DNA of 64,000 bases, taken from the IMG/VR virus record IMGVR_UViG_3300031555_003590, positions 160,001 through 224,000 of that record. One strand, 5' to 3'. This DNA comes from a virus. Lineage: Duplodnaviria > Caudoviricetes. Both the position numbers and the translations under genes were made by a program. A model generated the notes under the pieces. That model ran no database searches and was not told the DNA's origin. It was given only the letters and a program-made list of their open reading frames with translations. Shown here one piece after another: positions 1 to 64,000 of the stretch (within the stretch, counting starts at the first letter, position 1; every line of letters starts with the position of its first letter).

Positions 1-224
1 GTAGCTTCATTAAAGTCAGTTTCATTATGACATATAACACAGCTACCTTTATCTTTCTTAGTTAATAAGAAATAAAAGTATCTATATCCAGTCATATCTG
101 GTGGGATTAGATTCTTATGTTTAATTTCATAATGATTACCCATTATCCATTTAGCGCTTTTTTTACCCTTTTGCTTATTAACTGGAACTGTAAAATTACA
201 GTGTTGACATCTATACAATCTCAT
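1..224 (-). CDS. zinc-finger protein, 5' part only (runs off window)
   Basis: Not in ORF track; read by hand from ATG at 224 with GGGGTGG RBS: MRLYRCQHCNF...NHYEIKH...GSCVICHNETDFNEA (C2H2-like and CxxC motifs). Confidence 0.7.
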   Translation of the reverse strand, partial: MRLYRCQHCNFTVPVNKQKGKKSAKWIMGNHYEIKHKNLIPPDMTGYRYFYFLLTKKDKGSCVICHNETDFNEA

Positions 225-332
225 ATTGTTTAACCACCCCTTTAAAGTAGTAATTATATTGATTTTTATAATACATGTATATGACACTAAAAAATAATTA
301 TTATGTTAAACTTATATAAGGAGGAATTAAAT

Positions 333-2891
333 ATGGAATCAACAAAGTTTAGACCATTATATGATAAAGATATCACTGATTCTATTAGAGGTCTAATTGA
401 AGAAAGCTCTTATTTAAAAACAAAACTTTTTAAATCTGTTATCTCTGGTGAAAAATTAAACAAAGACATTCCTAAAGCATATAAAAATGCTGTACGAGAT
501 TTTATTAAAATTTGGGAAGATTATTCTAATACTTTATCAGAGAAGATTAAAAGTAGTACTGCTAATATTGGAGTATATACTATTAGTTATACTTTTGCAA
601 AAGAATATATTTATTCTAATGATGATTATGCTTCAGTATTACCTTTTGCAGATGGTGTAATTAAAGGTATTAAATCTGGTAAATTTGATGAAGCTGATGA
701 TGTTGAAGATTTCTTTAAGTATACTGCTAATAAAGCATTTCATGATAAAGGTGATTCTGTAGCAGCTCTACTTGATAATGTTATTAATAATATAGAATTA
801 GATATGATTAATTCTGATACTGCTGAAGTTACTAAATATAATGCAGTACGTAAATATCAAATATTTAAAAGTACTGATGCTAAAGAATTATATAAATCAA
901 TTGATAAAGTGGTTGATTTTTTAACTGATGAAATGGGTGATATTGTTAGAGAAATTAAATCTTCTCATACAAGAATGTTTGTTGCTATGATAAATAACAT
1001 TATTGAATATATTACTTATTCACTTACTGCATATGCAACTCGCATATATTTAATTTCTAAATATGCTAGTCCTTATATTATGAATAATAGAGTTAATGAA
1101 AGATATGTTAACACAATTAGTGAAGCTACTATTACATTATCTGAATCTGATATTATGGTAACTGTAATGCATGATGCACCTGAATTAGAATGTAGAGATT
1201 ATAATAAATATAATTCATTTATGGAAATATTAGATACTTTCTGTAAAGCTGTAGGTGCTGATCCATTATTTGGAACTGATAAACCTAAAGCTGGTAAATA
1301 TTTTCATAGAAGTATGTTAAGTCCTGATAATGAATTTGTATCTAAATTGCTTGGAAATGCATTATATGAATATTTAACTAATTCTGATGCCAGATTTAAT
1401 AATTATAAAGAATTTGTTACTGAAATGAATCATCTATTAAAAGAATATATATACAATTCAACCCAGGCTATTCCTGGATCCACTACTCCTAAACAAGAAA
1501 TTTTACATATAATTCGTAGTGCTAAATATGATGATACTTTATCAGGATATCAAAAGTTAACTAAAGATATGTATTTAGCTTCTGGTGTTATTTTATGTTC
1601 TATTGTAGATATAATTCATAGTGTTGAAAATTGGTTACGTGGAGATATTGGTAGTACTTATTATAATACTACTAATATTAATGATGCTAAAGAAGATATT
1701 AAATTTTTAAAAGATTTATATAATGAATTAGCGGTTTCATTTCTTCATAAAGGTAGAGATATTGAAATGCATATTAATGCATTAAAACAAAATCAATTAG
1801 CTAAATTGCAAAATGATGTTTCTATTAAGATTCCTCATCAGAAAATAAATGATTTAAATTCCAATGAAAATATGATGAGTGCCATTCCTGATACTACTAG
1901 AATTCCAATTGATTTAATGGATATTTATGATACTCCTACATTTGAAGCATTGGAAATGTATGATGATTATTTAAGATCATTACCTGGTATGGAAGATGAT
2001 TCATATTTATCTGAAGCTGCAAATTTATCTAGTATTATTAATGCAATTTTTAGTAGAATTAGATCTGCATTTAATAAATTTATAAATTTTATTAATGATA
2101 AAAGATTTCAATCTGCTCGTAAATGGGTTCTTGATCATACTAATGATCTTATGTCATTAGATTTTAATGGCAAACAAATGTATGTGCTTCCTTATAAAGC
2201 AGACATTAAACTTCCTGATGGATATAAAAATTTAATTAATAAACTTAATGATTTCAATAAAGATGTTGTTGCATCTGAAGAATCTAAAAAATCTTATATT
2301 AAATCTCTATATCCTAGTGAAACTATTTACAATTGGTTTTATTCTAATGAAACTGATAAAAGTGGACCTGAAATGTATCGCAATCATATTTTATTTTATA
2401 AATTAGACGAAACCAAAAAAGAAGTTCCTGCTGCTATTCCTGTTAATGGCAATGCATTACATAACTACGTTAGTGATTGGATTAGTACTATGCGTGGAGC
2501 TCCTGATGTTCTTAATGAATTTAATCGTATTAGATCTGAAATTGAAAATGCTGTAAATAAAATTAAAAATCAAATGGTTACAATTGAAAATGAAGCTAAG
2601 CAGAAAGATATTAATAATGAAAAAGAAAATCCTCCTTCTACACCAGCTTCAACTGAAAATAACAATACTGAAGCTTCTAGTAGTGTTGAAGTTCCACCTA
2701 CCAATCCAAGTAATACAAATGATAATAAAACTAATAATCCTACAACTGGAAATGAAGCATTATTAATGGAAATTCAAACTACTATTATGAGGTTATGGGG
2801 AGCATTAGCTGGGATCTTTATTCAATGTTATTTAACTGAATATAAATATTTAAAAGATGCATATAATCTTGGTCGTCAAAAGTCTAATTAA
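333..2891 (+). CDS. large virion (internal head-like) protein
   Basis: ATG 333 follows AAGGAGG; contains YLSEA followed by an amphipathic helix (SSIINAIFSRIRSAFNKF), as in the other head-family ORFs here. Confidence 0.5.
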   Translation: MESTKFRPLYDKDITDSIRGLIEESSYLKTKLFKSVISGEKLNKDIPKAYKNAVRDFIKIWEDYSNTLSEKIKSSTANIGVYTISYTFAKEYIYSNDDYASVLPFADGVIKGIKSGKFDEADDVEDFFKYTANKAFHDKGDSVAALLDNVINNIELDMINSDTAEVTKYNAVRKYQIFKSTDAKELYKSIDKVVDFLTDEMGDIVREIKSSHTRMFVAMINNIIEYITYSLTAYATRIYLISKYASPYIMNNRVNERYVNTISEATITLSESDIMVTVMHDAPELECRDYNKYNSFMEILDTFCKAVGADPLFGTDKPKAGKYFHRSMLSPDNEFVSKLLGNALYEYLTNSDARFNNYKEFVTEMNHLLKEYIYNSTQAIPGSTTPKQEILHIIRSAKYDDTLSGYQKLTKDMYLASGVILCSIVDIIHSVENWLRGDIGSTYYNTTNINDAKEDIKFLKDLYNELAVSFLHKGRDIEMHINALKQNQLAKLQNDVSIKIPHQKINDLNSNENMMSAIPDTTRIPIDLMDIYDTPTFEALEMYDDYLRSLPGMEDDSYLSEAANLSSIINAIFSRIRSAFNKFINFINDKRFQSARKWVLDHTNDLMSLDFNGKQMYVLPYKADIKLPDGYKNLINKLNDFNKDVVASEESKKSYIKSLYPSETIYNWFYSNETDKSGPEMYRNHILFYKLDETKKEVPAAIPVNGNALHNYVSDWISTMRGAPDVLNEFNRIRSEIENAVNKIKNQMVTIENEAKQKDINNEKENPPSTPASTENNNTEASSSVEVPPTNPSNTNDNKTNNPTTGNEALLMEIQTTIMRLWGALAGIFIQCYLTEYKYLKDAYNLGRQKSN

Positions 2892-2906
2892 ATTAACTTT
2901 ATTAAT

Positions 2907-2937
2907 ATTGGAGAGGGGAAATAATCCCCTCTCCAAT
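2907..2937. terminator. palindromic hairpin, probable intrinsic terminator
   Basis: attggagagggg-aaataat-cccctctccaat just after stop codon. Confidence 0.7.
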
Positions 2938-2949
2938 TATATTTTTAAT

Positions 2950-2959
2950 TATATATTAT
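2950..2959 (+). promoter_or_regulatory. candidate early promoter motif TATATATTAT
   Basis: Same 10-mer recurs upstream of non-structural units at 11154(+), 28267(-), 33057(-). Confidence 0.45.
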
Positions 2960-3013
2960 AATTATAATGAATGACTATATGTTATGTAAATTAAGAAGAA
3001 ATGAGGTTTAATT

Positions 3014-4534
3014 ATGTCAGATAATTATTATGAAAAAATATATAAAGAATTAATGGATTCAGAATCATCACTTTATACTCCATCAATTTTTGATAGTAAA
3101 AATAGTTATATATTTGATGATGACGATGGTGAAGATTTTATTACTAGTAAAGAATTAGTTAATATAGAAGATAAAAAGGATAAACATCTTCCATTAGTTG
3201 GTACTAGTGATGAGCCAATTGAAGAAGATGTTTATTTTAAAAGGTTTAGAAATAATTATGAGCACAAATATACACAAAAAGAGCTTGATGCAATGAGAGC
3301 TTCATGTAAAGGTACTATCGTTCATGATTTTAGTGAGAAAGATATTTATCATATGAGTGATGAAGAACGTAAAGAAAGAGATATGTTAAATGAAATTTCT
3401 GATAAACTTCAGAGAGTTAAAGGAACATATCGTAAAGTTGATGATTGGATTGAAGCAATGAGAACAGTAGTCCAGGCATGGGAAATGTTAGAAGAAAAAG
3501 GCAATTATATTCATACAGAAAAAGAATTCTTTGAAATGGTTGCTAATGGTAAAATTGTATCTAATAGAATTATCATGCCTAAATTAAAGAAGATGAATAA
3601 TTATGATACAGATACATTGATTAAATATATTAGTAATCCTGAATTAGATACTACTGATCTCATTCCAATACAACAATCTGAACCTGATGATGATTGGTAT
3701 GATTTTGCTATTACTGAAACTGAAGAATATGAATTATATTCTAAAGAATATATCGATTCTTTAACTGATGAAGATTTGAAAAATAAAACTGATGATCAGT
3801 TAGAAGAAGAGGCCGATCAATATGCAAAGGATAAAATCGAATTAAATGAATCAATGAGATATTTATCTCCTGATGAAGCTGAATATATTAATAAATATAA
3901 AAATAATCCTGAATCATTTAGAGTTAAAGATATTAAACGTAAATTGATTAAGGGTTATGATAAGAAGAGTTTTACTTATGGTAAAAAGAAAAAAGATAAT
4001 AAGAAAAAGAATAAGATTGAAAAATATCGAATTGATTCTCTCCATGATATTTTAAATAGAATTCAAAATGATTCTATTAATCGTTCTGATTATAAATATA
4101 ATAGAAGTTTTATGATAACTAATAGTATGTTTGATTCTGTAAAACCTCCTAAGAGTATATTTGATGATATGAGACTTGATGGAAGTTGGGCTGATAAAAA
4201 TGCTATGTATTTATATGATCTTGCAATTAGAGAAGAGTTATTAAAACAACATCCTCCTAGAAGTAAATATATGACATATGCTGATCAAGAATTGCAAAAA
4301 TTCTTTAAATTATTAGAAGAAAATGGAGTTAATACTCTTACTCTTAGACGTAAGATGGATATTCCTGTAGATGGTGGTTCTGCTTCTATCGAAGAGAAAG
4401 CTACAAAGAAGGAGAATAAGAAAATGGAAAGTGCTCTTATTCAAAGAATTACTAAGCTTAATAATAATGATAAATTCAAAAAGATTATTAGTAAAGCAGA
4501 AAAGGCTTTAAATAAACAATTTGAAGAATATTAA
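3014..4534 (+). CDS. hypothetical protein (highly charged)
   Basis: 506-aa ORF with GAGG RBS; no recognised motif. Confidence 0.8.
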   Translation: MSDNYYEKIYKELMDSESSLYTPSIFDSKNSYIFDDDDGEDFITSKELVNIEDKKDKHLPLVGTSDEPIEEDVYFKRFRNNYEHKYTQKELDAMRASCKGTIVHDFSEKDIYHMSDEERKERDMLNEISDKLQRVKGTYRKVDDWIEAMRTVVQAWEMLEEKGNYIHTEKEFFEMVANGKIVSNRIIMPKLKKMNNYDTDTLIKYISNPELDTTDLIPIQQSEPDDDWYDFAITETEEYELYSKEYIDSLTDEDLKNKTDDQLEEEADQYAKDKIELNESMRYLSPDEAEYINKYKNNPESFRVKDIKRKLIKGYDKKSFTYGKKKKDNKKKNKIEKYRIDSLHDILNRIQNDSINRSDYKYNRSFMITNSMFDSVKPPKSIFDDMRLDGSWADKNAMYLYDLAIREELLKQHPPRSKYMTYADQELQKFFKLLEENGVNTLTLRRKMDIPVDGGSASIEEKATKKENKKMESALIQRITKLNNNDKFKKIISKAEKALNKQFEEY

Positions 4535-4554
4535 TAATAAGGAGTTAAATAAAT

Positions 4555-5097
4555 ATGAATAACATTCCAACGATAGCATTTATGAATCTTGGACCTTCTG
4601 ATATGGAACATGCCTGCGAAGTTTACGCAGGCATTCCATTAGATACTTTAGAAGAATCTATTAATGATTATTTATCTATATCTGATATTAAATATCATAG
4701 TAATTTTGAATATGTATGCATGGGTCAAATATTATATGATGATTGTAAATTTTTAGAAGATAATACTAGAGATATTTTTATTAATCTATATAAGCATTTA
4801 AGAAATAAATATGGTCAAAAATTTATGGATATAATTGTTACTAAAAATAATGATAAGATAGTTAAAAATATTACTAATGTTATCAACTTTATGTTTGATA
4901 AAGTATTTAAGACTGATACAATTCAAGTTATTTTCTCTAATGTATCTGGTAATAAAAATGAAAAGTCTAATTATCCAAATTTAATTTATTCTGCATTACA
5001 GCAAAACTTTATTATCAAATCTCAAAGAGAGAATGAAATGAATCATTTTATAATTATACAGAAAGGAAGTATACAAAATGTCAACAATGCCAATTGA
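4555..5097 (+). CDS. hypothetical protein
   Basis: 180-aa ORF, AAGGAG RBS. Confidence 0.75.
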   Translation: MNNIPTIAFMNLGPSDMEHACEVYAGIPLDTLEESINDYLSISDIKYHSNFEYVCMGQILYDDCKFLEDNTRDIFINLYKHLRNKYGQKFMDIIVTKNNDKIVKNITNVINFMFDKVFKTDTIQVIFSNVSGNKNEKSNYPNLIYSALQQNFIIKSQRENEMNHFIIIQKGSIQNVNNAN

Positions 5098-5671
5098 GTT
5101 ATATACAGATGGCTCAAGCCTTAACAATCCTGGAGCTTCAGGGTTAGGATATGTAATTAAATATTTTATTGATAAAGATAATGGTGAAATGCCAGAAATT
5201 AAAACTATTGAGGGTAGTCAAGGATTTCGTTTAAGTACTAATAATAGAATGGAAATTTTATCTGCTATTTATGGTATAAAGAAAATTATTGAAATGATTA
5301 ATACAGATGAAAGTTTCAAAGGTTTTAATCAAATAAATGTATTTAGTGATTCTCAATATCTATGCAATGCAATAAATAGTAGATGGATTCAAAGTTGGCA
5401 GCAAAGAGGTTGGATGACTAGTGGGTTTAATGGCAAGACTCCTTCAGCTGTAAAAAATAAAGATTTATGGGAGCAAGTAATTGAACTTCAAAATACTTTA
5501 CATAATATGGGTATTAATTTAACTCTTACTCATATTAAAGGTCATAATGGTAATGAATTTAATGAAAAAGCTGATAAACTTGCAGTTGCAGCATCTACTA
5601 ACTCTTCTGCTCATATTATTGATGAAGAATATGAAAAGACATCTACTATTATGAATAAAAGAAATTATTAA
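5078..5671 (+). CDS. rnhA: ribonuclease HI
   Basis: YTDGS..NPG, TNNRMEI, SDSQY, WQQRGW, VKNKDLW, HIKGH.G..FNEKADKLA motifs. Confidence 0.95.
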   Translation: MSTMPIELYTDGSSLNNPGASGLGYVIKYFIDKDNGEMPEIKTIEGSQGFRLSTNNRMEILSAIYGIKKIIEMINTDESFKGFNQINVFSDSQYLCNAINSRWIQSWQQRGWMTSGFNGKTPSAVKNKDLWEQVIELQNTLHNMGINLTLTHIKGHNGNEFNEKADKLAVAASTNSSAHIIDEEYEKTSTIMNKRNY

Positions 5672-5713
5672 AACTTATTCATAATAATATAAGCGAAAGG
5701 TGGTGCATGACCT

Positions 5714-5860
5714 ATTAGTTACGAAAGTCTTAGATTTCTTCCTGTATTGAATGGTGTTACTATTATTGGTGATAAAAGATTTGAAGATTATGGTCTAGTG
5801 CCAATGAGTGCTGAAGAAATAACAGAAATTCAATTAGAAGTATTTGGGTATGTATTATAA
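5714..5860 (+). CDS. small phage protein, probable ATT start
   Basis: 48-codon frame ISYESLRFLPVLNGVTIIGDKRFEDYGLVPMSAEEITEI... after AAAGGTGGTG RBS; in-frame TGA immediately upstream. Confidence 0.5.
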   Translation: MSYESLRFLPVLNGVTIIGDKRFEDYGLVPMSAEEITEIQLEVFGYVL

Positions 5861-5864
5861 AATC

Positions 5865-5909
5865 AATATAATATGATTGGGGATAATAAATCCCCAATCA
5901 TATTATATT
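5865..5909. terminator. long palindromic hairpin / terminator
   Basis: aatataatatgattgggga...tccccaatcatattatatt. Confidence 0.7.
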
Positions 5910-5915
5910 TTATAA

Positions 5916-5927
5916 AACAAGCAATTA
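5916..5927 (+). promoter_or_regulatory. candidate late promoter AACA-N6-TA
   Basis: AACA AGCAAT TA; same spacing at 17069 and 25592, with variants upstream of other structural genes. Confidence 0.4.
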
Positions 5928-5972
5928 ATTGGTAACGTTCCATAAATAATAAAAGAAAGAAGGGTGAATTAA

Positions 5973-7463
5973 ATGGCAAGAATTATTGAAACTCATTTAA
6001 CTCCAGTAGTTAATCTTGTTATTAGTACAATCTATACTAATGGTAATGTTTCAAATGATGTATTTAAAGAAGAAGATATTATTCAGAATATGAGATATGT
6101 TCTAAATAATGATATTGCTACTATTAGTGGTAGATTGGCAAAAATTAATTATACAAAGAAAACTACAAAACGGAATTATACTACAATTCAAACTGCTAAA
6201 AGTTATTTTTCTGAAGATGTTGTACCATCTTCTATTACTATTGATTGTTCTGAACAGTATAAATCAAAAGTTGTAAATGTTCCAGTAAATGAAATTCTTG
6301 AATTTACTCCTGATGGAGATGAAGTTGAAAGAGTATCTATTGGTTTAAAATATGGAGTACATTTTGATGTTGAATTATCTAATGAAAGTGTAAATTCATT
6401 TAATCTTAATGAAGGAAGTATTTATCAAGAATTTACATATTTAGATCTTACATCTGGTACTGATAAAACTGTAGAAGCTAAGGTTATTGCAATTACATCT
6501 AATTCCGTGTTAAGTCCTACAAGTGTAGTATTTATGGAAAATGGATCTTTAAAAGAGATTGATATTATGTTAGTAAAGAATGTTGCTAATGAAATTGTTG
6601 CTACTGATATTAATGCTACTGCAGTAAATGAAGCTATTCTTACATCTGCTACAGGTATTGTAAATCTATCTCTTGGCGAAATAACAAATGATATTTCTAT
6701 TTCCAAGGATGTTGAAATTATCGGTGCATATCCTGATGTGAAAGTTAATTCCGTTTCTTATAAAGGAAAGGATACTGGAACTATTATTAGTGGAAAGATT
6801 GATGTTACAGAGAATGTATCTCTTACAATGAAAGGTATAACTCTTACTAATGATGCATATTTAAATCTTGTATCAAATGCTTCTAATGTAACACTTGAAA
6901 ATTGTATCATTAAAGATGTAACTCCTTATCAGAATAGATCATATTTATGTTTGACTAAAGGCGAAAATACTCCTATCAAATTGATTGTTAAGGGATGTTA
7001 TTTTGGTTCAAATGTAACTACCGATGATAGTGCATACTATAATGCATTTGAATTAGTTCAGAAACTTGCTGATGGATCTGAAATTTCTGATAACTATTTT
7101 GAAGAGAAAGTTTGTTCTAATAATATTATTTGCATTTATGATGTTGAAGAAAATGCAAATATCTATATTCGTAATAATGTATTTGAATATTCTAGTAATG
7201 CTATTCGAGTTGGTACAAAGGGAGATGCTAAGTGTAATATCTTTGTTGAAAATAATGTTTATTACAAGACTAGTACAACTCCTGAATATGCAGGATTACT
7301 TCTTGTTCAACCATATGGAGTTGCAACTACCAACATGAGTAATGTTAATATTACTTTAAGTGGCAATAAGCATAATGATAAATTGCAACTTTATTATCTA
7401 TATGCAGGAACTAAAGATATGCAATTTACTGATACTAATAAACCCAATATTACTGTTAACTAA
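5973..7463 (+). CDS. probable virion protein with C-terminal right-handed beta-helix (pectin-lyase-like)
   Basis: Repeating strand pattern LTMKGITL, VTLENCII, IVKGCYF, ISDNYF, IRNNVF, VENNVY, LSGNKH. Confidence 0.6.
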   Translation: MARIIETHLTPVVNLVISTIYTNGNVSNDVFKEEDIIQNMRYVLNNDIATISGRLAKINYTKKTTKRNYTTIQTAKSYFSEDVVPSSITIDCSEQYKSKVVNVPVNEILEFTPDGDEVERVSIGLKYGVHFDVELSNESVNSFNLNEGSIYQEFTYLDLTSGTDKTVEAKVIAITSNSVLSPTSVVFMENGSLKEIDIMLVKNVANEIVATDINATAVNEAILTSATGIVNLSLGEITNDISISKDVEIIGAYPDVKVNSVSYKGKDTGTIISGKIDVTENVSLTMKGITLTNDAYLNLVSNASNVTLENCIIKDVTPYQNRSYLCLTKGENTPIKLIVKGCYFGSNVTTDDSAYYNAFELVQKLADGSEISDNYFEEKVCSNNIICIYDVEENANIYIRNNVFEYSSNAIRVGTKGDAKCNIFVENNVYYKTSTTPEYAGLLLVQPYGVATTNMSNVNITLSGNKHNDKLQLYYLYAGTKDMQFTDTNKPNITVN

Positions 7464-7470
7464 ATATTCA

Positions 7471-7500
7471 ATTAGGAGAGGGAAATTTCCCTCTCCTAAT
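7471..7500. terminator. perfect 30-nt palindrome / terminator
   Basis: attaggagagggaaatttccctctcctaat. Confidence 0.7.
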
Positions 7501-7601
7501 ATTTTATTTTTACATATTATATTTACTTTAAAAGATAAAAAATTCATTTCAATATAATAATCCTAAAATTAAAAATTTAATTTCAGAAAGGAAAATATTT
7601 T

Positions 7602-7937
7602 ATGACTGGTAATGAATATCAAAATCTTGCACTGAGAACTGCTGCAATTCCTAAGGATCAAAAAGAAGATATGCTTCGGCATGCTGTATTTGGTTTAGCT
7701 TCTGAAGCTGGTGAAGTAGCTGGTTTAATGCAGAAAGTATATCAAGGTCGTCCATATGATATTGAACATATGAAAAAAGAATTAGGTGATTGTATGTGGA
7801 TGATCGCTGAAGCATGTTTTGCTTTAGGTTTTACAATGGATGATGTTATGGAATTAAATATTGCAAAATTAAAAGCTAGATTTCCTGAAGGATTTACAGT
7901 TGATAATGATACACATCGTAAAGCTGGGGATATTTAA
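7602..7937 (+). CDS. MazG-like nucleotide pyrophosphohydrolase
   Basis: EYQ..A.RT, GLASEAGEV, KELGDCMW, NIAKLKARFPEGF. Confidence 0.9.
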   Translation: MTGNEYQNLALRTAAIPKDQKEDMLRHAVFGLASEAGEVAGLMQKVYQGRPYDIEHMKKELGDCMWMIAEACFALGFTMDDVMELNIAKLKARFPEGFTVDNDTHRKAGDI

Positions 7938-7958
7938 CAGAAAGGGGAATATATTAAA

Positions 7959-10169
7959 ATGATTAATTTACAAATTAGAAAACGAAATGGGCAAGATGTT
8001 CAATTTGATAAATTAAAAATTGTAAAAGCATTAGAAAAAGCTAATAAATCAGTTTCAGTTAATGAAAGATTACCGGAAGAATCTATTCATAATATTGCTG
8101 ATAAAATTGAAAAATATTATAGTAATAGTGAAACATTAGCTAATGTTGAAAGTGTTCAAGATATGGTTATTATAGAAATAATGAAATCTGGGCATTATAA
8201 ATTAGCAAATAATTATATTACTTATAGATATCAGCATGAATTACAACGCAAATCAAATTCTACTGATGATACTATTTTCCATATTGTTGGACGAGATAGT
8301 TCTAATATTAAAGAAGAGAATTCTAATAAAAATCCAGATATTATTCCAACTCAAAGAGATTATATAGCAGGTGAAGTAAGTAAAGATTTAAGTAGAAGAT
8401 ATCTCATTGATAATGATATAATGATGGCTCATGATGAAGGTAAGATTCATTTTCATGATTTAGATTATTTTATTCAACATTCGCATAATTGTTGTCTAGT
8501 AAATCTAGATGATATGTTGCAAAATGGAACTGTTATTAGTGGTACTAAAATTGATAAACCTCATAGATTTTCTACGGCATGTAATATTGCTACACAAATA
8601 ATTGCTCAAGTAGCTTCTTCTCAATATGGGGGTCAGACTATTTCATTAACTCATATTGCAAAATTTGTTGATATTAGTCGTAAAGCTATTCATCGAGAAA
8701 TTATTGAAGATAATAAAATTAATGATATTAATATGACAGATGATCAAATTAATGCAATTACTGAATGTAGGCTAAAAAGGGAAATTAAAGGTGGTATTCA
8801 AACCATTCAATATCAGACCATAACACTAATGACAACTAATGGACAGACTCCATTCATTACTATCTATCTTGATATTACTGAAGCTAAAGATGATGAAATT
8901 TTAAAGAAAGATCTTGCTATGTGTATTGAAGAAATGTTGCTTCAGAGAATTACTGGTGTTAAAAATGAAAAAGGTGTTTGGATTACTCCAGCATTTCCAA
9001 AATTAATTTATGTTACTGATGAATGTAATATTACTGAAGGATCTCCTTATTATTATTTAACTGAACTTGCTGCTAAATGTACTGCTAAGAGAATGGTACC
9101 TGATTATATTTCTTCTAAAATGATGAAGGAATTAAAAGGAGATATTTATGCATGTATGGGTTGTAGGAGCTTTCTTACTCCAGATAGATTTACTAATGTC
9201 CTTAATGAAAATATAAGTAATGCTAAAAATTATGAACCAGGTGTTCATAAATATTATGGAAGGTTTAATTCTGGTGTAGTAACAATTAATCTTCCATTTG
9301 TAGCAATGCAGTCATCTGGAGATATTAATGAATTTTGGAAATTATTTGAAGAGGATTTAGAACTTTGCCATAGAGCTCTTCAAATTAGACATAAACATTT
9401 ACGTGGTACAATTAGTGATGTAGCACCTATACTTTGGCAACATGGTGCTCTTGCTAGATTAGAAAAAGGAGAAACTATTGATAAGCTTCTCTATAATGGA
9501 TATTCAACTATTTCCCTTGGATATGCTGGATTATATGAAGCAGTTAAATATTTAACTGGACACAGTCATACTGATATTGAAGGTAAGGAATTGGCACTTC
9601 AGATTATGCAAAAAATGAACGATAAATGCAAAGAATGGAAAGCTGCTGAAAATATTGATTATTCTGTATATGGCACTCCAATTGAATCTACTACATATAA
9701 ATTTGCTAAAGCATTAAAAGATAAATTTGGTATTGTTAAAGATGTATCTGATCATGGTTATATAACTAACTCATATCATGTAAATGTACGTGAAAATATT
9801 GATGCATTTACTAAATTATCATTTGAGGCAGAATTCCAAGCTCTATCTCCTGGTGGTGCAATTAGCTACATTGAAGTTCCTAATATGAGTAATAATATTC
9901 CTGCTGTAATTTCAGTAATTCAATACATACATGAAAATATTATGTATGCTGAATTAAATACTAAGAGTGACTATTGTCAAGTTTGTGAATACGATGGTGA
10001 AATTAAAATTGTTAATGATAATGGTAAATTAGTTTGGGAATGCCCTAAATGTGGTAACAGAGATCAAAATAAGATGAACGTATCTCGACGTACATGCGGG
10101 TATATCGGAACTAATTTCTGGAATCAAGGTAGAACAGAAGAAATTAGAGATAGAGTTCTACATTTATAA
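7959..10169 (+). CDS. nrdD: anaerobic (class III) ribonucleoside-triphosphate reductase with ATP cone
   Basis: N-terminal IRKRNG ATP cone, IHFHDLD, HNCCLV, MGCRS, TNSYHV, CQVC...CPKCG zinc site, RRTCGY glycyl-radical loop. Confidence 0.97.
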   Translation: MINLQIRKRNGQDVQFDKLKIVKALEKANKSVSVNERLPEESIHNIADKIEKYYSNSETLANVESVQDMVIIEIMKSGHYKLANNYITYRYQHELQRKSNSTDDTIFHIVGRDSSNIKEENSNKNPDIIPTQRDYIAGEVSKDLSRRYLIDNDIMMAHDEGKIHFHDLDYFIQHSHNCCLVNLDDMLQNGTVISGTKIDKPHRFSTACNIATQIIAQVASSQYGGQTISLTHIAKFVDISRKAIHREIIEDNKINDINMTDDQINAITECRLKREIKGGIQTIQYQTITLMTTNGQTPFITIYLDITEAKDDEILKKDLAMCIEEMLLQRITGVKNEKGVWITPAFPKLIYVTDECNITEGSPYYYLTELAAKCTAKRMVPDYISSKMMKELKGDIYACMGCRSFLTPDRFTNVLNENISNAKNYEPGVHKYYGRFNSGVVTINLPFVAMQSSGDINEFWKLFEEDLELCHRALQIRHKHLRGTISDVAPILWQHGALARLEKGETIDKLLYNGYSTISLGYAGLYEAVKYLTGHSHTDIEGKELALQIMQKMNDKCKEWKAAENIDYSVYGTPIESTTYKFAKALKDKFGIVKDVSDHGYITNSYHVNVRENIDAFTKLSFEAEFQALSPGGAISYIEVPNMSNNIPAVISVIQYIHENIMYAELNTKSDYCQVCEYDGEIKIVNDNGKLVWECPKCGNRDQNKMNVSRRTCGYIGTNFWNQGRTEEIRDRVLHL

Positions 10170-10184
10170 GAGTGGAGTAATATT

Positions 10185-10676
10185 ATGTATTATGGAACAA
10201 TAAAACCTAGAGATATTGCAAATGGAACTGGAGTTAGAGTAAGTTTATTTGTATCTGGATGTACTCATAAATGTAAAAGTTGTTTTAATCAAGAATTATG
10301 GGATTTTAATTATGGCACGTTATTCACGGAAAAAACTGAATCTTATATTATTAATGAATTAAAACATAATTTCATTTCAGGATTATCATTATTAGGCGGA
10401 GAACCATTTGATCCTAGAAATCAAGAAACTTTAGTTTCATTTCTTAATAAAGTCAAATATTATATTCCAGGTAAACAAATTTGGTGTTATACTGGATATT
10501 TATTTGAAAATATCAAAGATACTGAAATGATTAAATTAATTGATATTCTAGTAGATGGTCCATTTATTGAAGATTTAAAAGATATTTCTTTAACTTTTAA
10601 AGGATCTTCAAATCAAAGAATTATTGATGTTAAAAAATCTATTAAATCAAATAATATTGTATTGTGGAAGGAATGA
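10185..10676 (+). CDS. nrdG: anaerobic RNR activating radical SAM protein
   Basis: NGTGVRVSLFVSGCTHKCKSCFN, LGGEP, DILVDGPF, FKGSSNQR; adjacent to nrdD. Confidence 0.96.
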   Translation: MYYGTIKPRDIANGTGVRVSLFVSGCTHKCKSCFNQELWDFNYGTLFTEKTESYIINELKHNFISGLSLLGGEPFDPRNQETLVSFLNKVKYYIPGKQIWCYTGYLFENIKDTEMIKLIDILVDGPFIEDLKDISLTFKGSSNQRIIDVKKSIKSNNIVLWKE

Positions 10677-10682
10677 ATATCT

Positions 10683-11006
10683 ATGTCTAAAAAATGTATG
10701 ATATCTCAACCTATGAATGGATTAACTGATGAAGAAATTCTTGCAGTTCGTGATAAAGCTATTGATACTATTGAGAAATCTGGATATGAATTTGTAAGTA
10801 GTTTCTTTACTGAAAAAGATGAATCTTTTATAGTTGATACTACTAATGATGAAAATATCGGAGTTCATTATTTAGGTAGATCTATAATAATGATGGCTCA
10901 GTGTAAAGCTATTTATTTCTGCAAAGGTTGGGAAAATGCTCGTGGTTGTAGAATTGAACATGAAATAGCTAAAGAATATGGATATGAATGTATTTATGAG
11001 AAATAA
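10683..11006 (+). CDS. DUF4406-like / nucleoside deoxyribosyltransferase-fold protein
   Basis: ISQPMNG ... AIYFCKGWENARGCRIEHEIAKEYG. Confidence 0.7.
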   Translation: MSKKCMISQPMNGLTDEEILAVRDKAIDTIEKSGYEFVSSFFTEKDESFIVDTTNDENIGVHYLGRSIIMMAQCKAIYFCKGWENARGCRIEHEIAKEYGYECIYEK

Positions 11007-11011
11007 AATAT

Positions 11012-11101
11012 ATGAATTATAAAATTTCAGTATCAGATGATATTGATTTTGTTAATGAAATACATCAGAAATTAAAAGAAAATGATAGTTATTGTCCTTA
11101 A
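11012..11101 (+). pseudogene. truncated small Cys-containing (ferredoxin-thioredoxin reductase-like) ORF remnant
   Basis: MNYKISVSDDIDFVNEIHQKLKENDSYCP* stops exactly at the YCP of an expected YCPC motif. Confidence 0.4.
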
Positions 11102-11117
11102 TAAAATAAATTAAATG

Positions 11118-11155
11118 TAATTAATAGAAGGGAGTATACTCCCTTCTATTAATTA
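11118..11155. terminator. perfect 38-nt palindrome / terminator
   Basis: taattaatagaagggagtatactcccttctattaatta. Confidence 0.7.
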
Positions 11156-11220
11156 TATATTATAATATTAATGGATATATAAAATACATCAAAATAAATA
11201 ATTAAAAGGAGAATATTGAT

Positions 11221-11865
11221 ATGTATAAATTTGAAATCGGAGATTATGTAAAAGTTACTAGTGGTCAATATGAGGATATAATTTGTGTTGTAGAAAAAGT
11301 TTATAATGAATATGAAGAAATCGGGGTAGCATCAAAAGATGTATTTTGCAAGGTTAGACCGATTAATGTTAAAGAAGATATTTTGTTAACTTTACATGAA
11401 AATATTTTAGAAAAAGTTGAAATGATATTATTTGAAGAATCTATTAATAATGAATCATTTAATCAAGATGATGAAATGTTCATTGAAATGGCTACTGTAA
11501 AAGGTGGTTTTATGAGTATCAAGTTATCTGTATATGATAAAGAAGGAAAGTATCCCCATTTCCATTTCTATAAAGGATTGAAGCCTGAAGGAGGAATTCC
11601 TTATAAATATAGAAAGGGTGGTGGATGTATTTGTTTAGATAGACCAAATTATTTTAAACATAGTAAACATACAGAAACTATGACTCCTAAAGAAATTAAA
11701 AGATTAATTGAATTTCTTAAATCTCCTAATGAATCAATTATAACAGCTAGTAATTGGGAAGTAATAGTTTCTTTGTGGAATATGAATAATTCAGATCAAC
11801 CTCAATTAAGTCTTAGAACTCCTATTCCTAATTATGAAAGTGATATGGAAAGTATTACCGATTAA
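11221..11865 (+). CDS. hypothetical protein with N-terminal KOW-like motif
   Basis: FEIGDYVKVTSGQYE; PHFHF motif in second half; preceded by TATATATTAT at 11154. Confidence 0.7.
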   Translation: MYKFEIGDYVKVTSGQYEDIICVVEKVYNEYEEIGVASKDVFCKVRPINVKEDILLTLHENILEKVEMILFEESINNESFNQDDEMFIEMATVKGGFMSIKLSVYDKEGKYPHFHFYKGLKPEGGIPYKYRKGGGCICLDRPNYFKHSKHTETMTPKEIKRLIEFLKSPNESIITASNWEVIVSLWNMNNSDQPQLSLRTPIPNYESDMESITD

Positions 11866-11872
11866 TATTAAA

Positions 11873-11901
11873 ATAGAGCAGGGAATAATTCCCTGCTCTA
11901 T
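11873..11901. terminator. bidirectional terminator between convergent genes
   Basis: atagagcagggaat-a-attccctgctctat. Confidence 0.75.
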
Positions 11902-11910
11902 ATTTTTTAT

Positions 11911-13263
11911 TTAAGAAAGTTTAATACAATAATCTAGACTAATCCAACCAACTTTGGATTTGAGATAACCCCATTTTTTAGCACCGGTTCCAACACTTTC
12001 TTTGATAATTGTATATACACCATTATCTTCGATTTTACCAACTATTGCATAGTTAGTTCCAGGACCTTTGCGAATATTGAGTTTTGTATCATCATTTACT
12101 TTAACCAAATATGGCAATGTACTAGAATCACCTTTAGCATTCTTTTTATAAAAACTTTCACCATATTCAGCTCGTTTAGATTTTACACTTTCATTCATAT
12201 TAGAAGCACCTTCAAATTTAGTTAAGAAAATATCTGATGCTTGTCTAACACTAGTAGCATTTTTAAGAACATTCATCATCGATTTATAATATGCAGTATT
12301 CATTTCTTCCCACATGAATTCAAGTTGCATATTAGTATCACCAATAGATTTTTTAGTCTTTTTAGCATAATTAAGAAGATTTTGTTTACGAGACCAATAA
12401 GTCCATTGAGCTAATCCGTAACCAGCACTATCTCTTACAAAGTTATTATATTTACCATTATCAACGGCAGCAGTATATTCTTCATCATCCATACCAAGTT
12501 TATTTTCATATGCATTTTGAAGATTATTTGCAATTAATCCTGATTCAGCATATAAATTACCCATAATACCTGCAACTGCATAATCATTTAATCCTTTATC
12601 TTTTAAGAAATTCCATACAATCTTTTCAGGAGTACTTTGAATAGTATTTATAGATGCAGAAGTAGTTGGTTTGATTTGAGTACTAGTTGAAGCAGTAGGT
12701 TTAGTGGTAGTTGTAGTTGAGATTGTTGTACCAAGTTTAGCATTAACTTCTTTAGCAATTTCATCATGAAGATTATATAAATAATCGCCACAACAACTTT
12801 TATTTGCAGTCCATCTATGAACTACCATATTTTGACGAGAAATATTACCCATTAATACTTTATTACCTTCCCAAAGTAATTTCTTAATATTATTACGTTT
12901 ACAAATATCTACACATAATTTTATTAATGATTGATATGCTTCATCAGTACAAGGCCAAGGATCTTTATTTATACTACTAGCTACTTCTATTGTAATAGCT
13001 CGTTGATCAACTGCAGCACTACTAGTACACCAAGATCTATTTTTTTCTTCTACATACATAGCAATTCTGCCATCTGATCCAATTCCATATTGAGAAGAAG
13101 CTTGTCTAGATGGTGAATAAAATATTTCACCGCATACTTCCACAGAACAATTTCCAGCCATAGTATGAATTGCAATTGTATCAATATTTTTTGTTCTCTG
13201 TCCGGAATGATTTGGACTAAGTTTAGTATAAACTACTAATGAACTATTAGTAAATTTAGGCAT
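11911..13263 (-). CDS. modular endolysin / cell-wall hydrolase: amidase_2 + phage tail lysozyme-like + SH3b
   Basis: IAIHTMAG, SSQYGIG, AITIEVAS, VHRW..KSC amidase; Thr-rich linker; AGIMGNLYAESGL, GYGLAQWT lysozyme; LNIRKGPGTNY...GWISLDY SH3b. Confidence 0.9.
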   Translation of the reverse strand: MPKFTNSSLVVYTKLSPNHSGQRTKNIDTIAIHTMAGNCSVEVCGEIFYSPSRQASSQYGIGSDGRIAMYVEEKNRSWCTSSAAVDQRAITIEVASSINKDPWPCTDEAYQSLIKLCVDICKRNNIKKLLWEGNKVLMGNISRQNMVVHRWTANKSCCGDYLYNLHDEIAKEVNAKLGTTISTTTTTKPTASTSTQIKPTTSASINTIQSTPEKIVWNFLKDKGLNDYAVAGIMGNLYAESGLIANNLQNAYENKLGMDDEEYTAAVDNGKYNNFVRDSAGYGLAQWTYWSRKQNLLNYAKKTKKSIGDTNMQLEFMWEEMNTAYYKSMMNVLKNATSVRQASDIFLTKFEGASNMNESVKSKRAEYGESFYKKNAKGDSSTLPYLVKVNDDTKLNIRKGPGTNYAIVGKIEDNGVYTIIKESVGTGAKKWGYLKSKVGWISLDYCIKLS

Positions 13264-13382
13264 TATTTATCATCCTCCTCATCATCACCTTTACCATTTT
13301 CAAATTCAGCAACAAATTCAGGAGGCAGTTGCTTACGCCCATCAACAGTATCTAATAATTTTACATCTTTAGGATTAATCAT
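13263..13382 (-). CDS. small acidic peptide coupled to endolysin
   Basis: 39 aa MINPKDVKLLDTVDGRKQLPPEFVAEFENGKGDDEEDDK; AAAGGAGGG RBS; TAATG overlap with endolysin start. Confidence 0.65.
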   Translation of the reverse strand: MINPKDVKLLDTVDGRKQLPPEFVAEFENGKGDDEEDDK

Positions 13383-13505
13383 ATAAATCCCTCCTTTCAA
13401 TAAATATTAATATTTCGTTAAATAATACTACTATGATGACTTATTATTAATATCTTAATGCCCTAAATATATGATAATTATAATAGTAAAGGAGATTGAA
13501 TAATT

Positions 13506-14615
13506 ATGCTTAATATGATTAAAGGTATTATTAATCAAAAGAAAGATTTTCTAGAAGCTGCAGAGCTTATTCTAGAAGATGGTTTAAGAAATAATTTAGA
13601 TGATATGATTATTTTAGATGAAAAACCTTTTACTGAAAATGAAGAAATTGATACTGATGTAATTACTGAAGATGATAATGATGAAGTAGAAGAGAAAGAT
13701 AATAAAGATGATTCTTCGGAAGATTCAGAATCTAATAAAGTTGATACTACTAATATGATGGATGAACCTATTGATGATCAACCTGATCCTTCTAGTGATG
13801 AAAATAATAGTATTGATTTATTAGATGAGCCAATTGAAGATGATCCTACATCTCCTAATATTGACAATCCTGTATCTAATAATGAGCCTGTAATAGACGA
13901 TAATCCAATTCCTGAAGAACAACCATTACCTTTACCTGGAGATAACTCTCTTCCTGAGCCTGTTAGTAATGTAACTGGTGAACCTGTTGCTGATGATGGT
14001 TTAACTAGTATGGAAATTGATTTAGGTACTAATACTCCTAAGGATATTCTACCTGTACCTCCTTCTAATGCTGGAGATACTGTAGTAAGTGATGATTTAC
14101 TTGATCAACGAATTGATAGTGGTTTTGGTGGAAATGGTGTTGCAGAGGATGCTGGTAGTAATCCTGTTTCAACTACCATTCCTACTACTATAGATGATGG
14201 TGGAGATTTATGGAATGAAAGTATTGAAGATGATGAGGATGATAAAAAATCTAAAGAAGTTGATGAATCAAAAGATGATGATTTATTAAATACTCCTATC
14301 GAAGAATCTAATGATTTATTGAATGAGGCTATTAGTTTATCAGGTGATAATTCTAGTGAAGCTGAATCTGATCCTAATGGTGATGCAGCTATTGATGCAT
14401 TGAATGGTGAAACTCCAACTGAAGCTCCTCCTGTAGAAGAGGAAGTTCCTGCAGATAATACAGTTACTGCTGCAGTAAAGGATAAAGTTGCTGAAGCAGA
14501 AACTCCTACTGAATCTAGTCCTGAAGTTTCTAAAGATGAGATTATGAAGAAACTCAGTAATATTACTAAGAATCTTGAAGATGCTAAAAATGCTGTTATG
14601 AAGCATATTCAATAA
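13506..14615 (+). CDS. very acidic, Pro-rich low-complexity protein (scaffold-like)
   Basis: D/E/P-rich with repeated L.DEPIE motif and C-terminal helix; directly upstream of portal-like gene. Confidence 0.5.
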   Translation: MLNMIKGIINQKKDFLEAAELILEDGLRNNLDDMIILDEKPFTENEEIDTDVITEDDNDEVEEKDNKDDSSEDSESNKVDTTNMMDEPIDDQPDPSSDENNSIDLLDEPIEDDPTSPNIDNPVSNNEPVIDDNPIPEEQPLPLPGDNSLPEPVSNVTGEPVADDGLTSMEIDLGTNTPKDILPVPPSNAGDTVVSDDLLDQRIDSGFGGNGVAEDAGSNPVSTTIPTTIDDGGDLWNESIEDDEDDKKSKEVDESKDDDLLNTPIEESNDLLNEAISLSGDNSSEAESDPNGDAAIDALNGETPTEAPPVEEEVPADNTVTAAVKDKVAEAETPTESSPEVSKDEIMKKLSNITKNLEDAKNAVMKHIQ

Positions 14616-14628
14616 TAAAATATAATAC

Positions 14629-14660
14629 AGTAAGGATGGACTATTAAGTCCATCCTTACT
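14629..14660. terminator. hairpin / terminator
   Basis: agtaaggatggact-atta-agtccatccttact. Confidence 0.7.
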
Positions 14661-14733
14661 TATAATAATCTATAAAATTAGACACCGCTTTTTAATATTT
14701 GTATAATATTAAAGAAGGAGGTTAGTATATCAA

Positions 14734-17061
14734 ATGGCTGATATTAAAAAGAATACTAAAGAAATTATTGATCAATTAGCTACTAGTATTTCTAGTGATG
14801 TTGGTAATATGCATGAAGATGAACTTGAACTTATTGCAACATCATTTGATAAAACTTTAAATAATGCATTAAAAAATTTTAATTCAACTGCATTTGATGA
14901 TGATGGATTTATTAAGAAGATGAGAGATCTTGATTTAGATAATAAACAAGATAAAGAAATGATTAAAAATGTTCTTAATAATATTCGATCTGATTATGTA
15001 GGAGTAGATTCTCTCAATCATAGTGAATTACTAGTGAGACGAGATATGAGTAATATTTGTACTCAAATGCCTGAGATGAGAGATGTTATTTATGTAATTA
15101 GAGATGCCATCATAGAATGTAATGTTTCTACTGGTGAAGTATCTAGAACTTTAATTTTTGAAAATCATGAAGAAAATGAAGCATTTGAAACTCAAGTAAA
15201 AGAAATTGAACAACGTTATGATCTATTAACTACTATTAAGAATTTTATTGTTCCTAATAGTCTTAAAATAGGTGAATACTATGTTCAGGTAGTTCCATAT
15301 TCAAAATTATTTGCTGAATTAGAATCTATTAACAATAATAGGTATGGAGATGGAAAAGGATTTCATTCTACTAAACAATTTAGAGAAAGTGTTCCTAATG
15401 AAATATATGAAAGTTTCAAAGAATCAGTTTCTTTATATAATGAAAAGAATGTAAAATTATTAATGGAATCTATATCTCCAATTATAAAAAAAGATGTATC
15501 TGATACATATACTATTGATAAAGATACATCAGTAAGAATTACATCAGAAAAAGTTAATAAAGAAGATATATCCAATTTATTAAAAAATATTGATGTATAT
15601 AATGGATCTTCTGTAATGTTATCTGAAATGGGTCCTGATGCATTCAAAGAATTTGTATTAAATGAATATACTAATAGTATATCTAAATCTAATAATAAGA
15701 ATAAACATTTTTCTGAAACTATGGAATATAATAAAATTACTAGTAGTGTATTTGGAGACATTGATCAAGATGTAGTAGATAATATTAGTACATATGATCA
15801 TGTTAAAGGATGTTATATTAAATATCTTGATAGCTTAAGAATGGTACCAATTAGAATGGATCGAAGAGTAATTGGTTATTATTATATTTCTACTACTATG
15901 GATTTACAAACAAATGCATCTAATCCTAATGGTATGGTAGATTTATCTTTTCAACATTATACCAGAGATAAAAATATGGTAGATACTCTTGCCAGTATGA
16001 TTATTAAATCATTTGACAAGAAAATGTTAGAAAAGAATATTAAACTTAAGAGTGAAATTGCAGAAGTAATTATGGCTCATAAATTCTCAGAAGGTAAGTT
16101 ATCATTTATTTATATTCCAGAAAATGAAGTAATAAGATTTGTTATTAATGAAGATGAGGAAGGTAAAGGTCATTCTGTAATTGAACCTACTATGTTCCCT
16201 GCTCGTATGTATCTGATGTTAACTATGTATAATATGTTATATACATTAAATAATAATACCACTAGGGTTCATTATTTAAAATCTTCTGGATTAAATAAAG
16301 ATTATGCTGCACAAATTCAACGTACTATGCGTAAATTCCAATCTAGAAGAATTACCATTGATGATATTTATTCATATTCAGGTGTATTAAATAAAGTTGG
16401 TGGAATGGGAGAAATGGTCCTACCTTCTGGTAGAAATGATTTTAAAGCATTAGAAACTGATACCATTGCAGCAGTAGAAAACCCTATTAATATGGAATTT
16501 CTAGAACAACAACGTAGACAAGCAATCAGCGGTACTGGTGTTCCACATCTAATGATGATTAATGCTATTGATGAAGCCGACTTTGCTAAAACTCTAGAAA
16601 TGGCTAATGCTCGATTCTTATCTACTGTATCTTCTTATAAGATCGATTTTAATAAAGGTATAACTAAATTATATCGCACTCTATTGAAACATTGTACTGA
16701 AATGGAAGATGATATAATTCAATCTTTCAAGTTCAATTTTAATTCTGTAACTCAACAAGAATTGAATATTACATCTGATATGATTTCCAATTTCAATTCT
16801 ATGGCAGAATTGGTTATGGGAATTTTTTATAAAAAGAGTGATATGGAAGATGAACAGGGCAATCCTTCTGCTAAGCAAATGTATCTGAGAAAAGAATTAG
16901 CAAAAGAATATTTACCTCAGTTGAATTTTGATACATTAGAAGAACTTGTTAAACGAGTAGAGATTCAAGCCACTGATGAAAAACTTCAAGATGAAGTTAA
17001 TAAATTAAATATTGATAAAGAGGATCTTGCTGAAGTTGAAACTAAAGAAGAGCAGAAGTAA
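14734..17061 (+). CDS. portal protein (T4 gp20-like, jumbo phage type)
   Basis: Segment RVHYLKSSGLNKDYAAQIQRTMRKFQSRR...MVLPSGRNDFKALETDTI...FLEQQRRQAISGTGVP parallels the portal clip/stem motif order. Confidence 0.65.
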   Translation: MADIKKNTKEIIDQLATSISSDVGNMHEDELELIATSFDKTLNNALKNFNSTAFDDDGFIKKMRDLDLDNKQDKEMIKNVLNNIRSDYVGVDSLNHSELLVRRDMSNICTQMPEMRDVIYVIRDAIIECNVSTGEVSRTLIFENHEENEAFETQVKEIEQRYDLLTTIKNFIVPNSLKIGEYYVQVVPYSKLFAELESINNNRYGDGKGFHSTKQFRESVPNEIYESFKESVSLYNEKNVKLLMESISPIIKKDVSDTYTIDKDTSVRITSEKVNKEDISNLLKNIDVYNGSSVMLSEMGPDAFKEFVLNEYTNSISKSNNKNKHFSETMEYNKITSSVFGDIDQDVVDNISTYDHVKGCYIKYLDSLRMVPIRMDRRVIGYYYISTTMDLQTNASNPNGMVDLSFQHYTRDKNMVDTLASMIIKSFDKKMLEKNIKLKSEIAEVIMAHKFSEGKLSFIYIPENEVIRFVINEDEEGKGHSVIEPTMFPARMYLMLTMYNMLYTLNNNTTRVHYLKSSGLNKDYAAQIQRTMRKFQSRRITIDDIYSYSGVLNKVGGMGEMVLPSGRNDFKALETDTIAAVENPINMEFLEQQRRQAISGTGVPHLMMINAIDEADFAKTLEMANARFLSTVSSYKIDFNKGITKLYRTLLKHCTEMEDDIIQSFKFNFNSVTQQELNITSDMISNFNSMAELVMGIFYKKSDMEDEQGNPSAKQMYLRKELAKEYLPQLNFDTLEELVKRVEIQATDEKLQDEVNKLNIDKEDLAEVETKEEQK

Positions 17062-17115
17062 TCTCAAAAACAAGTTCATAATTCAATTATAAAATAATAA
17101 AGGAGTTGAAAATAA

Positions 17116-17805
17116 ATGGCAAATTATCCTAAAGGGCTTGAAGAAGATAAAATGAATTCTCATTTTAAAAAATTACAAGCTCAATATAAAAAGACTATTG
17201 ATAGTGATGGTGAAGATGTAAAACCTATCGCTCATAATAAGCCTACATCTGGAACTAATCCTACTGGTCCAATGAAAGGTAATCTAATGACTTGGACTCA
17301 AATGTTAGAAAGTATGGATGAAGTTGATATTAATATTGATAATATGAGTGAAGAGCCTGATTTAGCTGATCAACCTATTGAAGAGCTCTCTCCAGTAGGA
17401 GCAGTAAATGAAGATGAACTTCTAAATGAACTTAATAAAATTTTTACTCCTATTCTTGTAATGCAAGGATTTGAAAATGATATTTCTGATCGTATTAATG
17501 AATCTTTATCTGAAGCATCTTTATTAACTGAAAGAAATGTCATTAGTTTTGATAATAAAACTCGTATGGCACAATTAATTTCTATTTGTGCATTACTAAT
17601 TGCTCGTCAGAAAAATTCTGAAAAATATCAGATGTATAAAAAAGCAGCTGTTATTAAAAATAAAATGAAGTTAGATATTCAGAAAGAAGAATATGATGCA
17701 GCTCAATCATTAGCTCAAAAGTTTCTTGTAAAAGTATCTACTACTAATAACAGCTCTGTTGCTCGAGATGTTGCTAATAGCCTACTTCCTGAGACTCAAC
17801 ACTAA
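17116..17805 (+). CDS. probable virion structural protein
   Basis: 229 aa, acidic N-terminal region, LSEA/LTE motifs; preceded by AACA-N6-TA at 17069. Confidence 0.55.
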   Translation: MANYPKGLEEDKMNSHFKKLQAQYKKTIDSDGEDVKPIAHNKPTSGTNPTGPMKGNLMTWTQMLESMDEVDINIDNMSEEPDLADQPIEELSPVGAVNEDELLNELNKIFTPILVMQGFENDISDRINESLSEASLLTERNVISFDNKTRMAQLISICALLIARQKNSEKYQMYKKAAVIKNKMKLDIQKEEYDAAQSLAQKFLVKVSTTNNSSVARDVANSLLPETQH

Positions 17806-17856
17806 TGTAATATATTAATTATACTAATTATAAATAGTAAAGGAGATTGAATAATT

Positions 17857-19011
17857 ATGGCTACTACATTTAAAGATTTTATGGTTGAATGTGAACTGTA
17901 TCCTTATTCACGCGATCATTATGATCTTATGAAAGAATGCAGTGAACTAGAATTGATGGAGAAGTATATTGAAAATCAGATTTATGTAAATGAATCTAAA
18001 GCTATGCTTGAAAATGGTAATTTTCATATTGGAGAAAACTATCTTGCTGAATCAATTAATCAAACTGAATTAGATGTTATTACTGAAGCATTTTCTGATA
18101 AAGTAAATAATCTTATTGTGAAATTATCTAAAATGATAATGAAAATTTTTAAAACTTTTTCTACATTCTTTGGTAAGCTTGGAAATAAATTTGATCCTAT
18201 TACTACAAAAGGTCAAAATGTTCGTTCCAAACTTGGAAGTGTTACTCTAGATGATGAAAAACTTGCTAAGATTAAGGAAATCGTTGATGGTGCAAAAAAT
18301 AATCAAGCCTCTGCATTTCCTATTAGAAAAAATCAGCCTTATGCAAAAAATATTAAAATGACTTATGGTGGTCATGCAGAATATTATAATGATCTAAAGG
18401 ATGCTCTTGCTGTTGCTTTATCTGATAAAACTGTAGTTGCTGAAGCTTTATTAAATGATTCTGGAGATAATATTGATTCTGAAAGAATTGGTATTATGGA
18501 TCCTGATGAAATTCGTGCTGCTGGTACTGCTCTAACTATTGGTAAACAGCGCCAGATTATGAATGTAACTAAGAGTTTATATAATTCTTGGAAACATGTT
18601 AAAGCTAATGGATTAGAAATTGAAGTTAATACAAAATCTATTAATAAAACTGCAAAAGATCTAAATGATCTTTGTGATAAGATCAATGAAATGGTTAAGA
18701 AAGTAACTGATGGTGCTGTTAGAAATTATGCAGTAGCTAAATCTGTAGTAGATAAAACAGCAGATGCTGCAACTAAAGAAGTTTCTAAACAGGATGATGT
18801 ACATGATAGTCCAATTCTAGGTATTGCATCAATTCTTAATGGTGTTAGTAATAATTCTCCTACTGCTTCCAATGTTAGTAAAGAAATCAATAATACAGTT
18901 AGTATGCTAACTAATACTATTGGTTTAACTACTAAAGTTTATATGCAATTAAGTGCATATCGTCAAACTGTTATTAATCAATTATATGATTTTCTAAAAA
19001 ATATTAAATAA
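17857..19011 (+). CDS. internal head protein family member
   Basis: Acidic propeptide-like N-terminus ending ITEA plus amphipathic helix; clear paralogue of 20646..21755. Confidence 0.6.
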   Translation: MATTFKDFMVECELYPYSRDHYDLMKECSELELMEKYIENQIYVNESKAMLENGNFHIGENYLAESINQTELDVITEAFSDKVNNLIVKLSKMIMKIFKTFSTFFGKLGNKFDPITTKGQNVRSKLGSVTLDDEKLAKIKEIVDGAKNNQASAFPIRKNQPYAKNIKMTYGGHAEYYNDLKDALAVALSDKTVVAEALLNDSGDNIDSERIGIMDPDEIRAAGTALTIGKQRQIMNVTKSLYNSWKHVKANGLEIEVNTKSINKTAKDLNDLCDKINEMVKKVTDGAVRNYAVAKSVVDKTADAATKEVSKQDDVHDSPILGIASILNGVSNNSPTASNVSKEINNTVSMLTNTIGLTTKVYMQLSAYRQTVINQLYDFLKNIK

Positions 19012-19017
19012 TATAGA

Positions 19018-19057
19018 AATAATGATAAGAGGGATTTAAATCCCTCTTATCATTATT
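19018..19057. terminator. perfect 40-nt palindrome / terminator
   Basis: aataatgataagagggatttaaatccctcttatcattatt. Confidence 0.7.
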
Positions 19058-19123
19058 ATTAGATGAATAAACTTCTTAATAATCTCTTATAAAATTAATT
19101 TTAATAATGGAGGAAATTTAAAT

Positions 19124-20644
19124 ATGAAAACTTCTATTATAGTTGATTCTTTATTTGAAAATACATTAAGATTAGATCCACTTCTTGAATATTTTGATCC
19201 AATGGAAGTGTTTAAAACAGATTCTAATTATATTAATGATATTTTTACTGAAGCGGAAACTACTAAGAAAAATCTACTTCAAAGAATATGGGAAACTGTT
19301 AAAAAGGCAGTTATGTGGATAGGTCAAAAAATTTTACAAATTGTCAAAGGTATTAAAAGAGCTATCTTTGGTAAAAAGAAAACTGCTACTCAAATTTTAA
19401 AACAAATGAATGTTAAGAAGCATGAAGTTCAATTTGATAAAGTTGATTATACTGATCCTTTTACTGGACAAAAAGCTGCACTAGCTGGTTATTATAGTTT
19501 TATTGAAGGATTTTATGAAGATGGAGTTTATATTAATTTAAATGCTCTTGTTTCTACTAATCCAGAAAAATCACCTGTTAAAGGAAAAGATATTAATGGT
19601 GGAGGTACTCGTGCCAATGAAGTAATTTATTTAATAATGAATCCTAAACCATTAGATGATTATATTGAATTTTTTAAAAAGCTTACAGGAGAAATTCAAT
19701 CTGAAGTATTAGGGCCTAATGATCTTGAAAAGATTGCTAAACGATGTGATGATTTTTCTGGTAGACCTTCTATTGCTTCTTATATCTCTGATGGTATGGG
19801 TAATACTGCTTCTAAAAAATATGATAATGTATATATTAGTATAGATCAATTTATGGAATTTCAAAGAAAAGTAGATGAAGTATGCAGAGTTGGTGAAGAA
19901 TTTGATAATGTATATAATGCATTAAATATTAAATTTGGTAAATCTGATGCTAAAACTGATTCTAAATATATGAAAATTATGAATGAACTTGCATGGGCAT
20001 GTGTTAATCTACAAGGTGGATTACATACAATTTCAAATGGTCTTCAAGGAATTTATGATATTGATCCAGGTTATATTGAATCTATTCAAACACCAGAAAT
20101 GCTTGCAGAATTTGTTTCTGAATCTCTAAAAATAGGTATGCCTAATAAATATTTAGTTAGAAATATTTATATGGTGTCTGATAAAAAATTAAAAGGTAAT
20201 CCTAATTTAGATAAACCTATTATGGGATTTGGTAGATTAACTTTAATTCCTGAAGGTGATATCATATATAAAGTTGCTATTAATAGATATGGAATTAGAA
20301 GTAATAAAAATGATTTTATGGTAATGAATGAAGTAAAAGGAACTCCATTAATGGATAAATTTGCTGAGACTACTCATACTGTTGGTGATTACATTATTAA
20401 TGTAATGGAAAAAGTAAAAGCTGGATCTAAGTATGAACCATCAGCAACTGAAGCATCTAAACTTGGTAGAGAAATTAATGATGAATTACAAAAGATGGGT
20501 ATTGAGTTTGAAATTCATGATATTAAAGCAGATGCTTTTGGTATGAAAGAAAATAAATATGTTTTATTAGATTATGGATATTTGCATAGACGTACTATTA
20601 ATGCTCAAGAACCTAAAATTGATAATATTAAGGAGGAAATTTAA
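19124..20644 (+). CDS. internal head-like protein with C-terminal protein-kinase-like domain
   Basis: FTEA plus amphipathic helix; GFGR, IYKVA, HDIKADAFG, LLDYG; paralogue of 24173..25570. Confidence 0.6.
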   Translation: MKTSIIVDSLFENTLRLDPLLEYFDPMEVFKTDSNYINDIFTEAETTKKNLLQRIWETVKKAVMWIGQKILQIVKGIKRAIFGKKKTATQILKQMNVKKHEVQFDKVDYTDPFTGQKAALAGYYSFIEGFYEDGVYINLNALVSTNPEKSPVKGKDINGGGTRANEVIYLIMNPKPLDDYIEFFKKLTGEIQSEVLGPNDLEKIAKRCDDFSGRPSIASYISDGMGNTASKKYDNVYISIDQFMEFQRKVDEVCRVGEEFDNVYNALNIKFGKSDAKTDSKYMKIMNELAWACVNLQGGLHTISNGLQGIYDIDPGYIESIQTPEMLAEFVSESLKIGMPNKYLVRNIYMVSDKKLKGNPNLDKPIMGFGRLTLIPEGDIIYKVAINRYGIRSNKNDFMVMNEVKGTPLMDKFAETTHTVGDYIINVMEKVKAGSKYEPSATEASKLGREINDELQKMGIEFEIHDIKADAFGMKENKYVLLDYGYLHRRTINAQEPKIDNIKEEI

Positions 20645-20645
20645 A

Positions 20646-21755
20646 ATGGCTAAAACATTTGGTGAAATGATTTTAGAGTGTCAGAATTATGAATACTCTA
20701 AAGAAAATTATGAATTAACTAAAGAATGTTATGAAATTCAATTAATGTCTCAATATATTGAATCTCAAGAGTTTATGGTTGAGAATATGGCTGATATTCG
20801 TGAAGAGTATAAAGAGTTTGATGAAAGTTATTTTGGTGAATCAGTATCAAATAGTGAATTAGACATCATTTGTGAATCTTTTACAAATAAAGTAAAAAAA
20901 TTAGGTAAAAAAATATGGAATGGTTTAAAAGAATTTTGGAAAAAGTTTTGTAGTTTTTTTAAAAAACTTTTTGGTAAATCTGATAAAACTACAAAAAAAT
21001 GTAGTAACATAAAGGAAAAATTAGAAAATCTTAATATTAAAGATGTTGCAAAAGTATTAGGTATTATTGCTGGATATAATGTTGTAGTTAAAACAGGTAT
21101 AATGGTTGCACAAGATATTGAGATTGAAGAATCGAGTGTAATCGAAGGAATTACCGATGCAATGATTGATGCTGCTCATGGAGAATTATTTAGTAATATT
21201 TGGGATAAAATAAATAAAAAACTATCATATATTCCAACACAACCATTTGCTAAAAAAATTCATATAAAAGGACTTAACTCATCTAAATATAAATCTATCA
21301 TAAATGATTTATCAATCATTTTATCGGATGAAGATATAATTGTTAAATATATAGATAATTCTCCTATTATTGGTTTAGACTTATTTATCCATATTGGAGA
21401 TAAACTTATAAAATGTATGAAAAGTGATAGTAATGTAAGTTCTAAAGAAATTAATAATATTAAGAAACAAATTGATAATGAAGTTAATTATACGAACAAG
21501 CATGGTTGTAAAATTAATTTTAATACATCTGAGACTAAACAAAAACTTCAAGATATACAAGATATTGTTGATACATTATCTGTTGTATATTTTGATTATA
21601 ATCGAGATGGCGAATATAAAGAATTAAATGATGCTTATGCATTAATGCTTCAAATTGGTGGAAATATAATGTCAGCATATGATTCTATTGAAAAATATCG
21701 AAATTATGCTGGAACTAAACTTTCAGAAGCTATTAATAAAGTCGCCAGAGATTAA
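20646..21755 (+). CDS. internal head protein family member
   Basis: Start moved to ATG 20646 (AAGGAGG RBS); N-terminus MAKTFGEMILECQNYEYSKENYELTKEC aligns with MATTFKDFMVECELYPYSRDHYDLMKEC of 17857. Confidence 0.6.
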   Translation: MAKTFGEMILECQNYEYSKENYELTKECYEIQLMSQYIESQEFMVENMADIREEYKEFDESYFGESVSNSELDIICESFTNKVKKLGKKIWNGLKEFWKKFCSFFKKLFGKSDKTTKKCSNIKEKLENLNIKDVAKVLGIIAGYNVVVKTGIMVAQDIEIEESSVIEGITDAMIDAAHGELFSNIWDKINKKLSYIPTQPFAKKIHIKGLNSSKYKSIINDLSIILSDEDIIVKYIDNSPIIGLDLFIHIGDKLIKCMKSDSNVSSKEINNIKKQIDNEVNYTNKHGCKINFNTSETKQKLQDIQDIVDTLSVVYFDYNRDGEYKELNDAYALMLQIGGNIMSAYDSIEKYRNYAGTKLSEAINKVARD

Positions 21756-21804
21756 AAAATAATTAATTAAATTCTAAAATTTAAATTAATAAATAATTAA
21801 TGTA

Positions 21805-21830
21805 ATGGAGAGGGAATATTCCCTCTCCAT
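21805..21830. terminator. perfect 26-nt palindrome / terminator
   Basis: atggagagggaatattccctctccat. Confidence 0.7.
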
Positions 21831-21893
21831 ATAATTTTCTTTTATTTGAACCATAATAGATAAAATATAATAAATTAAGGAGGTGAGTAGTAA

Positions 21894-22334
21894 ATGTTAC
21901 ATGGAACATATTCTATTCCAGGAGTAATTGAAGAAAGTTTATGTAGAAATAGTAAAAGTTATAGATTTACTGATATAGGTGTATATCAAATTCATTCTAC
22001 ATCATTAATGCCAAATATTCCATTTGAAGCATCATCTATTCAACCAAAACCAATTGATTCATCTATATTTATCAATGATGAAGAAACTAAGTTAGATTTT
22101 GAATATACAATTCAATGTCAAAATTTTCTTACTACTAGATATATTGGTCGTGCACCATTAGAATGGTATGAAGGAGAACAAATGACATCTATGGGCAGAC
22201 AATTTATTTTAATTTGTCGAAATGGTAATCCTAAAGAAGAATATAGAGTATTTGGTACTGAAGCTGCAATTAGAGGTTATAATAAGAATGCTAGTGAAAT
22301 TACTACTCTACCTGGTGGAGGTGAGCAATATTAA
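21894..22334 (+). CDS. hypothetical (probable baseplate-region) protein
   Basis: 146 aa, AAGGAGGTGA RBS, TAATG-coupled to next gene. Confidence 0.7.
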   Translation: MLHGTYSIPGVIEESLCRNSKSYRFTDIGVYQIHSTSLMPNIPFEASSIQPKPIDSSIFINDEETKLDFEYTIQCQNFLTTRYIGRAPLEWYEGEQMTSMGRQFILICRNGNPKEEYRVFGTEAAIRGYNKNASEITTLPGGGEQY

Positions 22335-22729
22335 TGGCTTTACCTGATATTACTTATATGCATAATTATATTTCTCAAGGTAAAAAAGAAACTTTATCTT
22401 TGAAGAATTTTTATGAAACTATTTTAGTAGGAGATATTGATAATACTGAACATATTATTCGAATACCTATTGGTGATTTCTTTGTTAAATATAGAAATGA
22501 ATTAGATTCAATAGTTCAGTATTATAGTTTACCACAATCACTATTTTATAAACCTAAAAGTGTTAGTTATCAATTATATGGAACAACAGAGTTATGGTTA
22601 TCCTTATTAAGATTAAATAATATGAGAAACATTACTGAGTTTCATCAGCCTATTATTAAGATATACAATGCAAATTCTCTCAAAGAATTGATTGATATCT
22701 TCTTTAAGCGTGCAGGTGTTATATCTTAA
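22334..22729 (+). CDS. baseplate wedge protein, T4 gp53-like LysM-type fold
   Basis: YKPKSVSYQLYGTTELWLSLLRLNNM. Confidence 0.65.
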   Translation: MALPDITYMHNYISQGKKETLSLKNFYETILVGDIDNTEHIIRIPIGDFFVKYRNELDSIVQYYSLPQSLFYKPKSVSYQLYGTTELWLSLLRLNNMRNITEFHQPIIKIYNANSLKELIDIFFKRAGVIS

Positions 22730-22736
22730 TAACAGA

Positions 22737-22766
22737 AATAGTGGAGGGATAAATCCCTCCACTATT
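22737..22766. terminator. hairpin / terminator
   Basis: aatagtggagggat-aa-atccctccactatt. Confidence 0.7.
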
Positions 22767-22825
22767 GTATTAATTATTCAAGTATTTACTCATGACATCC
22801 TAATAACTGAAAAGAGGTGAGAATA

Positions 22826-24148
22826 ATGATTTCTAGAGATTCTAATTATAATCCATCTGTAGCTAATAAAAAAGTTAATTTACAAGGAATTCAATATGAA
22901 CGTAATGTGGATGCTGAATATGGAGAACATATTAAAAATACTGGAGCTATTTGTAATACATCAGCATCTCATACATACGGAAATGTAATGTCAGTAATTG
23001 AAAAATATATATTAGATATTTTTCCACAAGATTTATTTAAAACAATTACTGCTAGTACTACTCTTGCAAGTAGACAAGTTACACACCTACCTAGGCAACT
23101 TCATAAAAAAGAACTACCTATCATGGTATTAGTTCCTAGAATTTCATTTGGTCAAGGTGATGATAGATTTCTTGCACATACTCAAATAAATGATAGATTT
23201 ACTAATACACATGCTTTTTATGGAGATGGATCATTATTACCATTAGCAGAAGATCCTAGAAAGAGTATATATGTACATGGTCATTACAATAGAGCAGTAA
23301 TGTTCATTGATATAATTATGACATTTAATACATTTGCAGAACAAATAAATTATATGTCATATATTCATAATATGATTCCAGTTGGACATAATCAATTTGT
23401 TAGAGCACCATTAGAATTATACATACCTGAAGAATTTTGTAATTTATTAGGTAATGTAAGTAAAGTAAATGTTCATGATAAAGATGATTCAGTATATAAT
23501 TTTTTAACATATATGAATAGTATATGGCATTATCCTATTACATATAAACTAAAAGGCGGATCTAATACTGATGAATTTTTCATGTATTATATAGCTGATA
23601 TTGATACAACATTTCAGGAACCACAAGCAGGTACTGGAATAAAAGATGGCCAAATTAGAAGAGGATATGATATCACATTCACAGTTAAATGTGAATTTAA
23701 TACTATTGGATATTTAACTTTAAATAGTCCTGATATGAAAAAACAGATTCATATTCCAACCAAGAATGATGATGCAATTATACCAATTTTTTCTGATGTT
23801 ATTAATTTAGATGACTTTAATCTTCCAGTTGGTTGGTCTATTTTAGGATGGCCTATATTTAAACTTAAACAGGGTGAAAATAGTATCTCTATTGATAATA
23901 TTTTAAATCAATCACTTCGAATAGTTATTGATCATCACCTAAAATTAGGAATTCCAATGGAACGATTTATTAAAGTGCAATTCAGAGAAAATGGTCAAAT
24001 TCTTAATAATGAATTATTTTATATTGATTGGGTTAATCGAGAATTAATTTTAACTAATCCTAATCAACGAAGGACCTATCGTTTGATTATTACTGTATCC
24101 CATGATTATATAAATAATCTAATTAAAGAATTATATCAATTAGAATAA
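22826..24148 (+). CDS. probable virion structural protein
   Basis: ATG 22826 after GAGGTGA RBS; structural neighbourhood; GACA-N6-TA at 22794. Confidence 0.55.
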   Translation: MISRDSNYNPSVANKKVNLQGIQYERNVDAEYGEHIKNTGAICNTSASHTYGNVMSVIEKYILDIFPQDLFKTITASTTLASRQVTHLPRQLHKKELPIMVLVPRISFGQGDDRFLAHTQINDRFTNTHAFYGDGSLLPLAEDPRKSIYVHGHYNRAVMFIDIIMTFNTFAEQINYMSYIHNMIPVGHNQFVRAPLELYIPEEFCNLLGNVSKVNVHDKDDSVYNFLTYMNSIWHYPITYKLKGGSNTDEFFMYYIADIDTTFQEPQAGTGIKDGQIRRGYDITFTVKCEFNTIGYLTLNSPDMKKQIHIPTKNDDAIIPIFSDVINLDDFNLPVGWSILGWPIFKLKQGENSISIDNILNQSLRIVIDHHLKLGIPMERFIKVQFRENGQILNNELFYIDWVNRELILTNPNQRRTYRLIITVSHDYINNLIKELYQLE

Positions 24149-24172
24149 TAAGGAAAGGGGATAAATATTAAA

Positions 24173-25570
24173 ATGTATACTTATAATGATTTATTTGAAT
24201 TTGATTCATTTGATATTAAAGATTATATTAGTGAATCATATTTTAATGTTGATCAATTTTTAATTCAAGAAGCTAATGAAGTTAAAAAGAAAAATATAAT
24301 TCAAAAGTTATGGAGTTTAATTAAAAGGATATGTAGAGTTATTGCAGCTAAAGTTAGAGAATTGACTCATGCATTTATATCTATTTTTAAAACTAAAAAA
24401 GTTAATGATAAAACATTAGATCAAATTGCTGAATATATTTTAGGCATCTCTGATAGTGAGCCAGGTAGTAAACATCTTCGTTTTAGATATGATAATGATA
24501 AAAGAATTACTATTAATTATGTTGCAAATACAATAAAGAAATTAGTTAAAGAACCTGAAATTGCTGGACATGCTAAAGATGATCGTCCAGAACAAAATGC
24601 AATTATGTTAGTATTTCATCTTATTAAACGTCCAGATTTATTAGATCCTATTATTGAAATGCTTGAAAGTATTCGAGCTAATAATGGTGAAATTACTTTT
24701 GAAGAAAAGAGAATGAAACATGCTATTGATGGTGTATGGGCAGGTCTAACTATGGGCTTTGGTTGTACTATTACACTAGAACAATGGACTATTTTAAATG
24801 ATAGAATTGTAAGATTGAATAAAGCTATGGAAGTTGTTGATGAAGACACTTTTATGGCAATTACTATTCATAATAAAGATTCTTCTGGTGTTAGTAATTC
24901 TTTTGCAAATATGTTGAATGAATTGGTCCGCATAACATCATTTGTACAAAAGGGAATTAATTATGTCGGTGATAGTATGCGTCAAATTTATGATCTTGAT
25001 GAAAAGTTTCATAATAAAATTGATGTATCTAACTTCAAAGAAAAACTTCCTTTATTTGTAAAAATGTGTGTTGAAAGTAATATTCCATCTAAATATATTT
25101 ATAATGCCATTCATCAAATTTGTGATATTAGTATTAATTCTAATCCTAAAGATCCAACTAAAAAAGATGAACAGCCTCCTGCATTAAAAGGTAATGGTAG
25201 ATTTGTTATATTTCCAAGTGATCCTTCTCTGGAAGGTAAAATTATTAAAGTTGCATATAATGGATTAGGATCTAGAGGAAATATGAATGAATTTAAAGTA
25301 TGGAATATAGTAAAAGATATTCCAGAAATAGCTAATGAATTGTATCATATTTATGATATTGGCGATAATAATTATTATGTAATTCTTACAGATAGAGCTG
25401 ATGTTAGTGAACGAATGTCTGAAAATGAAACTATTACATGGAATGAACGAATGAAAGAAATGTGTATTAAAAATAACATTGGTTTCATTATTCGTTGTAA
25501 CTCAGGTGGATTTGGTAAAATAAATGGTAGATGGGTATGCGTTGACTATGGTAATGTTCATCGTTTATAA
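24173..25570 (+). CDS. internal head-like protein with degenerate C-terminal kinase-like domain
   Basis: IQEA plus amphipathic helix; GNGR, IIKVA, NMNEF, CVDYG; catalytic-loop Asp absent. Confidence 0.55.
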   Translation: MYTYNDLFEFDSFDIKDYISESYFNVDQFLIQEANEVKKKNIIQKLWSLIKRICRVIAAKVRELTHAFISIFKTKKVNDKTLDQIAEYILGISDSEPGSKHLRFRYDNDKRITINYVANTIKKLVKEPEIAGHAKDDRPEQNAIMLVFHLIKRPDLLDPIIEMLESIRANNGEITFEEKRMKHAIDGVWAGLTMGFGCTITLEQWTILNDRIVRLNKAMEVVDEDTFMAITIHNKDSSGVSNSFANMLNELVRITSFVQKGINYVGDSMRQIYDLDEKFHNKIDVSNFKEKLPLFVKMCVESNIPSKYIYNAIHQICDISINSNPKDPTKKDEQPPALKGNGRFVIFPSDPSLEGKIIKVAYNGLGSRGNMNEFKVWNIVKDIPEIANELYHIYDIGDNNYYVILTDRADVSERMSENETITWNERMKEMCIKNNIGFIIRCNSGGFGKINGRWVCVDYGNVHRL

Positions 25571-25659
25571 TTTATATTATTTATAATAAGTAACATTCCC
25601 TTAATAGTATTAAGACATTTATATACTAAAAATTATTTTTGTAAAGGAGCGATTTAATC

Positions 25660-26838
25660 ATGAATAAGGGTCTATTTGATTTGACTAATTTTGAGTCTAA
25701 ATCTGATGATGATATCATTAATATGAATATCAACGAATCTGCTAAAAAATGGGATGGTCCTAGTGTAAAGTATTCAGAATATGATAAAATGAGTAAAGAA
25801 GAAAAAGAAGAGTTTCAGAAGAAAGTTAAAGAGCATTTAGATAAGAAAAAGAATGAATCTAAGAATGATGAATCACATAATGAAAGTACAATTTTTGATT
25901 TTTTAGATGCCATTTTTAATGAAGGAGCTTCTGAGTTTGCTCATCATAATCCTGATACTAATCATCCTAGTGATACTTTTGATAGCACTGCTCTTTCTGG
26001 TAATGAACAACCTATTTCTATTCCTGGTGGCTTAAAAGAGACTCCTAATGCTAAACCTTATGATGCTTCTAGTGTTACTATTCCTGGCGGAGATAGCGAA
26101 ACTCCTAAAGCTAAGCCTTATGATTCCGCTAGCATTTCTGTACCTAGTAAAACCATTTTAACTACAGCTGAATGGGATACTGCTATGGCTGCTTTAAAGA
26201 AGAGCTTTAAAGAAGGCGTAGAAATTATGGAAATGTTAGAAAAAGTTATTGTAGTTGAAAAGACCACTGAACAACTTCAAGAAGAATATGTTGAAAGTGT
26301 TATTGGTGATCAATTATTAGCTGCATATGAAGATGGTCCTGTATTTGAAGCAGTTGATCGTAAAGATAAAGATGATGTAAAATCTTTAGTTAAAGATCTA
26401 AGAGAAAAGATGCCTGAAATGGCTAAGAAATATAATATTAAATTTAAGCCTCCAAAGACATTTTTAAGATTATTACTTAATTCTAGTGCAACAATTAATA
26501 CATCTGAAACATCTAAATATCATGTAGCAGATAGAGTAAATTGGTGGACTACTAGATTCTGGCAGGTACTTGGTGTAGTATATGCTGATAATGCTGATAT
26601 TAAAACAGTTATCGAAAGTATGAATGAAGATCTAAAGGATACTCTTGGTGAGTATAGAATTCTTTATTCAATGTCATTCAAAGGTCTATATGATCTTTGG
26701 AATACCAAGTTTGGGTGGAAGAATAGAAATGAAGTATTTTTCTTAATTGTTGATAAAACATTGCCTAAAGAACTAAAAGCAATTCAAACAGATATGGAAG
26801 AAGCTTTAAATAAAAAAGAAGAAAAGAAAGAAAAGTAA
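25660..26838 (+). CDS. probable virion protein with short internal repeat
   Basis: Multiple NES/FEA motifs; AACA-N6-TA at 25592. Confidence 0.55.
   Translation: MNKGLFDLTNFESKSDDDIINMNINESAKKWDGPSVKYSEYDKMSKEEKEEFQKKVKEHLDKKKNESKNDESHNESTIFDFLDAIFNEGASEFAHHNPDTNHPSDTFDSTALSGNEQPISIPGGLKETPNAKPYDASSVTIPGGDSETPKAKPYDSASISVPSKTILTTAEWDTAMAALKKSFKEGVEIMEMLEKVIVVEKTTEQLQEEYVESVIGDQLLAAYEDGPVFEAVDRKDKDDVKSLVKDLREKMPEMAKKYNIKFKPPKTFLRLLLNSSATINTSETSKYHVADRVNWWTTRFWQVLGVVYADNADIKTVIESMNEDLKDTLGEYRILYSMSFKGLYDLWNTKFGWKNRNEVFFLIVDKTLPKELKAIQTDMEEALNKKEEKKEK
26014..26143 (+). repeat. two imperfect 60-nt (20-aa) tandem repeats
   Basis: ISIPGGLKETPNAKPYDASS / VTIPGGDSETPKAKPYDSAS. Confidence 0.75.
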
Positions 26839-26851
26839 TTAAATAAAAAAT

Positions 26852-26880
26852 AAATAGGAGAGGGATTTCCTCTCCTATTT
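26852..26880. terminator. bidirectional terminator between convergent genes
   Basis: aaataggagagg-gattt-cctctcctattt. Confidence 0.75.
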
Positions 26881-26883
26881 ATT

Positions 26884-27099
26884 TTATTCTATACAATCTT
26901 TATTTAAGTCTTCTACAATGTTAGCAGTAAATACAGCTTCATCACTAACACCCATAATATCATCAAATGATAATTGTTCAGATTCTTTTACACCAGGCAT
27001 TTTCTTTTCTACAAAATTATCAATCTTATTTATAATAGATGATTTAATACTACCAATATAAGTATTATGAGTATTGCCCTTGTTATCATAGAATTTCAT
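26884..27099 (-). CDS. hypothetical protein
   Basis: 71 aa, AAGGAGG RBS. Confidence 0.7.
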   Translation of the reverse strand: MKFYDNKGNTHNTYIGSIKSSIINKIDNFVEKKMPGVKESEQLSFDDIMGVSDEAVFTANIVEDLNKDCIE

Positions 27100-27116
27100 T
27101 TAATTATCCTCCTTTA

Positions 27117-27324
27117 TTAATGTTTATTTCTTCCTAATAATATTATATTATATATCGATATATTTTTAGAACCATCTTCTAGTTTAGATGATATAAAATC
27201 GATAACAGAATTAATATCTTCAAATGTTTTTTATTTTTTCTTTACGAGATAATTGTATGGTCCCTTTACATGACGTTAAATATTTATCATTGGTAAACTC
27301 ATATGCAATTAAATAATCATACAT
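27117..27324 (-). pseudogene. small gene interrupted by +1 frameshift in an A-run
   Basis: MYDYLIAYEF...SRKEKIK then TFEDINSVIDF...GRNKH* in the next frame; break in GAAAAAATAAAAAAC; fills the intergenic gap. Confidence 0.55.
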
Positions 27325-27336
27325 TAACAATTTTCA

Positions 27337-28221
27337 TCATTCCTTATATTCAAATATTTGTTTACCTTTATTATCATATATAGTAATAGTATATGATAAT
27401 TCAGCCATTCTAATAAATCTACTAAACAATTGTGCAGACAATGATTTTTTACCATTAATAGTAGTCATCATATTATTAATAGTATAATCATCTACCTCAT
27501 CTGACTTTAATGTATTTTTAGTTATATTCTCCATAATCATTAATATTTTGATAATCTTTTTAAATGGATCATCTTTAGTATTAATGATAGTATCAAATTT
27601 AACAATACCAGTATCAAATTCATTTTTTGGATATCGATATGTTAATAATTTCTTTTTATTATTATAAACTTCAATTACATAATTGATATGAAGTATAACA
27701 TCTGTCCATATATGCCATTTATCTAATCGCATAAATGTAATTCGAATTAATGCAGCATAATAATTCTCAATCATCTTTTCAGATAATTTAGGAGATGCCA
27801 TATCATATAAATCAATCATTGTAATTTGTTTTTGATTAATAACACCTTTAATACATTGAGTAAACATATTATCCTCATCAGTTATTTGAGGCTTTAATAT
27901 AGTATCATTTTCACTACGACGTTGTTGATATAACACTTTATTTGCAACATCTTTATTTATGTTAGATGATATAGTATTAATATCAATTTTAGTTACATCA
28001 ATATCAAATCGTTTATCGATTGCAAAATTTGAAATATATGTTTTATTTCCATCCCATACTGGAAAATATCCTGTTCTAGGATTAGCCCTGTTTTCTATTT
28101 TAGAATAATAGAATAATCTACCATTATTGTCATAATATAATTTTCCTTCTATTGGATTATTGGTATTAAAATCTCCATATACTTCAAATGTTTTATTATT
28201 ACTGGGGATAATTCCAATCAT
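27337..28221 (-). CDS. hypothetical protein
   Basis: 294 aa, AGGTGA RBS, TATATATTAT motif upstream. Confidence 0.8.
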   Translation of the reverse strand: MIGIIPSNNKTFEVYGDFNTNNPIEGKLYYDNNGRLFYYSKIENRANPRTGYFPVWDGNKTYISNFAIDKRFDIDVTKIDINTISSNINKDVANKVLYQQRRSENDTILKPQITDEDNMFTQCIKGVINQKQITMIDLYDMASPKLSEKMIENYYAALIRITFMRLDKWHIWTDVILHINYVIEVYNNKKKLLTYRYPKNEFDTGIVKFDTIINTKDDPFKKIIKILMIMENITKNTLKSDEVDDYTINNMMTTINGKKSLSAQLFSRFIRMAELSYTITIYDNKGKQIFEYKE

Positions 28222-28281
28222 TTAATCACCTACCATTTCAATTATAATTTATTAATATTCAATATAATAATATATAAATAA

Positions 28282-28313
28282 AATACAGGAGACCTATAAT
28301 GGTCTCCTGTATT
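28282..28313. terminator. hairpin / terminator
   Basis: aatacaggagacc-tataat-ggtctcctgtatt. Confidence 0.7.
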
Positions 28314-28320
28314 ATTAATA

Positions 28321-28980
28321 TTATATTTTAGGTAAAATATCCACATTTGGTAATGGAAAATCATTACTATTGTTAATAGTATTATTAATACCTTTATTAT
28401 CTTTATTTACAAATCCATTATACATACATAATGCAATAGAATCGACATCTAATTTTCCAATATTAAACACTAATGAAGTTAACTCATTAATTGTTAACAG
28501 TACACTAGATTGTTCATTATTAAATTTCATCTTGATTCCTTCTACTCTGCTTTCATCTGGTTGTACAATTACAACTGCAGATAATTCAACAGTAGTATTG
28601 CCAATCATAAATACTCTACGTATATTTTCAGCTAATGATTCATTTAGTTCTAACCGTTTACCATGATAAGTATATAATTCAGGTTTCTTCATATCCTGTT
28701 GAATACCATATAATTCTTCATATAATATTGGTAAATTATATTTGGTCATAACTAAATTATCATTTGGATTCCATGGAGCTTTAATACGATTACCATTTTC
28801 ATCAGTTTCAATAGCTCTAGTAATGGTAAGTCCAACTAATGGATTTATATTTAAACTAGTAAATTTATTTCCTTCATATATACTATTATATTCAGAATTT
28901 TTATCATCAACAATGATTCTAACTTCCATATATAATTTACTAACTATATTTAATACGCGATATTTTACTGTATGCTTCAT
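28321..28980 (-). CDS. hypothetical protein co-transcribed with RNAP beta
   Basis: 219 aa, GAGGAGG RBS, starts 1 nt after RNAP exon 3 stop. Confidence 0.8.
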   Translation of the reverse strand: MKHTVKYRVLNIVSKLYMEVRIIVDDKNSEYNSIYEGNKFTSLNINPLVGLTITRAIETDENGNRIKAPWNPNDNLVMTKYNLPILYEELYGIQQDMKKPELYTYHGKRLELNESLAENIRRVFMIGNTTVELSAVVIVQPDESRVEGIKMKFNNEQSSVLLTINELTSLVFNIGKLDVDSIALCMYNGFVNKDNKGINNTINNSNDFPLPNVDILPKI

Positions 28981-28981
28981 T

Positions 28982-31900
28982 TTATTCCTCCTCTGAACCC
29001 ATTAAGAACTTTTCATCAAATACACGATAATTCTCTCTAGGATCTTTTTCAACTACTATTTCCATTGGATTATTTGGAATTCCGTATATTTGAATTTTAC
29101 CTTCAGTTGCTCTAACTAATGAGTTCAAGATTTCATTATAAGCTCTTTCATTTTCAGCTTTAATTTTCAATTCTTCATGATCATCATCTAAAGGATATTC
29201 ATCTAAATAATTTGAAATTTTATAATGCATTTCATTTTCATATAAACTATCATCAAAGTACATTGAATTCATATCACAATAAGGTGATAATGATACTGAC
29301 TGGCCTGGGTCTGAACTACTAGAGTCTGCGAGGCAAAGGTATGATACCATACTTGGATGCAATGTTCTTTGTCTAATTGGTATTCTTCTGGCATCATTTC
29401 CGCCTAAACTGTTGGGCAGATATCTTCATATAGTATTGTAAGTACTATACAGTTCTCACTACTATAATTAGTAGATGAACTTCTCTAGTTCTCACTAGAA
29501 GCTGAGACTATATCTTCCTACTATAATCTATTACCAATTATAGTAAGCCTCTCGTTTCCCTTTACATGTAATCATTCCATTATTACATAACCTATTAACT
29601 TGGTAGGTACTCTACTGACTGTACTATGAAAGTATTTCTACTAATCACACAGTTGGTCGATAGTCGTTGAACCTGCAACTAGTTAACACTAGTTGATTAG
29701 CTGCGGATTTTCTCTACCTTATACCTTGTTACCATACTCTAGTTAGTTACTCTAGACCATTATAGTATCACTACTATAACTTGGTAGTATAAGTCTAATA
29801 AGATGTTCCCGCAATTATGAGAGAAAGGGCAATATATTAATGATTATATTATTTTAAAATTAATATTAGTTAATTTTAATATAATATATTCCAAAGTTCG
29901 CCCTTCTTTGTTATCTTCCATTTGTTTACAAAGTCCATATCAGAATTACTTTCAGCATATCTTAAGACACCACTACTATATAGTTTAGTAATAAAAATAT
30001 CTTCAGGAAAGCGAAAGAGGTTCATACTATCACGAATAGTAGCTTTAGATCCAAGACTTACTATTCTATTTATTCGTTTAGATACTTCAGCTGTAACTAG
30101 TGTACCTAAATATTCATTGCAACGAAGTCTTTTATTTATCATTGATAGATTATCTTTCATATATCTTCATATAGTATTGTAAATACTATACAGTTCTCAC
30201 TACTATTATTAGTAGATGAACTTCCTCTAGTTTTCTAGAGAGATGAGACTATATCTTCTCAATACATTTAAATATATTGAGTCTCTTCATTTCCATTTAA
30301 ACCTTTCGGTACCTCATTAACTTAGGCTGTACTCTACTCACAATATTGTTTTCGATAGTCGTTGAACTTCTTACTTTAATAAAATATAGATATTCTCTGG
30401 TAAAATATCATATACATTTTCTGAGCTCTTTAAATTCTGATTTAGATATTTGGGAAGTCATAATAATAGAAAGAAGCTTTTTATATGTTATAATAGAATT
30501 GTCTTTTAGAACTAATACTTCTGTATTATCTTCTAATTTATTATTGTATGCTTTAACTATATAAGCATCAAAGTCATCAGTCTGGTATGGACGTTGAGAG
30601 TCATTAAATTTAATTAAATCTAATAGATCAATGTTCTTACCACAATAATTAACTTTTCCATGCTCAATATTATGAATCTTTCCATCAATATCTACTAAAA
30701 TATTTCCATCTTCACTATAGATTATAAAATCCCATATATGATATGGACTAATCCTTTTACTATTAGTTACTGGGTTAATTGGAAACATTTTATTGAAATC
30801 AGGATGTTTAATTTGATTTCTATATTGCCATTTATAATTAACCTTTTTAGTTAGTAAAGGAATTTTATCTAAATCTTCACAAAAGATAATTTCAGTAGGT
30901 CCCTTAATAATTTTATCTGATTCAATTATACTATCAAGTCTATTTTTATAAGAATTATCTAAATTTTCATCACTTATATTATCCCAATATTCTACTAAGT
31001 GAAGCATTTTTAATTCTCGTTCTTCTAATGTTAAACTAGCCCAATGTACTAATTGTATTTCTGATAAATGTTGTCTATTTTTGGGATTTTTGAAATATTC
31101 TTTTGTACGATTAGAAATTATCGATGGAAAATCTACACTTGCACGATAAGCATCTCCGACAACCTTTAAATCTTTCTTTCTCTTCGATTTAAATTCTTCA
31201 GGTCTATCATCCCAAATTTGTTTACACAACTTAGAATGACTTTCAACATTCTTAGGATCATCAAAATACTTTTTATTGCCTTCTCTTAAAGCTTCAGTAT
31301 TTCTTTTTCCACTGCAACTTTTACAAATATGAGATCGTGATTGTCTATATGATTTAAAAGTAATCTCATATACTTTACCGCAATCTTCACATGTTACTGG
31401 AACTTTTACAATTTCTCTACATTTTGGACATGCCCAAATATTATCAGGATAATATTTATTGGTAATAAGTATTTTATTACACCCTTTACATGTATATGTG
31501 AATTTATTACCTGTCATATAATAACCTCCTTTCTATTAGAATATATACCAGATTTATTTTATTAAAGTAATTTAGTTGCTGATTTTCTAATCCTAAACGT
31601 TTTTACAATCCAATAGTCATTACACTATCTGCTACACTATACATTACTGCTAGCTGCTGTAGTTTAGGCTCTAAAGATGTTCCAGCAATTAGAAGAAAAT
31701 GTCCGAAGATCCAGACCACAACTTATGATAATTTTGTATAATCCAGCGTAATAAATAATAAATGTTTTGTTTATCATATTCATCTATCTTTAATTCTTTT
31801 CTAGTAACATCATCTAATAAACGATTGAAGAATATATGTTGATATTGACCTCTACTAATAGTATTCTTACCACCTACTAATATCATCCATTGTTCCCAAT

Positions 31901-32723
31901 TATCAATATCTTTATATTCAATTTTAGTTTCTTCAAATAGTTTAATTAAACAACCTACTATTGATTGAATATAAATTTCTTTTTCAAATATATCTTTCAT
32001 TACGGTAACAATTATATCACTTTTCTTACCACAATCAAATCTAATAACTTTATCTGTTTTAGGATATTCTTTATTTTTATTTTCAACATGTATAAATCTA
32101 TCTACTTCCATAAAATTTAAACATTTAGAAATAGTTAAATTAGAATAAATCATTAATACATTAATTGCCGATTTGAAGATTTGAATATTATAAATTGGAA
32201 TTGTATATTCATTACCATTTAAATCTGTAAAATTTTCTTTTGTTGTTTTAACACATATTGGCATTAATGATTTAATTGTTACTGCTCCAAATGATGGATA
32301 TAACATTTTATCTACCATCTGATATATTAAATAACATTTTTTTCCTTTTATATGGAGATATCCATGTTCATCTTCTATTGGTAGTATAATTGGTTTCTTT
32401 AAATAGTGAACTTTCATTACACCATTTTTATCTAGACCAGATACTTCAACATCTAGATACATTACACCACATCTAGTTTCTGCAATGTTTTTAATTACTT
32501 TATTTTTATTTGAATTACGTCTAATGACATGATCATTGATATCATATTTATCTTCATCTGGTACCCATTCATATCCTAATATTTTTATATTGGGTAATAT
32601 TTCAAATCCTTTAAATGAATCAAATATATATTCCTCCAATGGTTTATCAAATGCTTTGTTCATTAAATCAACATTTAATTGATCAACATAATCATTTTGT
32701 AAATCATTCAAATATTGTAACAT
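28982..32723 (-). CDS. phage multisubunit RNA polymerase beta subunit, N-terminal half; three exons: 32723-31713, 30157-29900, 29416-28982 (567 aa spliced)
   Basis: Spliced junctions give HKLWS|KDNLSMINKRLR and KITKKG|PNSLGG..RQRTLHPSMVSYLC..SSSDPG, matching the beta SALGPGGL...RDVHPTHYGRVCP.ETPEG region; GYLHIKG..CYLIYQM in exon 1. Confidence 0.85.
29417..29899 (-). ncRNA. group I self-splicing intron 2 (ORF-less, 483 nt)
   Basis: P/Q/R/S core on minus strand: AATTGCGGGAA, AATCCGCAGC, GTTCAACGACTA, AAGATATAGTC; terminal G; removal restores reading frame. Confidence 0.88.
30158..31712 (-). mobile_element. group I intron 1 (1555 nt) with homing endonuclease ORF in the P6 loop
   Basis: P/Q/R/S: AATTGCTGGAA, AATCAGCAAC, GTTCAACGACTA, AAGATATAGTC; P1 exon GTCT pairs with GGAC (U-G at splice site); terminal G; 16-bp inverted repeat (30371-30386 / 31555-31570) flanks the ORF. 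Confidence 0.88.
30408..31517 (-). CDS. intron-encoded homing endonuclease, zinc ribbons plus Vsr-like (PD-(D/E)xK) domain
   Basis: Four CxxC pairs at N-terminus, helical basic repeats, WDFIIY...LVDIDGKIH; AAAGGAGG RBS. Confidence 0.75.
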   Translation of the reverse strand: MTGNKFTYTCKGCNKILITNKYYPDNIWACPKCREIVKVPVTCEDCGKVYEITFKSYRQSRSHICKSCSGKRNTEALREGNKKYFDDPKNVESHSKLCKQIWDDRPEEFKSKRKKDLKVVGDAYRASVDFPSIISNRTKEYFKNPKNRQHLSEIQLVHWASLTLEERELKMLHLVEYWDNISDENLDNSYKNRLDSIIESDKIIKGPTEIIFCEDLDKIPLLTKKVNYKWQYRNQIKHPDFNKMFPINPVTNSKRISPYHIWDFIIYSEDGNILVDIDGKIHNIEHGKVNYCGKNIDLLDLIKFNDSQRPYQTDDFDAYIVKAYNNKLEDNTEVLVLKDNSIITYKKLLSIIMTSQISKSEFKELRKCI

Positions 32724-33031
32724 TATTCGTCCTCCTTATTAAATTTTATTAAAATATTAATTGTGTCTGATTCGCTTATCTTTTCAGGAATACAACCAAA
32801 TATTTTAATAATTTTTTGATTCAAATATTCTTCTGGTATTTTATGACCTTCTGATTTCCATAACATTTTGCTATGATGTTGATCCTCTTTACACCATAAT
32901 GAAATAACTTCATTGTGTGAAATTAATGTGTCAATTAAATCTTTTACTTTACAAGGCAATGTTATTATTCGTTTATCTTCTTTCAATTGTTGTAATACAT
33001 TTACTAATTGATCTTTACTTATAACTTGCAT
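32723..33031 (-). CDS. hypothetical protein
   Basis: 102 aa, AAGGAGGT RBS, TAATG-coupled to RNAP beta. Confidence 0.75.
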   Translation of the reverse strand: MQVISKDQLVNVLQQLKEDKRIITLPCKVKDLIDTLISHNEVISLWCKEDQHHSKMLWKSEGHKIPEEYLNQKIIKIFGCIPEKISESDTINILIKFNKEDE

Positions 33032-33114
33032 ATAAAATACCTCCTTTTCATTTTCAATAATATATAAATGTAAATCTGTTACTAAATGAAGTTTGTTTTC
33101 AATACTGAAATAAA

Positions 33115-33144
33115 ATAAGAAGGGGTAATATTACCCCTTCTTAT
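33115..33144. terminator. perfect 30-nt palindrome / terminator
   Basis: ataagaaggggtaatattaccccttcttat. Confidence 0.7.
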
Positions 33145-33147
33145 ATA

Positions 33148-33822
33148 TTATTTATTTAACTCAGGATCTTTATAAATACTACTTCCAGTTGCTACAATTT
33201 GATTTTGATATTTAGAATTATTTTTAATACCATATAATCTATCAGCATATTGTGCTTTAAAGAAATATACTTGAGCAATCCTCATTCCTTTATATAGATA
33301 AATTGGATATGAAGATTGATTAAAAACTTCTAATGTTATAGTACCTCTAAAGCCTGCATCAATTAGACCAGCTTGTTCGGTCTGAATACCTAATCTAGCA
33401 ATTGAACTTCTACCTTGTACAAATGATAAAATTCCATTTGGAATATTTAAAATTTCTTGAGATGCCATTAATACAAATTCATTGGGCATTAATTTATAAT
33501 ATTCCATTCCACTTTCTTCATCCTTTTGAAATAGACCGGTATCATATTGAATCTCTTTACGGGTATCGATAGATTTATGTGTAGTAAAAATAGTAGCATT
33601 ATTATTAAATTTAATTTCTTTATTTGTAAAATCTAAAGTATCAATACGATTATGTTTAATCTTTTTCCAAGTATTACCTAATGTTAGATCAATACTATTT
33701 GGTTGAATTTGCGCTTCAGTTAATTCACCTTCAATTAGTAAATTCTTTGCATTATATTTTAGAATAGTTCTATCACTTAATACTGGTTTAAATAAATCTT
33801 TAATATTTTTAATAAATTCCAT
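33148..33822 (-). CDS. dcd: dCTP deaminase
   Basis: QIQPNSIDLTLG, GRSSIARLG, AGLIDAGFRGTITLE, GMRIAQ, SKYQNQ. Confidence 0.92.
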   Translation of the reverse strand: MEFIKNIKDLFKPVLSDRTILKYNAKNLLIEGELTEAQIQPNSIDLTLGNTWKKIKHNRIDTLDFTNKEIKFNNNATIFTTHKSIDTRKEIQYDTGLFQKDEESGMEYYKLMPNEFVLMASQEILNIPNGILSFVQGRSSIARLGIQTEQAGLIDAGFRGTITLEVFNQSSYPIYLYKGMRIAQVYFFKAQYADRLYGIKNNSKYQNQIVATGSSIYKDPELNK

Positions 33823-33920
33823 AAATTATAAAACACTCCTTTTCTAAATAAATTTTTATTTTATACTATTTCGATAATATATTATTAAAAAGAATAGTAA
33901 AGATTTTATGGAGGTATTAT

Positions 33921-35045
33921 ATGAGAATATTATTATTTGCTGATATTCATATTGGTAGTATAAAAGATACTACCTATGTGTATAATGTTATTACTGATAT
34001 AATTGAAAAAGAAGTTGTATTGAAGAAGACTGATATGGTTGTAATATTAGGAGATTATTTTCATCGATTATTTAAAGTGAATGAAGAATATGTATCATGT
34101 GCAATTAATGTAATGACATATTTAATTAGAGCATGTAAACGATCAAATACTAAAATTCGAATTATATATGGAACCGAATCTCATGAGATGAATCAGTATA
34201 AATTATTTAATTATCATTTTACCAGTAGTAATTTAGATATTAAATTATTTGATACTTGTACTGAAGAAACTATTGATGGAAAGAATATTTTGTATGTTCC
34301 AGAAGAATATATTTTAGACAAAAAGAAATTTTATAAAAAGACTTTGTATTCAGGTAAAAAATATGACTATATCTTTGGTCATGGAACTATTTTAGATGGA
34401 ATGCCAGCAGCAATGTCCTTTAGTAAACCTAATCCAGATGAGAAACAAGTTCCTAGATTTAAATCAGGTGAATTTAGCGAAATATGTACTATTGGAGTAT
34501 TTGGACATGAGCATCGACATAAACATATGGAAGGTGAAATATATTATTTAGGATCATTATTTAGAGATTCTTTTGGAGAAGAAGATCCTAAAGGATATGG
34601 TATTATTGAAGATGACAAATTTACATTTGTTGAAAATATACAAGCATATGTATTTAAAACATATGAATTTAATTCTGAATCAAATGTATATAATAGTAAT
34701 GATGATATTATAAGAGAAATTGAAAAAATTAAACAAGAAAATCAAAATGTATTTAATGGTAATCAACATGGTAAAATTAGAATAATATTTAATACGCCAG
34801 AAAATATAGATTCTACTTTTAAAGAAAATTTAAAAACAATTTTATTCAATGATAAATTTATTGCTCCATTAATAAAAGAATCTAATACTGAATTAATAAA
34901 TGATGCTAAAGATGAAGTTGATGATGAGTTTGAATTTCTATTAGATTCATCATTACCAATTAATGATAAAATTTATAGATATTTAAATAAAATATATGAA
35001 AATCCAATGAGTATGGAAGAATTGATAATGTATCTAAATGAATAA
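33921..35045 (+). CDS. Mre11/SbcD-like metallophosphoesterase nuclease
   Basis: ADIHIG, LGDYFH, GTESHE, FGHG, FGHEH, YLGS...FGEEDPKGY. Confidence 0.85.
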   Translation: MRILLFADIHIGSIKDTTYVYNVITDIIEKEVVLKKTDMVVILGDYFHRLFKVNEEYVSCAINVMTYLIRACKRSNTKIRIIYGTESHEMNQYKLFNYHFTSSNLDIKLFDTCTEETIDGKNILYVPEEYILDKKKFYKKTLYSGKKYDYIFGHGTILDGMPAAMSFSKPNPDEKQVPRFKSGEFSEICTIGVFGHEHRHKHMEGEIYYLGSLFRDSFGEEDPKGYGIIEDDKFTFVENIQAYVFKTYEFNSESNVYNSNDDIIREIEKIKQENQNVFNGNQHGKIRIIFNTPENIDSTFKENLKTILFNDKFIAPLIKESNTELINDAKDEVDDEFEFLLDSSLPINDKIYRYLNKIYENPMSMEELIMYLNE

Positions 35046-35048
35046 AAT

Positions 35049-35073
35049 ATAGGGAGAGTTCAACTCTCCCTAT
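35049..35073. terminator. bidirectional terminator between convergent genes
   Basis: atagggagagtt-c-aactctccctat. Confidence 0.7.
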
Positions 35074-35077
35074 TATT

Positions 35078-35371
35078 CTATCTAAAATCAGGATCTTTTA
35101 ACTTATCTTCTAAATCTTTTATTGTTTTTTGATATATTGATCTTTCTTTATTACTGAGAACTTTACAAGTTGTATCAAATAAGAATATTACAATAAGTAT
35201 TATTGAGTAAAACCACCATTTGTATCCAATTGCCATTTGAAACCATAATAGAATTAACCCGTATCTCCAATAATAATCATGTTTTAATAATGTAAATATA
35301 ATTATTAATTGCCAAAAATTATCTCTTATTAATAACAATATTGATGAAATATTATTTAATAAAAATTCCAT
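35078..35371 (-). CDS. small membrane protein
   Basis: 2-3 hydrophobic Trp/Tyr-rich segments and a charged C-terminus. Confidence 0.65.
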   Translation of the reverse strand: MEFLLNNISSILLLIRDNFWQLIIIFTLLKHDYYWRYGLILLWFQMAIGYKWWFYSIILIVIFLFDTTCKVLSNKERSIYQKTIKDLEDKLKDPDFR

Positions 35372-35389
35372 ATAAATACTCCTTTCTAA

Positions 35390-35980
35390 TTAAAATGGAT
35401 CTATTGATTGTTGTGGAATATGAACATTTTCTTCAATCTGTTGATTTACATTACCAGTAGATTTTTTATTAATACCACTAGTAAATGTAACACTAGGAGT
35501 ATTAGAATTATATTTATAATCATATCCTCTTTGAATATAATCATGATATGTTATTAATGCCCATTTAGCATCTATAGATAAACTTAGTATCATATTTAAT
35601 AATTCTAATAAAGTAATTTTTTCAGATAGCCATTCTAATTCTGAATGAGTAGAAGCATAATCATCAGCTATATTAATAGCATCATTTAATTTATTTAATT
35701 CAGTCCATGGACTACCATAGCCATTATTAAATGAATTAGATGATGTAAATAATCCATCATTTAATGAATTCATATTATTACAATCAGATTCAATTCCAGT
35801 AATCGATTCTTTAATTGGAGTTATAAAATCAGATGAATTACGTTTTACTTCTTTTTCTCTTGAATCAATAATATTAATTCTATATGATGATACATTAGAT
35901 AATGATTTAATACATTCAATAGTAGCATCTTTAACAGAATTAATTCCAGCTAATATTCTTTCTACATCCGGACCCATCAT
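35390..35980 (-). CDS. hypothetical protein
   Basis: 196 aa, AAGGAGGT RBS. Confidence 0.75.
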   Translation of the reverse strand: MMGPDVERILAGINSVKDATIECIKSLSNVSSYRINIIDSREKEVKRNSSDFITPIKESITGIESDCNNMNSLNDGLFTSSNSFNNGYGSPWTELNKLNDAINIADDYASTHSELEWLSEKITLLELLNMILSLSIDAKWALITYHDYIQRGYDYKYNSNTPSVTFTSGINKKSTGNVNQQIEENVHIPQQSIDPF

Positions 35981-35985
35981 AATAT

Positions 35986-36603
35986 TTATTTACCTCCTTT
36001 ATTTGGAAATATAATTTCATCTGGATGTTTATTATAATAAATTACAGATACATCAGTTCTAGGTTTAATGCTATAAAATATACGAATTGTAGAATCAATA
36101 ACTAAACAGTCATCAGCTAACATTCCATGTTGAATAGAATCAGCTACAGATTTAGCATAGTTATCAAAATCTCCTGTACGTCTCCATGGTCTAATTAATC
36201 CTAATTCTGCTAATACTTTATTCTTGATACTAAATGATGAAGGAGTTTTTTCATATACAGTAATATTTAGAGTACATGGTGTATCAATAAATGGAAGATT
36301 ATTTTCTTTAGCAAACTCTTCAAACCAATCACCATTTTCTTTTGCCCTAGGTACATATGTTTTTATATATGCGCCTCTTCTATTAAATCTTGGACGAGCA
36401 GATGGTCTAACAATCTTCCACATTGTAAATTCTAATTTAGTAGTTTTTAATCGTTTTATTTTTCTTGCTTCTGCAGCAATCATATCATTAAATTTTTTAT
36501 TATCAGCTTTCTTTCCTAATATATAAGTAATACGATCTAATTGATCATTTGGTATATGACCAAATTCTTGTTCATATAATTTATCTTCTCTCTTTTTTGA
36601 CAT
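35986..36603 (-). CDS. RusA-like Holliday junction resolvase
   Basis: RPSARPR, GDFDNYAKSVADSI, LADDCLVID, YSIKPRTDV. Confidence 0.85.
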   Translation of the reverse strand: MSKKREDKLYEQEFGHIPNDQLDRITYILGKKADNKKFNDMIAAEARKIKRLKTTKLEFTMWKIVRPSARPRFNRRGAYIKTYVPRAKENGDWFEEFAKENNLPFIDTPCTLNITVYEKTPSSFSIKNKVLAELGLIRPWRRTGDFDNYAKSVADSIQHGMLADDCLVIDSTIRIFYSIKPRTDVSVIYYNKHPDEIIFPNKGGK

Positions 36604-36694
36604 TTAATTCACCTCCTTAAATAATTAAACTACTTGTAACGACTTTACTTGTATATTAATATTTTTATATTATAAATTAGAAAGGAATGTTATT

Positions 36695-38602
36695 ATGAGC
36701 TTTTTAGAGTATTCAAACAAAACACAATCTAATATTATTCCTCAGGAAGAATTTGAGGGATTAATTGGTGAGGTATTTGGAGTTATCTCAGATAATTTAA
36801 GTAAATCATTAGGTCCACTTGGATCTTCTGCTACTATTCTTGATGGAATGATGACTGAAGCAACTAAAGATGGTCATGCTATTTTAATGAAATATTGTTT
36901 CCATAATCGTTACAAAAAGATGATATATAATTTAATTAAAGCACCTTGTATTCGCATGAATAATACTGTAGGAGATGGTACAACAACTGCTATTGTACTA
37001 ACTAATGCATTATTTAAACAATATAATGGTGCTCCTGGTGTTAATGGACGTAAGAATGCATTTAATACTTTATATAGGCTTCCTCGTCAGTTTACTAAAG
37101 CATGGGATGAAGTTATTAATGATCTAAGAGAAAGAGTAATGAAAGCAGCTACTCCAATTGAACCAAATGATTATGATACTATTTATAATATTGCATATGT
37201 TACTAGCAATGGCAATCATGATATTTCTACAGCTATTGCTGAAACATATAAAACAGCTAAGTCTCCTTCTATAAAGCAAAAAGATTCTCCTACTAATAAA
37301 TCTTATATTAGTCCTATTAATGGATTTGATTTTCCTGCTAATCTAATTAGTGATGCATTTGTTCGTAATCAAGATCTCAGTGCTACTGAAAAAGATATTC
37401 GTATAATGATTTTTGATCATAAAATTGAAACTGATATGTTTAATAAAGTTATTGCACCCATTAATGATGTAATAAGAGCAATGGGTTATAAACTATTAGT
37501 ATTAGCTCCATATTATGATGTATATATGTGCGATACAGTAGTTGATCAATATTTAACATATGAAATGCGTACTAAAGGTAGTATTAATCTTATTATGGGT
37601 CAGTATAGTATAGGTAAACTTGAACCTCATCAGTTAGTTGATCTTGCTACTATACTTAGGGCAAAAGTTATTACTCAAGAAATGTTTACAGGATTATCTA
37701 ATACTATTGCAGGTGGTATCAATATTGATTCTTTAGTAGAAGATATTATAGAAAATGATTCATTTGAATTTTATAGATTAATTGGTCAAGCATCTGAGGC
37801 TATTCTATCTTGTAATACTGGATCTATTTTTAGAGTTACTGATATTGAAAATGATCAAAAGTATATTGATACTCTTAATCGTGCACGTAAAGATTTAGAA
37901 GATATTATATCTAAAACTGATTATGAAAAGCATTCATATTCTGCTAAGATTTATGAAGCTAATGCAAGAGTACTTCAATTAGAAATGAAAAATTATATCT
38001 ATTACATTGGTGCTGACAGTGATTTACAAAAACAAATTATTTGGGATTCAGTTGAAGATGTAATTAAGTGTGTACGTTCTGCTATCAAATATGGTGTTGT
38101 TCCTGGTTGCCAAATTACTATTGCACGTTCATGTGTAGATGCAATGAGAGAACTAGTTCCTATTGGTATTGAAAATCCTCAAGAATTTTTGGATTCTTTA
38201 TCTGATGATATTCGTCTAAAATATGGTATTTTAGATATGATCTATGATTCAGTTACTATGGTATATGCTCAAGTATTACATGGTGCTAGTGGCCAGGGTA
38301 TGGTTAAGCTGGTTGATAGATGGCAATATACTGCCAATACTCCTGAAGCTATCAAGGCATTAGAAACTGCTGCTATTCAAAAGGGTCTTGAAATTATTAA
38401 TACTAGTTTTAATGAAAATAAAACATTTGATCTAGAAACTCTTGAATATAGTGAAAATATTATTACTTCTGCAGAGACTGATAGTATGGTATTATCTGTT
38501 GCATCTGAATTAATTAAAATTTTAATTAGTGGAAATCAATGCATTTTCTTAGATAGTGAAATTAATGAAAGCCATCAAGAAACTAAAGAATTTTATGTAT
38601 AA
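36695..38602 (+). CDS. phage GroEL-like chaperonin
   Basis: SLGPLG, TKDG, VGDGTTTA, GVVPG equatorial ATPase motifs. Confidence 0.9.
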   Translation: MSFLEYSNKTQSNIIPQEEFEGLIGEVFGVISDNLSKSLGPLGSSATILDGMMTEATKDGHAILMKYCFHNRYKKMIYNLIKAPCIRMNNTVGDGTTTAIVLTNALFKQYNGAPGVNGRKNAFNTLYRLPRQFTKAWDEVINDLRERVMKAATPIEPNDYDTIYNIAYVTSNGNHDISTAIAETYKTAKSPSIKQKDSPTNKSYISPINGFDFPANLISDAFVRNQDLSATEKDIRIMIFDHKIETDMFNKVIAPINDVIRAMGYKLLVLAPYYDVYMCDTVVDQYLTYEMRTKGSINLIMGQYSIGKLEPHQLVDLATILRAKVITQEMFTGLSNTIAGGINIDSLVEDIIENDSFEFYRLIGQASEAILSCNTGSIFRVTDIENDQKYIDTLNRARKDLEDIISKTDYEKHSYSAKIYEANARVLQLEMKNYIYYIGADSDLQKQIIWDSVEDVIKCVRSAIKYGVVPGCQITIARSCVDAMRELVPIGIENPQEFLDSLSDDIRLKYGILDMIYDSVTMVYAQVLHGASGQGMVKLVDRWQYTANTPEAIKALETAAIQKGLEIINTSFNENKTFDLETLEYSENIITSAETDSMVLSVASELIKILISGNQCIFLDSEINESHQETKEFYV

Positions 38603-38609
38603 TTAAGTA

Positions 38610-38643
38610 ATAATAGAGGGAGCATTATAGCTCCCTCTATTAT
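38610..38643. terminator. bidirectional terminator between convergent units
   Basis: ataatagagggagc-attata-gctccctctattat; 24-nt core identical to 63419..63442. Confidence 0.75.
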
Positions 38644-38644
38644 A

Positions 38645-38809
38645 TTATTTATTATTAGTAACTTGATTAGTTTTCATATCTTCTCTAAGAGGAAGAGTTA
38701 CAGATAGATTCATTACTTCAGAATGAATATTTTCAGGAACATCAGATTCTTTTCGTTCACCTTTTTGAATCAATCTAGCCCAATATTTAATTAGATGACG
38801 TTTAGCCAT
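38645..38809 (-). CDS. small CD1375-like protein
   Basis: Not in ORF track; MAKRHLIKYWARLIQKGERKESDVPENIHSEV...; AAGGAGGT RBS. Confidence 0.6.
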   Translation of the reverse strand: MAKRHLIKYWARLIQKGERKESDVPENIHSEVMNLSVTLPLREDMKTNQVTNNK

Positions 38810-38810
38810 A

Positions 38811-38993
38811 TTAATTACCTCCTTTATATTGTTTTAATGCTTTACGCTCATGACCAGTAGATCTATCATTTTTAATATCATCTTCAATCATTTTAATTAA
38901 TTCATCACGCAATCTACTATCATCAATATCTTTTAAAGATTTTGATCCATTACGAATATATTTTAAATATTCATCTAAAATTTCATTTCTCAT
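38811..38993 (-). CDS. small CD1375-like protein
   Basis: YLKYIRNGSKSLKDIDDSRLRDEL resembles the neighbouring ORF; AAGGAGG RBS. Confidence 0.55.
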   Translation of the reverse strand: MRNEILDEYLKYIRNGSKSLKDIDDSRLRDELIKMIEDDIKNDRSTGHERKALKQYKGGN

Positions 38994-39027
38994 ATATTAA
39001 CCTCCTTTATACATGATTAATTTTGAG

Positions 39028-40164
39028 TTAACTATTAGGGGGAGGTAGTATAAATCCTTGACCCATTCGTAAAGTTAGATTCTTAATATCATCAATTGAA
39101 TTAATATTCATTCGTTCAAACATTGAACGTTTTTTACAGGTATAATTAAATTCATCATCTACAGGAATATATAATCCATCAATATAATGATATTCAGAAG
39201 TTCTACTAAATGCTTTTTCTTTTGCAATACCGCCAAATGCAATCATATTACGATTATCCATTTGATCTTTAGTTTTAGTTTCACTAAGTACAGGATGATC
39301 AATAACAAATTTAGAATATTTATCAGTCAAAAAAATATATGGCCTATCCATATGACGAATAATATCCATCTCATCTAAAGAAAATCCAATATCGCCATAA
39401 TTTAAATGATAATCTTTATTATTATCATTGAATTCTTTAATAATTATGCGGAATTTTTTAGAAATATTATAATAATCTTCTTTATAATTAGGAGATACAG
39501 TCATTCCATCTGGATGTACAATGTTAGCCATTAATTCTAAATCTTCTTTAAAAATATCCCAATTCTTAGGATCTTGACCATTAAACATTGCTACCAAATC
39601 ACAATTAACATATAAACCATGTTTTTGGAATTCGTGTACAATCTCAGCTAATCTTTCAGGACTAACATGAATTCTATTTTGTCCTTTACATGCTTCTTTA
39701 TTGAATGATTGAATACCAATACTAATATGATGATATTTCATTGTATGAATCATAAAATCCATTCTTTCATCAGTCATATCAATAGGATGAATTTCTGTAC
39801 GTCTAATTCCAAATTTATCATAGTTAGGAAATATTTCAGTCATTCTTTTTAATGAATCTAATGTCCATAAACTAGGAGTTCCTCCACCAAAAAACATTTC
39901 AGATATATTTAATTTTCCTATAATTGGAGACATTCTTTCCATCATACGTAGAACAGCATTTTCATATGGAACAATTAAATGTTTATGATCATCATATTTT
40001 AATGCACCAAAAATGCAAAATTTACATACAGAACGACACCATGGATAATGTATATAAATACTTACATCTTCTCCTGCTTTCATTTCATGTTCTTCAAAAT
40101 ATTCTTTCCAAAATTGAACAAAATCATCTTCAGTTAAATATACTGGATATGTATCAAATTTCAA
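39028..40164 (-). CDS. HemN-like radical SAM protein
   Basis: IYIHYPWCRSVCKFC, FGGGTPS, ISIGIQSFN, VNCDL; TTG start. Confidence 0.88.
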   Translation of the reverse strand: MKFDTYPVYLTEDDFVQFWKEYFEEHEMKAGEDVSIYIHYPWCRSVCKFCIFGALKYDDHKHLIVPYENAVLRMMERMSPIIGKLNISEMFFGGGTPSLWTLDSLKRMTEIFPNYDKFGIRRTEIHPIDMTDERMDFMIHTMKYHHISIGIQSFNKEACKGQNRIHVSPERLAEIVHEFQKHGLYVNCDLVAMFNGQDPKNWDIFKEDLELMANIVHPDGMTVSPNYKEDYYNISKKFRIIIKEFNDNNKDYHLNYGDIGFSLDEMDIIRHMDRPYIFLTDKYSKFVIDHPVLSETKTKDQMDNRNMIAFGGIAKEKAFSRTSEYHYIDGLYIPVDDEFNYTCKKRSMFERMNINSIDDIKNLTLRMGQGFILPPPNS

Positions 40165-40166
40165 AT

Positions 40167-40985
40167 TTATTTATCTCCTTTCATTTCATTTACTAATTTA
40201 GCAAACTTTTTTGGAAATGAGCAATGATGTTGAAGTATGCATGGTTTACAAATACTAGCTCTTTCACATGTATAACATTCCATAACCATAGCAGGTTTTA
40301 CATCATGAGGACATTTATGAGTTAATGTCCCATCAGGATTTAATGTATAAACTCCACTACAATCAAAGTACCAATGATTTATTCTATCTGCAATTTCATT
40401 TGGAATATCTGATCTCCATTTAGTATATAATTCACATAAAAAATCGTCTACTCTTTCAAAATATTTTGAATCCATATTTCCATTATAATGTTCTAATTTA
40501 ATACGTTTAAACATTGAAGCATTCCATTGATCAACTATTTTTAAAAAATTATCTACTCCAAAATTAAGAAGATCATCATCCATTGTAATTAATAATGAAG
40601 GTTTTACTTTAGTTATTCCGCTTAATTGTTTGCAATTATTATACCAAACATCATATTGAATTTTAGTAAATCTATTAGGATTCCATGATGTAGCAACACT
40701 ACCTAATTTATTATAATATTCAATTAATTTATCATTCAATATCATTAAATTGGTAGAAATAGATGAAATCTTTTTATTATTAATTTCACATTCATTTATA
40801 ATATCAAACATTCTATCTTGATAGATAGTAGGTTCTCCACCAAATAGAATTATTCTTCCATCAAATGATAATAATTTTTCTAAGAATTTTTCTTTATTAA
40901 AATCATCTTCAAGTTTATATACATCACAATGAGGACAGGATAAATTGCATTGTCTAGTTATTAATGCATATAAAGTTTTTCCCAT
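40167..40985 (-). CDS. radical SAM protein with Cys-rich SPASM-like C-terminus
   Basis: CNLSCPHC, FGGEP, C..YTLNPDG...CP, CYTC.....CKPC.....C. Confidence 0.9.
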   Translation of the reverse strand: MGKTLYALITRQCNLSCPHCDVYKLEDDFNKEKFLEKLLSFDGRIILFGGEPTIYQDRMFDIINECEINNKKISSISTNLMILNDKLIEYYNKLGSVATSWNPNRFTKIQYDVWYNNCKQLSGITKVKPSLLITMDDDLLNFGVDNFLKIVDQWNASMFKRIKLEHYNGNMDSKYFERVDDFLCELYTKWRSDIPNEIADRINHWYFDCSGVYTLNPDGTLTHKCPHDVKPAMVMECYTCERASICKPCILQHHCSFPKKFAKLVNEMKGDK

Positions 40986-41001
40986 ATAATAATACCTCCT
41001 A

Positions 41002-41982
41002 TTATAAAATCCATCCAGATTTAAGGATTCTAGATTCTAATTTTTTCATTTCAGTACAATAATTAGGATCTAATTTTGCTTCAATACGATTAACTTCACA
41101 TCCATTACATAAATTAAATAGTTCACAATATGCGCATTCTTTTGTAATAAAATCATTATAATTAATATGCTCATATTTAGGAATATAATCTGGATTAATT
41201 AATTCATCTTTAGGAATTTCAATACCCATTGATAATTTTTCATCGCATGTTCCAACATGCATAATATCATTATTATCAATATATACACATCTGATTGTAG
41301 AATTGCAAGAATGTTGAATATTATATGGACAAGTCCCCTTATGTCTATATTTACAATTCCATTCATAATCTTCAAGTCCAGCATCAATAATATCTAAATA
41401 ATGTTTCATCATTTTATATCGTTGATAGCCGATAGACTGATAACCAACTCCAACAGCTCTATTCAATTTACAAATAGTACCTAAACGTTTTGCTAATAAA
41501 ATATGATCCATGACAGTATTTTCATTGTCATCATCAATTACTGCAATAAACATTGGAACTCCTTTATCAGGTACATATTTTTTAAAACGTTCAATTACAT
41601 CAATGAACATTTCTTCAGTAAATATAGTATCTTTATTCCATCGTCTAGTATTACCATAATTAAATGAAGTAGTAATTTTAAACCATTTTTCATTAAATAA
41701 TGGAGCCCATTTTTCAGGATGAAGATAAAAATCTTTCAAGTTAGTAGTAGGACTAATATTTACATTAGGCATTAATTCATGTAATTCATAATAATAATCA
41801 GGTTGCATTAATAAAGGTTCTCCACCAGTAATAATAATTGTGGTAGGATTCATTTGTTTAATTAATTCTTTAATCTTATTAGGAACTTTTTCATCTTTAG
41901 GATGTTGAATTGTCATATCACCAGCAGAACAAAATGTACATGAAAAATTACATCTGCCAGTTGGTTTAATAATTAATTCCAT
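41002..41982 (-). CDS. radical SAM/SPASM protein (anSME/peptide-maturase-like)
   Basis: LIIKPTGRCNFSCTFC, TGGEP, CPY.....C, GTC, CAYCELFNLCNGC...C. Confidence 0.92.
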   Translation of the reverse strand: MELIIKPTGRCNFSCTFCSAGDMTIQHPKDEKVPNKIKELIKQMNPTTIIITGGEPLLMQPDYYYELHELMPNVNISPTTNLKDFYLHPEKWAPLFNEKWFKITTSFNYGNTRRWNKDTIFTEEMFIDVIERFKKYVPDKGVPMFIAVIDDDNENTVMDHILLAKRLGTICKLNRAVGVGYQSIGYQRYKMMKHYLDIIDAGLEDYEWNCKYRHKGTCPYNIQHSCNSTIRCVYIDNNDIMHVGTCDEKLSMGIEIPKDELINPDYIPKYEHINYNDFITKECAYCELFNLCNGCEVNRIEAKLDPNYCTEMKKLESRILKSGWIL

Positions 41983-42034
41983 ATATTAATATCCTCCAAT
42001 TAATTCAATATTTTACATAAAATGTTAAAACGAT

Positions 42035-42074
42035 TGATATAGATTATATCCCAAATGGGATATAATCTATATCA
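42035..42074. terminator. 18-bp perfect stem hairpin
   Basis: tgatatagattatatccc-aaat-gggatataatctatatca. Confidence 0.65.
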
Positions 42075-42080
42075 TTAATA

Positions 42081-43316
42081 TTATTGAATCATTGATAAAC
42101 GTTTTAATGCATCAGCAATATCTGCATCAATTTGATTCTGAACTTCTTGATGTAATTTAGTATGAAGTTCTTCCGGTGATAAATTTTCATCATCATTTAT
42201 TTCAGATATCGTATTATTTGTAATATAAAAATCCATCGAAGTTTCATTATTTTTAATATAATTATAAATAGGACCTGAATAATTTTCAGAATATTCAGAT
42301 GGATTTTGTACAGATGATTCTAATTTATCTTTTTCAGCTGAATTAGTAAAAATAAAATATGGATTACAAATATTATTGATTATTTTATACATGTTATCAT
42401 CGGTATTTAAATCAGAAATATGAGCATTAATTATATCACAAGGCCTCATACTAATAAGCATATCACTTTCAATATTATTCTTCATTAAATAAATTACTGC
42501 AGGAATTACAGGTAATTTTAAAAATTGAGCAATGATTAATTTGATATAATCATCATCCGACGCAGATGTAATTTTACCTTGAGAAATTCTAAAATATAGC
42601 GGTGCAGTTAATCCATTTTTACAAATAGATTCAAACATTTCAAATACTTCATCAGTAGTTCTACCTGCAAATCCTAATTCTTTTTTATTAATATCCCAAT
42701 AAAAAATATTTTCAGGGATATCTTGTTTAGAATAATATTCATAAGGAAGATTTACACATAAAGCTGGAAATTTATACATATATTTATTAATTTTAATATC
42801 ATCATAATATACACTTTCTGTAAACATTGCATATTTAATTTCATCTGAAATTGTTCCAAAAGGAAGTGAATCATTATATACTTCAATATCTTTTTCACTT
42901 TGAATTTTAATTTTATCTAATACTTGTCTAAATGGAATTTTACAATTATTTCCATTATAAATGTTTAAAATCATATCAATATTACCAAACTTAACTGCTC
43001 TAAAATAATCAAAAGTAGGAATAAATATATCTGCATTACTAAAATATTCAGATACTTGATATCCATCAACTAGATCTGTATATTTCGATGTATCTGATTC
43101 TTTTAGACCATCTTCATATTTTAATAAAAATTTAGGAAGATTAATTTCTTTTTCAGATAAAATTTGTTTTACTTCATCTGCAGTTAATTTAATTACTTGC
43201 TTTGTAGAACGATGACGAAGAATATCAGTGTTACATTTAGATACAAATGCTTTATCTAATGTCATAACTGGAAGTTTAATTTTAGATTTTAATTCAGAAT
43301 AAATAATATCATTCAT
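42081..43316 (-). CDS. hypothetical protein, possible degenerate ParB/Srx-like domain
   Basis: 411 aa; ESICKNGLTAPL...IAQFLKLPVIPAVI. Confidence 0.7.
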   Translation of the reverse strand: MNDIIYSELKSKIKLPVMTLDKAFVSKCNTDILRHRSTKQVIKLTADEVKQILSEKEINLPKFLLKYEDGLKESDTSKYTDLVDGYQVSEYFSNADIFIPTFDYFRAVKFGNIDMILNIYNGNNCKIPFRQVLDKIKIQSEKDIEVYNDSLPFGTISDEIKYAMFTESVYYDDIKINKYMYKFPALCVNLPYEYYSKQDIPENIFYWDINKKELGFAGRTTDEVFEMFESICKNGLTAPLYFRISQGKITSASDDDYIKLIIAQFLKLPVIPAVIYLMKNNIESDMLISMRPCDIINAHISDLNTDDNMYKIINNICNPYFIFTNSAEKDKLESSVQNPSEYSENYSGPIYNYIKNNETSMDFYITNNTISEINDDENLSPEELHTKLHQEVQNQIDADIADALKRLSMIQ

Positions 43317-44055
43317 CTATATCTACCTCTTCTTCTTGTATTAATAAATTATTTATTTTATCAACAAAATCATTTTGAACATCTTCAGGAGCAAAGAAAA
43401 TATTTAAAAGATTAATAACTGGAAGATTTTTATTAATTCTAGCAATTGAAATTTGATCTTCTCCATCAAAATACTTACTATAAAATTTCATATTAGAAGT
43501 ATCTACATTTTGGAATATAATTCCAAAATATTTTGATATCGTTAAACGTGAGAAATTTTTAAAATTAATTTCATCATAATCAGTATTTTCAAATTCTTCA
43601 TCAAATTCAATCATATCAGATCCAGTCGCACCTGATTTAATATATTTATATATTCCCAATACTGTAAGTGATGCAATTAAATTATATATATTATTAATTA
43701 ATTCTATATTTCTAATTTTAAATAAATCAATTTCACTTGAATTTAAAATTCCAGTAATATCATTATCTAAATATTTAGATAATAAAATATCAATCCATGT
43801 ATCAATCATTTCTTTATTCATACTAGATATATCGCCAGTCATAAACATTAAAATGAATTTCTCTTTATCTTCATATGAACATTTACTGAAGTCTAAATTA
43901 AGATCAAGATCAATATTGCGTAAAAAAATAAATGTTGCTCTAATTTTTACATCATCGTTACAGGGGAATTGTAACTGACTCATATCAACAGGGATGCTTG
44001 TTATATCTGGTAAATCTAATAATGATAAATCAAATGGTAATGTTAAATATTCCAA
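43309..44055 (-). CDS. hypothetical acidic protein in radical SAM cluster
   Basis: 248 aa, TTG start after AGGAGGT, overlaps next gene. Confidence 0.75.
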   Translation of the reverse strand: MEYLTLPFDLSLLDLPDITSIPVDMSQLQFPCNDDVKIRATFIFLRNIDLDLNLDFSKCSYEDKEKFILMFMTGDISSMNKEMIDTWIDILLSKYLDNDITGILNSSEIDLFKIRNIELINNIYNLIASLTVLGIYKYIKSGATGSDMIEFDEEFENTDYDEINFKNFSRLTISKYFGIIFQNVDTSNMKFYSKYFDGEDQISIARINKNLPVINLLNIFFAPEDVQNDFVDKINNLLIQEEEVDIDE

Positions 44056-44080
44056 TAGTGTTACCTCCTATAGAACTTTA

Positions 44081-45340
44081 TTAATCTGAATAACAATCAT
44101 CATGACAATCATCATGACAATCTCGATAACAATTATTATGACATACTGTATGACACATCTCATTAGTGTATTCATAATTATATTTACTAGTATTATTCCA
44201 TGCAGTTAAACATGCACTCAATAATTGAGTAATATTAGTGGCACTAATAACAGAACCAACTTTAATTGAATGAGATACTGCACTACCAGTACTAGTAACA
44301 GTAGTAGTACTATCATATGATGGATAAACACTAGATGGAATAGTATAATTATATACTTTAGTAACAGTAGTTCTAGTTATATAATAATTATAACTTCCTT
44401 TAGAAATAGCATTCCATTGAGTTTCAGTACCAGTATAATTTACAGTAGTTAACGATGAAGTATTATAGAATGATCTTACCCCAATACTAGTAATTGTATT
44501 TGGAATAGTTATTGTATTTAATGCTGTACAATAATAAAAAACATAAGTTCCAATTGTTTTTAATTTATTACCAAGAATTGCAGAAGTTAATGCAGTACAA
44601 TTATAGAATGCATTATTTCCAATAGTAGTAGTATTAGGAGAAAGAGTAATACTAGTTAAAGCAGTACATCCATAAAAAGCTCTATATCCAATACTATATA
44701 CAGTATCAGGCATAATAATAGACTGTAAATTAGTATATCCTTGAAATGCACTATCTGCTATACCCATTACTCTATAATTTCCAACAGTTTCAGGAATAAT
44801 AATTTTAGTTAAACTAAAACATGAATCTTTTACAGGAGTAATAAATCCAGTAGTAGCATCAATAGTAAAATAACTTTCTGGAGTTGTTGTAAAATTAGTT
44901 GTACTAGTTTTATATCCGATGTTACGTACATAATTATTGGTAAAAACAACTTTACCGCTTTTTGTAGCTTTTAGTATATACCTATCATAAATAACTTGTC
45001 CTTTAGTATATCCATTACTATCATGAGTACTTTCTGCAATATGACTTTCATGTAAATATCGTACATATGAAAATGTACCTACTCTAGTAAGATTTTTAGT
45101 AGTATTAATAATAGCATTAGCTAAAGTTGAAGCTGAAATTTTTTGACCAACTATACCAATTTCAGGTGTAGGAAGATTTGATATATCATCCATCATAGTA
45201 GAAGGAACACATTGATATTGACCTTCCATTGGAGGATTTCCTTTATGATATGCATTAGCTTTAATTGTATTTAAAACAGTTGAAGTAAATAAATTAATAA
45301 TATCAGCACGTTTAATAGCACTGCCAGCACTAACAGCCAT
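44081..45340 (-). CDS. probable tail-associated protein with BspA-like LRR insert and C-terminal (C-[H/Y]-x-x)6 tail; candidate radical SAM substrate
   Basis: LRR repeats (L.SI..P.....IG..AFY.CT.L); C-terminus CHTVCHNNCYRDCHDDCHDDCYSD. Confidence 0.75.
   Translation of the reverse strand: MAVSAGSAIKRADIINLFTSTVLNTIKANAYHKGNPPMEGQYQCVPSTMMDDISNLPTPEIGIVGQKISASTLANAIINTTKNLTRVGTFSYVRYLHESHIAESTHDSNGYTKGQVIYDRYILKATKSGKVVFTNNYVRNIGYKTSTTNFTTTPESYFTIDATTGFITPVKDSCFSLTKIIIPETVGNYRVMGIADSAFQGYTNLQSIIMPDTVYSIGYRAFYGCTALTSITLSPNTTTIGNNAFYNCTALTSAILGNKLKTIGTYVFYYCTALNTITIPNTITSIGVRSFYNTSSLTTVNYTGTETQWNAISKGSYNYYITRTTVTKVYNYTIPSSVYPSYDSTTTVTSTGSAVSHSIKVGSVISATNITQLLSACLTAWNNTSKYNYEYTNEMCHTVCHNNCYRDCHDDCHDDCYSD
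44084..44155 (-). repeat. six 12-nt tandem units encoding C-[H/Y]-x-x
   Basis: TGT CAT ACA GTA / TGT CAT AAT AAT / TGT TAT CGA GAT / TGT CAT GAT GAT x2 / TGT TAT TCA GAT. Confidence 0.9.
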
Positions 45341-45383
45341 ATTTTACACTCCTTTTCTAAAATATATTTTATAAGCTTAGTAA

Positions 45384-45414
45384 TAATGGGTGGGATATAA
45401 TATCCCACCCATTA
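45384..45414. terminator. hairpin / terminator
   Basis: taatgggtgggatat-a-atatcccacccatta. Confidence 0.65.
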
Positions 45415-45432
45415 ATTGCCTATTATTGTTTA

Positions 45433-45915
45433 TTAGGCAAAAACTGCATTAAATGCTACCCAAGCATTGCCAGTATAAACTTTAACAAGTTTATTAGCAG
45501 TATCAAACCATACATCTTTATTATTAGTTGGGCTGCTAGGTGCAGTAGCTCCTACAGTAAAACGAATACCACCAACAGTATCTGAATTACCACCACCAGC
45601 AATAAATGTTGTTGGGATACCAGATAGATCTGAATATTTACCAGTATGAGCTACAGTAGATAAACCGGTAATCATAGTATATGGGTGAGTTGCAGGGTGA
45701 GGATTGTTTAATGCTCCAGCTTCGATCCCTGCAAGTTTAGTTTTCTCATTAGTCGTATAATTATTGGTACTGAACCCAGGAGTAGAACCATTAGCCAATC
45801 TATGATTTGATGCACCACCAGAACCTAAATGGTTATCAAAGTCAGTTACAACTTTATCCCATTTATTACGTTCATCAACACTAATATGTTGTTTAATTTG
45901 AGAATTATCAGCCAT
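45433..45915 (-). CDS. short tail-fibre-like protein
   Basis: HISVDERNKWD (shared with 51996..55769), EKTKLAGIEAGA, HPATHP, GATAPSSP...VWFD. Confidence 0.7.
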   Translation of the reverse strand: MADNSQIKQHISVDERNKWDKVVTDFDNHLGSGGASNHRLANGSTPGFSTNNYTTNEKTKLAGIEAGALNNPHPATHPYTMITGLSTVAHTGKYSDLSGIPTTFIAGGGNSDTVGGIRFTVGATAPSSPTNNKDVWFDTANKLVKVYTGNAWVAFNAVFA

Positions 45916-45980
45916 TATTAAATTCCTCCTTTAATTATTTATTAAATAAATTATTAATGAGTTTAAAATATCATTTATAA

Positions 45981-46009
45981 ATAGTGGGGAGACAATGTCT
46001 CCCCACTAT
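45981..46009. terminator. hairpin / terminator
   Basis: atagtggggagaca-a-tgtctccccactat. Confidence 0.7.
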
Positions 46010-46019
46010 ATTGAGGATT

Positions 46020-49000
46020 TTATCTTACTGCAGTAATATTAATAATTAGATTTTTGCTACCCATACGGAATTCATATATATTATCAACATCAGTACTATT
46101 GATAATTACATTAAAGTCATCAGTACTAAAGTTAATTCCAGTAATAGTAGAATCAGTAATAGTAGCAGTTAAAGTTATAAGATCAGCTTCAAATGCAGCA
46201 TCTAAATCAGATTCAACTGTAACACCATCAATTTGATTAATAGTAATTGTATATTCACTATCTTCAGGTTCAGTTGTGGTTAATTTACGATAAGGAGGAG
46301 CAACAATATAATTTGAAGCCTTTCTCATAAAGATTCGAGCACCAGTACCAATTATTGGTACACCATTTGTAAACATATCAGAAGCACTATATACAGTTGA
46401 GAATGTCTGACCATTTGTACCAACATTGATAGCAGCTTGTTTATTAATTGTAACATTAGAAACCATTGAATTACAATCACGCATAAATAGATCCATACTA
46501 TTATCGCCAGTTATATTATCAGGAATTTTAATTGGTTTATTAAATGCATGGCATTCAGTCATAAAATTACGTAAACAAGCTTTTCCAGAAATTCCTTCAG
46601 GAATAGTAATAGATTGGTTAAATGATTTACAACACATCAAAAATCTTTCAAGACAACCATCACCAGTTACAACATCAGGAATTTTAATCGGTTTATTAAA
46701 GCTAGTACATCCATAAAGGAATCCATGTAAACAATTACTTCCATAAATATTTTCAGGAATAATTACATTAGAATTGAAACTAGTGCAATTTCTCATGAAA
46801 TATTTTAGACATCTATCTCCACCAACACTATCAGGAATAGTAATAGACTGATTGAAATTTGTACATCCCATTAGGAAGTTTCTTAAACAATCATCACCAT
46901 GCACAGTAGTTGGAATATGATTTAAAGATGTTAGATTAATGAAATTACGACCAAAATTTCGTAAAGAAGAAATATGAGGTTCATCTTCATTATATGCATC
47001 AACTAATATAATTTCACAAGAATTAGATATATTTCCACAAGTAACTGTAACTGTTAGAGTATTCCCAACAGACTCATTCATACCAATATAAAGTTCTGCA
47101 GATAATTTATCATCAGATGGAGTTATTTGAGTTCCACTAAAGAATAGGAATCCTTCATCAGTAGCACCTGATACAGACCATTCAATATTATCAATTGAAT
47201 CATTTACAATTGAATCATCAGTACCAAGTAATGATATGTTGAAGTTTACAGAAGTACTCGAGTAATCTTTGTAAATAGTTTTTGATACAGCATCCATATT
47301 AATAGCATAAATTTTACTTTCATAATCAGATGTATCTCCGACAGAAATTAACAGTTTCTTATTATAATCACTATTAATACCAAATCCATCATTAATAGTT
47401 GCATCAAGTATCATATATCCAGAATTATTACCTGCTAGAATTAAATAGGTTGAACTTGCATCACTTGTAGGAATATTAAGCAATTTAGTTCCATCAGGAA
47501 TCTCAGTTGCATCCCAAATAATAGTTTTATTAGTTGTATTAGTAGGAGTAATAGTAGTAATTTCAGATAAGTTTAGATATTTAGTATTATCAATTTCTCT
47601 TCCATATACATCAATTAATTTATTATCAGAAGTAAATATTGTACCATCTTCAAATAAAACATATCCATTTGGTAATCTAATATAATTTCTTACAGTTGCT
47701 ATAGAATTAACTTCTTCTAATACTTCTAATGAACTAATTTCATCAATATTAAATGTAATATCACTTAAAATACAGATTTGATTAGAAGAATCGATATATG
47801 CACCATAAGGAAGATTAATATTGACATCACCATCTTGGTTAGTTCCTAATTCAGTAATTCCGCTATCAATATTATATGTATATTCATCAGGAAGTTTAAT
47901 TGATGTTCCATTTTTAATTGTGGTTGTATCAGGAAGTAATACAATATCGTTTTTATAATCAATTACAATACCATGAGTTGTAATACGATATAATATTTCT
48001 CCATGAGTATAATCTATTTCAGGATCATAATCAAATATAATATTAGCATTAGTTAATGGATCATTACCAATGGTACCAATAGTAATATTATTCCATTCTT
48101 CTTCAGTACCAGTATATTTTATTGTAGTTAGATTAACACATTCTGCAAATGCATTGTCACTAATACCAGTAACAAGTATGCCTAAAATTACTTTTGGAAT
48201 AATAATTTCACTATATTCTTTAGCCTTTTTAATTACTCCGCTAATAGTACCGGATTCGTCAATAATTACAAGAATTTCTTCTCCAGTAGGAACAATTAAA
48301 TCACCATTTGTATCAAGAATAGTACCAATTGGAATTTCAACTAAACTATTATCATATCTAATAAATGTATCAGGGAATTGAATTAATTTAGGATCAACTG
48401 TAAATATAGTATCAGCATATTTTAGATTTAGAATTAAATCTTCTTCATCAGAATTATTATATCTAATTAATGTACCATCTGAATGCATAAATATATTATT
48501 AGGAAGAAAATGCATTCCATAAAATGAATTATCTGCATCTATAGATATACAACCATCTTGATTATCAGATGGAGTAACATCAGCAAATGAAGATTTTTCA
48601 ATTTCAGGTTCTATAAATTCATATGTTTCAATTTTATCATTAGATAAAGTAATATCTGTAACAGGTACAGTATTATCTTCATGAGTACTTTCAGTCCAGA
48701 ATTCAACTGCTGTAATTTGATCTTTACGGAAAGTTGTACCATCAATAGTAATTGTAGAATCTGAAGGTAGATCTGTACAAAGATTATTTAAATCAGCCAT
48801 ACTATATACTTTAACATTAGCTCCAGTGTTAAGAGTTAAAGTTAAAATAGGATTAGTATAAGTGGTATCTTGTGCAATTGCTCTTATAGTAAATAATTTA
48901 GTATAAGAATCACCAGCTTGACTTAAATCATACCAATCAATTGCATCACCTTGACCATTCTGTACAGATGCCTGAATAGTAAATTCGCCAGGATGATCAC

Positions 49001-51977
49001 AATAAATAATATTATTTGTATCTCCTTTTAATACTGCACCAGCATTATTAGGATATTGATCTTGATCAAAATGAACATCATCCATTCTCCAGATTAAATC
49101 AGTATAACTAGGAACTTCTTCATCCCAAGTAGGATTATGATACCCAATACCACCATTTGTTTCAAGTTCACCAGATATAATAAAATCTTTACCTACAGGA
49201 ATTTCTAATGGTACATTAGAAACATCTTTAATTGCAATGAATGGAGGAAGTGTTTCAATTGTATAATTTTGAGAATAATCTTCACCAGGACTAGGTCCAA
49301 GACCAAATGGAACTTTTAAAGTGATATTAATTTTACCAGGGTCATATGGGAATAAATAATTTTCTTCTCTAGCCCAATCAAAGAAATCACTTATAGCTTT
49401 ATGGCTAAATGTAGTTTTGGCAGGATTAAAGATAATGCTATCTGCTCCACCATATTCTTGAGCTCTAGAAGATCTCCACTGTAATGTTGGTGCAGAAGCA
49501 TTCCAAGGATATACCACAGATTGATCAAGTAAAACTGGATAATGACAACGCAATGGTTTAGGAAGTTTAAGTTCAACATTTGTAATAGGAACATAAACGT
49601 CTTTTGCTGCAGGAGGAATAATTTTAATACCTGCAGTTATACTGAAATCCTTTCCTTCATTATATCCATCAACAATAGTCAGTTTCATAACAACTAAAGG
49701 TTCCATATCAGAAGTCATGTTATGAGGATCGATTTGAATAGTATTATTAGAAGAATCAAATATAGCATTTGCAACACTAGCATCAATCATTTCCATAATA
49801 ACAGTAGTTTTAGTTGCATTAGATGGTGTTACTGTTGTACTTAAAGTAATAGGAGCACCATTAGTTGTATTTGGATCATATTCAGTAGGATTAAGTTCAA
49901 TATTTTCAACTGGAACCCATGCAGCTTCAACTTTAAAAGTGAAACTTTTAACAAAATTTTGTGAAGAACCTTTACCATTTAAAACTGTTGCAGTTAATGT
50001 AAATTCACCAGTTCCAGTAAAACTAATTACTCCATCATTAATAGCAGCACCTGTAGATCCTGGAGATGAAATATTAAAAATAATATCACGATTATCAGCA
50101 TCATCAGGTGAAACTTTACCAGATAGAATAATAGTATTATCTGCTCTAATAGTAGATGGAAAATTTACTAAAGTAATATCAGTTACAGGAACAAATGCTT
50201 TTGCAATAGTAACAACAAATTCTTTACTAAAATCAAGATTTGGAGAAATACCTTTAGCTACTGTAGCTTTAAGTTTTAAAGTACCAGCTGCTTCAGCTAA
50301 TAATTTATTTCCACTACTAATAGTAGCACCTGTACTACCTGCATCAATAATAGACCATGTAATAGTTTTAGCCGATGCAGTTGATGGTGAAACTGTACCA
50401 GTTAAAGTAGAAGTAACACCAGCAGTTGCATTTGTTAATAATCCAGTAATATCAGTTACTGATACATATGTTGGTACATTAATATCAATTGTATCTTCAT
50501 ATAAACCATCTATAGTAGTAGCAGTAATAGTAACATCACCTTCATGAATTGAAAGAGCATTACCATTTTCATCAATCTGAATTACATTAGAATCACTGGA
50601 TTTCCAAACTACTTTTGGTTTAGTTGCATTAGTAGGAGTAATACTAATATCAAATTTTTGTTCACTACCAAGTATCATAGAACTAATATTAGGTGTAATG
50701 GTAATTGATTTTAATTCAATATTAACAGTTACTTGAGACATAGTAGTTCGTACAGTAGTTGCACCAGGACTACTAACTTCACAATAGTAATAGTAAACTC
50801 CTGCTTCAATATTTGAAGGAATTTCATAAGTAGCTTTATTTCCATTAGCAACAGCAATAGCCCCGCTAAAAGAATTAACATGATTGCGATACCATTTATA
50901 TGATATGATACCATTATCCGATTTTGCACTAACATAAATAGATTGATCAATAGAACCGTGTACTAGTGCAACCTGCTCAGTAGGTTGTGCTATAATGCTA
51001 ATTGTATTTGGTTTTGCATAGATACTGAAGTCTTTACTAAAATTACCTCCTTCTTCACTAGCTCCACCAACAACAGTACCACGTAGTACAATATCACCAG
51101 TAGTATTAGCTGTTAAACTATCTCCATTAATTGTTGCATCTCCAGATACAATAGTCCATGTAATACCTTGTACAGTTGAATCAGTAGGAAATACAGTACA
51201 AGGAGATAGATCAACTTTAAGACCTGCAGTTATAGTTTCAGGAACATTAAGAATATCAGTTACTGGGACAAATTCAGGCTCTATAACAATTATTTTGATA
51301 TTAAAACTAGCATTAGCACTACGATAAACAATTATACATGGAGAGTTAGATGGATAAGGAGTTTCCATATCAAATTTAATTACTGCATTATCACTATTAG
51401 TAGCAACAACTTCAGGATTTTTAAGATTGATAATAGAACCATCGCCCATTCTAGCTCCCCAATGATCATCTCCTGCTGAAATAGTAAATTCAATATCAGC
51501 AAGTTGTAAAGGAAATGGAATAGTGGCAATTAAACGATCAACTAATCCATTTTCATATTTACCACCGTTATATCCTTCAGTAGTAAATGCAAAATGACCA
51601 CTTAATGTATTTTCACTAAATGGTCTTTCATCTCCTGTATGCTCTTTGATATTAAATGTTGCAGTATCACTTCTATATACAAGAGTACAAGGAGAATTAG
51701 CGGCATATGCTGTAGCCATATCAAATTCAACGATACTATTATCGCGATTCTGATATAATACTTTAGGATTGGAAAGGGGGATGATAGAACCATCCCCCAT
51801 TTGAGCACCCCAATCCTCGGCACCGCTAGAAATTATAAAATCTACATCAACATTTTGAAGTTGATATACTATAGAAAAAATGCATTTCTTAACACTACCG
51901 GTTGAATCACTTTTAATTCCATCTAAACCGTCTAGTGTAAATCCATAATAACCGGTACGTTGATTAATCAGTGCCAT
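46020..51977 (-). CDS. giant adhesin-like tail fibre / receptor-binding protein (Ig-like repeats, LRR cap, DUF285-like repeats), 1985 aa
   Basis: ATG 51977 after AGGAGGTGA; recurring FVPVTDI..P.NAT.K...W Ig-like units; 26-aa repeats LRNFLMGCTNFNQSITIP near C-terminus. Confidence 0.75.
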   Translation of the reverse strand: MALINQRTGYYGFTLDGLDGIKSDSTGSVKKCIFSIVYQLQNVDVDFIISSGAEDWGAQMGDGSIIPLSNPKVLYQNRDNSIVEFDMATAYAANSPCTLVYRSDTATFNIKEHTGDERPFSENTLSGHFAFTTEGYNGGKYENGLVDRLIATIPFPLQLADIEFTISAGDDHWGARMGDGSIINLKNPEVVATNSDNAVIKFDMETPYPSNSPCIIVYRSANASFNIKIIVIEPEFVPVTDILNVPETITAGLKVDLSPCTVFPTDSTVQGITWTIVSGDATINGDSLTANTTGDIVLRGTVVGGASEEGGNFSKDFSIYAKPNTISIIAQPTEQVALVHGSIDQSIYVSAKSDNGIISYKWYRNHVNSFSGAIAVANGNKATYEIPSNIEAGVYYYYCEVSSPGATTVRTTMSQVTVNIELKSITITPNISSMILGSEQKFDISITPTNATKPKVVWKSSDSNVIQIDENGNALSIHEGDVTITATTIDGLYEDTIDINVPTYVSVTDITGLLTNATAGVTSTLTGTVSPSTASAKTITWSIIDAGSTGATISSGNKLLAEAAGTLKLKATVAKGISPNLDFSKEFVVTIAKAFVPVTDITLVNFPSTIRADNTIILSGKVSPDDADNRDIIFNISSPGSTGAAINDGVISFTGTGEFTLTATVLNGKGSSQNFVKSFTFKVEAAWVPVENIELNPTEYDPNTTNGAPITLSTTVTPSNATKTTVIMEMIDASVANAIFDSSNNTIQIDPHNMTSDMEPLVVMKLTIVDGYNEGKDFSITAGIKIIPPAAKDVYVPITNVELKLPKPLRCHYPVLLDQSVVYPWNASAPTLQWRSSRAQEYGGADSIIFNPAKTTFSHKAISDFFDWAREENYLFPYDPGKINITLKVPFGLGPSPGEDYSQNYTIETLPPFIAIKDVSNVPLEIPVGKDFIISGELETNGGIGYHNPTWDEEVPSYTDLIWRMDDVHFDQDQYPNNAGAVLKGDTNNIIYCDHPGEFTIQASVQNGQGDAIDWYDLSQAGDSYTKLFTIRAIAQDTTYTNPILTLTLNTGANVKVYSMADLNNLCTDLPSDSTITIDGTTFRKDQITAVEFWTESTHEDNTVPVTDITLSNDKIETYEFIEPEIEKSSFADVTPSDNQDGCISIDADNSFYGMHFLPNNIFMHSDGTLIRYNNSDEEDLILNLKYADTIFTVDPKLIQFPDTFIRYDNSLVEIPIGTILDTNGDLIVPTGEEILVIIDESGTISGVIKKAKEYSEIIIPKVILGILVTGISDNAFAECVNLTTIKYTGTEEEWNNITIGTIGNDPLTNANIIFDYDPEIDYTHGEILYRITTHGIVIDYKNDIVLLPDTTTIKNGTSIKLPDEYTYNIDSGITELGTNQDGDVNINLPYGAYIDSSNQICILSDITFNIDEISSLEVLEEVNSIATVRNYIRLPNGYVLFEDGTIFTSDNKLIDVYGREIDNTKYLNLSEITTITPTNTTNKTIIWDATEIPDGTKLLNIPTSDASSTYLILAGNNSGYMILDATINDGFGINSDYNKKLLISVGDTSDYESKIYAINMDAVSKTIYKDYSSTSVNFNISLLGTDDSIVNDSIDNIEWSVSGATDEGFLFFSGTQITPSDDKLSAELYIGMNESVGNTLTVTVTCGNISNSCEIILVDAYNEDEPHISSLRNFGRNFINLTSLNHIPTTVHGDDCLRNFLMGCTNFNQSITIPDSVGGDRCLKYFMRNCTSFNSNVIIPENIYGSNCLHGFLYGCTSFNKPIKIPDVVTGDGCLERFLMCCKSFNQSITIPEGISGKACLRNFMTECHAFNKPIKIPDNITGDNSMDLFMRDCNSMVSNVTINKQAAINVGTNGQTFSTVYSASDMFTNGVPIIGTGARIFMRKASNYIVAPPYRKLTTTEPEDSEYTITINQIDGVTVESDLDAAFEADLITLTATITDSTITGINFSTDDFNVIINSTDVDNIYEFRMGSKNLIINITAVR

Positions 51978-51995
51978 ATTGGTACTCACCTCCTA

Positions 51996-54900
51996 TTAGA
52001 CTTCTTTAACATTAATCCATGCTTTATTAGTACGATATACTAGTTGGCAAGGAGAGTTTGCAGGGTATGGAGTTTCCATAATAAATTGTACGATTGCATT
52101 TGTATTAGTGATTTCAATGATAGTAGGATCGGATAAACGAATATAACTACCATCGCCCATACGTGCTGCCCAAGCTCCTTCAACTTCAGAAATAGTAACT
52201 TCAACATTACCAGACTTAGGAGTATAATTTATATTAAACCATACAGTATTTACTTGTCCATTTTCATCTGATACAGTTGAAACTCCATCAGAATTATTTA
52301 CAGTTGTACCACTATGACCAGATAGCTGATTAATTACCATTTCAGCAGTATCATCATCGCTACCATCACCAGTTGCAGGTTTACCAGGACCAATGTTAAT
52401 ACCATCAGGACCACCAATACCAGTTCCAGGTACAGGATTAATTAATCTCCAATATGTTCCATCAAAGGTAAACATATGAGTATGATTTTTACCAAGCATA
52501 CCAGTTGTTAGAGGGGCTCCTGCAAATAAAATTACTGCAGCACCAGTATCATTGACATTTAAAGTAGTATCAAGTTCACCACTACGATCTTCATTAGCAA
52601 ATGTAATTGCAACAGTAGTACCAATTTGTCTCATGAATACTACAGGATCCATATATGTAGAACGTAGAGTTGCAACCTTATTTGGATTACCACTTGCAGT
52701 GGCAGATTCACCATTACTTACACCAACTAAATTTCTACGTACCCATTCAGATGAAACAAATGCATTAGAATTATCATCATCTGGTAAAGTATGGGTACCA
52801 GAAGGATTCTCTAATCTCCAATTATTACCATCAAAGGTAAATGTGTAAGTATGATTTGCTTTAATCATACCATTTATAATTGGTTTACCACCATAAATAA
52901 TCATTGCATTACCGCTACCATGTACATTCATATACACATTTTCAGTAGCAAGATCATCTTCAGCGAAATTAACTACTACAGTACTACCAGTTTGTCTCAT
53001 GAATACTGGATTTTCCATAAAGTCAGATCTTAAAGTTACTACTTTAATATTATTAGCACTTTCAGTTTCACAATCACCAAATTGAACACCAACTGCATTT
53101 CGTCTAATCCATGCAGTAGTTGCAATGCGATTATCATTAGAATTATCAGGGGCAATTACAGCTCTAGGTTCTCCAGTTAATTCAGTAATATCATGAGTAG
53201 TATCAGGGAAATGAACAGGAGCACGAGTTTCATCAGTTGGATGTCTATGATCACCTCTAGCATATGTACCATCATCAGTGCCACGGAATACAGTTCCATC
53301 CATTAAAGGATCAATATCAGCTGCTTTAGTATGACCAAATAGACTAATAGTGGCTCTACCAAAAGTAGATGCAGAAGGTGAAGTATGAACTCTAGGTGCT
53401 TTAGTTAGCTCTAGCATACGACCCATATTCGCGGATAATGCAGCTAAAGAATTAGTAGATTCAAGATTATCAATAACATCTACAGATTCAAGGTCATTAA
53501 TAATCTCCATAATATCATTTACATCAACTTTATTCTGATTTAAAATTCTACCCATATTTGCAGATAGGGGTCTATCAGTTTCATAAGAAATTAAATTATC
53601 AACTACTTGTTTTCTTACAAATTCAGTAGTTGCAATACGAGTAGATTTATCAGTAACAGGTTGAGTAGTAGTAGTTGGAGAACCCGGTAAATTGGTAGAA
53701 GGTTTAATTTCATCTTCACTAATAGTACCAGGAAGAACAGATGCTTTGATACTATTATCATCAAGAACTTCAACTTGAACATTTTTACTCATACTACCAG
53801 TATAAACTTTAATCATAGAACTAATATCAATTCTATTTTCATTTCCATCAGGTAGTAGAATTACTAATTCACCTTCATTGGCATCAAAGGTAATATTTTT
53901 AAATACTTCAGTAATTGGAATTTGAATAGATTTTTCAGTACCATTTTTATATATGAAAGTAAGAGTAGTAGTTGAATCATTCCATTCAACATCATCAACA
54001 AAGTTGATTAAAGTAATATCACCTGTAACAGTACCAATTTTATCTAATAGATCATCTAATGCTTCCTGTACAGCGTTAGAAATAGGCTTATCCATATCAG
54101 AAGTATTATTAACATTTCCTAATCCAATTTGCTGAGCAGTAACATTATGAGGATTATAGAAATTCTGAGTATGATCAGTAAATGTGGCTACTGGAACTGC
54201 ACCAATTTGAGTAGCAGTAGTTCTATGAGGATTACTATAATCATTAATATGTTCATATAGATCTTCTTTAATTGAATCTATACCACCATTACCAGTAATC
54301 TTTTCAAGAATTTCAGTAACATTATCATTTACAATTTCAAATTGACGAGTGGCTGCTCTTTGAGTAATAAAACCATCTTCATTATCTCCAAGCTCATTAT
54401 ACCATTCAGGACGTCCTTTAATCATATCCCAACTGACAATTCCGGAAGGTAAACCATCTCCGCCAATAATTAAATCTCCAAGTACATCCATAATACCACG
54501 CCAAGTAGTATCATAATTGGAGTCTGTCATTTTAACTAAAACTTCACCAGTTAAACCACCAATTGGAACTCCTTGGCCATTAGTACCATCAAAATAGTCA
54601 ACCCCTTTAATTGGAGTATAACCATCTTTTCCTTTAATAATATAAGGACCAGGTGCAGTAGTTTCTTTAGATTTAACCCATGAAAGTTCACCAGTAGTTT
54701 CATCAAATACTGGACGCCACATCATATCACTATTACTAGAACCAGTATCAGTGTCTCCACTATTATCATTATTACCACCAGCAAATAGACCAGTAAATCT
54801 ACCCTGTACCCAAACATACATTGCAGTATCAGGATATCTAATTACTAAATCTCCTACTTTCATTGCTTGGAAACCAACCTCTTGCCAAACCATACCAGGA

Positions 54901-55769
54901 CGTTTAACATAAATAATACAATCCTGACTTTCATTATTTTGATAATCAGTTGCAGGTTTCAAAGCAAAATAAGTAATATCATCATTTTCAACAGTTGGTA
55001 ATACATCTCCATATTGAAGTACATAATTAGGATTCCAGTTAGTAGCATGATATTCAACTAACTCAGCTTTACTTTGTCTATCATCCCAATATATATTTAA
55101 ATAATTAAAGAAAGATTCTCTAAGATTAGTAAACATATCATCAATTTCTTGACGACTATATGTACCAACTTGATGTGCAGTAGTATGATGAGGATTATTT
55201 AAATCATAAATATGATCATCAACAGTTTTCTGATCAGCTTTATTATTCCATTTACCACGTTCTACTTCAGTAATATGCATTGCAGTATTACTAATATGAG
55301 AATGCAATGTACTCATTGGAGCCATAGAATTCCAACGGCTGCGTTCAACATCAGTTACATGAATAGAATTATCATTAACATGAGTACTAAACTGAGACAT
55401 TGGAACTTTTGTATCTAGAGCATCACCAATTGCTCTTTCGCTTACAACTTTTTGATGTGAACGTACAGTAGGATCAGAATTAATAGATTTCAATACTTCC
55501 ATTGATCCTACAGTACCTCGTACACCAGTCCAAGTCATAAGTTGATTAGGAACACCAGGTTCAATTGTAGATTGTTTTTCATTAATTAAACGATAAATAC
55601 TTTCCAATTCATCGAGTAGATTAGTGGATTCATCATCCATATTTCTCTTAATAGCTTCATATACGGAAATAGGATATGAATAATCATAATCATAATCAGG
55701 AATTGGGGTTGGATTTGGGTCATGCCAAATTCGAGATTGAATAATTCTTTTATCCTTTAGCTGTCCCAT
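51996..55769 (-). CDS. long tail fibre protein
   Basis: H..D..NPH..TA.Q.G repeats, GLGNVNNTSDMDKPIS, LSANMGR x2, RIATT..VR repeats, collagen-like GKDGYTP. Confidence 0.8.
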   Translation of the reverse strand: MGQLKDKRIIQSRIWHDPNPTPIPDYDYDYSYPISVYEAIKRNMDDESTNLLDELESIYRLINEKQSTIEPGVPNQLMTWTGVRGTVGSMEVLKSINSDPTVRSHQKVVSERAIGDALDTKVPMSQFSTHVNDNSIHVTDVERSRWNSMAPMSTLHSHISNTAMHITEVERGKWNNKADQKTVDDHIYDLNNPHHTTAHQVGTYSRQEIDDMFTNLRESFFNYLNIYWDDRQSKAELVEYHATNWNPNYVLQYGDVLPTVENDDITYFALKPATDYQNNESQDCIIYVKRPGMVWQEVGFQAMKVGDLVIRYPDTAMYVWVQGRFTGLFAGGNNDNSGDTDTGSSNSDMMWRPVFDETTGELSWVKSKETTAPGPYIIKGKDGYTPIKGVDYFDGTNGQGVPIGGLTGEVLVKMTDSNYDTTWRGIMDVLGDLIIGGDGLPSGIVSWDMIKGRPEWYNELGDNEDGFITQRAATRQFEIVNDNVTEILEKITGNGGIDSIKEDLYEHINDYSNPHRTTATQIGAVPVATFTDHTQNFYNPHNVTAQQIGLGNVNNTSDMDKPISNAVQEALDDLLDKIGTVTGDITLINFVDDVEWNDSTTTLTFIYKNGTEKSIQIPITEVFKNITFDANEGELVILLPDGNENRIDISSMIKVYTGSMSKNVQVEVLDDNSIKASVLPGTISEDEIKPSTNLPGSPTTTTQPVTDKSTRIATTEFVRKQVVDNLISYETDRPLSANMGRILNQNKVDVNDIMEIINDLESVDVIDNLESTNSLAALSANMGRMLELTKAPRVHTSPSASTFGRATISLFGHTKAADIDPLMDGTVFRGTDDGTYARGDHRHPTDETRAPVHFPDTTHDITELTGEPRAVIAPDNSNDNRIATTAWIRRNAVGVQFGDCETESANNIKVVTLRSDFMENPVFMRQTGSTVVVNFAEDDLATENVYMNVHGSGNAMIIYGGKPIINGMIKANHTYTFTFDGNNWRLENPSGTHTLPDDDNSNAFVSSEWVRRNLVGVSNGESATASGNPNKVATLRSTYMDPVVFMRQIGTTVAITFANEDRSGELDTTLNVNDTGAAVILFAGAPLTTGMLGKNHTHMFTFDGTYWRLINPVPGTGIGGPDGINIGPGKPATGDGSDDDTAEMVINQLSGHSGTTVNNSDGVSTVSDENGQVNTVWFNINYTPKSGNVEVTISEVEGAWAARMGDGSYIRLSDPTIIEITNTNAIVQFIMETPYPANSPCQLVYRTNKAWINVKEV

Positions 55770-55840
55770 AACTTTATATCACTCCTTTACTTAAAATTAA
55801 CTTTAATGATTTTATATAGATTTTATTAGGAGGTTCTAAT

Positions 55841-57760
55841 ATGGATGTTAGTGTAGGTGATAGAGTACAAATCCGAGATGGTGGAATAGATGTTACTAAT
55901 GGAAATAAAGCTAGATCAGGAAGATATTATGGTGAAGGTGGTCCATTGTGGGCAACAGTTGATGCAATCGTTGAAGATTGGTATACTGGCGGACTTTTTG
56001 GACTTCCTACTAGAGTTACAAAAGTTAGATGCTCTAATAGCGGTGTAGTTGTTTGGCAAGTACAACCAGAAGATATTGTAGGCCAAGTTATTAAAGCATC
56101 AGAACCTGAAATTGTTCAACGTACATTTCCTGAACGAACTTATAGAATTCTTCCAACATTTGAAGGTTATGAAGATCTTACTGTAAGAACCTCAGTATCA
56201 AGTTCTGATATTAATGTTAATCATAATGAAAAGCCATATGTTATGACATCAGATCAATATGACTGGGGTAATGGTGTTTCTCCAGAAACTATTATTACTG
56301 GAGAATTTCCAGAAACATTTAAACCATCTACAAAATTAATTAATGACCGATCTTTTACAACACAAGGAAATTATAGTTATGAAAATAGAGGTACCAGAAC
56401 TCTAAGAAAATTAAATAGTAAAGAAAAGGCTAGTATAGGTACCAATAATATCAAAATCGATGATACAATTAAACCTTTAAAACAACAAACAGCATGGCAA
56501 AATTCTTCTAAGAAAAGACAAATGTTGAATAATGATATTGAAAATATTCAAAATAATCATTCATTTCCAGCTCTTTCTAAACCATCTAGTGGATTACTTT
56601 CATCAAAATATGATTATCAAATAATATTAGATGATTATAGATATAAAAAGAATTCAACCAAAAGTCTTGAAGATAGTTTAATGGAAGCTAGAGCTTCTCT
56701 TGGTATACCTGTTCATGGAAGTAATAATATTGCTAAAGCAATGAAATATTATATGTATAATAGATTTAAAGTTCCTGATACTAATCTTGCACATAATAAA
56801 TCTGTAACATATGTATTTTTTACTAGACCAGATTTAAATATTTTAACTAAAGAAGAAGGTAAAAACACATATGTTGCAACTAATCAAGTTATAAATCATA
56901 GTGAGTCATCATTAATATGGAAACGTAATCCAGAATTATTTAAACTTTTAACTGACTATAGAAGATGTGATGATGAAAATAATTTTAATATGTTGCTGTC
57001 TAACCAAGTTCAATCATTTGATATTAAAGATGAAGAAATTAGTACTGTCAAAGATGGTTCATCTTGGAATGAATATGAGATGGTTTATGGTGATGCATAT
57101 ACCGGTAGAGCTGCTGGTACATTTAGCTGTGATTTTGTAGAAACATCTGATTATTCAATTATCAACTTAATCAAATTGTGGATCACTTATATTGATAATG
57201 TTGCTAGAGGTGCATGGAGTCCTTCATATAAATTAAAAGATCTAGCTGATAATAAACCAAATTTAGGTATGAGTCATGTATTTACAAAAACTCTTGATTA
57301 TGCATCATCTGCATATGTTTTTAAATGTGGCCCAGATGGAGAAACTGTACTCTATTGGTCTAAATATTATGGAGTATTTCCTACAAATACTGGTGCTAGT
57401 GCATTAAGATGGGATATATCCACACCTATTGGAGATGTTCCTAGATTAAATATTACATTTAATTATTCATTTAAAAAAGATTTATCTCCAATTTCATTAT
57501 TAGAATTTAATCATATTGCAAATATAACTGATAAAGATGTAATATCTGAAGATTCATTTAATCCTAAATATGGTCATTCCTCAAGACCATATGTTGGTGC
57601 TCCATTTATTCAAATGAAACTAAATCAAAATCCAACAGTAAGTGGAAATGGTGTAGATTATAATCGTAATGAATCTTATATTAAATTAAAATTCCGTAAT
57701 ACTGGTGATAGTAGATTAGAAGATAGAATACTATATAGAGCATCATTAGATAGATTATAA
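55841..57760 (+). CDS. virion structural protein (tail tube / baseplate-related)
   Basis: YVFFTRPDLNI and YYGVFPTN...LNITFNY tube-like motifs; upstream of wedge gene. Confidence 0.5.
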   Translation: MDVSVGDRVQIRDGGIDVTNGNKARSGRYYGEGGPLWATVDAIVEDWYTGGLFGLPTRVTKVRCSNSGVVVWQVQPEDIVGQVIKASEPEIVQRTFPERTYRILPTFEGYEDLTVRTSVSSSDINVNHNEKPYVMTSDQYDWGNGVSPETIITGEFPETFKPSTKLINDRSFTTQGNYSYENRGTRTLRKLNSKEKASIGTNNIKIDDTIKPLKQQTAWQNSSKKRQMLNNDIENIQNNHSFPALSKPSSGLLSSKYDYQIILDDYRYKKNSTKSLEDSLMEARASLGIPVHGSNNIAKAMKYYMYNRFKVPDTNLAHNKSVTYVFFTRPDLNILTKEEGKNTYVATNQVINHSESSLIWKRNPELFKLLTDYRRCDDENNFNMLLSNQVQSFDIKDEEISTVKDGSSWNEYEMVYGDAYTGRAAGTFSCDFVETSDYSIINLIKLWITYIDNVARGAWSPSYKLKDLADNKPNLGMSHVFTKTLDYASSAYVFKCGPDGETVLYWSKYYGVFPTNTGASALRWDISTPIGDVPRLNITFNYSFKKDLSPISLLEFNHIANITDKDVISEDSFNPKYGHSSRPYVGAPFIQMKLNQNPTVSGNGVDYNRNESYIKLKFRNTGDSRLEDRILYRASLDRL

Positions 57761-57803
57761 AATATCATATTATACAACTCATATGAAAGAAAGGAGTTGA
57801 TGC

Positions 57804-60566
57804 TTGATGATTGAAAAGGTTGGCAATAAAGATGTAGTAGTAAGAAATTATACCAGTAATTTTGATATTAAAGAATTCATACAAGAAGTGCTTATTCCAA
57901 AAGCATTTCCTAATATTCCAATGAATAAATTAAATCTTGGATTTACTGGTATTACATCTGAAATGATTTCTCAAGCAATTGAAGATGCTCATGGTACTGC
58001 GTCATTAATGATGAATGAATCATTTATTACTAGAGCTATACTTCCAAATTCTATTTATTCTGAAGCATCTTTATTTGATCTTGGATATACATTTGCAACC
58101 CCATCTAGGTGCAATTTTGCATTACAATTATGGCTTCCTGATATAATCAAATATTCAACTGCAGTAAAAAATAGTAATACATTACGATATATTCTTGATA
58201 AAGATACTAAACTAATTCTAGGTGATAATACATATCGTTTAGATTATGATATCATTATCGATCATCAATTTATTGATGGTAAAAGAGTATTTAATATTTA
58301 TTATGATATGGAAGAAACTAATTCAATTTCCATTGTTAATAATAAATATGTAAAACATCAAGTTACATCAATCGATTGGTTAGTATTATTTGTTGAATTA
58401 CAAGAGTTTGAACGAAAAGTAGAAACTAATTCTATTACTGATAATTTAGTAACTACAAATAGTGATATTGAATTAAAATGGAATCGTCAAATAGCTGGAT
58501 TGGATTTGATTTATATTACTCCATATGGAGAACGTCGTTCCATGAAATTAAAAACCCAATACACTAAAGAAGATATTGATCCTTTTGTATGGTATTCTTT
58601 TTATAATGATAATAAAATTTTATTATCATTTTCTAATAATAAAGGTTATTTTACACCTGATTTCAATAGTAAAATTGAATCTACTATTTATACTTGTAGA
58701 GGTAAATCAGCTAATTTTGACTCATATGATCGTCAAACTGGTATACCTGTTCAAAAGACTGGAGAACGATTCTCATATAATGCAAATACTAAAATGGTAG
58801 CTTTGTGTTATAGTGGATCAGTTGGAGGTCTAGATAAAGGTGATATTGAATTATTACGTGATGATGTAATTATGGCATATAATACTGCAAATGTATTAAC
58901 TACTGATTATGATCTACAATTATGGTTTAATAATTATGCAAAACGATATGATACTCGTGCAGAATTTTTTAAACGTAGAGATGATCCATCTGGTAGATTA
59001 TTTTCTCAATTCATTGCAATAAATGATAATACATATACTTATCCAACTAATACATTGACTATTGATGTTAAACAAGATCAATTTGATTTTATCAATAGTG
59101 ATGCAGATGGTATAAATCAAGAATTTATTATTAAACCTGGTCATCTATGGGAGTATGCTGATTCAGATAACGAAATAGTTAGAGATAGAGTAAGAATGAT
59201 TACTGGTACAAATGGAATGGCAATGATTACAGATGAAGCAATTCCTAGTATAAATGAAAATCGTCCATTTATGTTTGTAAATCCATTCTACATTAAAATT
59301 TATAGAGATCCAACTATTTCTGCTAATTATAATTATTTAATCAATGATACTAGTTGGCCTGAAGATGTTCATGTGAATACTGAATGTTTTTATCAATTTC
59401 AACTTGCTACATTCTCAATTGAACGTTCTATTTCTAAAAAGAATAATAATACATATAAATTGAATGTTATATGTGTTCCAGTTGTAACTACTGATACTAA
59501 TATAAAATACATTGAGGGAATTGGAGATCAGTATCCAGTAGAAAATAATAATTTAAGATTAGTATTAATTACTAGATCATCTATAGATGGTGAAACAGGT
59601 TATATTGAAATGACACCTGTTGAAAAACGTTCTGCTGGATCATATGTATTTGAAACTGAAATTGCTGTATATGATAATATTAGTTCTGATATGATGTTAG
59701 AAATTGATCTAGAAAAAACTCCTGGAATGATTTCATTAATTTCAACTGGTCCTCGTAAAGGTAAAGTATTTATTGATGCTCAAGAAACTAGTTTTCATTT
59801 TGCTTGTATGATGAAAGACTTTGCTGGAACATTAACTACTAATTTATTTGGAAATAATTCTTTCAATGGTTATGTAATGGCAAATAGATTTGCTAATAGT
59901 CATAGAGATTTATCTTTATATAAACCTATGAATATGATGAAATCTGTTATAATTTTTAATGGAGAAAATAATAATTATAACATACAAGCATCTATGATTC
60001 CATTTTTAAAATATGATATTCCATTAGATGAAGAAAAAATGAATTATTTTATTAGAGCTTTTGATGAGCAATATAATGCAATGGAACCAGTTCTTGATAA
60101 ATTAGATGGAAATTCAAGTATTGATTTTAAATTATTCAATACATATGGCAGATCTAGTAACTATTATATTGGTCCTGAAGATGGAGTAGAAAACTTATGG
60201 GATTCTAATATTCTGCTTGATAATATATATGTTAAAATTAAATTCCGTATGTCTGTATATGATAGATCCATTTATACACAAACAGTTGAATCTGTAATTA
60301 ATGAAATTAAAGTTTTCTTTGATTCATTAAATAGTGGAACAAAAGTTGATATACATGTATCTGATCTAATTCATTTAATTATTAATAATCATCCTAATGT
60401 TCGTTATATTCGATTTATAGGATTTAATAATTATGATGCTAATAAACAATCTATTTTTGTAAAATATTCTGATATTAGTGAATTGAAAAAAGATCAGTTA
60501 CAACCTCATGTACCTGAAATGATTAGAGTAGATGCTAATAGTATCGAAATAATTGAAGAAGTATAA
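57804..60566 (+). CDS. baseplate wedge protein (T4 gp6-like)
   Basis: NESFITRA..PNSIYSEA...YTFATPS, GG.D...IELLRD, VLTTDYDL pattern. Confidence 0.6.
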   Translation: MMIEKVGNKDVVVRNYTSNFDIKEFIQEVLIPKAFPNIPMNKLNLGFTGITSEMISQAIEDAHGTASLMMNESFITRAILPNSIYSEASLFDLGYTFATPSRCNFALQLWLPDIIKYSTAVKNSNTLRYILDKDTKLILGDNTYRLDYDIIIDHQFIDGKRVFNIYYDMEETNSISIVNNKYVKHQVTSIDWLVLFVELQEFERKVETNSITDNLVTTNSDIELKWNRQIAGLDLIYITPYGERRSMKLKTQYTKEDIDPFVWYSFYNDNKILLSFSNNKGYFTPDFNSKIESTIYTCRGKSANFDSYDRQTGIPVQKTGERFSYNANTKMVALCYSGSVGGLDKGDIELLRDDVIMAYNTANVLTTDYDLQLWFNNYAKRYDTRAEFFKRRDDPSGRLFSQFIAINDNTYTYPTNTLTIDVKQDQFDFINSDADGINQEFIIKPGHLWEYADSDNEIVRDRVRMITGTNGMAMITDEAIPSINENRPFMFVNPFYIKIYRDPTISANYNYLINDTSWPEDVHVNTECFYQFQLATFSIERSISKKNNNTYKLNVICVPVVTTDTNIKYIEGIGDQYPVENNNLRLVLITRSSIDGETGYIEMTPVEKRSAGSYVFETEIAVYDNISSDMMLEIDLEKTPGMISLISTGPRKGKVFIDAQETSFHFACMMKDFAGTLTTNLFGNNSFNGYVMANRFANSHRDLSLYKPMNMMKSVIIFNGENNNYNIQASMIPFLKYDIPLDEEKMNYFIRAFDEQYNAMEPVLDKLDGNSSIDFKLFNTYGRSSNYYIGPEDGVENLWDSNILLDNIYVKIKFRMSVYDRSIYTQTVESVINEIKVFFDSLNSGTKVDIHVSDLIHLIINNHPNVRYIRFIGFNNYDANKQSIFVKYSDISELKKDQLQPHVPEMIRVDANSIEIIEEV

Positions 60567-60627
60567 AGATAAATATTATATCACCAAAATATTAAAGAAT
60601 AATCATAAAATATAATATAAAGATGAG

Positions 60628-61548
60628 GTGGTTAATTTGAGTACTAATCTTACACAATTTTATGACGATTTGAAACAAAAATTAAATAATGATAATATGC
60701 CTACTACTCCTGTTATGAAAGTAGGCATGCAACCAGGTGGTTTTAATGCATCTCCTAATGCACTAGCTTGGCGCAATAAAGCTGCTCATCATGCACATCA
60801 TCTAAAAGATGATTGTTGTAAACAGTTGTTAGTTAATCTTTATTGCAAAATTCTTCCTCTTGATAAAGAATTTATTGATGGTCATCAAGGTATGATGAAG
60901 AATGATATTGATTGTATGTTGGCTAATAAAGGTATGACTGCAACTCAATATCTAACTTCTTGTTATGAATCTACTAAAGCTCCTTTATTAGAATATATTC
61001 TAAGATCAGTAAATAATATTGGCAAACTTTATATGGAAGAAGCTGAAGAAGTTTTAAAAGATGCTCAAGCTAATGATGAAGCAATTCCTGAACCAGAAGT
61101 TCCTTCTACTGAGGATGAACCTATAAAGAGTCAACTAGTTGAAGTTGAAAGTGATACTGAATATGATAATTTTGTTGAAGAATTAAAGAAAAGAACTATC
61201 GATAAAATAGTTGATGATGTAACTAAAATTATTAATGATAAAAAAGAAGAAAGTGATATGACCTTTGATACCACTCCAATTGCTGATGTAGAAGAAAAGA
61301 TGGAATCTACTACTTCTATTGCATTGAATTATATTCAGAAGAAATTAATGAAAGAAAATACCGAAATTACTTCTGATACGTATAATGAATTAATTGCAAT
61401 GGCTATTAGAGAATCTACTCTTAATCAGTTTGATATTGTATTTAGGCAACCAGATGGTCAATTTAGAGAATTTGCCAGTAGAATTCGTTTTGGTAAAGGT
61501 AATATAATTAATGAATCTGCTGTAAATTATTTTAAAGAATCTAAATAA
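60628..61548 (+). CDS. probable virion protein
   Basis: 306 aa (start may be TTG 60637); structural operon; xE[S/A] motifs. Confidence 0.55.
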   Translation: MVNLSTNLTQFYDDLKQKLNNDNMPTTPVMKVGMQPGGFNASPNALAWRNKAAHHAHHLKDDCCKQLLVNLYCKILPLDKEFIDGHQGMMKNDIDCMLANKGMTATQYLTSCYESTKAPLLEYILRSVNNIGKLYMEEAEEVLKDAQANDEAIPEPEVPSTEDEPIKSQLVEVESDTEYDNFVEELKKRTIDKIVDDVTKIINDKKEESDMTFDTTPIADVEEKMESTTSIALNYIQKKLMKENTEITSDTYNELIAMAIRESTLNQFDIVFRQPDGQFREFASRIRFGKGNIINESAVNYFKESK

Positions 61549-61554
61549 TTAAAA

Positions 61555-61588
61555 ATAAATGGAGGGGAATTAATTCCCCTCCATTTAT
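61555..61588. terminator. perfect 34-nt palindrome / terminator
   Basis: ataaatggaggggaattaattcccctccatttat. Confidence 0.7.
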
Positions 61589-61661
61589 GTATTATAATTA
61601 TCTAATAACTATTTAGTTAATTTACATAAATTTGTAATATCTCAACTAGGAGGTGAAATAT

Positions 61662-63413
61662 ATGGCAGAAGAAAATGTATTTACTAATTTTTTACAAAGT
61701 GAACTTGAATCATATGAAGGTAATAATACAAGTCAAAGTAAAGGAACTGGTTTGGTATCAGGCAAATCATTTTTAGGTGAATATAGTAATAGATTATTTG
61801 GAGCTCCATTTCAATTATTAGATTCAGTAGATATGAGATTTGATGAAATAAATCCATATTTAGGAAATGAATATTTACGTAATTTTATTCTTAATAGTCC
61901 AATTTTATATATTCGACCAGGAATGCCACAATATACTGGTGATATTAAAGGTAATAGCTTTTTTCAATTATTTAAAAATATTTATAAAGATTCAAATTCA
62001 GCAGTAATGGATGATATATCAACATGGGATTCAATTATTAACGGAATATCAGCAGCAACAATGTTTGGTGCTGGTGCTAAATTACAAAATAGAATGTTTG
62101 GATTTAGAGAAACTTATTATGAATATATTCAACATGTAAATTATATGTGTAGAAGTATGGCTATATATATGAGTTTAGTTGGCGATTTAGATGCTGATAC
62201 TGGTGAAATATATTCACAATATCCAAATGGATGTTTTGTTGCTGGAGGAAAAGATGATAATGGAAAATCTCTTGGCACTGAATGGGTTACTTTTGATAAT
62301 ATAGACTGGCAAGATTATCGAATGTTGGCTGAAACAAATGTAACAAACCCAAGTGAACAAATAGCAGAATACGGTGGTGTTATAATAGATAATCTTAAAA
62401 GTTTAGGTACAGGAATATTATCAATTCCTGATGCAATATCAGGAGCTGTAGAAGGAGTAACAACTGATGCTACAGTATCTGAAAAAGTAGGTGAAGCATT
62501 TAATGAATCAATTACATTAGGTTCTTCATCTTTATTAGGTGTAATAAAAAGTAAAATTTCTACAGTAGAATTTATGGTAGATCCAATACAATTTACTGAA
62601 ACATTAAGCAATACCACTCAACCTTCTTTTATTGAATCTGCTATTGAAGGAATTCAACAAGGTGTTGGTACTGAAATTGCATGGATTACTAATTCTAATG
62701 CCGATGTTGGAATAATTGATAATTTAACAAGTTTTTTAGGAGATGGCATGGCATCAGTTAGTGAATCAATATCTAAATTAGTATCTCCTGTAACTGGTGG
62801 ATGGACACACAATCTTTTTAGTGGAGCAATTGCATCATTAAAAGGACAAAAAATGATTTATCCAAAAATATATCAAAAATCAGATAGTGCAATGAATTAT
62901 CATTTTTCTGTTACATTAACTACTCCATATGGAGATCCGTATAATTATTATATGAATATCATAGTTCCATTAATGCATTTAATTGCATTAGCAGCACCTA
63001 GAATGGTATCTGCAAATACTATGAGTTCTCCATTCTTAGTTCAAGCATATATTCCAGGTATGTGTACTTGTCAATTGGGTATTATTCAAAATATGACAAT
63101 TACCAAAAATCCATCTACTAAACATGTATCTGTTAATGGATATCCATTAACAGTAAAAGTAGAATTTGATATTGAAGAATTATATAATGCAATGAGTATA
63201 TCTCCTGCTAATGATCCTGTATCATTTTTATATAATGAAACATTAAATGATTATCTGTGTAATTTAGCAGGATTAGTTCCTTCTCAAGATACATATGCAA
63301 TGCAACGCAAATCTAAGTATCAAGCATTAGGAGCATATTTTGATAAAGCTCAATATGCTCAAGATTTTCTTAATGTTGGTGTAGAACGAGTTGAAAATGC
63401 ATTCATAAGATAA
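61662..63413 (+). CDS. baseplate hub / tail-tube initiator-like structural protein
   Basis: ATG 61662 after AGGAGGTGA; YPKIYQKSD...FSVTLTTPYG, SPFLVQAYIPG, GIIQNMTITK, PLTVKVEFDIEEL. Confidence 0.5.
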   Translation: MAEENVFTNFLQSELESYEGNNTSQSKGTGLVSGKSFLGEYSNRLFGAPFQLLDSVDMRFDEINPYLGNEYLRNFILNSPILYIRPGMPQYTGDIKGNSFFQLFKNIYKDSNSAVMDDISTWDSIINGISAATMFGAGAKLQNRMFGFRETYYEYIQHVNYMCRSMAIYMSLVGDLDADTGEIYSQYPNGCFVAGGKDDNGKSLGTEWVTFDNIDWQDYRMLAETNVTNPSEQIAEYGGVIIDNLKSLGTGILSIPDAISGAVEGVTTDATVSEKVGEAFNESITLGSSSLLGVIKSKISTVEFMVDPIQFTETLSNTTQPSFIESAIEGIQQGVGTEIAWITNSNADVGIIDNLTSFLGDGMASVSESISKLVSPVTGGWTHNLFSGAIASLKGQKMIYPKIYQKSDSAMNYHFSVTLTTPYGDPYNYYMNIIVPLMHLIALAAPRMVSANTMSSPFLVQAYIPGMCTCQLGIIQNMTITKNPSTKHVSVNGYPLTVKVEFDIEELYNAMSISPANDPVSFLYNETLNDYLCNLAGLVPSQDTYAMQRKSKYQALGAYFDKAQYAQDFLNVGVERVENAFIR

Positions 63414-63418
63414 AAATA

Positions 63419-63442
63419 AGAGGGAGCATTATAGCTCCCTCT
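63419..63442. terminator. bidirectional terminator between convergent genes
   Basis: agagggagc-attata-gctccctct. Confidence 0.7.
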
Positions 63443-63453
63443 ATTTATTTTAC

Positions 63454-63738
63454 TTAACATCTAGAAAGATTCTTATCACAATATTGATGTAATAGTAACA
63501 TTACTTCATCATTCTGCATATGCATTCTATAAATTTCTTCAAGTATTTTCTGATCAGGAATTATAAATTTAGAATCATCATCCTTAAATATAATTTCCAT
63601 CTTATTTCGTTTATTAGAATTATGAGTAATATCAATTTTAGGACGAAGAGCTACAGTTGTAATTCCATCAGGATCCATCATAACTCCTAAAGTTCCAGGA
63701 ATATTATTTGATATCCAAACAAATTTCATTTGATCCAT
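63454..63738 (-). CDS. hypothetical protein
   Basis: 94 aa, AAGGAGGG RBS. Confidence 0.7.
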   Translation of the reverse strand: MDQMKFVWISNNIPGTLGVMMDPDGITTVALRPKIDITHNSNKRNKMEIIFKDDDSKFIIPDQKILEEIYRMHMQNDEVMLLLHQYCDKNLSRC

Positions 63739-63764
63739 TTAGATCCCTCCTTATAATTAATATA

Positions 63765-63998
63765 TTAATTATTTTGTGATTCAGGGATCCATTCAATATA
63801 TGGATATACTTTAGGAAGATGCATTACTTTACCACATTTAGTACAATGATGTTTAAATAATTTAGGACCTTCAATTGCTAGTTCTACCATTAATGGTTCA
63901 TTAGCATCATGAATCATTTCACCTTCATTACAAAATTCGCATATATATTTGATACCAATTGGTTTTAAGTTAAATATTTCTTCATGAGGTTTTAATTC
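63765..63998 (-). CDS. small zinc-ribbon protein, 3' part (start beyond window)
   Basis: Read by hand: ...YICEFCNEGEM...HHCTKCGKVMHLPKVYP... Confidence 0.65.
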   Translation of the reverse strand, partial: ELKPHEEIFNLKPIGIKYICEFCNEGEMIHDANEPLMVELAIEGPKLFKHHCTKCGKVMHLPKVYPYIEWIPESQNN

Positions 63999-64000
63999 TA

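Follow-up and report, generated by a model that had tools for sequence, protein, structure and literature searches.

Radical SAM (rSAM) enzymes are known to mature released peptides and a few cellular proteins, and no case has been reported in which they mature a part of a virion. Among the described systems closest to the locus studied here is the HXS antiphage system, in which the HxsB/HxsC pair of rSAMs, together with HxsD, matures HxsA (Li et al., Nat Commun 2026, PMC13128918). Other comparable chemistries are those of the triceptide maturases (YhhB, XyeB, and AmcB), which are SPASM-type rSAMs acting on repeated aromatic-x-x triads, and of ranthipeptide/SCIFF enzymes such as CteB and PapB, the latter acting on the Cys-X3-Asp repeats of freyrasin. 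The rSAMs anSME, with sulfatases, and QhpD, with QhpC, act on a real protein rather than a released peptide. A literature search returned no published description of a phage system that joins a Cys-His tail to rSAM enzymes, in line with the initial annotation of this DNA, which knew of no characterised system of its kind.

The window analysed here is a stretch of 64,000 nucleotides from the 292-kb genome of a phage known from an uncultured metagenome record. On its minus strand, three fibre-like genes are followed by the gene for a 419-aa protein, two genes without an assigned family, two SPASM-like rSAM genes, a HemN-like rSAM gene, and two tiny ORFs (Table 1). An ORF check returned the same coordinates and strand that the initial annotation had given, and the three tail-fibre genes it had placed upstream on the same strand proved fibre-like by matches to Phage_fiber_rpt, Big_2, and, for the 160-aa product, by weak tail-fibre PHROG matches. 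It was also right that no peptidase or exporter lies nearby, as family searches of the nine genes gave neither a peptidase nor a transporter. The hairpin ahead of the first enzyme gene may set the ratio between upstream and enzyme genes. We read the one beyond the small ORFs as a bidirectional terminator because it sits between a convergent chaperonin gene and the cassette.

Table 1. Features of the cassette and the adjoining fibre genes, in window coordinates
Feature	Position	Strand	Basis
1257-aa tail-fibre protein, first of fibre block	51996..55769	-	Pfam Phage_fiber_rpt, E 3e-12
1989-aa fibre or adhesin-like protein	46020..51989	-	Pfam Big_2, E 1.4e-11
160-aa fibre-like protein, adjoins Cys-His-tailed gene upstream	45433..45915	-	weak matches to PHROGs 24456 and 21412
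419-aa Cys-His-tailed protein, proposed substrate	44081..45340	-	family with Atu_ph07 gp170
419-aa protein: conserved N-domain, aa 1-143	44912..45340	-	AF2 model, complex model, conserved columns (A3)
419-aa protein: BspA-type LRR insertion, aa 194-307	44420..44761	-	Pfam LRR_5, E 4.9e-33
419-aa protein: six C-[H/Y]-x-x units, aa 396-419, proposed modified core	44084..44155	-	translation, DNA pattern
248-aa protein, family F1, proposed docking/chaperone partner	43309..44055	-	synteny, complex model
411-aa clade-specific protein	42081..43316	-	ParB/Srx-like lead only
18-bp-stem hairpin between 411-aa gene and first enzyme gene	42035..42074	.	hairpin prediction
326-aa rSAM, subfamily A, cassette core enzyme	41002..41982	-	Pfam Radical_SAM, 60.0 bits
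272-aa rSAM, subfamily B	40167..40985	-	Pfam Radical_SAM, 37.6 bits; phrog_1802
378-aa HemN-like (class C type) rSAM, clade-specific extra	39028..40164	-	Pfam Radical_SAM, 50.2 bits
Two small ORFs (60 and 54 aa), end of transcription unit	38645..38993	-	phrog_1382 for 54-aa ORF only
Terminator-like hairpin	38610..38643	.	14-bp stem, then T-rich run

The 419-aa protein ends, as annotated, in six C-[H/Y]-x-x units (MCHTVCHNNCYRDCHDDCHDDCYSD), in which each Cys is followed in turn by H-T-V, H-N-N, Y-R-D, H-D-D, H-D-D, and Y-S-D. A DNA pattern for three such units matched three times in the window, always within 44093..44155, and never in 100 shuffles. Profile alignment of the window clade with the canonical family (hhalign 99.1%, E 4.2e-19), in which 180 columns span the stretch between N-terminus and repeats, gives the protein full-length homology to a widespread phage family that includes gp170 of phage Atu_ph07. 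Cys-His-tailed proteins of this family (PHROG 35144 and relatives) are defined by an N-domain, a C-terminal helix, at least two C-terminal C-H-x-x units, and neighbouring genes for F1 and a subfamily A rSAM; the PHROG search gave no match to phrog_35144 itself, and membership of the window protein follows from homology, synteny, and residues C396, C400, and H401, which are invariant across the aligned family. The usual RGRR end is missing from its tail.

Across the family the carrier is a folded protein of 130-440 aa rather than a short peptide, with a conserved N-domain, a C-terminal helix, and C-H-x-[S/N/D] units that make up a disordered tail. The AF2 model of the window protein (pLDDT 77.5) has two helices and a long hairpin in the N-domain, and residues 398-419 of the tail are predicted to be disordered (pLDDT <50). 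The BspA-type LRR insertion occurs only in the window phage and its closest relatives and is missing from 22 of 24 aligned members. The repeat unit is conserved in 156 distinct tails: position 2 is His (474 units) or Tyr (7) and never Phe or Trp, and position 4 is Ser (381), Asn (61), Ala (16), or Asp (12).

Cys-His tails and rSAM genes are linked almost obligately, whichever of the two is used for the search. A forward search with the 326-aa rSAM found 282 relatives in IMG/VR and kept 80 loci, 38 of them with full 10-kb flanks. In 46 of the 80, an ORF terminates in three or more C-[H/Y]-x-x units, and about 35 of the 38 fully flanked loci had a tailed gene within 10 kb when variant tails were counted; one such locus (L012) has the enzymes and no tailed gene within that distance. 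The reverse search fetched 120 loci solely by the DNA pattern CHxxCHxxCHxxRxRR-stop and found rSAM genes of the family in 97, F1 in 101, and one or the other in 110, the remaining 10 loci all being 7.2 kb or shorter. The initial annotation had staked its core idea on such enzyme trios not occurring apart from a CHxx neighbour, and the idea stands with a tailed gene near the enzymes in about 35 of 38 loci.

The pairing recurs in hundreds of large phages of soil, sea, and gut, in cassettes of 6-14 kb, and the order of rSAM, tailed gene, F1, and further rSAMs is fixed from jumbo phages of Pseudomonas, Ralstonia, and Agrobacterium to gut-type low-GC phages. The conserved core consists of two rSAM subfamilies and the 248-aa protein: subfamily A is single copy in 88 of 89 loci, subfamily B is present in 75 of 89 at E <1e-20, and F1 occurs as one copy in 67 of 89, with 31 of these loci having it immediately after the tailed gene. 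The HemN-like gene was found in only three distinct loci, so the rSAM trio of the initial annotation is not a conserved unit; this gene and the 411-aa gene, whose family occurs in nine low-GC loci and always after F1, are clade-specific. The expected company of tail-fibre genes held only for the low-GC clade (8-11 loci), where family F26 of the 1257-aa protein lies upstream of the cassette in 8 low-GC loci, family F25 of the 1989-aa protein occurs in 8 loci, and family F16 of the 160-aa protein precedes the tailed gene in 11, even with the enzyme block inverted (L005); in most clades fibre genes do not adjoin the cassette. Canonical cassettes spend 4-8 rSAM enzymes plus several oxygenases on a core of just 12 residues, which suggests that other substrates or products may exist. 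The RSF1 cluster also contains a dihydrofolate reductase gene. Set against these, the window cassette is a minimal variant from low-GC phages, with no RGRR end, no oxygenases, and an LRR insertion.

All three window enzymes score above the Pfam Radical_SAM (PF04055) cut-off of 29.5 bits and carry a cluster motif (CNFSCTFC, CNLSCPHC, and CRSVCKFC). Two had been annotated as SPASM-type. Both have CX3CX2C at the start and CX2CX5CX2C in a Cys-rich end, and SPASM peptide maturases are among their structural neighbours; Pfam SPASM (PF13186) was unmatched at E up to 0.01, and a SPASM/twitch region is defined by CX9-15GX4C ... CX2CX5CX3C ... C as recognised by PF13186 or TIGR04085. The 326-aa enzyme has 278 homologues at E <1e-5, and nine further Cys residues, including the CX2CX5CX2C set, are kept in 19 of 19 aligned homologues. 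Viral clusters apart, the Atlas structures closest to it belong to SPASM proteins such as MftC (TM 0.69), and in some near viral clusters 12-72% of members carry PF13186. The searches found no recognisable RRE (peptide-recognition) domain in the enzymes and no curated maturase family above cut-off. The 378-aa enzyme was rightly called HemN-like, as HemN-type entries lead its matches in both NCBIfam and PDB (1OLT, E 5.9e-13, aa 18-212). By these alignments it is HemN-like in its core only: equivalog matches cover aa 10-223, and membership was rejected for HemN (71.6 versus 324.95 bits), HemW (60.6 versus 205.4), and ChuW (70.4 versus 400).

The likeness to HXS is one of design: a full-size protein with tandem His-x-Ser-type units, an rSAM pair, and a small non-enzymatic partner binding one rSAM. 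Each canonical phage tail unit contains H-x-S, and HxsC is the best, though weak, NCBIfam match of both window enzymes. However, membership in HXS (HxsA-D, TIGR03976-03979) was rejected on scores of 30.8 and 24.0 bits against 267.9 for HxsC and 18.9 and 17.0 against 370 for HxsB, and the HxsD model was matched by neither the 248-aa nor the 411-aa protein. HXS is a bacterial defence with a periplasmic, peptidoglycan-anchored, N-terminally cleaved effector, whereas the phage system is phage-encoded, has period-four units with an invariant Cys, and has a homologue of its substrate in virions; the substrate lacks a signal peptide and a peptidoglycan-binding domain and, in the window, carries the LRR.

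The window units also fit the aromatic-x-x triads of triceptides, with His and Tyr interchanging. Triceptide precursors, however, are short and released, in contrast to the folded, retained phage carrier, and Phe and Trp are absent from the aromatic position of the phage units; with a 419-aa carrier and window-enzyme scores of 15-26 bits against cut-offs of 425-445 (NF041707 YhhB, 22.9 versus 445; NF041718 AmcB, 25.9 versus 425), this assignment was rejected. Cys-x-x-Asp/Asn/Ser repeats are plausible sites for SPASM thioethers like those of ranthipeptides, but the phage spacing is one residue shorter (Cys-X2-Asp/Asn), the carrier is a retained protein, and the 272-aa enzyme scores 18.0 bits against a PapB (NF047865) cut-off of 340. 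The anSME motif C/S-x-P/A-x-R was also rejected: the window tail has one Arg (CYRD, +2), no Cys is followed by Arg at +4, and Pro and Ala are absent from +2. Canonical tails have Arg at +4 in the last unit only, and the window shows this basic end to be dispensable. No sulfatase or quinohemoprotein context was found at the locus.

Neither the 248-aa nor the 411-aa protein belongs to a Pfam or NCBIfam family. The F1 model (pLDDT 92.9) matches no solved fold, and because its alignment contains only one invariant residue, F1 is probably not an enzyme. A complex model places F1 on the conserved N-domain of the 419-aa protein (residues 7-30, 64-87, and 123-143) with a score of 0.74, against 0.00 for the best control; runs shared at least 39% of contacts, with partner pLDDT of at least 79. 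Among solved complexes 58 of 80 attained that mark, and among mismatched pairs 2 of 110 did, counts that are approximate because our own alignments were used here. We propose from this model that F1 is a docking or chaperone partner of the substrate. The 411-aa protein has no PDB sequence match, and its ParB/Srx-like Atlas feature score of 0.85 serves as a lead only.

Direct evidence from virus particles comes from gp170 of the Agrobacterium phage Atu_ph07, a distant homologue (about 20% identical) of the window protein. This 296-aa protein (computed mass 31,894 Da; table value 31,89 kDa) appears in the published virion proteome with 8 unique peptides and 35% coverage and reaches its highest abundance in the topmost gel band; the table does not include gp165, gp168, gp169, gp171, or gp172 (PMC6102473 Suppl. 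Table S5). The initial annotation saw the tail as fused to a retained structural protein of the fibre or baseplate. Retention is supported by a full-length homologue in virions from which the adjacent enzymes are missing, but the position near the tail or fibres is one that we infer.

The 419-aa protein represents this family in low-GC phages, and we put at roughly 0.6 the probability that it is the dedicated substrate of the adjoining rSAM enzymes. Because the pairing is so recurrent and a homologue is found in the virus particle, the Cys-His tail is probably modified enzymatically. F1 is predicted to dock on the conserved N-domain and would present the tail to the SPASM-like subfamily A and B enzymes, each of which would cleave SAM and abstract a hydrogen atom within a unit. 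A bond could then form between a side-chain carbon at position 4 and either the His or Tyr ring, giving a cyclophane by analogy with HxS repeats and triceptides, or the sulfur of Cys, giving a thioether as in ranthipeptides. The HemN-like enzyme of the window clade may add a step, perhaps methylation. The N-domain would stay on, and the matured protein would enter the particle, probably near the fibres, with the LRR insertion exposed. The window cassette has subfamilies A and B alone and encodes neither a cupin nor a 2OG oxygenase, a make-up that would fit a host living without oxygen. Somewhat short of even odds is the broader reading that large phages use dedicated rSAM enzymes to cross-link the tail of a host-contact virion protein. 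In that reading the cross-links could connect positions of one chain or join separate subunits and might create a metal-binding site, and the essential elements would be the A/B pair and the C-[H/Y]-x-[S/N/D] unit rather than the RGRR end or oxygenases.

One alternative is that the Cys-His(/Tyr)-x-Asp/Ser tail works unmodified, as a metal- or iron-sulfur-binding motif that staples the fibre end with ions or serves as a metal or cluster donor or scaffold for rSAMs with another substrate. Ions bound by His occur in other phage fibres and spikes (T4-type fibres), and the Cys, His, Tyr, and Asp of the conserved positions are classical metal ligands. A purely aromatic cross-link site ought to accept Phe or Trp at position 2, the enzymes of canonical cassettes far outnumber three units, and gp170 runs far above its own mass on SDS gels, like stable fibre oligomers. 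Yet a passive site leaves the near-obligate linkage to SPASM-type enzymes and F1 unexplained, a cofactor donor is not expected in purified virions without the enzymes, and the tail is predicted to be disordered; we regard an unmodified tail as unlikely. We think it less probable again that the tail is a scaffold for a small product of the PQQ, mycofactocin, or pearlin type, modified, released, and acting in the infected cell, with the N-domain as a large leader. The layout is leader-like, with an N-domain bound by a partner in the model and the core at the extreme C-terminus, canonical cassettes offer many tailoring enzymes, and the mycofactocin maturase is among the closest non-viral structural neighbours. 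Against release stand the lack of a peptidase or exporter in the window or the conserved core, the presence of gp170 as a virion protein, and the N-domain itself, whose full-length conservation and gain of an LRR here suggest a function of its own.

That the genes are merely adjacent, the tailed gene belonging to a fibre module and the rSAMs working in the metabolism of nucleotides, DNA, or cofactors, seems very improbable. The dihydrofolate reductase gene of RSF1 and weak MoaA-, QueE-, and NrdG-type matches of the enzymes point that way, but these matches cover only the generic N-terminal cluster-binding segment and fall far below cut-offs. The linkage runs in both directions over hundreds of loci and wide host ranges, and the tailed gene travels with the enzymes even in clades without adjacent fibre genes.

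Enzymatic cross-linking of the tail, if true, would give the first known virus particle with a RiPP-type modification made by enzymes. Keeping so large a cassette in so many phages is costly enough to imply strong selection in its favour, with fibre stability, metal binding, or host recognition as possible gains. The proposal is directly testable in the cultured carriers Atu_ph07, RSF1/RSL2, and Pseudomonas phage pPa_SNUABM_DT01, and the window offers a natural minimal version of two enzymes, one partner, and six units that narrows the essentials to a simple set for reconstitution. It may also shed light on bacterial HXS defence, where the modification is still undefined. At the end of the transcription unit, the label CD1375-like given to the two small ORFs was not upheld: family searches returned nothing above cut-off for the 60-aa ORF, and the sole match of the 54-aa ORF is phrog_1382 (function not assigned; E 6.2e-6). 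In a related locus (L004), two 68-aa ORFs take the place of this pair.

Radical SAM enzymes are already known to mature proteins; what this cassette would add, judging from its sequence, is a virion protein as the target. The initial annotation had proposed that the radical SAM cluster modifies a virion protein with a repeat tail, here the 419-aa protein that ends in six C-[H/Y]-x-x units. That claim depends on the enzymes keeping a tailed neighbour, and a two-way survey of IMG/VR found this neighbourhood to be kept. In the forward direction, a profile built from homologues of the 326-aa enzyme (A1) retrieved 282 relatives, of which 80 loci were kept, and 46 of the 80 contain an ORF with at least three terminal units. 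Full 10-kb flanks were available for 38 loci: about 35 of these have a tailed ORF when variant tails are counted, two more have a gene order that leaves the locus end, and one (L012) has no tailed ORF. In the reverse direction, a DNA pattern for CHxxCHxxCHxxRxRR-stop matched at least 120 stretches; across 120 of them, radical SAM genes of the family were present in 97, a homologue of the 248-aa protein (family F1) in 101, and either in 110, and the other 10, each 7.2 kb or shorter, had neither.

Relatives in IMG/VR were reached by the A1 alignment alone: the single 326-aa protein as query found 0. The 6.7-kb region itself had no megablast match in the phage collection. Full-length homologues of the 326-aa enzyme, about 32% identical, are encoded by Pseudomonas phage pPa_SNUABM_DT01, Ralstonia phage RSF1 and Agrobacterium phage Atu_ph07, each within a multi-radical SAM cluster that also holds a "hypothetical" protein of 178 to 296 aa ending in ...CHTSCHTSCHSARGRR, ...CHSSCHSSCHGSRGRR or ...CHSSCHASCHNSRSRR. 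Closer relatives lie on long metagenome contigs. L004 shares the architecture of the window, with an enzyme 75% identical, and L005 retains a 244-aa tailed protein behind fibre genes, with the enzyme block inverted. All four contigs matched in a scan of representative genomes come from metagenome bins, so no host can be named.

The window tail reads CHTV-CHNN-CYRD-CHDD-CHDD-CYSD, and matches to the DNA pattern of the unit are confined in the window to the 419-aa gene (0 in 100 shuffles). Tailed proteins can be aligned end to end and share an N-terminal helix, an N-x-P segment, a second helix with a long hairpin, and a C-terminal helix followed by the units; the LRR insertion is restricted to the window protein and L004. 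The window clade aligns with the canonical family, the tailed proteins of other large phages, at an hhalign probability of 99.1% (E 4.2e-19, 180 columns). Canonical members make up PHROG 35144, of unknown function, and the family has no Pfam entry. In 156 distinct tails, a set biased because 120 loci came through the three-unit RxRR pattern, three units occur in 149 and an RGRR end in 129; at position 2, His fills 474 units, Tyr 7 and Phe or Trp none, and position 4 holds Ser 381 times, Asn 61, Ala 16 and Asp 12. The window tail, where five of the six units have Asp or Asn as their fourth residue and a basic end is missing, is an outlier of a type common only to its closest relatives. An RGRR end is thus not essential to the action of the A (326-aa type) and B (272-aa type) enzymes, nor is an anSME-like C-x-x-x-R reading. 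The L005 tailed protein has just 7 homologues in a large protein collection, which indicates a fast-evolving family. When the model of the 419-aa protein was searched against viral structures, LRR proteins dominated, and the 296-aa Atu_ph07 protein appeared at E 0.024.

The source record is 292,119 bp long and complete according to CheckV, and with a window G+C of about 27% and a GroEL-like gene it is that of a jumbo phage. The gene order and repeat tail of the initial annotation stand, while its "CD1375-like" label for the small ORFs found no confirmation. The internal hairpin splits the 419-, 248- and 411-aa genes from the enzyme genes, and might be a transcription attenuator or RNA processing mark that tunes the ratio of substrate to enzyme. 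Matches to sigma-70-type promoters were fewer than in shuffles and are uninformative. The chaperonin gene also adjoins the cassette in L004 and L007, and its product might aid folding of fibre or cassette proteins.

Features of the cassette and of related loci (genes of the cassette in minus-strand order; positions in related loci are those of the locus)
Feature	Place or position	Strand	Remarks
1257-aa fibre protein	1st	-	Phage_fiber_rpt
1989-aa protein	2nd	-	Big_2
160-aa fibre-like protein	3rd	-	
419-aa protein	4th	-	BspA-type LRR domain and Cys-His tail
248-aa protein	5th	-	family F1
411-aa protein	6th	-	
326-aa radical SAM protein	7th	-	
272-aa radical SAM protein	8th	-	
378-aa HemN-like radical SAM protein	9th	-	
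Two small ORFs	last	-	
Terminator-like hairpin	38610-38643		end of cassette transcription unit
Strong hairpin, perfect 18-bp stem	42035-42074		in 98-nt gap between 411-aa gene and first radical SAM gene
635-aa GroEL-like chaperonin	36695-38602	+	phrog_5725, E 6.5e-65; convergent with cassette
F27 member, L005	9037-9975		no Pfam family
F27 member, L007	12129-13085		no Pfam family
F27 member, L013	12952-13962		no Pfam family
F27 members, L026 and L036			no Pfam family
Probable insertion, L002 (RSF1)	6864-7980		two dihydrofolate reductase genes and an HNH endonuclease gene between cassette radical SAM genes
Tailed protein, L015	7386-8180		three CHxx units, then long Cys/Lys/Arg-rich extension replacing the short end
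Tailed protein, L007/L008	9036-9881		degenerate tail (CHEDCHNNWSDSHSN...) where subfamily A enzyme stands alone

Clustering of 1,681 ORFs from 89 loci shows what the cassettes have in common. Radical SAM genes average 3.6 per locus: subfamily A is single copy and present in 88 of the 89 loci, followed by B (75), C (70), D (60) and a multicopy group E (32). F1, also single copy, occurs in 67 loci, 31 of which have it directly 3' of the tailed gene; 63 loci encode a 138-aa unknown, 48 encode 2OG-Fe(II) oxygenases and 47 cupin/JmjC proteins. The 411-aa protein is restricted to low-GC loci (n=9) and the HemN-like gene to three distinct loci. With A, B and F1, the clade-specific 411-aa and HemN-like genes and no oxygenase, the window holds a minimal version of the cassette, and the lack of oxygen-dependent enzymes would fit an anaerobic host.

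Both smaller enzymes carry CX3CX2C and a Cys-rich C terminus with CX2CX5CX2C; neither matches Pfam SPASM, and the structures nearest to them in the Atlas, viral clusters aside, belong to SPASM proteins, the mycofactocin maturase among them (TM 0.69). Curated maturase models matched only a generic N-terminal segment, with scores far under the cut-offs, and the HemN-like protein matched E. coli HemN (1OLT) in its core only. For the 272-aa enzyme the PDB also gave the designed protein Scone-E, a spurious match. The closest described system is HXS, a bacterial defence in which two radical SAM enzymes and a small partner mature an HxS-repeat protein (PMC13128918). Every test for HXS membership was negative, as were those for triceptide, PapB, anSME and HemN, by score or motif, and the phage cassette serves the virus whereas HXS serves the host. 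In the literature searched on radical SAM genes of jumbo phages, phage-encoded RiPPs and virion cyclophanes, such genes are mentioned at annotation level only.

The 248-aa protein is modelled with high confidence (pLDDT 92.9). Foldseek had no PDB match up to an E of 1, the highest VIA-align Z over 48,161 chains was 3.1, and the best Atlas TM was 0.37; on this model no solved fold matches and the fold cannot be named, which does not imply a novel fold. A tblastn search of isolate phages gave no match. The family has a single invariant residue, which argues against catalysis. Modelled together with the 419-aa protein it scored 0.74 (median of three runs) versus 0.00 for the best control. Of 80 solved complexes 58 attained that mark, as did 2 of 110 mismatched pairs; given our own alignments, these counts hold only roughly here. 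The runs had at least 39% of contacts in common and a partner pLDDT of at least 79, and the interface falls on the conserved N-domain of the 419-aa protein (aa 7-30, 64-87 and 123-143), with the tail excluded. These models predict that F1 is a docking or chaperone protein taking the place of a leader-recognition element. The 411-aa protein falls into none of the Pfam, NCBIfam or PHROG families, and its profile has no PDB sequence match; its likeness to ParB/Srx is an Atlas lead alone (0.85).

Proteomics of Atu_ph07 places a canonical tailed protein in the particle. Gp 170 is listed at 31,89 kDa, on 8 unique peptides and a sequence coverage of 35.16% (Suppl. Table S5, PMC6102473), and the computed mass of the tailed protein, 31,894 Da, makes the identification secure. 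Absent from that table are the radical SAM proteins gp165, gp168 and gp171, the F1 homologue gp169 and the cupin gp172. Gp 170 was found in gel bands 1-9 with its peak in band 1, where the 127-kDa gp20 also runs and the 87-kDa gp197 peaks; proteins of 137 and 118 kDa peak in band 2 (PMC6102473). That a 32-kDa protein collects in the top band of the SDS gel is suggestive of a very stable or covalent oligomer.

Gene linkage, homology and the presence of a homologue in virions point to substrate maturation as the most likely function. F1 is predicted to grip the folded N-domain of the tailed protein, and the disordered tail would enter the A and B enzymes. There, every unit would gain a cross-link that joins the His/Tyr ring with the side chain at position 4, as in triceptides or HxS repeats, or the Cys sulfur with a side-chain carbon, as in ranthipeptides; given two enzymes, both types could be made. 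The HemN-like enzyme may methylate, and the matured protein would enter the particle near the fibres.

Other accounts of the same genes can be weighed beside this one. A tail that binds metal through unmodified residues, to be judged along with the radical SAM genes at its side, we consider unlikely. Release of a product from the tail, to be set beside the recovery of gp170 from virions, seems somewhat less probable still, and coincidental adjacency of tailed gene and enzymes, to be set beside the two-way survey, is very improbable.

Variants among relatives touch both substrate and enzymes. In the long metagenome contigs L007 and L008, a degenerate tail accompanies a single enzyme, which hints, in this one clade, that unit number tracks enzyme content. 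In low-GC relatives the cassette comes with a protein family of 300-435 aa with a C-x3-C-x2-C-x2-C end (F27), which the window lacks, and a U32-type assignment for the Cys-rich 312-318-aa protein of L005 and L007 was rejected for want of a Pfam match. The dihydrofolate reductase and HNH genes of RSF1 are probably an insertion. Five marine IMG/VR contigs (L056, L059, L076, L081 and L088) encode small tailed proteins (about 99-128 aa) in two tandem genes, with a 350-366-aa unknown (F7) between these and F1.

Follow-up and report, generated by a model that had tools for sequence, protein, structure and literature searches.

A Cys-His repeat tail in a phage protein family and its neighbouring radical SAM enzymes: a candidate virion maturation cassette

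Why would a phage protein end in an uninterrupted run of Cys-His and Cys-Tyr units, and do the radical SAM enzymes encoded beside it act on that ending? Within the window, the 64,000-nucleotide stretch of a 292-kb phage genome analyzed here, the protein that we call A (419 aa, translation of 44081-45340, minus strand) closes with ...NEM-CHTV-CHNN-CYRD-CHDD-CHDD-CYSD-stop, its 24 tail residues occupying 44084-44155 and the stop codon 44081-44083. Translation confirms what the preliminary description had read from this region: a six-unit Cys-His/Tyr repeat at 44081-44160 that ends a protein, with an aromatic residue at position 2 of every unit (H, H, Y, H, H, Y), Asp or Asn at position 4 in five of six (V, N, D, D, D, D) and three CX3CH motifs. 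The DNA of the tail is itself a 12-nt tandem repeat (TRF: period 12, 4.2 copies, 80% matches, 44093-44143) in which units 4 and 5 have the same sequence. A chance origin was rejected by a six-frame scan of the genome for Cys periodicity. Runs of at least four Cys at period 4 occur at two loci only, this tail and one other protein, with none at periods 3, 5 and 6 and two at period 2, and our own estimate from codon composition is that about 1e-4 six-unit runs per genome would arise by chance. The closest relative, L125, keeps the repeat unit for unit (CHND CHSS CHYD CHND CHSD CYSD-stop).

Alignment places protein A, as a divergent member, in a large phage family without annotation, which is named A after the window protein. 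A word-based homology search that used residues 320-419 of P0001 as query found nothing but the query, and A proteins had no match in NCBIfam even at E up to 10. In iterated HMM searches the window tail aligned with the invariant C-H units of 37 homologues (family alignment A2), where C396, C400, C404, H397 and H401 match invariant or near-invariant columns; in the 38 homologues so aligned, two Cys never vary, and conservation is at least 90% for a third Cys and for two His. The A proteins collected are 126-435 aa long and have a (C-H-x-S/N/D)n C-terminus, usually three units followed by R-x-R-R. Across 158 units from 52 distinct tails, Cys is present in 100% and His in 94%; the one residue that recurrently replaces His is Tyr. 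Position 4 is Ser (62%), Asn (23%) or Asp (9%). The Asp at position 4 is, in these alignments, specific to the lineage of the window. Conservation among homologous tails had been proposed as a check on the repeat; the repeat is kept, and its number of units varies from the usual three to the six of the window.

This pattern also bears on a different and, in our judgement, unlikely reading, in which the tail is an unmodified metal module (Zn, Fe, Ni or Cu) or contributes to a site that subunits share on an oligomer axis. Cys-His pairs are classic ligands, only Cys and His are near-invariant whereas positions 3 and 4 vary, and strict Cys and His at a fixed spacing would be expected of a metal site as well. 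The tail is predicted to be disordered (AlphaFold pLDDT ~40) on a confident base domain, and a metal-dependent structure would likewise lack a confident fold alone. However, Tyr is a poor ligand for soft metals, and it replaces His in two of the six window units and in several relatives.

A, B, C and the enzyme genes form one tight co-directional operon with a terminator-like hairpin at its end (Table 1). B (P0002) lies immediately 3' of A and is homologous to the B genes found in 58 of 85 related loci; B follows A in 20 of the 21 distinct gene orders that contain A. Homologues of C (P0003) are confined to 8 of the 85 loci, all close relatives of the window cassette. Neither B nor C has relatives in Pfam, NCBIfam or PDB, or meaningful ones in PADLOC. 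Directly upstream of A, a homologue of the fibre-like P0005 is found in L125, L126, L128, L129 and L134, and more distant matches lie elsewhere in L153, L156 and L192. A blastn search with the 7.4-kb locus found no match among deposited phages.

Table 1. Features of the A cassette and its surroundings, in window coordinates.
Feature	Position	Strand	Remarks
Fibre-like protein P0005, 160 aa, directly upstream of A	45433..45915	-	partial PHROG tail-fibre matches
Gene A (P0001, 419 aa), whose Cys-His-tailed product belongs to the tail-fibre module	44081..45340	-	ORF, alignment A2
N-terminal part of the A base domain (residues 1-140), built from two long helices plus a long beta-hairpin	44921..45340	-	
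BspA-type leucine-rich repeat (LRR) domain, residues 146-332, lineage-specific insertion	44345..44905	-	
C-terminal part of the A base domain (residues 367-396), a helix and a strand running into the tail	44153..44242	-	
C-terminal tail, six C-[H/Y]-x-x units, proposed modification site	44084..44155	-	A residues 396-419
Gene B (P0002, 248 aa), partner conserved alongside A; proposed chaperone or presenter	43309..44055	-	
Gene C (P0003, 411 aa), lineage-specific unknown protein	42081..43316	-	
Hairpin, 18-bp stem, between the A-B-C genes and the enzyme genes	42035..42074	.	
Radical SAM/SPASM enzyme P0004, 326 aa, orthogroup R2, universal cassette enzyme	41002..41982	-	Pfam Radical_SAM E 4.2e-16
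Radical SAM/SPASM-like enzyme P0162, 272 aa, orthogroup R9, partner after R2	40167..40985	-	
HemN-like (class C type) radical SAM enzyme P0163, 378 aa, lineage-specific addition	39028..40164	-	
Two small ORFs, 60 and 54 aa, last in the operon	38645..38993	-	
Terminator-like hairpin at the operon end, between convergent genes	38610..38643	.	listed on + strand

Three radical SAM enzymes belong to the operon. P0004, which clusters in R2, has a CX3CX2C motif and a C-terminal CX2CX5CX2C...C, and the match of the R2 family profile to anSME 4k37 runs from end to end, SPASM part included (E 1.2e-11). Since the radical SAM core begins at residue 1 of P0004, there is no room for a fused N-terminal RRE. 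Its family is small, with 196 matches among 1.84e9 representatives. P0162 clusters in R9, and an R2 enzyme is followed by a member of R9, R5, R10 or R11 in every distinct gene order whose next radical SAM gene falls inside the fetched stretch, a count that leaves out L141 and the cut loci. Both P0004 and P0162 score far below the NCBIfam cut-offs of every characterized maturase family, so that no chemistry is transferable to them by homology. P0163 matches the NCBIfam models for HemN, ChuW/HutW and HemW at 60-77 bits, in each case below the cut-off. HemN-like enzymes in peptide clusters are usually methyltransferases. Together with A, into which an LRR domain is inserted, B and the 411-aa C, these two radical SAM enzymes and the HemN-like one make up a cassette that is minimal and derived.

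Single-sequence locus searches of viral contigs with P0004 and P0003 found nothing, and the related loci were reached through a profile built from remote P0004 matches. When the enzyme was the starting point, a C-H-tailed A gene lay no more than ~8 kb away in 49 of 85 loci. Enzyme and A share a strand in each of these except one, and in four of the five marine records that apparently lack A it sits just past the flank. Searching from the tail by a DNA pattern yielded 80 loci, 78 of which match the A model and 66 of which hold radical SAM genes; where the locus spans at least 9 kb, radical SAM genes are present in 44 of 47 and B also in 44 of 47. A C-[HYND]-x-D pattern repeated three times was too loose, matching mostly giant-virus or unrelated DNA, and its hits were not used. 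Across these loci A is nearly always followed by a B of ~245 aa and sits among 2-10 anSME-like SPASM radical SAM genes, and the same gene set is found in MAG contigs of Bdellovibrionota.

This co-occurrence, in both search directions and in phages as well as Bdellovibrionota, supports the general idea of the preliminary description that the tail is modified by the local SPASM enzymes; none of the three specific chemistries that it offered is established. We estimate a probability of roughly 0.6 that the disordered tail of A is the substrate of the two neighboring SPASM enzymes. An unmodified metal site would leave the near-obligatory two-way linkage between the tail and a rare, dedicated radical SAM family unexplained.

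The endings of the tails vary with the enzymes. Window A has six units and no basic ending, the terminal R-x-R-R being absent, and we therefore call its cassette a derived variant; six units without a basic ending are also found in L125, which L120 and L128 resemble. An R-x-R-R-ended tail is found in 33 distinct cassettes, and each of them holds at least one extra radical SAM group out of R5, R6, R13, R17, R21 and R22; the 6 cassettes without this ending hold none. The partition rests on only about three independent lineages. The window phage has lost the R-x-R-R, and it has no member of the extra groups. These data suggest that the C-H repeats travel with the R2 and R9 pair and the R-x-R-R ending with the extra enzyme groups, a division for which the metal reading has no explanation.

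What kind of protein carries the tail? Residues 1-140 of A are conserved across the family, homologous to the N-termini of its short members and modeled at a pLDDT of mostly 85-93. Residues 367-396 (pLDDT 84-90) include a helix ahead of the repeats that is kept in all homologues. For the fold of this base domain even the best PDB match (Z 5.2, rmsd 6.6) does not rise above noise, its matches to TssK and baseplate proteins (Z 3.7) are not significant, and a BFVD search found uncharacterized family members only. The LRR domain between its two parts is readily recognized (Pfam LRR_5, PF13306, E 4.9e-33, 114 bits against a cut-off of 27.7; TpLRR 6mlx, VIA, Z 20.9, rmsd 3.1 over 175 aligned residues) and is missing from most family members in alignment A2. 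That the tail is here joined to a recognizable adhesin domain points to a role in host binding. An A-B complex was predicted with a score of 0.69, against 0.00 for the best of three controls. This mark is reached by 58 of 80 solved complexes and by 2 of 110 mismatched pairs, a calibration that is only rough as our own alignments were used for the complex. Contact agreement between runs was at least 58% and the pLDDT of the partner at least 83. The predicted interface with B lies on the base domain of A, not on the tail; most of it falls within residues 1-140, and residues 370-378 contribute as well.

Evidence for a place in the virion comes from a distant homologue. In purified virions of Agrobacterium phage Atu_ph07, the mass spectrometry table lists gp170 with 8 peptides and 35% coverage (PMC6102473). 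The 31.89-kDa gp170 is an A homologue with a calculated mass of 31,894 Da and the tail CHSS CHAS CHNS RSRR. Rows gp20-gp197 of the same table do not include the radical SAM enzymes gp165, gp168 and gp171 or the B homologue gp169 (PMC6102473). It would thus appear that the A family consists of phage particle proteins, virion membership being shown for gp170. According to the gel data of that study, the 32-kDa gp170 is most abundant in band 1, alongside a 127-kDa protein, and the loading buffer as described lists no reductant (PMC6102473). Such migration would fit oligomers mediated by Cys or by metal, and under the metal reading the tail would hold A together in oligomers or fix it to the fibre while the radical SAM enzymes do something else, which we likewise regard as improbable.

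Rather, we hypothesize that A, a protein of the phage particle, is made together with the tail-fibre genes and is modified on its tail. A would consist of a base domain of no recognizable fold, an inserted adhesin-type LRR domain and a flexible six-unit array. B would bind the base domain beside the exit of the tail, as the complex prediction suggests, and would be kept out of the particle, as the listed table rows indicate for the Atu_ph07 homologue. Each C-H unit would then be acted on by the two SPASM enzymes, which are compact and anSME-like and have no leader-recognition (RRE) domain of their own. We infer this action, and every detail of its chemistry. The chemistry is most likely centered on the invariant Cys, candidates being a thioether that links its sulfur to carbon in a residue nearby or an oxidation at the Cys beta-carbon, and the adjacent His or Tyr may serve as a recognition element or as a second cross-link partner. 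In the lineage of the window only, one more step, for instance methylation, is probably contributed by the HemN-like enzyme. The outcome would be a host-contacting protein whose tail is rigid and withstands both reduction and proteases.

The chemistries first proposed for the tail can be weighed against the family as a whole, and two of the three rest on features confined to the lineage of the window. An aromatic-x-x cyclophane gains from the near-invariant His and its replacement by Tyr, and the H/Y-x-S/N/D of the A family resembles the tandem aromatic-x-x triads of the triceptide synthases XyeB, GrrM, YhhB and FxsB. It leaves the invariant Cys unexplained, however, and the local enzymes score 15-26 bits against cut-offs of 425-445 for these synthases (YhhB, 23 against 445). 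Distant SPASM enzymes can nonetheless share chemistry. PapB, which acts on PapA (freyrasin), and the ranthipeptide and sactipeptide maturases are likewise SPASM radical SAM enzymes that work on tandem short Cys units, and in the window lineage an Asp stands three residues after the Cys. Yet PapB uses CX3D in a leader-bearing peptide, whereas the window has CX2D in a family of proteins of 126-435 aa, and the PapB model NF047865 gives 18 bits against a cut-off of 340. Because the Asp at position 4 is lineage-specific and rare in the family, a literal PapB-like Cys-Asp link was rejected as the family chemistry. The third proposal, c-type haem attached at the CX3CH motifs with the aid of the HemN/HemW-like protein, has in its favor the three CX3CH of the tail and the HemN-like gene in the operon. 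The 85 related loci, however, include only 4 with that gene as compared with 49 with the C-H tail, and c-type cytochromes combine CXnCH motifs with export to the haem-attachment machinery, while the N-terminus of A, read from the sequence, has no signal peptide and no signal-peptide-like hydrophobic stretch. Haem attachment was rejected as a family-wide explanation, and we give it very little credence for the window.

The genome also encodes a genuine TIGR04115 "CXXX-repeat target" maturase system, and the tail, with Cys at every fourth residue, fits the CXXX definition in formal terms. P0006, an 892-aa protein with dozens of CXXX units, has as its neighbor the TIGR04115-type enzyme (334 bits, E 1e-99, cut-off 350), and in principle the tail could be the target of this enzyme and not of the local ones. 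This is quite improbable, given that the enzyme lies ~58 kb downstream of the window end (more than 58 kb off), beside its own CXXX-repeat protein; that the CXXX units of P0006 have no conserved His, in contrast to the near-invariant His after Cys in A-family tails; that over 100 loci pair the C-H tail with the R2 family; and that the tight local operon is kept with the tail in L125, L126, L128 and L129. Neither local radical SAM enzyme matches TIGR04115 in NCBIfam.

Of the known systems, HXS (HxsA, the radical SAM enzymes HxsB and HxsC, and HxsD; TIGR03976-03979) offers a close parallel in that a full-size protein with tandem His-x-Ser-type repeats owes its maturation to a radical SAM pair and a small non-enzymatic partner, and C-H-x-S contains His-x-Ser. 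HXS is an antiphage system whose modification, +8 Da on SHRSS, is chemically undefined (Li et al., Nat Commun 2026, PMC13128918). It is bacterial and defensive with a repeat period of 3 and no Cys, whereas the present cassette is phage-encoded, its repeat has period 4 and an invariant Cys, and its proposed substrates belong to a virion-protein family. HxsC is the best NCBIfam match of P0004 and among the better ones of P0162, though weakly so at 30.8 and 24 bits where the cut-off is 267.9; HxsB gives 18.9 and 17 bits against 370, and neither A, B nor C matches HxsA or HxsD. anSME (PDB 4K36-4K39) is the best solved relative of R2 over its full length, and both are compact with no RRE. It acts on Cys (or Ser) in a folded protein substrate. 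The similarity is nevertheless low and remote, and A has no sulfatase domain; the sulfatase motif C/S-x-P/A-x-R is absent from the window tail, and the C-H-[G/S/T]-[S/A]-R end of canonical family tails is only loosely like it.

Radical SAM maturases are known from peptide natural products and from sulfatase and quinoprotein maturation, and the HXS defence effector is reportedly a very recent example. In the literature searched we found no report of a radical SAM enzyme that modifies a structural protein of the virus particle, and no description of the cassette in work on CXXX-repeat radical SAM systems or on radical SAM clusters of jumbo phages; one jumbo-phage paper only lists the genes. If true, tail modification would be a new kind of virion maturation and a new enzyme chemistry on a simple four-residue unit, in a cassette that predatory bacteria share with large phages of gut, soil and marine origin, the latter numbering in the hundreds. 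More broadly, and only tentatively at somewhat under even odds, phages may cross-link or rewrite the tail of a host-contact protein of the virion by RiPP-type radical SAM chemistry, with the tail as a modular code. It is similarly conceivable that R2 and R9 handle the C-H repeats and accessory radical SAM enzymes the R-x-R-R, and, held no more firmly, that the window represents a stripped-down two-enzyme form in which expanded acidic repeats were grafted onto an LRR adhesin. The window cassette is the smallest seen, with two family enzymes as compared with up to ten, six units as compared with three and no second motif, which should make reconstitution and mass spectrometry simpler.

The hairpin that separates the A-B-C genes from the enzyme genes is possibly an attenuator. 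At the distal end, both small ORFs are kept in L125 and L126, and the 54-aa ORF is also found in L127, L128 and L129.

The source contig (292,119 bp, 28% G+C, with the window at its positions 160001-224000) carries large minus-strand genes at window 46020-55769 that match tail-fibre PHROG families, so the source is a jumbo phage. For the C-terminal repeat of protein A (P0001), the preliminary description had counted correctly: all six units have His or Tyr at position 2, five of the six have Asp or Asn at position 4, and there are three CX3CH motifs. The tail DNA is a tandem repeat with a period of 12 nt (4.2 copies, 80% matches), with units 4 and 5 identical at the nucleotide level. When all six frames of the whole genome were scanned, period-4 runs of at least four Cys turned up at only two sites, the A tail and one other protein, and periods 3, 5 and 6 gave zero Cys runs; as such runs are rare genome-wide, the repeat is genuine and chance is ruled out. 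Residues 1-140, a helix at 367-382 and a strand at 388-396 form a confidently modelled base domain (pLDDT mostly 85-93), residues 146-332 form a BspA-type LRR domain (Pfam LRR_5 E 4.9e-33; VIA Z 20.9 to T. pallidum TpLRR), and the tail, residues 398-419, is predicted to be disordered (pLDDT about 40).

Features of the A cassette and of a second Cys-repeat system in the same genome (L001, a stretch outside the window)
Feature	Position	Strand	Remarks
160-aa fibre-like protein; fibre proteins of 1989 aa and 1257 aa	upstream of A		
Gene A (P0001), 419 aa	44081-45340	-	C-terminus by translation: NEM-CHTV-CHNN-CYRD-CHDD-CHDD-CYSD-stop
B (P0002), 248 aa	downstream of A	same as A	partner of A
C (P0003), 411 aa	downstream of A	same as A	lineage-specific
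Perfect hairpin, 18-bp stem	42035-42074		separates genes A, B and C from the first rSAM gene
rSAM P0004, 326 aa	downstream of hairpin	same as A	
rSAM P0162, 272 aa	in operon with P0004	same as A	
HemN-like rSAM P0163, 378 aa	in operon with P0004, P0162	same as A	
Two small ORFs and terminator-like hairpin	operon end		hairpin faces convergent gene
P0006, 892 aa	L001:5469-8147 = C1:277588-280266	-	dozens of CXXX units, roughly residues 300-690
759-aa TIGR04115-matching protein	L001:9220-11499	-	334 bits, cut-off 350, E 1e-99

The genes 3' of A lie on the same strand with intergenic gaps of -8 to 98 nt, and partial termination at the 18-bp hairpin could fix how much substrate is made relative to enzyme. 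The radical SAM (rSAM) enzymes P0004 and P0162 have CX3CX2C at the extreme N-terminus and a SPASM-type CX2CX5CX2C...C block at the C-terminus, with no N-terminal recognition (RRE) domain in either. NCBIfam matches to both enzymes are weak and far under cut-off, the top match of P0004 being HxsC at 30.8 bits vs 267.9.

Simple homology searches, made before the profile search, found no relatives. Exhaustive HMMER searching placed P0004 in a small, distinct family (196 matches at E < 1e-3 among 1.84 billion representatives), and contigs with the best P0004 match carry a collinear set of a C-H-repeat A homologue, B, a short C and two rSAMs. With a 32-member family profile we recovered 311 viral loci and kept 80 of them. 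An ORF ending in C-H-x-x repeats and homologous to the A C-terminus, often to its N-terminus too, was found in 49/85 loci, sharing its strand with the enzyme in all but one of these 49. B was present in 58 loci and stood alongside A in 20/21 distinct gene orders, and each locus held 2 to about 10 rSAM genes. For 4/5 marine T4-like records seemingly without A, two tandem A genes lie just past the fetched flank. The reverse search, for DNA with the canonical-tail pattern, gave 80 loci, 78 of which match the A model; among tail-found loci of at least 9 kb, 44/47 have rSAM genes and 44/47 have B. Taken together, the forward and reverse searches make the linkage of tail and enzyme near-obligatory both ways. 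The same gene set turns up on long MAG contigs of Bdellovibrionota and in a small number of gut MAG bins, in every case with the canonical tail. Tandem, diverged short A genes (~126-144 aa) with the canonical tail on both occur in marine T4-like contigs (L181:585-1354; L207-L214). The rSAM genes at L135:8001-9700 are seen solely as numerous short pieces of ORF (44-92 aa), which suggests either degradation or an alternative genetic code.

Homologous tails were compared for invariant positions and unit number, as the preliminary description had proposed, using 52 distinct tails with 158 units. Position 1 is Cys in 100% of units, position 2 is His in 94% and Tyr in 4%, position 3 is small and variable (S, T, G, A, Y), and position 4 is Ser in 62%, Asn in 23% and Asp in 9%. 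Three units are usual (35/52 tails), and 45/52 tails end in R-x-R-R-stop. Six units, an acidic position 4 and the lack of a basic ending characterise the tails of the window and of L125 and L126, which are 75% identical to it. In a unit-by-unit comparison of the window with L125, Cys is unchanged in 6/6 units, the aromatic residue in 5/6, position 3 in 1/6 and position 4 in 4/6. The Asp/Asn rule first read at position 4 therefore holds in the window lineage but not family-wide, where Ser predominates and the Cys-His pair is the constant. The tails of L128 and L120 are likewise non-canonical. At L120:75-932 (+), in a relative whose rSAM is 52% identical, the C-H repeats lie inside the protein: ~90 more residues come after them, with additional Cys here and there and an acidic terminus, so the terminal position is non-obligatory in that lineage.

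Clustering of 308 rSAM ORFs assigned P0004 to a universal group, R2, and P0162 to R9. The next rSAM after R2 is a member of R9, R5, R10 or R11 in every distinct gene order with that rSAM inside the fetched stretch, a count that leaves out L141 and cut loci. The smallest cassette seen is that of the window (A B C R2 R9 HemN). All distinct R-x-R-R-ended cassettes (33/33) have at least one of R5, R6, R13, R17, R21 and R22, vs 0/6 of those lacking this end, and R9-bearing cassettes keep R-x-R-R where R6, R13 or R17 is present and lose it where they are absent. These data suggest, as a lead from about three lineages, a division of labour in which the R2 pair would serve the C-H repeats and the accessory enzymes the basic end. 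In several marine loci (L164, L167, L172 and others) the R2 tblastn match spans about 1290-1440 nt vs a 981-nt gene, and this excess of some 300-460 nt suggests an insertion or intron. We found no account of the (C-H-x-S)3-R-x-R-R cassette in the literature. What the window contributes to this family is a cassette both minimal and derived, an acidic tail of six units that lacks the basic end, and an LRR adhesin insertion in A; work on it adds the partition of tail ending by enzyme content and an A-B complex model.

Among solved structures, the best relative of the R2 family is anSME, with a match from end to end that takes in the SPASM part (E 1.2e-11). anSME acts on Cys or Ser of a folded protein, with no leader peptide. 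In logic, the closest described system to the A cassette is HXS, where a full-size His-x-Ser-repeat protein is matured by two rSAM enzymes and a small partner (PMC13128918). The aromatic-x-x motif of triceptide synthase systems is present in the A tail (H/Y-x-D/N), and the enzymes score far under the cut-offs of the triceptide families, though chemistry can be common to distant SPASM enzymes. Scores place the window cassette outside HXS, TIGR04115 and PapB, the last weighing against the PapB-type thioether raised in the preliminary description, and the substrate motif places it outside anSME. Given the full-length anSME kinship, the HXS-like logic and these exclusions, we read the A tail as a putative substrate of the R2/R9 pair, with probably Cys-centred chemistry (probability about 0.6). 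The main rival, an unmodified metal site, seems unlikely, since Tyr replaces His in some tail units and the tail is linked to rSAM enzymes. Haem attachment, also proposed at first, is a weak candidate: A lacks a signal peptide, and only 4/85 loci have the HemN-like gene.

In the family alignment B has one invariant Asn and otherwise almost no fixed position, and searches of Pfam, NCBIfam and PDB gave no known relatives, so B does not appear enzyme-like. Modelled as a complex, full-length A and B scored 0.69 (best of 3 controls, 0.00), a mark reached by 58/80 solved complexes and 2/110 mismatched pairs, counts that are only approximate because the A-B run used custom alignments. Contact agreement between runs was at least 58% and partner pLDDT at least 83. 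The confident predicted contacts on A (residues 7-26, 64-89, 130-135 and 370-378) fall on the conserved base domain next to the tail exit, with none on the tail itself, and the model supports A-B binding.

The enzyme family also occurs in cultured phages, namely Ralstonia RSF1 and RSL2, Burkholderia FLC6 and FLC8, Pseudomonas pPa_SNUABM_DT01, Sinorhizobium Phosso and Agrobacterium Atu_ph07 (tblastn). Two proteins annotated as hypothetical, RSF1 ORF071 and Atu_ph07 gp170, end in CHSSCHSSCHGSRGRR and CHSSCHASCHNSRSRR, respectively. RSF1, a phiKZ-related phage, has a canonical cassette (L205, record 72639-91646) whose rSAM genes are interspersed with genes for a cupin, two 2OG-Fe(II) oxygenases and two dihydrofolate reductases; unlike it, the window cassette has no oxygenase gene. 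Table S5 of the Atu_ph07 paper lists gp170 among the virion proteins (8 unique peptides, 35% coverage) at 31.89 kDa (PMC6102473), vs a calculated 31,894 Da for this A homologue. Rows gp20 to gp197 of that table do not include the rSAMs gp165, gp168 and gp171 or the B homologue gp169 (PMC6102473). gp170 was detected in bands 1-9 and peaked in band 1, which also contained a 127-kDa protein (PMC6102473), and this peak of a 32-kDa protein suggests an SDS-stable high-mass species. The loading buffer lists no reductant, so disulfides are a possible source of the high-mass gp170.

Apart from the A tail, only P0006 in this genome has Cys arrayed at period 4; its CXXX-repeat system lies about 53-58 kb past the window's end. 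The neighbouring 759-aa protein matches TIGR04115, 'radical SAM peptide maturase, CXXX-repeat target family'. This system is separate from the A cassette, and a TIGR04115-type enzyme as modifier of the A tail is a minor alternative. The N-terminal part of the 759-aa protein has Hint/intein-like Pfam matches (residues 198-231), and P0007, a weakly U32-peptidase-like gene, sits between its gene and P0006.
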